Positions 1-64,000 of a stretch of DNA of 64,000 nucleotides are shown here, one piece after another. The notes below the pieces were generated by a model that worked only from the letters and a program-made list of their open reading frames with translations, was not told the origin of the DNA and ran no database searches. Each line of letters opens with the position of its first letter. Within the stretch, counting starts at the first letter, position 1. Both the position numbers and the translations under genes were made by a program. Where the stretch lies: assembly GCA_964234715.1 (NCBI GenBank), contig OZ174291.1; one strand, written 5' to 3'. The stretch is from Podarcis melisellensis. Its lineage: Eukaryota.

Positions 1-14601: not shown

Positions 14602-15169
14602 TCAGACCAAGAAGGAAGACGTCTGTTTAAATTCACCCTGGAAAGAGAGAGAGAGAGAGAGAAGAAACCTCTAAGTTACACAGCATGAGAAAGCCAGCAG
14701 GGCAGCCGCCCCCCCCCCCCAGCTGGGGCTTTGGACTACAAGTCTCATCAGTCCTCAGCCAGCTTGGGGGAGGCCGCTGTAGAGAGCCAGACCGCATAAA
14801 TTCAGAACCCCAAAGTTTCAAGGTGCATAATCCTCACAGCTCTTAGCTGTACGCCTGCGTCTCCTCCCCTCCTCGAGAGTGATCTTGCACCACCAGCATG
14901 CCACGATTGCTAACAATGGCCACGTGGCCACAAAAGGATGGCAGGGTATTTAATAATAAACACTTTGCCCTGATATTGCACTTTCCATGTGTTCAAAACT
15001 TGTCACACATATTGGCTTCTTCTAATCCTGTTAATGTGGGCTTGCTGTTGCAGGTGTGTGCGACTGTGTGTTGAAGCTGGGGCACTGAACTACTATTATG
15101 TTTTTAGATATGCTGCAAGCCACCAAGAGTGGCTGAGGAAACCCTGCCAGATGGGCAGGGTATAAATAA

Positions 15170-15205
<36 letters not shown>

Positions 15206-18200
15206 CTTTGGATTTTTTTTTGTAAGAGGCCAAGAACAGCCACCCAACATCCAAACTTGTAGCTTGGACACAGCCAATACTTTCTCTCCAGACCAGTGTT
15301 TCCCAAAGTGGGCAGGACCACTCCTTGAGAGGGGATTACATGGGGGTGTCTAACAGGCAAGGGGGCGTTGCAGGTGGGCCCCTCCAAGCACACAGATCAC
15401 TTATTTAACAAATGACCAGGCTAGAGCCTAGAGCAAAACACCTCACTTGCTTCATATTTAAAGTTTTACCGCTCTTATCACTTTCAAAGCTATTTACTTT
15501 GGTCATGTTTGTTTGTAGCTTTGATGCTGAGTTGTCACAATAGTAGCTATTTATTTTCTTATAAATTAGTTATTGTACATCTGTGGTAGGTGAGGGTTTG
15601 TGCATGTCTGGTAGTTATAAATAAATATTCTATGCTATAAATTTCATTCACCCCTTATGTTTTTGTTAGTAAGAATGTGTCAAAACATTTTTCATGCAAT
15701 ATTCTTTGCTGCAACCGATCTATCTATCTATCCACAAGCTTAGATCAGATCATATATTTATTTTGGCATGTATTTCTTTTTCATGTAAGCACGCAATCAG
15801 TTTGTTACCATTTTGAACTTCTGTTCTGAAGAATTCATTTTACCGGGTTGGGTAGGGGGCACTGGGGATGGGTTTATGGCACCAAGGAGGCAGTGGCTCC
15901 CCAAAAGTTTGGAAACCACTGGTCTAGGAAATCACTTGAGTTGGTGTGTGCTGTCCGAGAGAACCTACATAGGTACCCTCTAAACCAGGGGTTGTCAACC
16001 AGGATTCTAGGTGGGCGGCAGGGGGTTCTATGGCACAAGCGGAATCCTCCTTCCATCAAGCACTGATGGGCAGTAAGGAAATTTTACCATCAAGAAAGAT
16101 GCATTAGTGGGCGGTAGGTATAAAAAGGTTGACTACCCCTGCTTTAAACAAAATCATGTCCCACCTTTTGCTCTTCCAAATAAAGAAATAAATTCATGAG
16201 CATGTTTGCAAACCCACCAGAGACCTGAGTGGCCCCATCATTCCTCCCAGTCGGAGGCTGCCAAAAACACCACTCATTACATCATTGCCACGCCTAACAA
16301 AACCAGCTTTTCTGGGGAAAGAACAGAGCAAGTTCCTGTTCTACTTACATCACTTCGGGTAGAAGGTTGGCTGTAAATGACCTTCTTATTGCTGGTGGTG
16401 CTAAAACAGGTGGAGAAATGAGAAATTAGAGGCAGGGACCTGGCAATAGAGGAAGAAATCCCAGAAGCGTAGGCAGAAGGCGGAATGCTGAGGGTGCCAT
16501 TCGGCTAAATCCCAGGCCATATTCACACCATCCAATTCACAGGTTGCAGAGTTGGAAGGGGCCACCAAGGGTCATCTAGTCCCACCCTCTGCAATGCAGG
16601 TACCACAGCTCAAGAATCCCTGGCAACCTCTGCTTAAAAACCTCCAGTGAAGGAGAGTCCACCTTCTCAGGTAGTCCGTTCCATTGTCAAAAGCCTGTAC
16701 CTTTGGAAAGTTCTTCCTAATGTTTGGTTGGAATTTCCTTCTCATTTTAATCCATCAATTTGGGTCCCACCCTCTGAATCAACAGAAAACAAGCTTGCTC
16801 CGTCTTCCGTGTGACAGCCCTTAAAATATTTGAAGATGGCTATCCTATCACCTCTTAAGTCTTCTCTCTAAACATCCCAAACTCCCTCAACCATTCCACA
16901 TAAGGCTTGGTCTCCAGGCCTCAGACCATCCTTGTCGCCCTCCTCGCCCGCCTTCCAGCTTGTCAACACCTTTCTTAAAATGTGCTGCCCAAAACTGGAC
17001 ACAAGAATCCAGGTGGGGGCCTAACCAAGGCAGAACAGAGTGGCACTTTGGCTTTCCTTGAGGTGGACACTCTACTTCTATTGATGCAGCCTGGAATCGC
17101 ATTTGCTTTTTTTTTTGCTGCTGCATCACACTGTTGGCTCTTAAGAGTTCCCTGTGAAGTGAGATTGAGTTCTAAACCACTCTGATAACTGTAGCTCTGT
17201 GAGGGGAATATGGGTGTCCTATCAACTCTCAGCATTCTTAACAAACTACAGTTCCCAGGATTCTTTGGGTGAAGAAGCCATAACTGTTTAAAGTGGCACC
17301 ACAGCGCTTTAAATGCATGGCATGAATGTGGCCTTATTTAGAGCAGACCCACCTTAGCCATGCTGGTTAATTTCAGCAGGTCTACTCTGAGTAGGGCTAA
17401 CACCAGATGCAACCCCTTTTGGCATATAAGCAATGTATTCAAGTTTGTTAATAAATAACTCTGGGCTCCTGATACCCAGAGGCTCCCATCGGGAGGCTGG
17501 CGCACCGTGGCTCCTTCTGCAAGTGCCACCCACTCCCACCACCCTCTTGGTGACTAGGAATGAGGCCAAGGGGAGCCTAGTGGCCCCCCAAGCCTCAGCC
17601 AACATATAAGAGTTTTGGGGCAGGAGGAATATGTGGGGAGGGGATGAGAGAGGCAGGGCAATGTGGGCTGGGAAGAAGGGTGGAGGAGACACCGATGCCG
17701 CCAACCCAACTGGTCAAGCTTCTACTCACTCTCTTCTTTCTGAAAAAGAGGGGGAAAACAAAACTTTAGCCAACAAGGCAAACTTCAGTTTCCTCAAATC
17801 ATTTGAGCAAATCTTCTTCTTCTGACAATTACATTTACACCATACATTCAAAGTACAGTAACACCCCATTAAACAGTCATGGCTCCTTCCCCAAAAGAGT
17901 TCTGGGAGCTGTAGTTTACTAACATGCTGAAGAGTTCTGAAGAAACACCCGTATTTGCCACTCCGAGCTACAATTTCCAGAGTGGTTTTACAGTCAACCC
18001 CTCTTCTCAGGGAAGTCTGGGAATTGTAGCTCTGGGAAGAGAATTGGGAACTCTCAGCACCCTTAGCAAACTACAGCCAGGCCGCATTCACACTCTACAT
18101 TTAAAGCAGGATTGTATCGTTTGAACAGTCATGCCTTCCCTCAGAGAATCCTGGGAATCGTACAATTTGCAGAGCTCCCAGTGTAGAGACAAAATTGGGT

Positions 18201-19682
18201 TAGGATCTACTTGGACTTCCTTTGGGGGCCCTTGACTAATCCCAGTAAACTCTGTTCCTATCCTATTTCTTGAAAGGAGTCAGACACAGGAGAGAGAGAG
18301 AAGATGTGATGTTTCAAGCTTTTCAGAAAAGGAGAAGGAAGGAATGCAGTGGTATATTCTGAAAGTACCTCAGATGCTCTACTGTCTAGACTGCAAAAAG
18401 TCACATTCAGCTGATTTGCTGATCGACTTCCCTTTCATATTGTTCCAAATCTAAACTGACTGCTTGCGGTCATATTTGTGACACTTGCTTTGATGCTTTG
18501 TAACATGTCTCTAAAAAGCTATCCTCTCAGCTTGTATGCAGAGTTTCCTGTGAGGGACTAGGCCGAAACCTTGTCCTCTGTGCAGCTCTCAAAGCTACCA
18601 CTTTTTAATAAAGAAGATTCTCAACAGTTTTTAATCCTAAAACATCTGTCTGGAAACTATTTTAGACTCCACATTTGGGAAGATGAAATAACTATTAATC
18701 CGCTCTGGAAATCGTAGCCCTCTGAGGGAAACAGGGCACCCTTAAGAAACTTCCTTTCCCAGGATCCTTTGGGGGAAGCCATGACAGTGTAAAGTGATAG
18801 GATACTGCTATAAATGTATGGTGTGAACGTGGCCTGGCTATTTTTGTTAAGGGTGCAGGGTTGCTAGGAGACCCACAATTCCCCTCAAAGAGCTACAACT
18901 GCCAAAATGGAATAACAATTTTAATGGGAACTGTAGCACTGGGAGAGGGGCAGAGGCCTCCTAACAACTCTTAGCACTCTTAATAAACTATAGCTCCCAA
19001 AATTCTTTGAGGGAAGCCATGACAGTTTCAAGTTCATCACAGTGCGTTAAATGTTTAGTCTGTAGCCTAGGTCAGCCTTTTGCCAGCTTGGTTCTTTCCA
19101 GAGGTTATTGGCTACAGCTCCCCTGAGCCACCAGCTGGCACAGCTGCCTCACAGGATTGTTTAAGAGCCTTACAAGCACCTCACCTATGTCATTTATGGC
19201 CACGATTCGACAACCATGTAAGGTAGTCCAATGTCACCCCCATACTGCAGGCTCCCGCCTATTTGGGGAAGTGCATGGGATATTAAACCAAACGCCAAGC
19301 CCAGAAAACCTTGCCAGGCCACCTCAGTGGAGGAAGCTGCATATATATTCAAACTAAACATTGGATGACAAGCACATAGCCTGCTACTTACTGCTGAAGA
19401 AGCCCCGGCTGTAGGCGAACCAGACCCCAAAGATCACCAGGCCTAGGACGATGAGAAGCACCACCACAGCAGCAACGATGCCGCCCACGTTGACTTCACC
19501 TGCACACAAAAGGAAGATGGTATTCAGCTCTTCAGTAATTCCGAAAAGGAGCCTGTCACTGCAAGACCTTACACAGTCTGGCAAAACAGCATGGAATCAT
19601 AGAACTGTCGAGTCGGAAGGAACTCTGAGGGTCAGTCTAGTGCGATGCAGGAGTTGCTGGTAAAGAATCCCTGACAGGCGGC

Positions 19683-19727
<45 letters not shown>

Positions 19728-22700
19728 TTATTATTTATACCCCGCCCATCTGGCTGGGTTTCCCCAGCCACTCTGGGCGGCTTCCAACTGAATATTAAAA
19801 ACAGTACAGCATCAGACATTAAAAACTTCCCTAAAGAGGGCTGCCTTCAGTTGTCTTTTAAAAGTAAAATAGTTGTTTATTGCTTTGATATCTGCTGGGA
19901 GGGCGTTCCACAGGGCAGGTGCCACTACCGAGAAGGCCCTCTGCCTGGTTCCCTGTAACCTCACTTCTCGCAATGAGGTAACTGCCAGAAGGCCCTCGGC
20001 GCTGGATCTCAGTGTCCGGGCTGAACGATGGGGGTGGAGATGCTCCTTCAGGTATACTGGATGGAGGCCGTTTAGGGCTTTGAAGGTCAGCACCAACACT
20101 TTGAATTGTGCTCGGAAACGTACTGGGAGCCAATGCAGATCTCCATTCAAACTTCTGCTTCAAAACCTCCAATGTCTGGGGACACCTGTACACCTGTACA
20201 CCCTGCACCGACTCTAATTCATCGGAGGTTTTCTCCTTCAACTTTGGCTGAAGCGGGGCAGCAAACCTAACACGCAGGGAGATTTTGTTTCTTACTCATT
20301 TCTTTCTTTACAGCAGGGGTGTCTAATGATGGGTTTTTTCCGCCTGAGGCCTGTTGTCACCTTTGGCCAACTGCCTTGGGGGTGCCACCCCACACTTGTA
20401 ATAACTTTCCTCTTTATCTGGTAATTCCCCATTCCTACTGGGCTTCTGCGGCCTTATCCTGTTTTTTCCAAAGACAAATACTAGAATGTACTTGGAACGC
20501 CAATTAATGGATTAGCTTCAGGTATCTTTTTGTCATTCCTGCCCTGTCACCAAGATCCTTTTGTTCGTGATTTTACTTCCACTTTTCCAATCCCATACTT
20601 CAGCCAACTCATCTTGGGAAATTCCTGACGTTTTTCCCAATAGTGGAAAGCACCTTCTAAATCACCGTATCCTAGTATCAATCAAGGCTGTATACAATGA
20701 TGGAGGGATGTTAAGCACCCTCCAAGAGCATCAAAATTTCATATTCAGAAATTCATTATTCATAAAAAGAATACTAGAACATAATGAAGTAATAACTGGC
20801 TATACCTTACCCATGGACCCTCTAATTTTACTGAATATGTTGAAGAAACTGCACTAAGGGGACAGGGAATTAATGCAAACATCTCTTAACTTGCTGCCAT
20901 AATGGTTACAGCATTTGTCAAAATTGGGGGCGGGGCAGAAATGAGAATACCATCCTCAAGAGAATGCATAACTAAAATCTGGGACATAGTATATGCATGG
21001 TTAAGCTTACAGAGATGGTAAGAAACACAGAGGGGAGACAAGAAGATGCCTTTACAGTATTGAGAAATGAGAGGTTTTTTTATAATGTACTGGAGGAATA
21101 TGGTACAGGATAATGTACAAATTTGCAATCTTGTGATATTAATTTATTTTGTTTGATTTTGGAAATGTGCTCCCATTATGTTTATTTCTAGATCTCACCT
21201 TCTATTTTTATTTTAATTGTCAACTGTTACTAGTGCCATGTTGTTGTTGTTTGTGTGTATGTACACACACACACACACACACACACTGAATGAATACAAT
21301 GTAAGTGAAAAGTGGGCAACTGCGATAACACACCAGTCAAATCTAAAATTGCAATTAACTCTTTCACATTGTTACGGCTAAAATCTGGATGCGGGGCTAC
21401 TCTGCCACCCAGCTCGTCGGACTAAGTGTCCGCGGGTCCCTGCGGAAGAAAATGAGCTCAGCCGGGCACAGGAGCAAACTACAGAAGATCCAAGTTTATT
21501 GCGCAACAGGTTCAAGACAAGATTGAACCCCGAGAAAGGGGTGACATGAACTTTTGAAACTCCCTCCATGTCCCAGAATACAGTGCAAAATACATCCCAG
21601 TTACATCATGAATATATTAAGGAAAGGTTGGGTTACACAGATTACATCATGAATACATTAAGGAGAGGTTGGGTTACACCGGATTAACATATGGAGGAGG
21701 GAGGGGGGAATATGCAGAGCTGGAGATATGCGCAGATAAGTGCTTCCTGAGTGCCGGTGATGGGAAGACAATGGTCCATGTATGCATAGTCTGCCACCTG
21801 GCATTGCCCGAGGAAAGGCTTGGCAGAGTGATTTGACAGGATTAGGGTCTTGACACCTTACTTGAGGGATTATGGAGGACAGGGGAGGGGTGATGGAGTC
21901 CTAGAGAAATTGAGCAAATTGGCACGTTGATTTTCCATGTGAAGAAGACATGCCCCCCCTTCCGTAACAACATCATTCCTGGGATACACATATATTTAGG
22001 CACAAAAGAGAGAGCTAACATTATTAAGTAAACTGCTTCCAGTGCCTTCATCCTCCAAAACCCCTAAAACCTAAGTAATATATAAGGGAAGCTCTGGAAT
22101 ATTATGTATTTATGCATTTATGTATTTATGCATTTTTCATAAATATCTGTAAAGGCATTTGGGTTCAGGTTGCAAAGATCTGCTCTCAGGTGTTCATTCC
22201 CTCCATAGCCAAACAGTAGAGCTGGCCGTCAAGGCAACCCACCACCAGTCGGGCCTACTTACTGGTCTCCATGCGCACCGTGTCGGACTTCTGGGGGGCC
22301 CCGACTTTGTTGTCCGCCTGGCAGTAGTAGTCTCCAGCATCATAGGCCATTGCGGGCTCAAAAGACTGAAAGAGAGGGAGAAAAAGAGGGGTCTCAGCAG
22401 CACGCGATTCCCAGGGGTCAGGAGATCTCTCTTGCCCACTAGAAAGCCAGCAGTAATGGGGAAGGAGGTGCAAAGAATCTACAATTTCAGCCCATGCCAG
22501 TCAAACCATAGTTTGATTTAAAACAGCACACAAGCAGAACAATCCAGTTACTTCTTGCCTTTTTTGTACTTAGTATGGGGCACTATCTTCAACCCCACTT
22601 TCATGTTCTCCCAAAGAAACCTAGGCCCCTTTAAAACGCCTTGGCTTCCCCCTCCCAAAAAGGAACTGTAGTTTGTTAAGGATGCTGAGACTTGTTAGGA

Positions 22701-25700
22701 GATCCCCTATTCCCCTCGCCAAGCTACAATTCCCAGCCTGCTTCAACAGCCAATCGCTCTTCCTAGGCAACTCTGGAAACTTGGTAGTTCAGTGATGGGA
22801 GTAAGAGGACCTCCAAAAAACTATCGGCACCCTTGAAAATAACATTCTTTGGGGGAAGCCATAACTATCTACAGTGGTATCATGGTGCCTTAAGCAAGGC
22901 AGTGAGGCGCAGTGGTTAAGAGTTTCGGACTAGGACCTGGGAGACCAGGGTTCAAATCCTCACTTGGCCATGAAGCTCCCTGGGTGATCTTGAGGGCCAG
23001 TCAGTGCCTCTCGGGGTAACCTACCTCAAAGGGTTGTGGTGGGGAGTTAAATGAGGTGGGGGGGGGGAGAACCACAAAAGCCACTTTGGGAGAAAAAGGT
23101 GGGACATAAAGGTAAAATAAAATAAAGACTAGTGTGTGTGTGGTGAGAGCAGAAGACTTACTATTTCTCACTACGGGCCTCCCCTCTCAACAAACCTCAT
23201 GCCCAAGGACGCCTTATTTTTCAACACACAAGGCTGCCAAACTCTCCAATAGTCCCCACTTGTCGACTCTCAACCAAAGGCCTTCAAAAGCTTGCCAGAG
23301 CAGAATTACACTGTGTAACCATCTCAGTGCCAATAATGCAGTAAGCGCTTTGAGGTATTTTCTACAGTCAAGCAGTGTATGTTACGGAATAAATAAAAAT
23401 AAAAAATGAGTTGCAGAATGCAACGGGTCCCCCCCTTCTTCTTCTCTCCCCACCCCCAATTCCAAAGTCAGAGTAGCACCACCACCACCACCCCTAAAAA
23501 TATGGCAGAATTCACAAAGCTCAGAGCCTGTTTTTAAGACCCTACCAGAAGCCCCGTCTTGGGGTCCATCGTGTAGGATGAATTCCTGAACAGGGAGTTG
23601 GTTTTGGGGTCTTGGGGCATCGGGATGTTGTCTTTGAACCAGGTGAAGGTGGGAGGCGGGGAGCCGTCTGTCTCCACGCAGGTGAGAACCGCTTTGGTGC
23701 CAATGGTGACCACAGAGGGCACTTGGGCCTTGGGCTTCGAGGGCGGGACTGCAAGGCCAAGAGACGTCCGTTAGAGAAGCAAAGGTGGTGTTGTTGTTGC
23801 AGGAATGCTCAGTTAGTTTGTGAAAGGCGAGCAGCTGTGCAGGACAACTTGAAAAACATGCACTCCACCAGTTCTAAATTCATTTGCTCTAAACCAGAGG
23901 TTCCCAGACTACTTGAAAATTGCTGGTGGATCTAAGTGGATCACTTAAACGATTTTTAATGGGAAATGACTTATAATTAATTGAATAAAATATTTAAAAT
24001 AACACAAAAAGAAAACAAGAAGCTTTTCTATTAGGGATTCTAGGCGCCGAAATTCCAAAGGAACGGAAAAGACTGCTTATGTATGCAACGACAGCTGCGC
24101 GGATGCTGCTAGCCCAGAAGAAGAAGAGACAAGTCCCTACCAGAGAAGAATGGCAGATCAAGTTGCTGGACTATGCCAAAATGGCAAAAATGACCACAAA
24201 AATCAGAAATCAGGAAGACCAACATTTCAATAAGGAATGGGGTAGATTTATAATTTACCTTGGGGACCACTGCAAACAATTAAAAACGTTACTGGAATTG
24301 CAATAACACTTGTAATGTAACGAGAACTATGGATACAATGGAGATATAAAATTTTCGGATTATCATATAAGATGCAGTTTAACAATGGGACCCACAGAGG
24401 GGAAGGAATAAAGTCTAGAGATTTGTGGGAATCTTGTACTTATGGAAGGTGTTGTGGTATGACTGTAAATTGTAATATGGAAAATCAAATACACAAATTG
24501 GGCAGGGGGGATTCTGCTTGTTGTTGCAATTGCATTGCCCGCCGCTAGACCCTAGATCATTTTTTCCCATTGTATTTTTACAGACACATCACGGACCAGG
24601 GGAAGGGCCACAGTTCAGTGGTAGAGCATCAGCTAAATTCAATCCCCAGCACCTCCAGGTACGGCTGGGAGAGACTCCTGCCCGAAACCCCAGAGAGTCG
24701 TTGCCAGTCAGTGTAGACAATACTGAGTTGGATGGAGCAACAATATCAGGCAGCTTCCTATGTGCCACCTGAGCAAAGCTTGCGCACCACTGTATGGGAA
24801 GCCTGACTCTGAAGGGGAAAACACCCCACTCTTCTTTTGCCTTTGAGGAAACATCCCATCTTGTTAGGGCAAAAGCTAGCCTTCTTATTATTCTCCGTGT
24901 TCTCTAGTTAGATCTGGGTGAGGAATACACACAGAGAAACCTCCTCAATATTGCACTAATAATATTGTCATCATTATTGCCATCTTCTAACTAAGGTCCG
25001 TTTCGCACCATAAATTAAAAGCACAGTTATATCACTTTGGACAGTCATGGCTTCCCCCAAAAAATTCTGGGAGGTGTAGTTTCTTAAGGGTGCCAAGAGT
25101 TGTTAGGAGGCCCCACTATTCCGCTTACAGAGCTCCAATTTCCCAGACGTCCCAGGGAAGAGGAATTGATTGGCGTATCTTGGCAGGAATGTTCTTCCAC
25201 AGAACAGGGGCAGCTCTGCTCTGTGGAGGGGGATTCTGAGATCTTGGAACTTGCAAGAGAGACTCTCCTTCAGACCACAGCGATCTGGTTTCTCAGGTAA
25301 GCTGGTCGTGAGCTGCATGTGGCCTTTTACTGTATGTTAGTACATATAGCTTGGCTTGGTAGCAAATGGGCAGCCTGTGCAAATCCTGCAAGCAAGGTGT
25401 TCTATGCTGAAGGTTGTTTCTCCCCCAACAAGCAACTAAGCCGCCACATTCTGTGCCTGCTGCAGCCTCTGAATCAACCCCAAGGGCCTCTCCGCACTGA
25501 AAGTATTGCAGTAATCCAGCTGTGAGGCTACCAATTGCTGTGGTCGATGTATTAAAAATAATTAATTCCTCATTAACGGGCTGCTTGACACAAGAGCACT
25601 GACAGACCTTTGGACCAAGCTTGTTGGGCTGTTGAGCTTCTGGAGGCCAATGGTCAGGGTCATGAAGGATTCTGGACATAAAATGACATTTCGTACCTTG

Positions 25701-26576
25701 AACAATGAGCCGCACAGAGGAATGCCGATAGACCTCTGAAGTGTCAACCACCTCGCAGATGTACAGGCCCGTGTCTTTCCGAGTCACCGATTTGAAAAAG
25801 AGTTCATTGGGATGGAACACGACGCGATCCTTGTAGGGGTCTGTGGGGGGGGGGAAAGAAGGCCCTCAGAGCATGAGAAAACACCAAGAAATAAGCTCTT
25901 TCAGGGAATACTTGAGCACAAGTGGTGATAATTTTACCTCAGTACTGGTGGAATCATCAAACTGCAGGGCCTAATTCTGCCTAGTAGGAGCCCTGAAGAG
26001 GAATTTTTTATTCGCTTTATTGATTTTGACATGTGAGATAATCCAGTACAGCAATTTTAATCAAAATCTGAGATGTGGTAGTTAATTTTTTTAAAGAAAA
26101 ATTTGTAGGTGATCTGTTGTGGAACGACCCCATTGAAGTAGGTAGCAGCTGTTACCCAGACCTTATTGCTGGTTACAAAGGGCCCCCCATAACAGATCGA
26201 GCTTCAGGGCCACAAAATGTAGGCCCCCCACTGCCCACACCCAATGCTAGGTGTGAGACAGATAAAGACTGCTGCGAAGGATCCACTGGGAGGCTTAAAA
26301 TTGGCTTCTGATTGTTCCTTGGCAAGAGGGGTGTCTATCTGATGACATTTAAGTCATTAAGGCCCCTTTCCATGTGCTACCAGCACAGGGAGGGTGGCAG
26401 CACAAGAACATGCCTTTTCCGTGGTGGCTCCCTGCTTGTGGAATGGCTCGCCTGCCTTTTATTTGTGCATGGGTGAGTTTTGATTTTACTGATTGCCTTT
26501 ACTGTAACTGGCTAGTATTTTTATTGCGCCTAAGTCACTGTGAGTCATTTCCATGAGTAAAGCTAGCTAGCTAGCC

Positions 26577-26620
<44 letters not shown>

Positions 26621-28085
26621 TCTGGCATCAAATACAAGCCCTGCTGAAATCTGAGCAGTGTAGGAAGATCTTGAAAGGTCCTAGGAAAGCTAACTAAGAA
26701 GGCCAAATCCAGCTCCGGAAGGGAGACTGTTAGGCAGCTGGTACTCCAACAGCATCCCTACTCTGCCTTAGAGGCTCAGTTTCAGGTGCTACAAACACTG
26801 GAAACGAGGAGACAGCAGGACAAACAACCTAGCAAGGCAGATGGATGTTCAACAGGGAAGAGGGGCAACCTCCTCCCTGCCTTGAATCAAGGAACCTGGA
26901 TGTACACTTCTCCTGACCCAATTGGTTTCTCCCTATGGCCTAAGACTCATCCAGGTAGGACCCATATGGAAGAGAATAAGAATAAAGGGTTCCAGCTTCA
27001 GCAGAAGTTATCTTCTAGGACCTCAAAAGCCCCCTTTTAGAATTAACTCATCCTCCAAAACACGAACGCACACACAGTTCAACTACCCACCTGTGAAGTG
27101 ACCGTCAAAATAGAAGAGTGTTGTGGAGCCATCCCCCTGGAATTTCCACTCCACACGCCTTGGGGAGCCCTGGTATGCCTTGCAAGGCAGTCGTGCTTCT
27201 AAAGAAATGTTAAAGGGGAAGAAGAATACGGGTAAGCGGGAAGGCAGAAAAGCAGCACATTGGGACACATGGATTACCAGGAGAGTCTGGCACAAGTTCC
27301 TACAGAAGAAGCATCATCCAAGCTCCAGGAAGTTGCCTGGGACCTGGGTTGTGGGCGCCGAAACAGAATGCCCTTTAAACAGGCCCAGGGCCACTGCACC
27401 AAAGCCCCAGGAAACAACTGGCTATAATTTTGGCAAAAGAGGGTTTTCTCATGTACTGCAAAGGATAGAAGAATGCTTTTTCCAAAAAATGCACTCTCTG
27501 TCTGTCTGTCTGTCTCTCTCTCTCTCCCTCAAGGACATTCTTTGGAGTATTCTATTTACACTTTTGAGATGAAGATTCACTAAATCAATGGCTTTATATC
27601 TGTGGCTCCAGATAAGTAGATGAGGATAACTATTGGGGACAAGCTGTCATTTGAAGGATGAACATTTTGTTAAATCTGAATCCATCATGTAAAAGAAAAC
27701 AGCATGGGCTGTGTTTTGTATCACCACATGCATTAATACTTACTGGAAGGCTCATCTGAATTAGTTTTACACTTTTCCTTTTTTTATCCGTACTTTTTGA
27801 AACACAAGGGAGATAGATCCCCCAAGTGAAATCTGCATACGTAAAATCATACAGTAAAAACATGGCTAAAAATAGACATCAATTAGCCATTGTGAAAAGA
27901 TAGCGGTTGGCATGGAATTGGCCTGGTAGGCAGCACTAATGTTGATTGGCTCCCCTAATTAGGCACATACCTAATGAGCATCAGTCATTTTATTATCTTT
28001 ACCTTAAGGGTATGTTATCCTTTTCTACACCACACCCACCAACACATATATACCATCCTGTCAAAATATCAGTATCTCTTTCTTA

Positions 28086-28140
<55 letters not shown>

Positions 28141-31100
28141 CAACCCACATATCAGGGGGGAGTCAAACTGCTTTTGCCTCTTTTTTGCTACAACACTTCA
28201 GGATTTTAGAAGCAGCTTGTAAAGCATGGAATGGTGAGGGGGAGGGGGACAATGAATGAAGATAAGTGTTAATTAAACGCTTCGAGAATAAATGAGCACA
28301 CATGGTTTTGAAAAGGGGTGGGAGGTGCTATTAAGTCCAGGCTCTAAAATTATCCAGCTGACAAAATGAATTGGAGAAGGTGTGGGAGAGAGAGATGGAA
28401 AAGAGGAATACCACATTTTTAAGCATTAGGAATTGGGAAGAAGGGGCCGGAGCTCAGAGGCAGAACATCTGCCTTGCATGCAGAAGGTCCTGGGGTTCAA
28501 TCCCCATGCAAGGCTGTGAATGTCCCATTGCCCCAAACCAGAGAGAGCCACTGCTGCCCATGAGCTAGATGGACTAAGGGTCTGACTCACTACAAGGAAG
28601 GATGGGCTGGGGGCTTCCCCTGCCTGACTCAGTATAAAGTAGTTTCCTGTGGGGAGCGGTAAAAGGATTGTGGGCAAGGAAATCCTGCTGTGGGGTCGTT
28701 CCAGAGGAATGGAAGCAAACAGGTGTGTTGTTGTGGAAGCGGTGAGCTGAGTTGTGAAGATGCTCCTTACTATATTTGAATGTTGGGGGGCACAGGTGGA
28801 GGAGAGGGGGCACCTTGCCCCACCCTGGCCTTGCAACACAGCCGACTGAAGCCACCTCCTTCTACCAGGATGACTGAAAAGCTCTTGCAGAGGGGGAGAA
28901 GGGCTGAAGGCAGGAACCGGGGCCTGAGCAATTCAGCAGAACTTTTGCAAGTGAGGCAGGACCAGGACGGCATCTGGTCTCCGCTTCAGGCAGCAAAATG
29001 TCTTGGGCTGGCACCCGACACAGGACAGCCTTCCCAAGCCTAGCAACCACCAGATGTTTCGGATTCCAACCCCTCGGTCTACACGGCCATTTTGTACCAA
29101 ACTCCCATCAGCCCTAGCTGGCAGTCATAAGCCCAACCGGCAAGGTGCCGGGGCTGATGGGCATTGTAGTTCAACACGTCTGGAGGGGGAAAGCTGCTGC
29201 GGGGTCTGACCAAAAAGCCATCATTTTGGGAACTTACCGCTGTTCTCAGGAACTTGAACGAGCGTCTCCTGGCTCGACTGGCCTGATATCAAGGACCCTG
29301 GAGCAAAGAGGAAATTTCAAAGTTATCAAGGCCCTATTATGCACTATTCATTTAAAGCAGTATTGTGCCACTTTAAACCTTCATGGCTTCCACCAATTAT
29401 TCCCCAGAGCTGTAGTTTGTTAAGGAGCGTCTCCACCCCCATCATTCTGCCCGGACGCTGAGGTCCAGCGCCGAGGGCCTTCTGGCAGTTCCCTCATTGC
29501 GAGAAGCAAAGCTACAGGGAACCAAGCAAAGGGACTTCTTGGTAGTGGCGCCCGCCCTGTGGAACGTCCTTCCAGCAGATGTCAAAGCGATAAACAACTA
29601 CCTGACATTCAGAAGACATCTGAAGGCAGCCCTGTTCAGGGAAGTTTTTAACGTATGATATTTTACTGTATTTTTGGTTTCTATGGAAGCCGCCCAGAGT
29701 GGCTGGGGAGGCCCAGCCAGATGGGCGGGGTATAAATAATAAATTATTATTATTATTATTATTATTATTGGCGCTGGGAGGTGTTCAGATACCCCTCTTC
29801 CCTTCTTAGAGCTACGGCTGCCAGAGTTGCCTGCAAAGAGGGACTGACTGTTAAATCGCTTTGTAATTGTAGCTCTGTGAGGGCAACAGGGGGTCTCCTA
29901 ACAACTCTCAGCACCCTGAACAAACTACAGTTCCCAGGACTGTTTGGTGGGAAGCCATGGCTGTTCAAAGTGGCATGATATTGCTCTCAATGTACTAAGA
30001 GAGGATTTCCCTTCAGTATTTGAAGACAACAGCAAGTAGCTTAAAGACTAAGTCAGCCTTCCCCCAACTTCGCACCTCCCATATGCTTTCGAACTACAAC
30101 TCCCACCATCAATGACCAGTGGTCATGCTGGCAGGGGCTGATGGGAGCTGGAGTTCATCATCATGATGTGGAAAGCCCTTTGATGGGGAACGCTGGATTG
30201 AACCTCCCCAGTCTGATCTACCCAGATTCTTGTGGTCAGCCGGCGTACCTAAATGCCACAAACTTCCTTCCACTGCCCCCCAAAGCATGCAGACACTTCC
30301 TAAACAAAATAGGTTGGGAGGAGGGAAGAGGGAAGGCTTAGGAAGAACTTTCGGAGGGTAAGAGCTGTCTGTTAGTGGAACAGACAAGCTTCTAAGGTGG
30401 TGGACTCTCCTTCGCTGGAGGTTTTTAAGCAGAGGTTGGATGGCCATCTGTCTTGGATGCTTTAGTTGAGATTCCTGCATTGCAAGGAGCAGGACTAGAT
30501 GACCCTGGGGGGCGGGGAGAGGTCCCTTCCGATTCTACGATTTTACAACTTCCTTTCATACACACAAGACAGTCGCCAGCCTTACTTGGGCAGAGAAAAA
30601 TTACTTTTGTCTACAGGAAGAATAGAGCAGTAAATACTATGACTCAGGGTTTAGTACCGCAACATGAGCTTGGCACAGGTGGGCGGAATCTGAAGTGGGA
30701 AGGAAAGGAAAGAGAAAAGGCGAAACCTGATGCAAACGCATGTTTGATGAAGGAGTGTTCAATGAAAACAGAAACAGCCCCCGTATGACCAGGTCTCTGG
30801 GCACACCCCTTCCCCTGCCCTACTACAGGTACATTTACTTCTATTAGGGCAGCTTTCACCAAGCTGGCGCTCTTGGGACATTCTGGACCACAACCCCCCT
30901 TCACACAGTGCATCATTAAACTATGGAACTCCCTGCCACAGGAAGCAGTGATGGCCACCAACCTGGGTGGGTTTAAAAGAGCACTGGGCAAATTCACAGA
31001 GGAGAAGACTACTAGCTATGATGGCTACGCTTTGCCTTCACAGTTGGGAGCATTAAACATTTCTGAATGCCTGTCACTGGAAGCCACAGGGCGGGAGAGG

Positions 31101-34100
31101 GCTCTTGTGCTTGGATCCTGCTCGGGATTTTTCACACAATGGGCATCTGGTTGGCCACTGTGAGAACAGGATGCTGGAGGAGGTGGACCACTGGCCTCTG
31201 CTTGGGTTCTTATGTAGTGCATAAAAGTTACATATTGTAGATGTCAAAGGCCAACGTTCATCATCACTTTTAATTTGTATTTTAACCCTTTCTATCTTAC
31301 AATACTCAAGGCGGTTTACAAGCTGAAGAAACAAAAAATGTACAACTTATAACAATCTAATGCAATACAAAAACGTGATTATAAAACTTTAAAATAGGCA
31401 ACCTACATCAAAAAAGTAACATTCAACAATCATTAGAAAAGTATTAAATAATAATAACATATAAAAGTTAAACAGAAATCCACTCAACAGTTACAATAAA
31501 TAATTTCTAAACTATAATCAATAAAACAATGGCAAGCCACAGTACATAAAATGATAAGGTTCATCTAGGTTCAACCTCCAAACAACTCTCTAATTGACAG
31601 GGTGCTCCAACAAACCAGTTCTCTCACTCTGCACTCTCTGTTCAAAAGCATTGCAGAGCCTTCGCACTGGTTCATGTAAGGTAAAAAGGTAAAGGACCCC
31701 TGGATGGTTAAGTCCAGCCAAAGGCGACTATGGGGTTGTGGCACTCATCTCGCTTTCAGGCAGAGGGAGCCGGGTGTTTGTCCACAGACAGCTTTCCGGG
31801 TCACGTGGCCAGCATGACTAAACTGCTTCTGGCGCAACGGGACACTGTGACGGAAACCAGAGCACACGGAAACGCCGTTTACCTTCCCGCTACAGCGGTA
31901 CCTATTTATCTACTTGCCCTGGCATGCTTTCAAACTGCTAGGTTGGCAGGAGCAGGGACTGAGCAACGGGAGCTCACCCCGTTGCAAGGATTTGAACCGC
32001 CGACCTTTGGATCAGCGAGCCCAAGAGGCTCAGTGGTTTAGACCTTCTCTCAAGCATGAATAAGCCAGCCACTGCTGACTTCCAGAAAGTGGGTGGGATG
32101 GGACTTTAAAAACAGCAATAACTTGCCAATGGGAAGGAGAGGCTCCCACAGAAAGGGTCATGGATGGAGCAGAAAGAGGAGTCAGGAGGAGGTTAACTGG
32201 TCTTCAACCCACCTGGTGGAATTTCTGGCTTTGCTAGTTTCAGCTTCACCCCCCCCCGCCCCCCGCCCCCCACGCACTCATTACTCACTTCACTTCCGTG
32301 TCAAAAGAAACTGACTCAAACCACTGGCTCTGCAGAATGACCTCATTTCCATCCTCAGCTGCTTTTATCAGGTAATTTAGCAGGCAGGCAGCAATTCCCA
32401 AGCCAAATGCACCCATGCCCCACCCCAGGCCCATGAAAGTGCTCAGTTCTAGGTAAACATTGTTGTTTTAACAGTTTTCCGGGTAGGGGGAGGAATGCAA
32501 CAGAGTTTGCATTTTTCAAATAAATAAAAGAGATTAAGATAGCACAGGAAAAAAATAAAAGCAGCAAAACACATAATGAAAGTCAAATTTTGTGATTTGG
32601 TGCGGAAAGAGTGTTTTACAGGATTTACAGAAGCAGTCTTGGTTTCTGATTTGATCCCAGAATGTCCTCCTTTTCCTTACGACAGCCCTATCTTCACCCG
32701 AGAAATGTTGGGGGGTATGGAGTTATGCGACTCCTGAGCCAACCTTTAGAAGACATCTGAAGGCAGCCCTGTATAGGGACTTTTTTCAATGTTTAATGTT
32801 TTATTATGTTTGAGAGAGAAAGCTGCCCAGAGTGGCTGGGGCAACCCAGTCAGATGGGTGGTGTATAAATAATTAAATTATTACTATTATTATTATGGGA
32901 TAGGACATCCTTATTTTCATCAGAGGAATGTTGCAAGGTTTCTTATGCACCTAATAAATTAAATCCCACTAAACGGCATTAGAAACGTTCTTGGTCTTCC
33001 TTACCCTAAGAAACACACAACACCCTTGGTTTTTAAAATATTTTGCTCTGTTGTACCCAAGTATCCTGCTCAGGATTTCTGTTGGTTTTTTTGTTTTGGT
33101 TTTTTGGCAGGTGTGTGTGTGTAAATTTAAAAATGTAACAAGAATTGGGCTGGCAGAACTGTCTTGCATTTTTTTTATAGGGATGGGCTGTACATCTTTT
33201 AGAAACAGATGCATTGCTCATTCACGAAACATGAGCAAAAGGTCCTTTGGTTCTAAGGCAAGCAAATGGCACACAATGGAGACCCTGTTCTCCAAAACCA
33301 AACGTTCTTAACAGAATAAAGAAGTCAGTGGACAACCAGTGAATCTCTGTTGCCATTTGAAGGGCACACACATTCACAGCCTTGTAACTCTGCCTGGTGC
33401 TTTAGTTCTAAAAGCGGGCGGGGGATGGGGGGGGCTTCTGGCAAAACAAGGTCCAAAAAAAGCAATCTATTCCTTAGATAAAATTATCTCTATACTGCCA
33501 CAAATGCAAACACGCATTTCCAGGGGAGAATCTGCAGGCAGGAGGCTGTAACCCCTTCGCTCATTGAGGGGTCCCAAACAAAGTGGAGAGAAGCTAGACT
33601 GCATCATTTTAAGGAAACCACAGGCTGGTCACTGGGGATTCCAGCAAAGAATGCTGTACAGCACTTTATTGTGACTCAGCACCCCACAAACAGCCACACC
33701 TGAACAGCCCAGGGATTCAGAGGGTGCCAATTTCAGTTTTGAAACTGGTGGTCCCACCACGATTCCAGAAACAAGAAGCTGGGCCATGTTGCTCTAAATC
33801 CACCCATCCCTATCAGAAATGGTTTCCCTTGCTTCAAAAGTCACTGCGGCGTTGCTGTTGGCCCGGGATCTGGGAGGCCAACGTTCAATCCTTACTCAGC
33901 CATGAAGCTCACTGGGTGACCTTTCAGCAGTCGCTATCTCTCAGCCAAACCTGCCAGGAAAAAATGGTTTGTGGGAGGACCCTTTCGGTCCCTGGAGGAA
34001 AGGTGGAATGCCGATGTGATAGGAAGTAAGTTTAAAATCATGCGGATGCATGGCAAGTCAGTTACAGCACATAAACAACACTGTGTCCATCTGAGCTGCA

Positions 34101-37100
34101 AAACTCAGACAACTTTTGCAAGTGATCTGTGGCACTAGTTCTGGACCTTAAGCCCTAGAAGGGGATTTTATGATACAGAAGCCATTTCCCCGCAGCTGGT
34201 TAACTTTGGACCTGGCCACTGTGGAGGAAGAGGCAGAAAAGAGCTACCTATTAACTCACAAGATTTTGAAACAGGAGCCTCTGGAAGCCAGGGCTGTCAC
34301 TCAGTAAATCACAATCCACATCTACAGTTTGCTGCTGCTTTTCTGCAAGGGGAGGGCACCCACAAAGGCCTGTTGCAAACTTGCAAATTCACTGGGACAG
34401 GTGTAAAAAAGCCCAGCTTGGAGAACCAACAACAGATATTAGCACAGAGATTAAATTGAGAGACAACCACAAGGATTATACCACCTAAGTTGAAATCCTA
34501 CAGTCAAATATTTGAATATGGCTTCCAGCTTGCTCCTTTCATCTATTTAGGGTTAAGGGGAAGGGAGGAATTTTGGGGCGAGGCGCAAGTTCAGTAGTAA
34601 GAGAACTTGCTTTGTACCAGATACTGTCAGCAGCATCTCCAGCTAAAAAGGTCTCTGGTAAAAAGTCTGGCAGAGCAACCTTGGAAGAGCTGCCATGTTA
34701 TTAGAGACAGTGACCTGGTCCACAGGTAATGCCAAGCCAAATTATGGCTTTACATGAACAAGCAAGCGTGGGGGATCCCAGAAAAAATGTTTGCAGCTGC
34801 TTTGCTCCTCATCTCATAGTAGGAGAGTAGCCCATTGACAACATTTGAGGCCGGGCTACTCTATTTTAGAGCCTTTGGATCTGCTTAAAATGGGGCAGCC
34901 GAGTCACTGTACCTCCAGAGCCAATGCCTGTACTCATCCTGAGGAAAAAAAACAAACTACGGAACTCCCTGTCACAAAGAAATAGCTGTGGCGAAAGAAC
35001 TGAGGAGTTTCCAAAGAGGGATGAGACATAGAAAACTATGTCAGTAACTGGCTTTAAAGGGATTACATCAACTCATGGGATGGGAGTACATTTTTGGCCT
35101 ACAGCTCCTCTGATGGCTGGGGCTGATGGGAGCTGCAGTTTAAAGCATATGAAGGGCAGCATTCCTCGCCAGGCGCATGGCCACTTGTGATGGAGGGAAG
35201 ATGCCCAGGCAACTACAGGATGGTGCCTAACCTCTCCACCATCTGGAGGTGGATCCTTGGATCTTGTCTGTTTTCACATACTAACACAACACACCCTGTA
35301 GAATTCCATCCATGATATTTTATCTGCACAATCATAATGAATTTCGGGAACCAGAAAAAATATTGAAAAAAATACGACTTTCGAGCCATTTGGTCCCAAA
35401 ATGGCAACTAGACATTCCGTTTTGGAGACTATAACCCTGGTTTAAGGAGCCATTTGGCACCTAGCTTATACAGTATATCTGAGTTTCTAACATTGCTGAA
35501 GGGTGTCAGGTGGATAAAGGCTGACCTAAGACCTTGTCAGCCATCTTGAAGCAGCATTTCCCCCAAAGAGGCAAAGTATAACTATTTTAGAATGGGAAAA
35601 AAATGTCATTGAAACAAAAAAGGTGATCTCTTTGTACTTGGCTAATAGGAAATATAGATCACTTCATTTAGCGTACATTTGTAGCTGTCAGCAGGTGGTC
35701 CCCTGGAAACTGGAAGGTAATCCCTATGGTAGGGATTTACCTCAGGGATGAGGACCAGCATGGAAGCTGGAAGACCCCCAGCAAGACCCCCGTAAGTTCC
35801 CCATTAACCATCTTTGCTGCCCTACAAACCCTTCCTTTACAGAGCTGAATATTTTTAAATTAGCCACGACCAAAACAGTGAAAAAATGAGGCAATCCTGG
35901 TGCCCTGACAGGACTTCTTGGAGTACTCATTTAAGCCTTCGAAACCAGTTTCCCCAGAGTTTAAAACTCCTTCCGACAGCGACTTTATAGAGTCGCATCC
36001 TCATGCTTTCATGGCATTAGAAGCACTGAGAGTCACCGAGGTTTGGGAAAGGGTTTGTTCTGCCTTTCATAGTCAATTAAAGTACTTTTGATTTTGGGTC
36101 GTAGCATGAAACTCCCAGCCTGGGTTTTAAAGCTGAGTCACAGTAAGCTTCACTGCTTTGCTCGATGCCCTGGGCAATAAAAGGCAAGGGGAATGTATAC
36201 AGCTCTGGGGTAGGGCAGATCTGCTTTGGATGCAGATGGTTCTGGGTTCAATTATCATTATACACATTTTTGTGCATATGCGGCACCCCCAGAATGTAAT
36301 CGCGCGCCCCCAGATGCAATCATACGGTACTCAACACCCATTAAAAGCACCAGGAAACTGCACAAACAACTGAATCCAAATGGGAAGGAAGGATCCCTAA
36401 AGGGAGGGGAGGAACATAAACAATGTTAACTCAGCTGGAAGGTCCCTTGGCTACTAAGGACAGATCCAATGGAAGATCAGTCAGCCCTTAAACAAATTTG
36501 AAGCGGAGGGGGTGGGGTGGGGATACACCTGAGGCTATTTAGTTAGGGGGAAAATGGAGACAATAGAAGACCTTTTGTAGAGAGATATTTTTATTCCTTA
36601 AGTGACATCCACACCATACATTTAAAGCACATAGCCCCTGCCCCCCCCCACAAGAATTCCTGGGAACTGTAGTTTTTAAAAGACGCTTCAAATCGCAGCT
36701 CTGTGAGAGGTAAGCTACAGCCCTCAGGATTCTTAAGAGGTAGTCATGTGCTTTACACATACGGTGTGGATGTGCCCGCAGAATTCCCAGAGTGGGTTAA
36801 CAATCAATCCCTCCTCCAAGGGAACACTGGGAACTGTAGCGCTGGGAGGGGAACAACCCTCAGCAAATTTAACAAACTACATTTCTTAGGGTTCTTTGTG
36901 CTTAAAGTGACATGACACTATTCTAGAAATGCATAGTGCAGGGTGCTGTATTGCAGCGATGTCCACAGTCAACCACAATTGACAGGTAGATCTGCTGTAT
37001 GTCCCCAGTAGATCACGCGTTATCGTGGTTGATCGTGGGCAAGTAATGTTCCCACCTCCTGCGAAGTATTAGGAATGCGGAAGTAATGCTTGCTGTAGTG

Positions 37101-40100
37101 CTGTGTGCAATAGTGATTGTTGCTGTTTGTGGTGAACGTATTTTCTCATTCCTCCCCCCCCCCCCAGCTCAACAACTCTGGGCGATCCTCCCTAAGAAAC
37201 ACACGCTCCTTCTCCCTCCAATGACAATGGGTAGATCACTGCCAGTTATTTTATACTGGGAGTAGATCGCAATCTCTTGGGAGTGGGATGTGCCTGCTGT
37301 ACTGGATAGGTGGGGTGGGCTTTCTAAGATAATGGTCCAACCCTGGCAAGACCAGCTCAAATATTTGATCAGTGATACAGCCCACAATGAGTGAGAGAGG
37401 GGGGATCCTTCTCTGTGTAAAAAACAACCAAACAACCCTCCCCAGACTCAATTGCAACAGTGGAGTTTGGTAGATAATTAATCCACAGCGTTAAACAGTC
37501 CAACCCAGGCTATTTATTTATTTAAAATAGATCCAACCTCTTGGACCAGCAAGGAAGAAGAGGAGTAAGTCTGAGGAGAGTCACGACCCAGGAAATGCAA
37601 CTCCTTTATGAGAAAATGCTGCTGTATTTGGGACTTTTTAGTTCAGAGAAAAGACGAGTTAGAAATGAAGTTTATAAAATTATCACAGCATTGAGAAATT
37701 GAAGGAAAGTGTTTTTCTCTCTGTGAACATCCAACGAAGCTGAATGTTGGAAGATTCAGGACGGAATAACGTAATTCTATGAAACTCACTTCCGCAGGAG
37801 GCAGTGATGGCCTCCAACCTGGATGGATCTAGAAGAGGATTGCACAAATTCACAAATTGGTGGAGAGGAGAGGAAAGGGCTATCAATGGCTACTAGACAC
37901 AATGGCCAGGCTCTGCCTCCATGGTTGGAGCCAAGCAATACTTCTGAGTCCCAGTTGCTGGAAACGGCATGACAGGATATTTGCTCTTGTGCTTGGGCCC
38001 TGTTTGTGGGACAAACAGGTCCCACTGAGATATCTGGTTGACCACTGTGGCCTCATCCAGCAGCCTCTTCTTATATTCTGTTCTAAATGCAACTCCACAC
38101 TCTGTCCCCAAACAGAGCCACAAACATAATCCTGGGCACCAATTCTTCTCCATTCTCCAAGATGAAGAAAACCACTAGATATGGCAGAAATTCAACTATA
38201 AGCATAGCAAATGGTGCCCTCCAGATGCTTTATTAGACTACATCACCCACCAAACCCAGCCAGCAACAACTGCATTGGACTACCTCCTAAAGGGAGGGAG
38301 AGGCTGATGGGAATTGTAGTCCAAAAGGGACAAGCTGGCTGGAGGCAGCAGCCCAAAACACCTGGGGGCACCAGACTAGTGCAGGTTGAGTCCCTGTAGT
38401 TTTACATTCATCCTACATAACCCCAGAAAACTGCCGTGCTGCCTGACTAAAGAATGCGTGAGCCATACTGGGGAAACACCTAAAACACAGAAAAAAGACT
38501 CACTTCCTCTGTAAAGGACAGAAGGAATCTATCCCAACATGAGCCTCTGGAAATAATAGCCTAGTCTCCCAAACAGGTTTTCACTCCTTCTGAAAAATCC
38601 TTTGCCCATCACCAGCGGAGAGGGCCACACCTCCAAGGACCGGAAGGGATATTGAGAAGGCAGCAGCAGGAGGAATTGTGACTGAAAAGTGGGGCGGGAT
38701 GGCCTTTGTGAACTGGCTGACCTCATAGGGTTGCCGTAAGGCTTGCTGAGGTCATGTATACCTGGCCATTTTTACCTACCACAGGCACATTGCGTTTCTC
38801 TTTCAATGAATGAATCATCAGACTGCTTTGTTTTATATTTTAACATTCATTGAGGGGGGCTGGACTAGGTGACTCTCAAATGCTACAATTCTGTGATTAT
38901 TTCCTTGTTTATTTCTATGCCGAAGGAGCTCAAGGTGGTGGCATACACAGCTTTTTTCCTCCTCCCCATTTTACCGTCACAACAACCCTGTGAGGTAGGG
39001 TTTGGCTGAGCAGCAGGGAATGGGCCCAAGTCACCCTGTGAGCTTCCTGGTCGAGTGGGGATTAGAACCCTGGTCTTTCAGATCCTGGTCCAAACACTAA
39101 ACACTACACCACACTGGCCCTCGCAGATTAACATTACACCTAATAGTCAGATGTTTGGAGCAAAACAAAAGATGGACGAGCTTCCTTGCCATTGTTTGAG
39201 CTTCCTAGAAGTAAGGGGTGCCAAAGCCTGCTCTAGAGTTTGGGGTCAGGCTGTAGGAGGAGGCTGAGAATGGCATCAGACTCCAGTGACCCATCCCCAC
39301 TGCCAGGCAGAGTATGGTACCCTGAAGTCTTTAAAAAACGTCCTGTAAAAATAATATCAATTACTTGTTTTTCTCTCTGGAAGGTGCTTCAAGGTCTACT
39401 CAGAATCACCAGTGAGCCCAGAATGCAGCTGTTGACACAGACTGGTGGAAAAGACACATTCTGCCAGTCTAAAACAACTCCACTGGCTTCTAGTTCTGGG
39501 CAAGTGTTGAAGTCGTTTGCTGGAGTCCTTGCTCCACATTTTCCTGGCCTTCAGAGCTCAAGAGGTTGGTCATCTGAGAACAGACCTTTTCGCTTCTGGC
39601 AATCATCCTGTTGATGGAATGATACTCCCCAGCCTGTGGCCTACTCTGGAGGCCAGCAAAAGACTCTTTCAGTTGCCCCATCCTTTTGTAGTTTCCCAAT
39701 ACCTTAAATTTTATCACAAGCAACTGTTGGTTGCAGAACCATTTTATTGCTGTTATATTTTTACCTTTCCTATGATGCCGCTTGTGTGTTCCTTTTTAAC
39801 AAAAGATCATTGTAGGATTTCTGATTATCTTAAACTACTCCAAATGTTTTTAATTGATTCCCTGCCTGCAAACCCGATTGAGGATTATATGTTTATTTTA
39901 CTTATTTATTTTTATTTCACAGAATTTGTATACTGCCTGATTGTTTTTTAAAAAAATAAATAAATCCCAAAGCAGGTTACAAAAAGAATCACTCAATAAA
40001 ACTACCGTATTTGTAAAATCAAATAAAACACTCAAAAGGTTAAAATCAGCGATGAACTAAAAACACACCAGCATTCTATGTATCTGGGTAGGAATGTGTA

Positions 40101-42857
40101 AACAAAGATGTTTGCAGCAGGCGCAGGAAGGCCCCTGCCTACATAGGCAGGGAGTTCCAAAGTGTGGATGGTGTTGCAGTAAAAGATCGATTTCTTACAA
40201 ATGCGGTATTATGTAGTACCTGTAAAAATGCCAGTTCTGCAGACTGTAGGAATTGCATGAACATATATGGGGTAAGGCGATCTCACAGCTAAATCAGTCC
40301 CAAGTCGTTAAGGACTTTGTCTACCAATAGCAACACCTTGCAACCAGATCCAAAAAGCAGCATTCAAGAAATAATTCTCAATTTCCACATCTCATCTCTT
40401 CCAGATTTAAGAGAGCCCTCTGCAGTCGCCTTTCCAGCATCTCCCCAACCAGAATATACAGAAACTTTACAAGCACCCCCTTGGTTGCTTCTAAAACTGA
40501 TCTTTGCTTTTGCTCTCTCTCTTTGGTCAATAACTATGCCACACATACACACACACCCGCTGCAAAAGCACTCAGCAGGAGTCTCTGAGCCAACAGATAA
40601 CAGGCATCAGGTCCTCAGAACAGATCACGCCTTTATTAAAAGCTTTTAAAGCCCAGTGCAAGATGGACCTGTTTGGGTAGCTTGAAATGGATAGATCAGG
40701 GCATGGGGCACCCTGCCAGCTCACCGCTCATTAAATCCCAGGGTGTGGTTTAAAAGAACACAGAAACATGATTCTGCCTGCCTTTACACCTCCTCCTGAC
40801 AATCATTTTGTCAAGAAGAAACAGAGTATAAAATTCAGGGCTGTACATACTAAGCAACAGCCAAGACAGACCTGTTGCGTCTGCAATTCCAGCTTGCGAA
40901 GGAAATTAGCAAGAGACAGCTTGGGAAGAAAACAGTACATTTTGGTGCCAACACCACACACCAGGAGACCTAGGCCTAAAGAAGGAGGAATAGCAAAGCA
41001 ATCTACTCCTCCAAACCTCTCCCAAGGCCAACCCTTCGAGAATTAAATATATTTGTGCACATACCAGCACAGGGAAGAACGAAAGGAACAGCAAGTCTAA
41101 CTTTCAAACCATGATTCAACAAGGAAATAAATTCTCTCTTTTTGGAAGCACGCAGGGCAACCACCATTTTAAGGCTTCAGCGACCAAGAGAGAAAAACCG
41201 AAACACCTTTGGAAGTTTACAATTGAAGTTCTACGAACTCACATGGCATCACTATCTAAACACGAACTCAGCTCTGTGTAATCTATCCATCCATTTATCT
41301 GAAGCCAAAAAAGAAATGGGCGATTGTGTGAGTAAATTTAGCTGAATTGATATTAAAAAGGTACAGTTTCTATAGACTCAAAAAGCAAATAACTTTCAGA
41401 ACAAAAGATAAAGGACCACAGAAAGGCAGAAATCCAGGAAGATATACAACAAAGAGTCTAGTGCTTTTTTAAAAAATTGGCCGTTTTATTACAGTGTAGA
41501 GGTTTTTGTGGACTTGGGAGCACTTTATCAGATGCCTAGAGCGTGACCCTCTGTTATTAGGACATAGGTTGAAGGGAAAAAGCAGTCAAAGGTTCACCTA
41601 ATGTTTACTCAGGATTGCTAATATGATGTTGGGATGATCAGCTACTGCTGCCCTAAAGGGTCCTTCTGCCTGCATTTAAGCGCTCATTGAATTGTCACAA
41701 ACTGTATTTTTATATTCCACTGCTATTTAAATCCAACATTTATTTTTCTCCTCTTTACATCTGTACATCTGAGGATCACACACCATGCACTGAGGTGAAC
41801 CGTGGTCCCCAAAAGCTAAGCACCATTATAAAAGGTGTGACTCTAAGGTGCCACAAATCTCTTGGGGCAGACCTACAACATCATACATTTAAAGCACATG
41901 GTATCCCCCAAACAATTCTGGGATCTGTAGTTTCCATCTCCTGGAACCACAGTCTCCAGCACCCTGAACAAACTGCAGTTCCCAGGATCCTTTGCTTGCA
42001 CTGCTACAAACACACACACCTATCCCTCTGGAGAAGATAACGGAAAGAAAGGTCACACTGTGTATTTAACAAAACTGCACAGGCTTCTTTCCAACCTACA
42101 AAAGGGGATTCACACAGATGCTTTAAATACAATTTCCCTGTTTCAGGCTGCAAACTGAGGTGTGCATACTTTGTTGAGAGAGCATCCCTCCCCCCCTCCT
42201 GTTTTAACTTTATGGCTCTTACTCCTGAGTAAACAATCAGAGAAGATGGCTGGCTGGCACAACCTGCAACGAACCATGGTGGGGGGAAATAAGCACTTCT
42301 GGGAAATGTGGGGTGTTGGCTTGAGCCAGAGAGAGCCTGGCAGGAACTCTGCTTGCTTTCCCTTTCCAAGGTCTGCTCGATCTGTTACACAACCCACAGG
42401 CATGGTTTCTTTTGCAGGGGGAGGAAGGGGAGAGAAATAATTAATATTTAAGAAATTTCATCCATACAACCAAAGAGGTCACCAGCAAGGAAATGGCTAG
42501 GAGTGGAGAAAGAGGGAAATGGTCAGTGTAAGGACTAGAAAAACTATTTTTTAAAAAATAAGGAGTTTTGCCAGTTTCCCGGGTCCGATCTCCGCAGCGT
42601 CCCGAGAGCCGCTGCCAGTCAGTGTCGACAATATGGAGCGAGATGGACCCCGAGGTCTGGCTGCAAGTATAAGGCCGCTTCCTCTGGTCCTGAGCCCCAC
42701 CTGGGAGGCTGCCCCAAATCTCCTTGCAGCCCCACTCACCTGGGAAGTTCCTTCCAGCCCCCCCCCCAGCCCCTCCTGCACCCACTTCCTTTGCCTACTC
42801 ACACAGCCCGGCGCAGAAGCAGCCCCACCAAAGCCAGCCCATCGCCGCCACCGCCAT
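14602..42857 (-). CDS. F11R: Junctional adhesion molecule A, 292 aa; exons 42857-42803, 29297-29238, 27198-27091, 25840-25697, 23748-23546, 22365-22263, 19499-19392, 17739-17730, 16400-16349, 14637-14602
   Basis: Ten GT-AG exons splice in frame (879 nt). Product has a signal peptide, a V domain with RVEWKF, a C2 domain (VPPSKP...LTC...DGSPP...WFKD...NSSY), a TM segment ([11 protein letters not shown]...GVWFAYSRG) and the tail [13 protein letters not shown]|[11 protein letters not shown], which is diagnostic of JAM-A. Confidence 0.97.
15294..15921. mobile_element. hAT-type non-autonomous DNA transposon
   Basis: Ends CAGTGTTTCCCAAA...TTTGGAAACCACTG with an AT-rich interior. The TSD is degenerate. 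Confidence 0.55.
15986..16141. mobile_element. hAT MITE
   Basis: TIRs CAGGGGTTGTCAACC / GGTTGACTACCCCTG and 8-bp TSD CTCTAAAC/CTTTAAAC. Confidence 0.8.
16535..17140 (-). mobile_element. CR1 LINE 3' fragment
   Basis: Translates to CR1 RT C-terminus-like '[12 protein letters not shown]...LCSALVRP' and '[17 protein letters not shown]', followed by a typical CR1 3' end. Related pieces at ~30340-30545 (+) and ~56385-56810 (-). Confidence 0.8.
17830..19070. repeat. Cluster of a palindromic MITE-like dispersed repeat
   Basis: Recurring module CATGGCTTCCCCCAAAGAAT.CTGGGA.CTGTAGTTTGTTAAGGGTGCTGAGAGTT and its reverse complement. Also at ~17150-17330, 22640-22880, 25000-25230, 29330-29990, 36600-36940, 43190-43350 and 54850-55000. 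Confidence 0.7.
19683..20143 (-). mobile_element. L2-clade LINE 3' end with (AAT)n tail
   Basis: [31 protein letters not shown]...[15 protein letters not shown]...[10 protein letters not shown] is the L2 RT C-terminus, followed by a microsatellite tail. Confidence 0.88.
20760..21110 (+). mobile_element. Decayed L1-like LINE 3' fragment
   Basis: Broken translation '[14 protein letters not shown]...KLT' resembles the L1 ORF2 C-terminus seen at 24079-24306. Confidence 0.45.
21370..21969 (-). mobile_element. Solo LTR (600 bp) in F11R intron 6
   Basis: Termini TGTTACGG...CCGTAACA, perfect 4-bp TSD ACAT (21366-21369 and 21970-21973), and minus-strand AATAAA at 21500-21495. Confidence 0.85.
24020..24495 (+). 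mobile_element. L1-like LINE 3' fragment
   Basis: [15 protein letters not shown]...[21 protein letters not shown]...[12 protein letters not shown]. Same family at 52640-53000 (-) and 58108-58473 (-). Confidence 0.7.
24598..24765 (+). mobile_element. tRNA-derived SINE (second family)
   Basis: Head AGTTCAGTGGTAGAGCAT...TTCAATCCCCAGCA and body CCAGTCAGTGTAGACAATACTGAG. Copies at ~28440-28650, 58030-58610 and 58622-58800. Confidence 0.65.
26578..26620. repeat. (AAT)n microsatellite
   Basis: Pure AAT run. Another lies at ~28087-28137. Confidence 0.95.
29425..29768 (+). mobile_element. L2-clade LINE 3' end with (TTA)n tail, inserted in a MITE
   Basis: Highly similar to the reverse complement of 19727-20050. 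Flanked by the two halves of the palindromic MITE family. Confidence 0.85.
31679..32043 (-). mobile_element. Sauria SINE
   Basis: GGTAAAAAGGTAAAGG tail (ACCTTT repeats on the minus strand), core CCGGGTCACGTGGCCAGCATGACT and CGGTACCTATTTATCTACTTGC, and a tRNA-like head at the right end. Confidence 0.85.
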
Positions 42858-43030
42858 TGCCTCCTCCGCCGCACAAACCGACTGAGCAAGGCCGGAGCGC
42901 AGCGGCGCCCAGGTGAGCAGGAGCCCCTCCCGGATTGGCTGAGCGGGACGCCCCGCCCCGCCCGCACAGGTGAAGCGCTCCGCAAGGAAAGGCGCGCGGA
43001 GGGGGGCGTGGAAAAGACTCGCTCCGCCCT
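42580..43030 (-). promoter_or_regulatory. F11R CpG-island promoter with CCAAT box and GC boxes
   Basis: CpG-dense segment around exon 1. CCAAT on the minus strand at 42938-42934 and overlapping GGGCGG boxes at ~42950-42965. Confidence 0.8.
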
Positions 43031-43988
43031 CCTGGCCTCCTCCTTGGAGTTTGGAGGGGGGGGAGAGAGACATCTTTTCCACGCCCACCCCCAGCATCGT
43101 CAACTTGGGCTTTCCCGCCCTGCAAGGTAGCAAAGGAAATGCAGGATTCAACCCCCACCAGCTTTGGGGCAGCTCCACACCACGCCTGCAAAGTACATCC
43201 AACGCGCATTTGGAGCGCATGACTTCCTTCAAGCAATCCTGCGAGCTATAGTTTGTCCTGGGTGCTGGGAACTGTAGCTTAGCGAAGGGGAAGCTACAGT
43301 TCCCAGGATTATTTGGGAAACCTCGGGGGAGGGGCGGATTAAATGTGCAAAGGTGAGACAACTCTTTTTTTGTTTCCTTATTAAACTGACGTGGAAGAAG
43401 GTTTAAAAAATCTAGGCGCCCCGATTCTTCCCCAACCAGGAGCAAAAAATAAATTATGAAAATCTTTTCACCTAGCCCCAGTGTTTAGGATATTGCGTGC
43501 ATGTGCATTCATATTCAAGTGCAGTATATTCCAAAAGCTTGCTTTCATAGGTGTAGCCAGGATTTGGGGGGAGGGGAAGCAGGACACCCACCTGTCACCA
43601 TGTCTGGCTCTGTCTACCTGGTTTCGAATGACATATGTCAACAACAATGTAGATTTGTATTTTAATCAGTTTTCTGTTCAGTGGTGAAATTAATTTTTCG
43701 AAAGTTTGAAATGGTTGTTTATAGCTGTTTCTACCAATAATTTTTAATGCTTTATTCTTTTTGTAAAGCAGTCTGATGTTTTGTTTGTTACAATCAAGCG
43801 GTGTATGTATAAGTTTTATGAAATAAAATGAGTAACCACCAAACCAAAGGGAGGTGTTTTTTTAAAAATACTGGTCTACAGAAATCCATGATTTATATGC
43901 TGACTTTTCTAAAAGGTCTCTTTCCCAAATCTTTGAGATTGTAAGTATTTTAGGTTACCGGTAATAGCAAATTCAGCCAGGAGGACTA

Positions 43989-44578
43989 TAGTGGTACCTC
44001 AGGTTAAGTACTGGAGGTCCGTTCTTAACCTGAAACTGTTCTTAACCTGAAGCACCACTTTAGCTAATTGGGCCTCCTGCTGCTGCCGCGCCGCCGGAGC
44101 CCAATTTCTGTTCTCATCCTGAAGCAAAGTTCTTAACCTAAAGCACTATTTCTGGGTTAACAGAGTCTGTAACCTGAAGTGTATGTAAGCTGAAGCATAT
44201 GTAACCTGAGGTACCACTGTATTCAGGTTTGGAGCCTCACAGGTGTGGGAATCTTCACCCCTACTGCTGCCCGAATCTGGATTGGGGGTGAGGTGCCTGC
44301 TATTTGCATCAGAAAGACCACTCCAAAGGGACACAATTCCTCCACCATGGTACAGTGGTACCTCAGGTTACATACGCTTCAGGTTACATACTCCGCTAAC
44401 GCAGAAATAGTGCTTCAGGTTAAGAACTTTGCTTCAGGATGAGAACATAAATCGTGCTCCAGCAGCGCGGCAGCAGCAGGAGGCCCCATTAGCTAAAATG
44501 GTGCTTCAGGTTAAGAACAGTTTCAGGTTAAGTATGGACCTCCGGAACGAATTAAGTACTTAACCTGAGGTACCACTG
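43989..44578. mobile_element. Two Tigger-like MITE copies in inverted orientation (43989-44219 and 44353-44578)
   Basis: Each has (C)AGTGGTACCTCAGGTTA...TAACCTGAGGTACCACTG TIRs with TA flanks. The interiors are reverse complements of each other. Confidence 0.8.
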
Positions 44579-44651
44579 TATTCATGTTTTGCTTAAAATC
44601 CAATTTGGTGAAGAATTCTGAATTTGCTCTTGGAATCTATCAATCAGGATT

Positions 44652-44668
44652 TGCTGCCCTCTGGTGGC
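44652..44668 (-). promoter_or_regulatory. CTCF-like motif, reverse orientation
   Basis: TGCTGCCCTCTGGTGGC is the reverse complement of GCCACCAGAGGGCAGCA, identical to the cores at 10140 and 10191. Confidence 0.65.
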
Positions 44669-45254
44669 TACTGTCACACAGGCCACTGTGAAAAATGAAA
44701 CCGTGGGCCAAATCCGCAGCCCTCAGAGGTGGCGGCTCATTGCCGACCCCCTCTCTTCTTTTCTTTTTTTAACATTTGCTTATCAAGGTTTTCAAAGTAC
44801 TGACAAAACAAGATACTCCAGGGGTGCCTGCGCTCAACAGATTTTGCTTCCCCACTAGGGTTTCCAGGGAAGCTCCAAGACATAACTTTGAGTCTAACAC
44901 AGAGCAGACACGGCTCTGTATCCGCAGCTTCCAGCACCAACCCCCCAAACTCTCACACACAGTTCTTCCATACACAACCCCACCTAGGATGTTGTGCCAT
45001 CCTTGTCTCTATGGTAATCCCTTGCACATTTTATATTTGTTGGAAGTCACCCAGAGTGGCCAGCGCAACCCAGTCAGATAATAAAATTGTTGCTGCTAGT
45101 ATTATTAGTATTTTCATACTTAACTGGTCAGCTAAGGCCATTACCTTAACAAAGGGACTGGCTGGGCTGGTTTAACAGCCTGTTCTGCTAGATTCTAAAC
45201 CTTGCTGGATACAGGATCACAGACTTAGAAGGGATCCCTGGATAGCATCTAGAC

Positions 45255-45390
45255 CAGGCATCCCTAAACTCAGCCCTCCAGCTGTTTTAGGATTACATCT
45301 CCCATCATCCCTAGATAACAAGACCAGTGGTCAGGGATGATGGGAATTGTAGTCCCAAAACAGCTGGAGGGGCGAGTTTGGGGATGCCTG
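45255..45390. mobile_element. hAT MITE
   Basis: TIRs CAGGCATCCCTAAACT / AGTTTGGGGATGCCTG and perfect 8-bp TSD ATCTAGAC. Confidence 0.88.
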
Positions 45391-46661
45391 ATCTAGACTG
45401 ACCCCTCAAAAAAACACACCCTTTAACACTACTATGCCCTGAAGATCAGCTTGATTAGAAGAAGCTGGAGACAAAACAAAGCATACGTACATAAGATACA
45501 GCCCAATACCAGGTCAGATCACTGATACATCTAGCCCAATGTTCCCTACACTGACTGGTAGCAGCTTTCAACGGTTTCAGACAGGTATCATCTCCACCTC
45601 AAGATGCCAGGGGCTGAACATGGGACCTTTTGCATGCAAAACAGATGCTCTGTCCCTGAGCCATAGCCCTTCGAGGGGAGCTGGGTTAATCTGTGACACC
45701 ATGCCCACAAAAGAGCGGCCACTTTTATTCTGAGGAAACAGCCATACTGGTTTATGCCATGATAAATATGCTTTCAGGTGACATAAAATCTACCCCCTCC
45801 TGTGTTTTGCAGTTGCTGCAGACTAGCACCAACTATCCCTCCAGAACTGTTATCCTTTTCCAGCAGCATGACTGCAGGACCTAATACTCATTCTGCATTT
45901 GTAAGAAATTAGGGTTGCCATATTGCAAAACGTAAAAACCAAGACACCCCAAAAATGTTGAGATTTTTTTTTCTGCCTCTGAAATCCTGGTAATGTCTGG
46001 AAGGAACTGGACATATGCCAGCCCTATAAAAAAATCAAGTAGGAAAGTAAATTTTTAGCATGACAGCACTCAAACTTTGGAATCCCCTGTCTGCTGACAT
46101 CGGAAGAGTGCTGTCAAAATACTCTTTTCGGCCCCCCGATTAAAGCACTTTTGTTAAGGCCCAGATACATAGACTGCTGACATGCATTTTAACCTGTTTT
46201 TAGTTTGCTGCTGGTTTTCATTACTTTTTTTTGGAATGTTTCACATAGCTGTTTCTACTGATAATTCCGTTTTTTTCTTTCCGTAAACTGTATTAGAGAG
46301 CTGTTGGGGTTTTTTATTCAATCAAGTGGTATATAAAGGTTTTGAAATAACTAAATATAATCCTTTGGTCCTTTTTTTTAAAGTATCATGCCAGTGGTAT
46401 ACACCTAACTTAGGAAAAGAGGCCAATCCTTGCCCCAAGGAGCCTACATTTTAAATTCCTGTCAGATGCCGTTGGAGGGATAGCCCAGGCAGACTAAGCA
46501 AGTTTTGAGTCTCTGGCCAAAGAGGGATGGGCAAATAGAGAAGGGGGGGGGAGAGAGAAAAGGGATGAGTTGTGGGGGGAGGAGGGTGTTTCAAGGGTTT
46601 CAGGCTGGCAGAAGGCACCAAATGAGCTGCGCTGGTGGACTGAGCTGACCGCTGCAGAGCG

Positions 46662-49600
46662 ATGAGCCCTGGAAAGAAGGGCAGAGGCCGGCCCTGGCCC
46701 AGTGCTCTACCTGGCTGGTGGATTCTCCTTGGCTGCTTAACAGGTACCAGGCAACAGGATGGTGCAAAACAAGGGAGGTGTGTTTTTTCTTTCCAGGGGT
46801 TCAGGGGAAAGAGAAACAGCCTCACTGGGGGAACAAATCAAACTGGGCAGGCAGACCAAGTGGGGAATATTTTTGGGGTCCCCGTCCATTCTGCTTGGGT
46901 CAAGTACAAACCATTTAAAGCACTTTTAACAGGCACAGAGGGTGCTAAGAACTATAGGTCTGAAAGGTCAGACCCCCTTAACATACTCTGGTCCCCAGGA
47001 ATCTTAGGGGGAAGCCATGACAGCATGTTGTACTATTTCTCCTCCCCCCCACCCCCGGGTCTGTATTTTAATAGATTATTTTTTTTTACACTGTTGGAAT
47101 TATAGTTCCATTACTTTTCAGCTATAAGCTTTTATGTTTTTAGCTATGGGTGTTTAACGGTGTGGGTTCCCCACCCATGAGTTGCCTTGAGTCCTGGAGA
47201 AAAGGCAGGGCATAATTAAATTAATAAATAAATGCTTAAATGCAATATTGTGGAATAAGAGTGCTTAAAATAAATGGGGTGGTGGATATCACCCCAGTCT
47301 GCCTGTGTGCTTGCAGGTTTTACAGTGTTGGGGCTGGGGGCTGGCTTACAGCCAAGGTAGTCCTGATAGCATTTTCAAAAAATTTAAAAGGTGGCAGATT
47401 TGGTTCAGGGTCACAGTACTGAGAAAATTCAGGGTTAAGCCTTGACCCTATGGAAATCTTGCTTCTTCATCCATACCAATTAGCAGCTTGGGAGGGTGGG
47501 TACAGTCCCTATTGGGAAAACAGTAGAACAATAATGGTTTGTTAAAAAGGCCCATCTCTGCCACTGTGGCCCTAATCCAACCCACACCCCTTATTTTTAC
47601 CAACAGCATGGTCATGGAGAAACAACTGGTTGTTGTGACTGGTGGGGTTTTTCCTCACACACACTCAGAATCCATTTGTTGAAAGCTGTGAAGGTGCCAC
47701 ACACAGCTTAGAGCCTGTGTGGTGTAGTGGTTAAGAGCTGTGGACTCGTAATCTGGGGAACCTGGTTCGCTTCTCCGCTCCTCCACATGCAGCTGCTGGG
47801 TGACCTTGGACTACTCACACTTCTCTGAAGTCTCTCAGCCCCACTCACCTCACAGAGTTTTTGTTGTGGGGGAGGAAGGGAAAGGAGAATGTTAGCCGCT
47901 TTGAGACTCCTTTGGGTAGTGATAAAGCGGGATATCAAATCCAAACTACTCGTCCTCCTCCTCTTCTTCTTTTTCTGGGCCACCACAGAGAAGGCTCTCT
48001 CTGCTTGAGCCACCCCCACCCTCTGAGCATATGAGGGTGGTAGAACTACCAAGAGGGCCCCCTCTGCTGATTTCAGCACCCAGGAGGGTCTGTGGCGTTA
48101 GGTGGATAGGAAGTTGCACACGAGGAACTGGTATCTACTGCTATCTTTGCAAACAGGTTGCTCAGAGATGGGGGGGTAATAGAAGCTGCCTCAGCACCCA
48201 AAGGCTCTCACCGCTGTCTCTCAGGCACGTCCCATGACATCACCGGGTCCTTCTCAATTATCACCAATTACCTTGAGGAGATGTCACTGTTTCAGGCAGC
48301 TCCAATTAATTATCTAGCCTGAGAATTCAACCCGGGGACAGTTCCCATTCACTGCAATGCCTTCGCACTTTGCCTGGGGGAAGGAGAGGCAAAAAGAGAG
48401 AGGTCCCTTGGGAGTGGGACACACAGGCCCATTGTTCAGGAAAAAAGCTACCGCCCCTACCTCCCATCCAGCCGCTCAGTGCTCAGGCCTTTGGAGAAAG
48501 GAAGTGAAAAGGTCAGGAACAGAGCCTCCCGTGGCTCATTCCAACCCAGACTCCCCTTGGCACCATCTCTAGAGTGGGTCTTCAAGAGAAAGGAATGAGC
48601 TGTATCTGCCCTCTCCCCAAAAAAGCATTCTATTGCCCCCAAGGAGCTCCCCACTGTCATTTTTTAAAAATCTACTTTCATTTCCCCCCCACTGGCTTCG
48701 CCTGTGGGTCTTCCACTGTGATGCTACGATGCCAAAAGTTTGGGTTGTGTTTTTTTTGTCCCTAGTATGTCCAACAACATCTGGAAGACCAGAGGTGTCC
48801 CACTGCTGTCCCTTTATAACATCCAGTTATAGGCCTTGTCCCTAATAAGTCTCTTTTCTTGCAGGAACTAATGACTACTATATTGAGCCACGAGAAAAAA
48901 GGAGGGGAAAAGGCAGGGGAATAATAATCTGTAAATGTACAAAGTTGAGAGTGGTGTGAATTCCAGATCTTTAAACACAATATTTGCCAGCCAGATGTTC
49001 TTCCGATGTTGTTAGAACCGATGTTGTTAGAACCAGAATGACCATTAGCCCCGACCGGCATGCCCCAAACCCAAAGGGCACCAGGTTGGCGAAGGCTGCT
49101 TAATAGCTTTAAAAGAGCCTTGCTGAATCGTAAGAACGTAAGATGAAGGTGCTGGATCCAACCAACCACCCTTCCAGGCCAGCATCCTGTCCTTGCAGTG
49201 GGAAACTTTCAAGGAGGACCCGAGCATAGTCTCTTCATCATGGCTAGTAGCTATCGATGGCCTTCTCTGTTGGTTTGTCCCATCCTCTTTTAAAGCCATC
49301 TGAGTCAGTGACCATTGCTGCCTTCTTGTTCCAGGGAGTTCCACAGTTTAACAATGTGCTGCGTGTAGAAGGACTTTCTTTTGTTCGTCCGGAATCTTCC
49401 AATACTGTATTCAGCTTCATTGGATGTCCATGAGTTCAATTGTTAGGAGAGAGGGATAAATGTCAGATCAAGCCTTGTGTGGTCTAGCCTTCTATCCAAG
49501 ACATTCAAAAAGCCAGCAAGGCCCAGGGGCAGTGGAAAGGTCATTTCTGAGCATCCCTGACCCTCCTTCTCTCCCTCTCTCAGTCTCAGGGGCTGTGAAG

Positions 49601-52600
49601 GTCTCTGTGGTGGCTGATAGCATCCAGGTTGTGCAGGGAGGGAGTGCCCTCTTGCCGTGCTCTTTCCGCACCACAGCACCCTTGAACCACCTCAATATCA
49701 TATGGACCATCATTCCATCTGCGGACCCCAACCGCCCTCAGCAGGTGAGATCAAGCTGGGGGGAGGGTCTTTCCCCAACTCACCCCTTTTGGAATTTGCA
49801 GTGCTTCTGCTCTGAGGTTTCAGATGCCTGTGATATTTTTCTAACATACATCTTTGAGGGCAAAGACTTGAATCTCGCCATGATGGCCTGAGGCTGATGG
49901 TGGCCCTTGGAATATTAGAACTATATTTCTCATCGTGCCAAAAGGAGAGGCAGCGTCATCTAGTGGTTACAGCAGCACGTGCCAACCTGAAGCTGTCCAG
50001 ATGCTTGGGACCACAAGTTATTCCTAGCCAGTATTTTGCAGTATTTATGCATTCCTCCAAAGTAGGAGATACTCTGTCTCACAAACACATCTCATCTCCA
50101 GATAGCAGGATCAGTATCTCCAAGATGCTCTTCCAGCCTCTGGATTTCTCTCCCTGTTTCTGTCCCAAAACTGCCTTTTCCAACCTGAGACATTCAAATC
50201 ACTCTCCAGAGAAAAGGCCAACTGTTTCCTAACCATTAGGTCCCCTTTGATGAAAGATCTGCCAATCAGCCTTAGTAGGGTTGCCAGACCTGACCTGAAA
50301 TCTCCAGGTTTGCCTAGCCCCCTTCAGGTGGGACGGCTTGAATCTCCAGGTGGGCAACAGTGCCTTAAAAAAAAAACTTTTTAAATTATTCGGAAGACTA
50401 TGCATGCAGCTTGCAAGCTTCAGCTTGGCAGGAGCCAGCTGAAAATTACTGCATGGGCTCTCCAGGGTCTTCCCTCCTTGCCACTCCCAATTAACCTCCG
50501 TCTCCAGGGTTCAGTGGTGGGAGGGAGCGCAGAATCACCAGGTGCCACCCTAGCTCTCAGGTTTGGGCCATCAAATCTCAGGGTCTGGGATGCTCCTGAC
50601 CTAGCAATCCATTGACAAGCAACATCCTGAACAAAAGTCCTCTAACAGGTGCCCAAGAAAGCCAAGGCCCAGCATAACCAGAGAGTCTAGACTTTCACTC
50701 ACCTGCCCACCTTGAAACTGCCTCAATGTACTGTCCTCTTAACTTTACTCTCTTCTCTCGCTCTGAGCATCCTTGGCCTGTCATCTCACTTGACCTTCCT
50801 CTGCTCTGCAGATCCTTGCCTACGAGCAAGGCGAGGTGGTGGAGAGCATCTCCCACTACACAGGCCGGGTGGGCTTTGCTTTCTCGCCCACCAAGAGCGC
50901 CACCATCATCCTGAACGACACACGGAGCTCGGACAGCGGCAGGTACCAGTGCAGTGTGATGAACCCGCCAGATGCTGCCACGCCCAACATTGGAGTCATC
51001 CAGCTCACTGTGTTTGGTATGGCTGCTCCCACATCCTTACTCTCAGCTCCCTCACAAGCATGAGGCTAGGCTTGTCTCTTTCCATAATCAACAACAACAA
51101 CAACAACAACAACTGTATTATTTATACCCCGCCCATCTGGCTGGGTTTCCCCAGCCACTCTGGGCGCCTTACAGCACATTAAAAATGGTAAAACATCAGA
51201 CATTAAAATTTCCCCAATACAGGCCTGCCTTCAGGTGTCTTCTAAAAGTCTGATAGTTGTTTATTTCCTTGTCATCAGATAGGAAGGTGTTCCACAGGGT
51301 GGGCACCACTACTGAGAAGGCCCTCTGGCTGGTTCCCTGTAACTTCGCTTCTCACAGTGAGGGAACCGCCAGAAGGCCCTCAGATCTGGACCTCAGTATC
51401 CAATGATGGTGTTGGAGATTCTCCTTCAGGTATACTGGCCAAGGCACTTTAGGGCTTTCAAAATTAAAGAAGTAACAGGATAAAAATTTTTCCCAACCAA
51501 CCAAATTCAAAGAAAATTCTTATGGGACACCTGAGCTGTAAACCGTTAATACCAATTTATTATTTAATTTACTTGTCATTGCTAGAATTTGCTCAACTCC
51601 TCACTCCCAAATCACAGGTTGGTTAAGAAAAATAGGCAGATACTACAGCTCCTGATCAAGCCAGCATTTTCCTAGAAGTTATCAAAACGAACAAATCAAT
51701 TGAAAAATGGTAATGGCTGGTTCATGTTTAGATAACGAATTTCAAAACAAAAGCAAGCGATATGTGTGCCATCTGTAATATTACTTTGGGTTTTTATTCT
51801 GGTTAGCATATCAAACATTTGGTTTCATTACCTTTTATTTCTAAATATTGCTATGCTTCTACATCATCTTCATTTGGAACAACTTCATTATTGTCATCTT
51901 AAAAATATCTGCGTATTTAAAAAGCGACCATAAATATCCTCTCTCAAGAAATGGGGCTTGTGGGTCTGAACTGGACTTCCTCTTCTTCTGTGTCCCTTCC
52001 CCAGTGCCTCCTTCTCGTCCCAGGTGCTCCAGCGAGGGCGACGGCGAGGAGGGTGGAAGCCTCCAGTTCTCATGCACTGTGGATGAAGGGATGCCCACCC
52101 CCACATTCACCTGGGAGAAGATCCCACCTGATGCACAACCTCTGATGATGAGCTATGAAGGTACAGTAACAAAAACCGAGAGAGGCAGCGTTCAGCTTGA
52201 GACAGCTGCTGGTCCCAGTACGAATAGGGCAAGCTGCAAACTAGATGGGACGCCTTTTATTTGACTGACTGTTTGTGAGGGGGTGTTATATATTGTTGCA
52301 TTTACCCTAATGGCCAGGCTGCAAAACTCTCCAGTGCGTACCCAGGGTTCAGTTTCCTTGGAAAGAAGAGAGATGGTGGTATCTTTAAGCTGCATGGTTT
52401 TCTTCACACATATATGCAAACCCCATCGTAGGAGGGAGGGACTCGCAGCATCAACACCCCAACAAATCTTGCTTCCCCATTAGGTTTCCAGGGGAGCCCC
52501 CAAGGACAGCACAGAGCACATATTTCTGAGTCTCCAGCTTCCAGCATCAGCCCCAAACTCTTGCACACAGCTCTCTCAAACGCAGACCCTTTTTCTTGGT

Positions 52601-53523
52601 TTATTGTTCCCCATTCTTTTCTCTCTCTCTCTCTCTCTTGTTGTTTTTCAGATTAAAATTTTACAATCACATATCCAACATAAAAACAAGATTCCAAAGT
52701 ATCTCCTGGGCTTCCCTCCTCCCCTTTGTGGGTTCTGTTGTTAATAATTTCCTCCTGCATCTTTTATAATAATCCAAATCTTTTACCTCTCCATTGTGTC
52801 CAAAATTCACCATTAAACTACAATATTTTAGCTGTTTGCAATGGTTTATAAGATAAAATATAACTTTCCCCCATTCTTTATTAAAATTTTGGTCTCCCCG
52901 ATTTCTGCTTCTTCTGGTCATTTTAGCCATTTCAGCATAATCCATCAAGTTAATCTGTCATTCTTCTCTGGTTGAGACTTCTTTCCATCTCTGGGCCAAT
53001 AACAATCAGGAAGACCAAAATTTTAATAAGGAATGGGGAAGATATTGCTCTCCATTCTAGGATGATGTGGCATCCAGCCGGGTGAGTTGGGAAAAGTTGG
53101 TAAATGGCAGCATTTAACTGGCTAGCCTAAGCAAATATCCTTAAAAAAAACGGGATCTGGTATTGGTTGGTCAGCAGCTATTAGCTTCCAAGCATAACTG
53201 GATCTTGGATCACAGGCTTAGAAGGGACCAAGGGAGTTATCCAAACAGACTACACCCCCCCCACAAACCTATAACAATATTTTTGTTGTTTTGATTATTA
53301 TTAGATCTCATAATTCTATTAAATATCAATTTAGAGCAGTACCACACAGGGATTTTTTTATGGGAGCTCCCATACACCCCCACCACTGACCATGCCAGCT
53401 GGGGGGTGATGGGAATTGTAGTCTATAAAGCATCAGGAGGGCAGCAAGCTAAGGAAGCCTGATTTGGAAGACGAAATGTCCAAAAGTGCTGAATCCAATG
53501 CTACAGATCCTCCCTTGTTCTTA

Positions 53524-53567
<44 letters not shown>

Positions 53568-55599
53568 CCCACTGTCTCATTATTCTGGGAAGATGAATGC
53601 ATCTGTTGCCATTTTTAGACATCCATCCATCTCAGCCAAGCTTTGAAGAATTCTCCTCAGGGGATGCAGTGGCAGGTCAGCTCCTGTTCACATTCATGTA
53701 ATACAGATGAGGGTCCTATGCTGATTGTGATTGGGGGTTGGGGGGGGAGAGGAGCTGCTTCCCATTGCTAATTTCCCCTTTCTCTTCCGGCTCCGGCCCT
53801 CTCGTTGGGCAGATGGCAAACGTGCCCTCCTGACCTTGCAAAACCTGACGACGCAGGCCTCGGGCCTTTACCGCTGCACAGCCTCCAACATGCTGGGCTC
53901 CACCTTCTGTGTCCTGGAGCTGCGTGTTCATGTCAGTGAGTATCACCAGTGTCTGGAAAGGATCTAAGCTGGTGCCCTCAGCTGCAGATCCAGAAGATCC
54001 ATATGGCATGGCTTCATTGTACCAAGGTGTCCATCTCTGAATGTGCCCAGGCTTTCCCGCCTGATGTACTTGCCTATATTAACTATTGTTGGTGTTGTTA
54101 TTATTACAATTTCTTACCTGCCCTTCAACCCGGGGTGGGTGACAACAATTTAAACACAATTCTTAAAAGCCATTTGGAATAGGTCCTAAAAATATGCATC
54201 CCAAGAGTTAGTTCTGCAGAGGTAAGTGGAGTTAAGATTGCAGACAGAGATATGCATCTTCAGGCTCCCAGTTCAAGCTCTGCTGCTGCTATCCAAAGGA
54301 CCCCATCTTTTTCCTGCAATAAGGTGAGGAAGTTCCACTCTCCCAGAGTTTAGGACCATTCCCAGTTACCTCTTCTGTACAACTGTTAACTCTGTCCTCC
54401 TTGAGATCTAGAAACCCTACTGGTTATTGCTAGGGGCAAGACAGCCGTCTTCAGCCAGCCTTCCCCAACATGGTTCCCCGTTAAATGCTCTTGACTACAA
54501 TTCCCATCAGCCAACAGGGATAACGGGACTGATGGGCGTTGTGAGTGGCCATTCTCTCATCCCGTTTCCTTTGCTGTGTTCCAGCCTCACATGGCACCAC
54601 CTCCCTCGCAGTGGGGATCAGCCTCATGCTCACGATGGGCCTGGTGCTCATGACGCTCTTTGCACTGGTGTTGTGGCTGCACCATCAGAGCGTGGAGAAG
54701 CAGAGAGAGCTGGAACAGGACAATGCACGGAAAAAGCACAGGTAAATCGATGCAAGGGCCAATGTGGAATGGCATGCTTCTTGCACTAGGATCACCGCAG
54801 ACCTCTGAATTGCAGCCAGGAAATACCTACCATTTGGGGTATTATACACAAACCCATACATTTAGAGCACTACAATACCACTTTAAACCATCAAGGCTCC
54901 CCCCCCAAAAAAATTCTGGGAGCTATAGTTTGGGTGCTGAGTGTTGTTAGGAGACACCCCTCCCATAACTGCATTTCTCAGAATTCCCCTCTGGGAATTG
55001 TAGCTTTTCAAACCCCCTCCACACCTTTCAAGTGCCTCTCCCCCAGAACTTCAGGCCTGCACCACTCGCCTCCAAGCTGATAATTCTCTCCGCTCCTTTT
55101 GAAGTGCCTCTCCCTGCATCTCGTCCTGCTCATTTTCTAAGCAGTCCTCTAGGTTCCAAGAACTATGGAATAGCCATTGCTCTTGCCATTCTTCAGACCA
55201 CCTGAATAAAGCTTGTGAAGCAGTTTTGGGGGAACCCCCTAGACTGAGCCCTAGTGTTTCAAATGTGGCTAACCTTGGCTGTTGCTCCACAGAACCGACA
55301 GCTTCACGTTGGGGCGGCTGATAGTTGTCAAGAGTCCTTCTGGAGCCAACCCTGCGGCCAGCCCCATCACCAAGCCCCTCTGGATCTTCACCAGCTCCAC
55401 TCCCAACACCACCTATGCCCATCGTGAATGGAGGCCTGAGCAGGGGAACCTCAGCCAGGCCACACTGCCAGGTGGCCCACGACAGCCCTGGGGGAGATGG
55501 AGGAGCAACAGCCTCTCTGAGGAGCAGGGGTCCTCATCCGGAAGCGAGGAAGGGAAACAGCCAGGTCCTTTCCCAAAACCCAGAGGATTCCTGGTCTAG
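46662..55599 (+). CDS. CTX-family V-C2 immunoglobulin adhesion protein (IGSF11/ESAM/CXADR/VSIG-like), 396 aa; exons 46662-46743, 49584-49744, 50812-51016, 52005-52160, 53813-53935, 54585-54741, 55293-55599
   Basis: Seven GT-AG exons splice in frame (1191 nt). Product has a signal peptide (WWILLGCLT), a V domain (LLPCSF...LNIIW...YTGRVGF...ATIILNDTRSSDSGRYQC.V.NPPD), a C2 domain with four Cys (PRC, FSC, YRC, TFC), a TM segment (LAVGISLMLTMGLVLMTLFALVLWL) and a Ser/Pro-rich tail ending GFLV*. Confidence 0.9.
47711..47975 (+). mobile_element. tRNA-derived SINE with CT-rich tail
   Basis: Head GTGTGGTGTAGTGGTTAAGAGC...GGTTCGCTTCTCCGCTCC and end GATAAAGCGGGATATCAAATCCAAACT followed by (CCT/CTT)n. 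Confidence 0.7.
51087..51460 (-). mobile_element. L2-clade LINE 3' end with (AAC)n tail
   Basis: Same family as 19683-20143. Confidence 0.8.
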
Positions 55600-56991
55600 G
55601 AACACCCACAACGGATGACCCTCTGCATGGATAAACTCCACCTGAGCAAGGGGACAGAACTTTAGGGGTGGGGATTGGAAATTGCCCTGGGGAGAGCCCT
55701 ACCCCAGATAATCTGACAAGTTTGGGGCTATGTGTGGATTCTGTGGTTTAATAACAATCATCACCAGACCTTGTGCTTTGAGTTGTTTTGACCATTTGGC
55801 TCACTGAAACAGCATCAGCTGGGTTGGTGCATCTGCAGAAGCGCTAGGTAATGGTTCTCCCATTTTATGCAAGCCAAATTATGCTGGGTGAGAATATAAT
55901 TAGTGTAAGACAAAACACACACACACACACAAGTACTACTTGTGCTCTGATCTCCAACAGTTTGGTGCAAGGGTTGTGTGAAATTTCCACGTCCTTAGCT
56001 AGTGTCCTGGAGTAGAGAATGGCTGTGTGGAAGGACACATGCTATGCATGTAGAAGAAACCAGAATCAATGTCTGGCCTCTCCAGCTAGGGCTGGGAAAT
56101 GTATTTGTTTACTGCATTTATATCACACCTTTTCCTAAGGAGCTTAAGGTGGTATACATGGCTCTCCCCCTCTCATTTGATCCCCACAAGAACCCTGTGA
56201 AGTAGGTTTGGTGAGACTTAAGGTGGCCCAGAAAGTTTCATGGGCAAGTGGGAATTTGAACCCTGGCCTCCCAAGGTTCTAAGCCAACACTCTAACCACT
56301 ATACCACACTGGTGTGTGGTGTTATAACAACAACAACATTGTTGCAACCACTTTGGTTCAGACCATGACCTAGTAGTGGGTCATACAACCAAGGGTTGTC
56401 TAGTTCAACCCCTTGCAATGCAGGAACCGCAGTTAAAGACAAGATTGCCATCCAACCACTGTTAAACTTCCAGGGTAGGAGAGTCCACCACCTTTTGAAG
56501 GACTTTGTTCCACTGTCAAACGGCTCTTTTTGTCAGAAAGTTCCTCCTGATATTTAGTCAGAATCATCTTTCTTGTCATTTGAATCAGTTGGTTTGGGTC
56601 CTGTCCTCAGTGGCAGCAGAACACAAACTTCCTCCATATTCCAATTGGTAGCCCTTCGGATGTTTGAAGATGGCTATCACATCACTTCTCAGTCTCATCT
56701 TCTGGCAAAACATCCCCAAACTCCCTTGACCATTCTTCACAAGGCTTGGTTACCTTGATTAGTTTGGTCACCCTCTTCCGCAAATGCGCCGACTTGCCAA
56801 TGTCCTTCTCCAATATCCCAACCCACCAGTTCAAGGCCAGTGCTCTAGGCAGGAGATCTTCCCAGCTGCTTCATCGGTACTGCCCCATATTTTGGCAGGA
56901 CCAAACTCAATGTCCTCTCCACCGCTGCAAGAGGAGACTTGACACTCATCCGCAAGCCAGAACACAGAACAACCCCCTGCTTTTCCATTAC

Positions 56992-56997
56992 TTTATT
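56992..56997 (-). promoter_or_regulatory. Candidate USF1 polyadenylation signal
   Basis: AATAAA on the minus strand about 0.94 kb after the USF1 stop codon, following a U-rich tract. Confidence 0.55.
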
Positions 56998-57933
56998 TTT
57001 TTAATCCAGAGACTTTTTTAAAAAAAACAAAACGGGGAGGGGAAAAAAAAAGAGGAGCATCACCCCAACCAGTTGTCCAATCACCTGAGACGGGAGGACA
57101 GCTACTGCTGCTCTCGGCCCACACTCACCTCCTTGGCAAACGGCTTCCATGGCAAGAAAGCAATGTTAAACCACCTTCCAGGTGCGGAGCAAAGAAAGGG
57201 GGAAGCTGTGGCAGGCTTGTCTTCACTGCAAGCCCAGAGTCTTGGGAGGGTTTTGAGGGCCACATCAGACCTGCAGCTGTTTGAGTGGAAGCCCAGAGGC
57301 AGAACTAGGTGGCCAGCCTTGAAGGGGAGGCGCGTGTGAGGCTGTCACTGCGGTGTAAAGGGTTCCTCCTACCGGCTGGTTTGGGCCGGAGAGCCACAAA
57401 GTAGGGTTGGGGGAGAGGAAGACTCTCAGCTCTCCACGCTCACAAAGAGTAAGGTGCCCGGAGATGGGCAGTGCTGTGGAGGCAGGGCCTATAGGCGGCG
57501 CGAGGGAGAAAGGGGGGACGTGCAACATGTCTACATAATATCGCATGCACGGACACAGCGGGAGGTGTGTCGAGCGCACAGGTGAGAGGTGCTGTTCAAA
57601 GGGAGGAGAGAAAGAAAGAGAGAAAAGGTCACGGCCCTGGAACTGATTAGGGTCGTATCAAGACAGAGGACTGTGTCGAGAGGCAGCGTCTAAGCTCAAG
57701 GGGGCAAGCCAGGTCCCGGGCCATGTGGACGAGCACTGGGCAGAGGCAAGTGTCCTGAGCTGAGCCCAGCCCAGCTCCCTAGCCCGGGAGCAACAGCGCT
57801 GCTCACTGGGTCTGTACAACAAGGACGGGGGCCTGGCGTGGAAGCACCGGCGAGGCACAGGACCCCCGTCGGCTGCTGTGCCGGAGGAGGAGGAGGAAGA
57901 GGGCGAGGAGGGCCCTTGGTCAGTGGTGGCTCA

Positions 57934-60900
57934 TCAGTGGCTGTCCTTGATGATGACCTCCACGCCGTGCTGCCGCAGCTGCGCTCGCAAGATCAGGTTC
58001 TTGTTTTTCAGGTCTTCAACCTGCAGAGGGAGAAAGGAAGCAGGGAAGGGCCTCAGCTCTGTGGCAGAGCGCCTGCCTTGCATGCAGAGGTTCCCAGGTT
58101 CAATTTGAAATCATTTTTAAAAAAAGCATTTTTATTTGGTTTTACATATACAAAGTTATAAAAATCCAAATATATGTCCATATACAGAGATTCCTCCGAA
58201 TTTCGGGACTTCCCCCCACCCTCTCCATGGGGTCCCATTTTGAATATTTAAAACTGCATATTCTTCCATATCAATCCATATTATCCATGGTAATTGTTAT
58301 ACTGCAAGTGAAATCAAAATCCTGCCAATGTTTCTATCTGCTTACAGTGGTCTCCTAAGTAGCTTATAAATTTTTCCCATTCTTTTATAGAGTTTTTGTC
58401 CTCTTAGTTTCTGAGTTTTCCCGTCAGTTTTGCCATTACGGCATAGTCCATCAGCTTGGTTTGCCATTCCTCTCCAGGTTCAATTTGCAGGCAGGGCTGG
58501 GAATATCCTCTGCCTCAAACGCCTGAGAGCTGCTGTTGCCAATCAGTGTAGGCAAAACTGAGCTAGATGGACCAATGATTTGCCTCAGTATATGGCAGCT
58601 TCCTATGTCCCTAGATGCTAAGGGAATGGCTGCAGCTCAGTGGAGAGCATCTGCTCTGCATTGAGAAGGACCCAAGTTCAATGCCCAGCAGCATCTCCAG
58701 GGAGAGACGCCTGCCAGAAATCGCTGCCAGTCAGTGTAGACAATACTGAGCTAGAAAGACCAGTGGTTTCTCTCCGCACAAGGCAAATTCCTATATTCCT
58801 ACACATACATAAAGGTAAAGAGACCCCTGACCATTAGGTCCAGTCGTGGCCGACTCTGGGGTTACGGTGCTCATCTCGCTTTATTGGCCGAGGGAGCCGG
58901 TGTACAGCTTCCGGGTCATGTGGCCAGCATGACTAAGCCGCTTCTGGTGAACCAGAGCAGCACACGGAAACGCCGTTTACCTTCCCACCGGAGCAGTACC
59001 TATTTATCTACTTGCACTTTGATGTGTTTTCGAACTGCTAGGTTGGCAGGAGCAGGGACTGAGCAATGGGAGCTCACCCCATCGCGGGGATTTGAACTGC
59101 CAACCTTCAGATCGGCAAGTCCTAGGCTCTGTGGTTTAACCCACAGCACCACCCGCGTCCATACATACATATATATATACATATATACATACATACATAC
59201 TGCTGCAAGCAATAGGCAGACTCTACTGGAAGAGCCCCTGCCATGCCACTTCCATCCCCTTAAAGAGCTCCCCCACTACTTCTCCCCTTCTGGTAGAAAA
59301 ACATCCACACCCTGCCCTCCTTCTGGCCAGCCTTACCTGCTGCCGCAAGACCTCGTTGTCCATCTGTAGCTGGTCCAAGCCCTGCAGCTCCTCGGAGAGA
59401 CGAATGTTGCTCTGCCGCAGCTCCTGGATGTAGTCACAAGCTTTGGAGAGGATCCCTCCTTTGCTCTGCAGTGAAAGCGAGTGATTGAGCTGGGGGCCCA
59501 GGGGGGAGACTCCAGGGTAGTACCAGCCCCTGACACTTCAGGTGGGAACACGCGGCAGTTCATGGCTGCCTTCTCTCTTCAACCCCCTCCCCCTTCCACC
59601 CGTTCCAGTGTGCCATTTCCCTGGAGACTGGAAAACTGCCTCCTCCTGCCTAGAAATGTTAAAAGCAGGTGCTGCAACAAGTTAAAGGAGGTGTGTGAGA
59701 GGAAAGACTCCCCTGACAGTTTCCAGGGAACCAAACAATTCCTAGACCAGGTGAAGATGGAAGCACGGGACTCCTCCTGATGGGGGTGACAAGACAGATC
59801 CTGGGATCGTTTTTTTTAAAGATTCTATTCAAAAGCTCTTATGTTTTTAAAAGCTTTGAGTTGTGAACAATAGAAAAGCAACAGAATTAACAGAAAAAAT
59901 ACAACCCAAAACAAAGAAAGCAGCAACAGCAGCAAAGCTTGTAAAAAGGAATTTTAAAAGGCATTAAAGGGATTGAAACACACAAAACAGGGTCCAATCT
60001 TCTGGGGTCAGGGAAGGTCTGGGCAAACAGATCTGCTTTTACAAGGCATCCGAAGCAACTGATGGCTGCTGCTTCACCCAACAGCTCCTGTTTTGCACCT
60101 ATATGTTTTTTAATACATGCACATGCAAACAGACTGCTTGATATGGACACCACCATGGGTTACTAAATGTCAAAATAAACGATTTCCTTGATGTGCAGAG
60201 TAGAGTTCTGGATACAAGATTTTGAAGTTTGGTAGGTAGAATGTTTGAGAGGGTGCTGAGCTCAGGTCAGCTCCCTCAGCCAGAGCCCCTTCTGGCCTTT
60301 TTGATGCCTCAGTGATGTGCCCACCATTTTAAGATTACCCAGAAAGCCCTGGTGCAGTCAACATGGCATCATGCCAGGGCACTGTGGAAATGAGAATGGC
60401 AAGCAGCTTCACAGATGCAGCAGCTGACACTGAGTGGGGCTGAAGTCAAGGGCTGGCACCCTGCTGGGGCCTTTCTGTAACCGGGCCCAGACTGTCTCTG
60501 CTCCTACGGAAGGCCAGTTCAAGCCCCCTTACCTGCCCAGACTTGGTGTTCTCCATGGAACAGTCAGGGATAATCTTAGACAGCTGCACAATCCAGTTGT
60601 TGATCTTGTCCCTGCGCCTGCGCTCCACTGGAAGAGATGGAAATATAAACATCATAAACATAGCTTGCTGGATGAGGCCAAGGGTCCACCTAAGAATTCA
60701 AACAAAACAATAATTGAGCATGAGGTGGAAGAACGACTGGCATACTAGAATGGTGGGATGTGGACCAATCTCCTTCAAGATGCTGAACAGATTGCAGTGC
60801 TGCAGTACGCCCTGCAATAAGATCCTCCTACAGAGGGTTGCAAGGCAGTCAGCACTCCAAGCAACCTGTCCTCATGGAACAGTGTGGCTAAATTCAAGGA

Positions 60901-61949
60901 TCACATTCGTTAGCAAAACAGTTCCCACTCACCTTCATTGTGCTGCGCCCGACGTTTCTCATCTCGGGTCGTTCGTGGAGCTTCAGACTTCCTGAGGGAG
61001 TCAAAAACACACAGTTTGGCCCTGGGTTTCCCATTCAGATTTCCAGAGACAGGAGGAGGCCCTCAGCAGCCCCCCTTCCAGGCTGGGAAGCCATCGGACA
61101 CTCAAGGAAACTGTGCCCCACCCCCGAATACAAGAGAAACTTTAGAGACTGGCATGCGACGGAAGGAGAGCACTCACGGTGAGTAAGGGTGTGTCCTGGG
61201 TGCGATGGACCTCTGTGTCCCACTTTGCAGAACCTCCTGTGGCGACATCATGACAAAAAACTGCCCTGTGCAATTCAAAACAAGACAGAGTTGTAGAGAA
61301 GAGCAGCACAGCTCTGAAGGAACTGCCATGAAACCAAACAGGTGGCCAAGCTGCCCTAGTTCTAAAGGGGGGGAGAAGCAGTGGTGGTGAGGATATGAAA
61401 ATGACTGGGTTGCACCTTCACATCTGAAACTGGGTTTCCCTAATCTGTAGGAATGGGAGCTTGTTTCCCGAAATCTGTGTCCAACCTGCATAACCTAGAC
61501 TCCTAACTTCACCACTCGTGCTCTGCGACAACCGTTTTAGATGCGCGACATCGTTCCAATTCATTTGAACAACCTGAGATGGCCAAAATGGCTCCATCTT
61601 GACATGGAAAATCTGTAGCGAGCCCAGAGGTGGGAACAACTCCATTTCCCAGGGGAAGGAGCTAAGTAAGTTGAACTTGCCAGAAGGCTCCTGGGGAGGG
61701 GAGGGGAGGGGAGGCTCTAGTTGTCTTGCAGTTAGCCCAAGCCAACTGACCTGTGCCAGTTGGCGTCGCTTGCCCAAGAAGGGCATCTGAGTTCTGGGTC
61801 GTCACCACGGCTGTGGCTGTGGTCCCTGCCCCGGCAGACGTGCTGGTGTCAGCCACTGCAGTGGCAGGGTAGTACGTGTAGTGCGTCTCCGTAGTGGCAG
61901 CTTCTGTCTCGACGGCATCTTCGCTGGTGAATGCGCCCTGGATGACAGC
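57934..61949 (-). CDS. USF1: Upstream stimulatory factor 1 (bHLH-LZ), 3' partial; exons 61949-61751, 61265-61178, 60991-60933, 60627-60533, 59465-59337, 58020-57934
   Basis: In-frame splicing gives AVIQGAFTSEDAVETE...|GQFFVMMSPQEVLQSGTQRSIAPRTHPYSP|KSEAPRTTRDEKRRAQHNE|VERRRRDKINNWIVQLSKIIPDCSMENTKSGQ|SKGGILSKACDYIQELRQSN...|VEDLKNKNLILRAQLRQHGVEVIIKDSH*. The first exons are beyond the right edge. Confidence 0.97.
58108..58473 (-). mobile_element. 5'-truncated L1-like insertion inside a SINE
   Basis: Flanked by the 14-bp direct repeat CCAGGTTCAATTTG (58094-58107 and 58474-58487). Similar to 24079-24495. Confidence 0.75.
58811..59160 (-). mobile_element. Sauria SINE (near full length)
   Basis: Minus-strand head GGACGCGGGTGGTGCTGTGGGTTAAACCACAGAGCCTAGG, the conserved core and an ACCTTT tail. 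Confidence 0.88.
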
Positions 61950-62274
61950 CTGGGAGGAGGAGAAGAGAGGAGTCTCCTTCAGATACATCTACCTCAACAA
62001 ATACTTGGGCAGGTACCCATCTCAGGCAGAGACAGACAATGGTGTTATTCTCTCAGGATGCTCCTCCCTTGAGATGCTCTTCCTACACTGCTTTTGTTTT
62101 GAAGCCCAAGGCACAAGTGCAAAATCGGCACAGGAAGGTTCAGAACCTTCAGTCTAGCACAGTGGTTCCCAAACCTTCTCAGGCAACCGCCTCCTTTGTT
62201 CCATAAACTCGTCCCTAGTCTCACTCTACCGTACTCTATAAAAGCATCATTCAAAACAGTTGCGATTACTTGTA

Positions 62275-64000
62275 CAGTGGTGCCCCGCTAGACGAATGCC
62301 TCGCAAGACGAAAAACCCGCAAGACGAAAGGGTTTTTCGGTTTTTGCGACGCTTCGCTAGACGATTTTCCCTATGGGTTTGCATCGCAAGACGAAAGCCC
62401 ATAGGGAAATCTCGGGGACCTTTTTTTAAATGCTGGCAGTGGGGAGCAAAGCCTTCCCCCCCCTCCGGACTTCAGAAGAGGTCCAGGAAGGCCGGCGGGG
62501 GCGAAAGGCTTTGCTCCCCACCGCCAGCATTTTAAAAGCGGTCCGGGATAGCAGGGAAGCGCTTCCCGCTATCCCGGACGGCTTTTGAAGGCAGGCAGGG
62601 GGGGCAAAGACTTTTGCCCCCCCTGCCTGCCTAACCGGGGGCTTTTAAATCGCCCCGGGACTGTCCGGGGCGATTTAAAAGCCCCCGGACGGCTTTTGAA
62701 GCCTCCCCCCCGCCCGGCTTCGGGGCATCATCCCGATGCCGGGCGGTGGGGCAGGAACGCCTCCCCCAGCCGCCCGGCTTCGGGGCATCGTCCCGATGCC
62801 GGGCGGTGGGGCAGGAAAGCCTCCCCCAGCCGCCCGGCATCGGAACGATGTCCCGAAGCCGGGCGGCCGGGCGGGAAAGCCTCCCCCCCCGCCCGGCTTC
62901 GGGGCATCGTCCCGATGCCGGGCGGTGGGGCAGGAACGCCTCCCCCAGCCGCCCGGCATCGGAACGATGTCCCGAAGCCGGGCGGCCGGGCGGGAAAGCC
63001 TCCCCCCCCCGCCCGGCTTCGGGGCATCATCCCGATGCCGGGCGGTGGGGCAGGAACGCCTCCCCCAGCCGCCCGGCTTCGGGGCATCGTCCCGATGCCG
63101 GGCGGTGGGGCAGGAAAGCCTCCCCCAGCCGCCCGGCATCGGAACGATGTCCCGAAGCCGGGCGGCCGGGCGGGAAAGCCTCCCCCCCCCGCCCGGCTTC
63201 GGGGCATCGTCCCGATGCCGGGCGGTGGGGCAGGAACGCCTCCCCCAGCCGCCCGGCTTCGGGGCATCGTCCCGATGCCGGGCGGTGGGGCAGGAAAGCC
63301 TCCCCCAGCCGCCCGGCATCGGAACGATGTCCCGAAGCCGGGCGGCCGGGCGGGAAAGCCTCCCCCCCCCGCCCGGCTTCGGGGCATCGTCCCGATGCCG
63401 GGCGGTGGGGCAGGAACGCCTCCCCCAGCCGCCCGGCATCGGGGCATCGTCCCGATGCCGGGCGGTGGGGCAGGAAAGCCTCCCCCAGCCGCCCGGCATC
63501 GGAACGATGTCCCGAAGCCGGGCGGCCGGGCGGGAAAGCCTCCCCCCCCCGCCCGGCTTCGGGGCATTGTCCCGATGCCGGGCGGTGGGGCAGGAAAGCC
63601 TCCCCCAGCCGCCCGGCATCGGAACGATGTCCCGAAGCCGGGCGGCCGGGCGGGAAAGCCTCCCCCCCCGCCCGGCTTCGGGGCATCGTCCCGATGCCGG
63701 GCGGTGGGGCAGGAACGCCTCCCCCAGCCGCCCGGCTTCGGGGCATCGTCCCGATGCCGGGCGGTGGGGCAGGAAAGCCTCCCCCAGCCGCCCGGCATCG
63801 GAACGATGTCCCGAAGCCGGGCGGGAAAGCCTCCCCCCCCGCCCGGCTTCGGGGCATCGTCCCGATGCCGGGCGGTGGGGCAGGAAAGCCTCCCCCAGCC
63901 GCCCGGCATCGGGGCATCGTCCCGATGCCGGGCGGTGGGGCAGGAACGCCTCCCCCAGCCGCCCGGCATCGGGGCATCGTCCCGATGCCGGGCGGTGGGG
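62275..64000. mobile_element. Tc1/mariner-like non-autonomous element (left end) carrying hairpins and a minisatellite, apparently nested in a hAT-like MITE starting at ~62160
   Basis: TA|CAGTGGTGCCCCGCTAGACG start resembles the CAGTGGT MITEs, with subterminal CGC(A/T)AGACGA repeats. CAGTGGTTCCCAAACCTT at 62160 is a hAT-type end. The right end is not in the window. Confidence 0.55.
62702..64000. repeat. GC-rich ~60-bp minisatellite (about 22 units, truncated by the window edge) with higher-order ~180-bp structure
   Basis: Unit CCTCCCCCAGCCGCCCGGCTTCGGGGCATCGTCCCGATGCCGGGCGGTGGGGCAGGAAAG and two recurring variants. Confidence 0.97.

Follow-up and report, generated by a model that had tools for sequence, protein, structure and literature searches.

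Between F11R (JAM-A) and USF1 in the lizard Podarcis melisellensis lies an intact gene for an immunoglobulin-domain protein whose C-terminal end resembles that of JAM-A itself. Is this gene a copy of its neighbour, a familiar mammalian gene that has moved, or a separate member of the same wider family? We approached the question through a 64,000-nucleotide stretch of genomic DNA (contig OZ174291.1 of GenBank assembly GCA_964234715.1), here called the window. The gene is the orthologue of a vertebrate gene that annotation pipelines have named 'IGSF11-like' (IGSF11L). For the explanation as a whole—a lizard IGSF11L that is the fifth member of the CAR group and the nearest paralogue of IGSF11, with adhesion and PDZ anchoring as the functions that its relatives suggest—we would put the probability at roughly 0.8.

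Gene structure and chromosomal neighbourhood

IGSF11L occupies positions 46662-55599 of the window on the + strand, with seven coding exons, intron phases of 1, 0, 1, 1, 1 and 2 and a 396-residue product. Every junction is AG/GT and the phases hold a single 396-codon frame. The features of the locus are as follows.

14602..42857, - strand: F11R (JAM-A); ATG at ~42857 in a CpG-rich patch; last exon (14602-14670) ends SSFLV
46662..46743, + strand: exon 1, ATG (46662) and signal peptide; 82 nt (27 codons + 1 nt), phase 1; GT donor at 46744
49584..49744, + strand: exon 2, N-terminal half of V domain; phase 0 donor; Pfam V-set positions 3-38
50812..51016, + strand: exon 3, C-terminal half of V domain with second V cysteine; phase 1; Pfam V-set 59-108
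52005..52160, + strand: exon 4, N-terminal half of C2 domain with first extra and first canonical Cys; phase 1; Pfam Ig_3 2-37
53813..53935, + strand: exon 5, C-terminal half of C2 domain with second canonical and second extra Cys; phase 1; Pfam I-set 54-90
54585..54741, + strand: exon 6, transmembrane helix and juxtamembrane segment; phase 2
55293..55599, + strand: exon 7, disordered cytoplasmic tail ending GFLV, 101 codons; stop TAG at 55597-55599
57937..60697, - strand: 3' part of USF1 (bHLH, leucine zipper and last coding exons), tail to tail with IGSF11L

The signal–V–C2–transmembrane–tail gene described in an earlier, sequence-only reading of this DNA is therefore present with all its elements in place. 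That reading had treated the gene as undescribed; in fact, databases already contain 'IGSF11-like' predictions for more than 50 species. The window gene agrees exon for exon, with identical junctions, with those of Podarcis, which are 396 residues long and named "immunoglobulin superfamily member 11-like". Exon 1 aligns with residues 1-27 of the Podarcis models and blastn recovers it from the corresponding loci of P. lilfordi, Lacerta and Zootoca. Exact matches were obtained for exon 2 (53 residues, from residue 29 of the P. muralis and P. raffonei models), exon 4 (at residue 151 of the P. lilfordi and P. muralis models), exon 6 (at residue 244 of the P. lilfordi model) and exon 7 (101 residues, at residue 296 of the P. 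lilfordi and P. muralis models). In the exhaustive exon search, exon 3 is 91% identical to a Gekko kuhli protein; the I-set match of exon 5, at 24.4 bits, exceeds the Pfam cut-off. Exon 2 also offers an alternative in-frame AG 6 nt downstream (49588-49589). An alternative last exon, either with a short tail ending SFV (the ray-finned-fish type) or CAR-like, was searched for and not found.

The identity of F11R in the window is confirmed by its C2 exon, which matches solved JAM-A with an E value of 8e-24. The two ATGs (42857 and 46662) are divergent and 3805 bp apart, in agreement with the 3.8 kb originally given. No CpG island is common to the 5' ends of F11R and IGSF11L. A bidirectional promoter shared with F11R was considered and judged unlikely, given the 3.8 kb between the ATGs and CpG-richness at the F11R end only. 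On the other side, the stop codons of IGSF11L and USF1 are 2.3 kb apart.

The sequence-only reading had proposed that synteny be examined in other vertebrates, and here the two flanks behave differently. USF1 exons lie downstream of IGSF11L in five other species too, and the gene models called there in lacertids, ostrich and turtle include an HLH gene of 310-319 residues; USF1 adjacency is thus kept in lacertids, ostrich and one turtle. Directly upstream of IGSF11L in a turtle and in Xenopus, however, is a rhodanese gene, probably TSTD1. Because turtle and frog have this gene in between, the direct head-to-head pairing of F11R and IGSF11L is lineage-specific rather than ancestral. When the turtle and frog upstream regions were compared with the window by tblastx, repeats alone were matched and no rhodanese exon was seen. 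The human gene order we take to be F11R–TSTD1–USF1. The tetrapod IGSF11L gene thus sits in the F11R/TSTD1–USF1 interval.

Protein architecture and comparison with CAR and JAM-A

The encoded protein comprises a signal peptide, a V domain, a C2 domain, a transmembrane helix and a cytoplasmic tail with GFLV as its last residues. Four exons correspond to four half Ig profiles in Pfam (V-set, V-set, Ig_3 and I-set), such that each Ig domain is split between two exons, V at phase 0 (exons 2/3) and C2 at phase 1 (exons 4/5). Two exons per Ig domain is the CTX-type gene structure. The C2 domain holds four cysteines, a canonical pair and the extra pair that had been noticed previously; all four (C157, C173, C223 and C234) are encoded by window exons 4 and 5 and are invariant across 39 IGSF11-like and IGSF11 proteins. 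The extra pair, putatively a second disulfide, is a feature of the CTX/CAR group.

AlphaFold2 predicts two Ig domains at pLDDT ~90, a helix at residues 245-292 and a disordered tail at pLDDT <50. Among solved proteins, the CAR ectodomain comes closest: it leads the sequence matches (88.9 bits over residues 37-242; phmmer) as well as the fold matches (3jz7, E 4e-18, 30% identity). Exon-by-exon searches of the PDB gave mostly generic Ig matches, and CAR alone matched all four Ig exons in order. A language-model look-up in the ESM Atlas returned generic Ig clusters only, with a VSIG2 cluster in third place. Membership of the CTX family, as first proposed, is upheld by the V and C2 profiles, by CAR as top match on both counts and by the two exons per domain. 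IGSF11L resembles CXADR (CAR) over the whole ectodomain and in the PDZ-type motif at the end of both proteins, but identity is 30% only, and IGSF11 is nearer to CAR (136 bits) than is IGSF11L (89 bits).

The likeness to JAM-A is of a different order. The V, C2 and transmembrane layout is common to both, the ends (SSFLV and RGFLV) are similar and the genes are adjacent and divergent, but JAM-A shows 20% identity, ranks ninth by fold and is absent among the 60 best sequence matches. In JAM genes, three exons encode the distal domain and the short tail is itself spread over several exons (PMC3399880), whereas IGSF11L has two exons per domain and a single tail exon. A tandem JAM-family copy of F11R was rejected on this gene structure and on JAM-A's low similarity rank. 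With ESAM and CLMP, as the family is described, IGSF11L has in common V and C2 domains and a PDZ motif, which together with junctional localisation make up the family definition; the hallmarks of the CAR family are V and C2 domains, a C-terminal PDZ motif and homophilic aggregation (PMC10056934).

Relationship to IGSF11

The nearest proteins outside the IGSF11L clade, in an exhaustive exon search, are IGSF11 (BT-IgSF, VSIG3). The two proteins are alike in having a signal peptide, V, C2, a transmembrane segment, a long tail and the same four C2 cysteines. They differ in that IGSF11 forms a separate clade with its own locus and a class I Ser-Leu-Val end, whilst IGSF11L lies beside USF1, has a class II end, evolves several times faster and has no mammalian member found. 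Against the painted turtle's own IGSF11, the identity is 40% over the ectodomain (201 bits, BLASTP). In full-length searches, database orthologues (P0176 and others) stood in for the joined spliced model of the window gene. A profile search aimed at ESAM and CXADR returned overwhelmingly IGSF11; the weak matches of the exhaustive exon search were considered as outgroups and rejected, being CEACAM-like or repetitive Ig proteins.

A phylogenetic tree was constructed from IGSF11 and IGSF11L only, with the IGSF11 clade sampled from bichir, gar, bowfin, teleosts, turtle, gharial and birds. Support values were 100/100 for IGSF11, 100/100 for teleost IGSF11L and 91/83 for sarcopterygian IGSF11L, and the species tree is reproduced when the tree is rooted on the IGSF11 branch. 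The tree covers these two genes; its root, and the judgement that IGSF11L is no orthologue of ESAM, CXADR, CLMP, the VSIG genes or GPA33, come from similarity ranking. Of the phylogenetic check that the sequence-only reading had put forward, then, the part concerning IGSF11 is settled by the tree, and the part concerning ESAM, CXADR, CLMP, VSIG1/2/8 and GPA33 is answered by ranking. The suggestion of an ancient paralogue is borne out by the separate 100/100 IGSF11 clade and by the coexistence of both genes in Chrysemys (painted turtle), Engraulis (anchovy) and Amia (bowfin). Within the CTX family, the CAR group of CAR, CLMP, BT-IgSF/IGSF11 and ESAM gains IGSF11L as a fifth member.

IGSF11L was found in squamates, turtles, alligator, ostrich, amphibians, coelacanth and ray-finned fishes, with intact frames in more than 50 species spanning more than 400 million years, and its origin predates the divergence of bony vertebrates. 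A shark probably also carries the gene, in which case the origin would probably predate the shark split; the shark sequence is partial and lies on a very long branch. Absence from mammals, also claimed at the outset, agrees with our searches of annotated proteins: neither the exhaustive exon search nor full-length searches with gecko and turtle queries returned a mammalian member. Names in the databases vary: records from Varanus, Chelonia and Xenopus laevis bear the plain name IGSF11, one Pogona record is called VSIG2-like and one coelacanth entry in UniProt is named Zgc:165604, a name that makes zgc:165604 the candidate orthologue in zebrafish. Literature searches for the IGSF11-like/zgc 165604 gene, and for it with the CTX family, JAM, or IGSF11 and ohnologs, found no study describing it, and the gene thus appears to be known as a database prediction.

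Could the lizard gene nevertheless be an orthologue of a mammalian gene under another guise? That it is IGSF11 itself, relocated in reptiles, might be suggested by IGSF11 being the best-matching named family and by the plain IGSF11 name of certain records. We give this almost no credence: the 100/100 IGSF11 clade leaves the window gene outside, three species hold both genes, identity to the turtle's own IGSF11 is 40% and the end is FLV rather than SLV. A fast-diverged, moved orthologue of ESAM, CXADR, CLMP, VSIG1, VSIG2, VSIG8 or GPA33 is improbable, if less starkly so. The tree is confined to IGSF11 and IGSF11L, and the Pogona name and the third-placed cluster both point to VSIG2; in human, moreover, GPA33 and VSIG8 share a chromosome arm with F11R. 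However, each named nearest relative outside the clade is IGSF11, with 201 bits (BLASTP) and 40% identity as against 89 bits (phmmer) and 30% for CAR. In coelacanth, the tail lines up with the tail motif of IGSF11, and the position between a rhodanese gene and USF1 is, to our knowledge, occupied by no mammalian CTX gene.

Two further readings concern not what the gene is but what it does. It could be a decaying or unexpressed copy that still has its open frame by chance or because it arose recently. The 2.3 kb after the stop codon contain no canonical AATAAA or ATTAAA hexamer on the + strand, and the short Logan and ENA fragments checked as candidate transcripts extend into introns and are therefore genomic. 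In lacertids, another sequence takes the place of the conserved juxtamembrane motif SYNEIR, and the tree shows the clade evolving several times faster than IGSF11. Such a copy is nonetheless very improbable. In three lacertid comparisons, dN/dS was 0.048, 0.073 and 0.080 (25-46 synonymous versus 4-13 non-synonymous changes), no stop codons were seen and introns differed by 11-15%. IGSF11L is under strong purifying selection in lacertids; the long-lived frames noted above, which retain the C-terminal motif and all six structural cysteines, tell the same story. An expressed IGSF11L might, alternatively, serve mainly as an immune or signalling ligand rather than as a junctional adhesion protein. 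Its closest relative, IGSF11/VSIG3, is reported to be a ligand of VISTA (PMC8027081), and the rate of ectodomain evolution in IGSF11L is several times that in IGSF11, as is often the case in receptor–ligand pairs. We consider this unlikely, though worth bearing in mind, as a conserved PDZ-type C-terminus and a long scaffold-type tail typify the junctional CAR group.

The C-terminal end, predicted function and a wider scenario

On the favoured reading, that of a CAR-group paralogue of IGSF11, the protein would be a type I membrane glycoprotein whose V domain, by analogy with its relatives, may mediate cell–cell adhesion, either homophilic or with a related Ig partner. The long disordered tail bears a putative class II PDZ ligand (aromatic-Leu-Val) that could anchor the protein to junctional scaffold proteins. 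Conservation of the aromatic-Leu-Val end extends over 43 sarcopterygian models, from coelacanth to lizards. Fish IGSF11 ends AGSLV (class I), and coelacanth IGSF11L ends AGFLV after a motif that aligns with that IGSF11 end, so that the IGSF11L end looks like a class II version of AGSLV. The tail of ESAM also resembles that of IGSF11. An FLV ligand in common with F11R was among the original claims: the two ends, SSFLV and RGFLV, are indeed present, but the motif in IGSF11L looks to have been inherited from an IGSF11-type tail and not copied from JAM-A. The competition between the two proteins for PDZ scaffolds that was suggested at the same time is hypothetical.

A broader scenario, which we regard as speculative and doubtful as it stands, would make IGSF11L the missing fourth copy of the CAR group from the two early-vertebrate genome duplications. 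Ancestral JAM and CAR-group genes would have been linked, giving JAM2 with CXADR, JAM3 with ESAM, IGSF11 alone and F11R with IGSF11L, the last being the sole pair to have stayed within a few kilobases. The PDZ ligand of IGSF11L, originally class I, would have become class II like that of JAM-A. If so, IGSF11L and JAM-A would share scaffolds at the same junctions in non-mammals, mammals having lost the partner. The literature counts four CAR-group proteins, which matches the four of mammals (PMC10056934). Given a fifth member that is strongly constrained, extends from coelacanth (and probably shark) to lizards and was not found in mammals, studies of cell junctions and of gap-junction coupling in zebrafish, Xenopus and reptiles may be overlooking a player, and mammalian results may transfer imperfectly to non-mammals carrying IGSF11L. 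The F11R region also gains a CAR-group gene of its own, which bears on the proposed JAM–CTX linkage before the vertebrate genome duplications. The names 'IGSF11-like' and plain 'IGSF11' conceal a distinct gene that deserves its own symbol. The teleost members adjoin PACS and pecanex genes rather than F11R and have short tails ending SFV; these could be a separate paralogue.

A seven-exon putative adhesion gene between F11R and USF1

The complete CTX-type gene with a GFLV end that had been proposed at 46662–55599, and that we call IGSF11L (for IGSF11-like), holds up on closer reading. Its seven exons lie on the + strand, with AG/GT at all junctions and intron phases of 1, 0, 1, 1, 1 and 2, giving one frame of 396 codons.

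Exons of IGSF11L in the window
E1: 46662–46743, +, ATG and signal peptide
E2: 49584–49744, +, first half of V domain
E3: 50812–51016, +, second half of V domain
E4: 52005–52160, +, first half of C2 domain
E5: 53813–53935, +, second half of C2 domain
E6: 54585–54741, +, transmembrane segment
E7: 55293–55599, +, tail, ending GFLV, stop TAG

Because the four Ig exons match successive half-profiles (V-set 3–38, V-set 59–108, Ig_3 2–37 and I-set 54–90, in that order), each Ig domain is encoded by two exons, the structure typical of the CTX family. The window exons were searched singly, with full-length work carried out on stand-ins, mainly the database proteins P0176 (Podarcis lilfordi) and P0331 (P. 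muralis); in tblastn against the window, the 396-residue Podarcis models correspond to exactly the seven exons, several of them letter for letter. At the start of exon 2 (49582–49589) there are two in-frame AG acceptors 6 nt apart, the upstream of which is used in database models. At the end of exon 6 (54700–54741), lacertids have NARKKHR in place of the juxtamembrane motif SYNEIR, which is retained by geckos, turtles, ostrich, coelacanth and ray-finned fishes.

Codons compared exon by exon with those of three lacertid loci gave dN/dS values of 0.048, 0.073 and 0.080 (25–46 synonymous and 4–13 non-synonymous differences, no stop codons), with introns 85–89% identical and a dS of 0.094 between the window and P. 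lilfordi. Six structural cysteines are invariant in all 39 IGSF11L and IGSF11 sequences compared. In the AlphaFold2 model both Ig domains are confident, and a transmembrane helix (245–292) and a disordered tail come after them; the top fold match is the mouse ectodomain of the coxsackievirus and adenovirus receptor (CAR), with JAM-A ninth, and CAR is the only solved protein collinear with all four Ig exons. Short public fragments considered as possible IGSF11L transcripts proved to be genomic. IGSF11L and USF1 lie tail to tail, confining both 3' untranslated regions to 2.3 kb, and no AATAAA or ATTAAA is present on the + strand between their stop codons (55600–57936).

Relatives and origin of IGSF11L

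Exon 3, used as the query of an exhaustive HMMER search, recovered a 399-residue Gekko kuhli protein (91% identity) and relatives from turtle, frog, coelacanth and ostrich, labelled by NCBI as 'immunoglobulin superfamily member 11-like'. Searching with the full-length gecko protein returned 48 matches, from squamates, turtles, alligator, ostrich, a salamander, many frogs, coelacanth (one of whose entries is named Zgc:165604 in UniProt) and a catfish. The gene is thus already predicted in public annotation, although our literature search found no description of it.

Could IGSF11L be IGSF11 itself? The turtle IGSF11 protein is 40% identical to lizard IGSF11L (201 bits), compared with 30% (89 bits) for CAR. 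True IGSF11 was, however, retrieved by profile search from bichir, gar, bowfin, many teleosts, turtle, gharial and birds, and three species carry both genes: Chrysemys (IGSF11 P0264, IGSF11L P0182), Engraulis (P0223, P0054) and Amia (P0229, P0338). In a maximum-likelihood tree of 38 proteins, IGSF11 forms a single clade (100/100), which together with these three species rules out identity with IGSF11, and teleost IGSF11L forms another (100/100). A branch supported at 91/83 sets apart coelacanth and tetrapod IGSF11L together with an incomplete shark sequence. The tree had no outgroup and left out ESAM, CXADR, CLMP, the VSIG genes and GPA33, orthology to any of which is discounted from similarity ranking only.

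With the root placed on the long IGSF11 branch, the IGSF11L order (teleosts, coelacanth, tetrapods) is that of the species tree, implying a single duplication that preceded the divergence of bony vertebrates. The shark (Heptranchias) fragment scores nearer IGSF11L than IGSF11 but its branch is very long, which makes an origin earlier than the shark lineage no more than probable. Branches within IGSF11L are several times the length of those of IGSF11. The gene fits best into the CAR group as a fifth, uncharacterised member, alongside CAR (CXADR), CLMP, BT-IgSF (IGSF11) and ESAM.

The core of the proposal, an ancient paralogue of the CTX family that mammals lack, is supported. None of the named relatives recovered in the exhaustive exon search is mammalian, nor is any of the 48 gecko-query matches or the 57 turtle-query matches. 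Since frog and coelacanth members were recovered at 47–62% identity, a similarly diverged mammalian orthologue should have surfaced. Archosaurs are represented by ostrich and a fragment from alligator alone. The chicken assembly has been reported to lack JAM-A itself (PMC3399880), so absence of IGSF11L from other birds may reflect an assembly gap. The ostrich protein (P0192, locus L002) ends in GVRV rather than GFLV, and has a long tree branch and unusual composition.

Gene order around IGSF11L

The order in the window is F11R (-), IGSF11L (+), USF1 (-). F11R, the JAM-A gene, is identified by a C2 exon matching solved JAM-A (E 8e-24) and a last exon ending SSFLV, and USF1 by its bHLH, zipper and terminal exons. 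The divergent arrangement, with the F11R and IGSF11L ATGs ~3.8 kb apart, is as first described. F11R itself spans ~28 kb (14602–42857, - strand), with a first intron of ~15 kb and several transposon-derived open frames in its introns (19815–20159, for example). Gene calls for P. lilfordi, Lacerta agilis, Zootoca vivipara and ostrich give the same three-gene order; USF1 exons of the window match all four loci and F11R exon 1 those of the lacertids.

In a turtle, IGSF11L again adjoins USF1 downstream, but directly upstream of it is a gene for a 150-residue rhodanese protein, and a small rhodanese protein gene also lies upstream in Xenopus laevis. Direct contact with F11R is thus not ancestral. 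In human, TSTD1 lies between F11R and USF1; the turtle and Xenopus gene is probably TSTD1, and the older order is likely to have been F11R, TSTD1, IGSF11L, USF1. No rhodanese gene is found in the F11R–USF1 interval of lacertids and ostrich, nor, by tblastx with the turtle and Xenopus upstream regions (L004:1–3641 and L005:1–7687), a rhodanese exon anywhere in the window, the stretch between the F11R and IGSF11L starts (42857–46662) included. In two teleosts, IGSF11L is flanked by a PACS gene and a pecanex gene.

A bidirectional promoter common to F11R and IGSF11L is unlikely, because the patch around F11R exon 1 is rich in CpG (observed/expected 0.65) and the start of IGSF11L is poor in it (0.18). 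On the 5' side of USF1, a GC-rich minisatellite at 62699–64000 (60-bp unit, 21.9 copies, 85% matches) lies within a CpG-rich stretch (GC 0.78, observed/expected 0.88) and runs off the window end.

The C-terminal tail

We tabulated the C-termini of 62 models, ~50 of them from squamates, turtles, archosaurs, amphibians and coelacanth. Among these ~50, 39 end in FLV and four in YLV, the remainder being mostly alternative or truncated models; SFV is the end of six models from ray-finned fishes. Coelacanth IGSF11L ends in AGFLV, after a Met-, Pro- and Val-rich motif that aligns with the AGSLV end of IGSF11, for which reason the best reading of FLV is as a tail native to the family in which an aromatic residue has replaced serine at position -2. 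This change would convert a predicted class I PDZ ligand to class II, the type carried by JAM-A. The likeness to JAM-A on which the sequence-only reading had remarked is real, but looks convergent or coincidental rather than inherited. Competition between the two proteins for the same PDZ scaffolds is a conjectural part of that reading.

The Engraulis and Silurus members between PACS and pecanex genes (L003, L006, L007) are ~300 residues long and have the SFV end. One coelacanth UniProt isoform stops at the same point as this short fish tail, a possible trace of an ancient alternative last exon.
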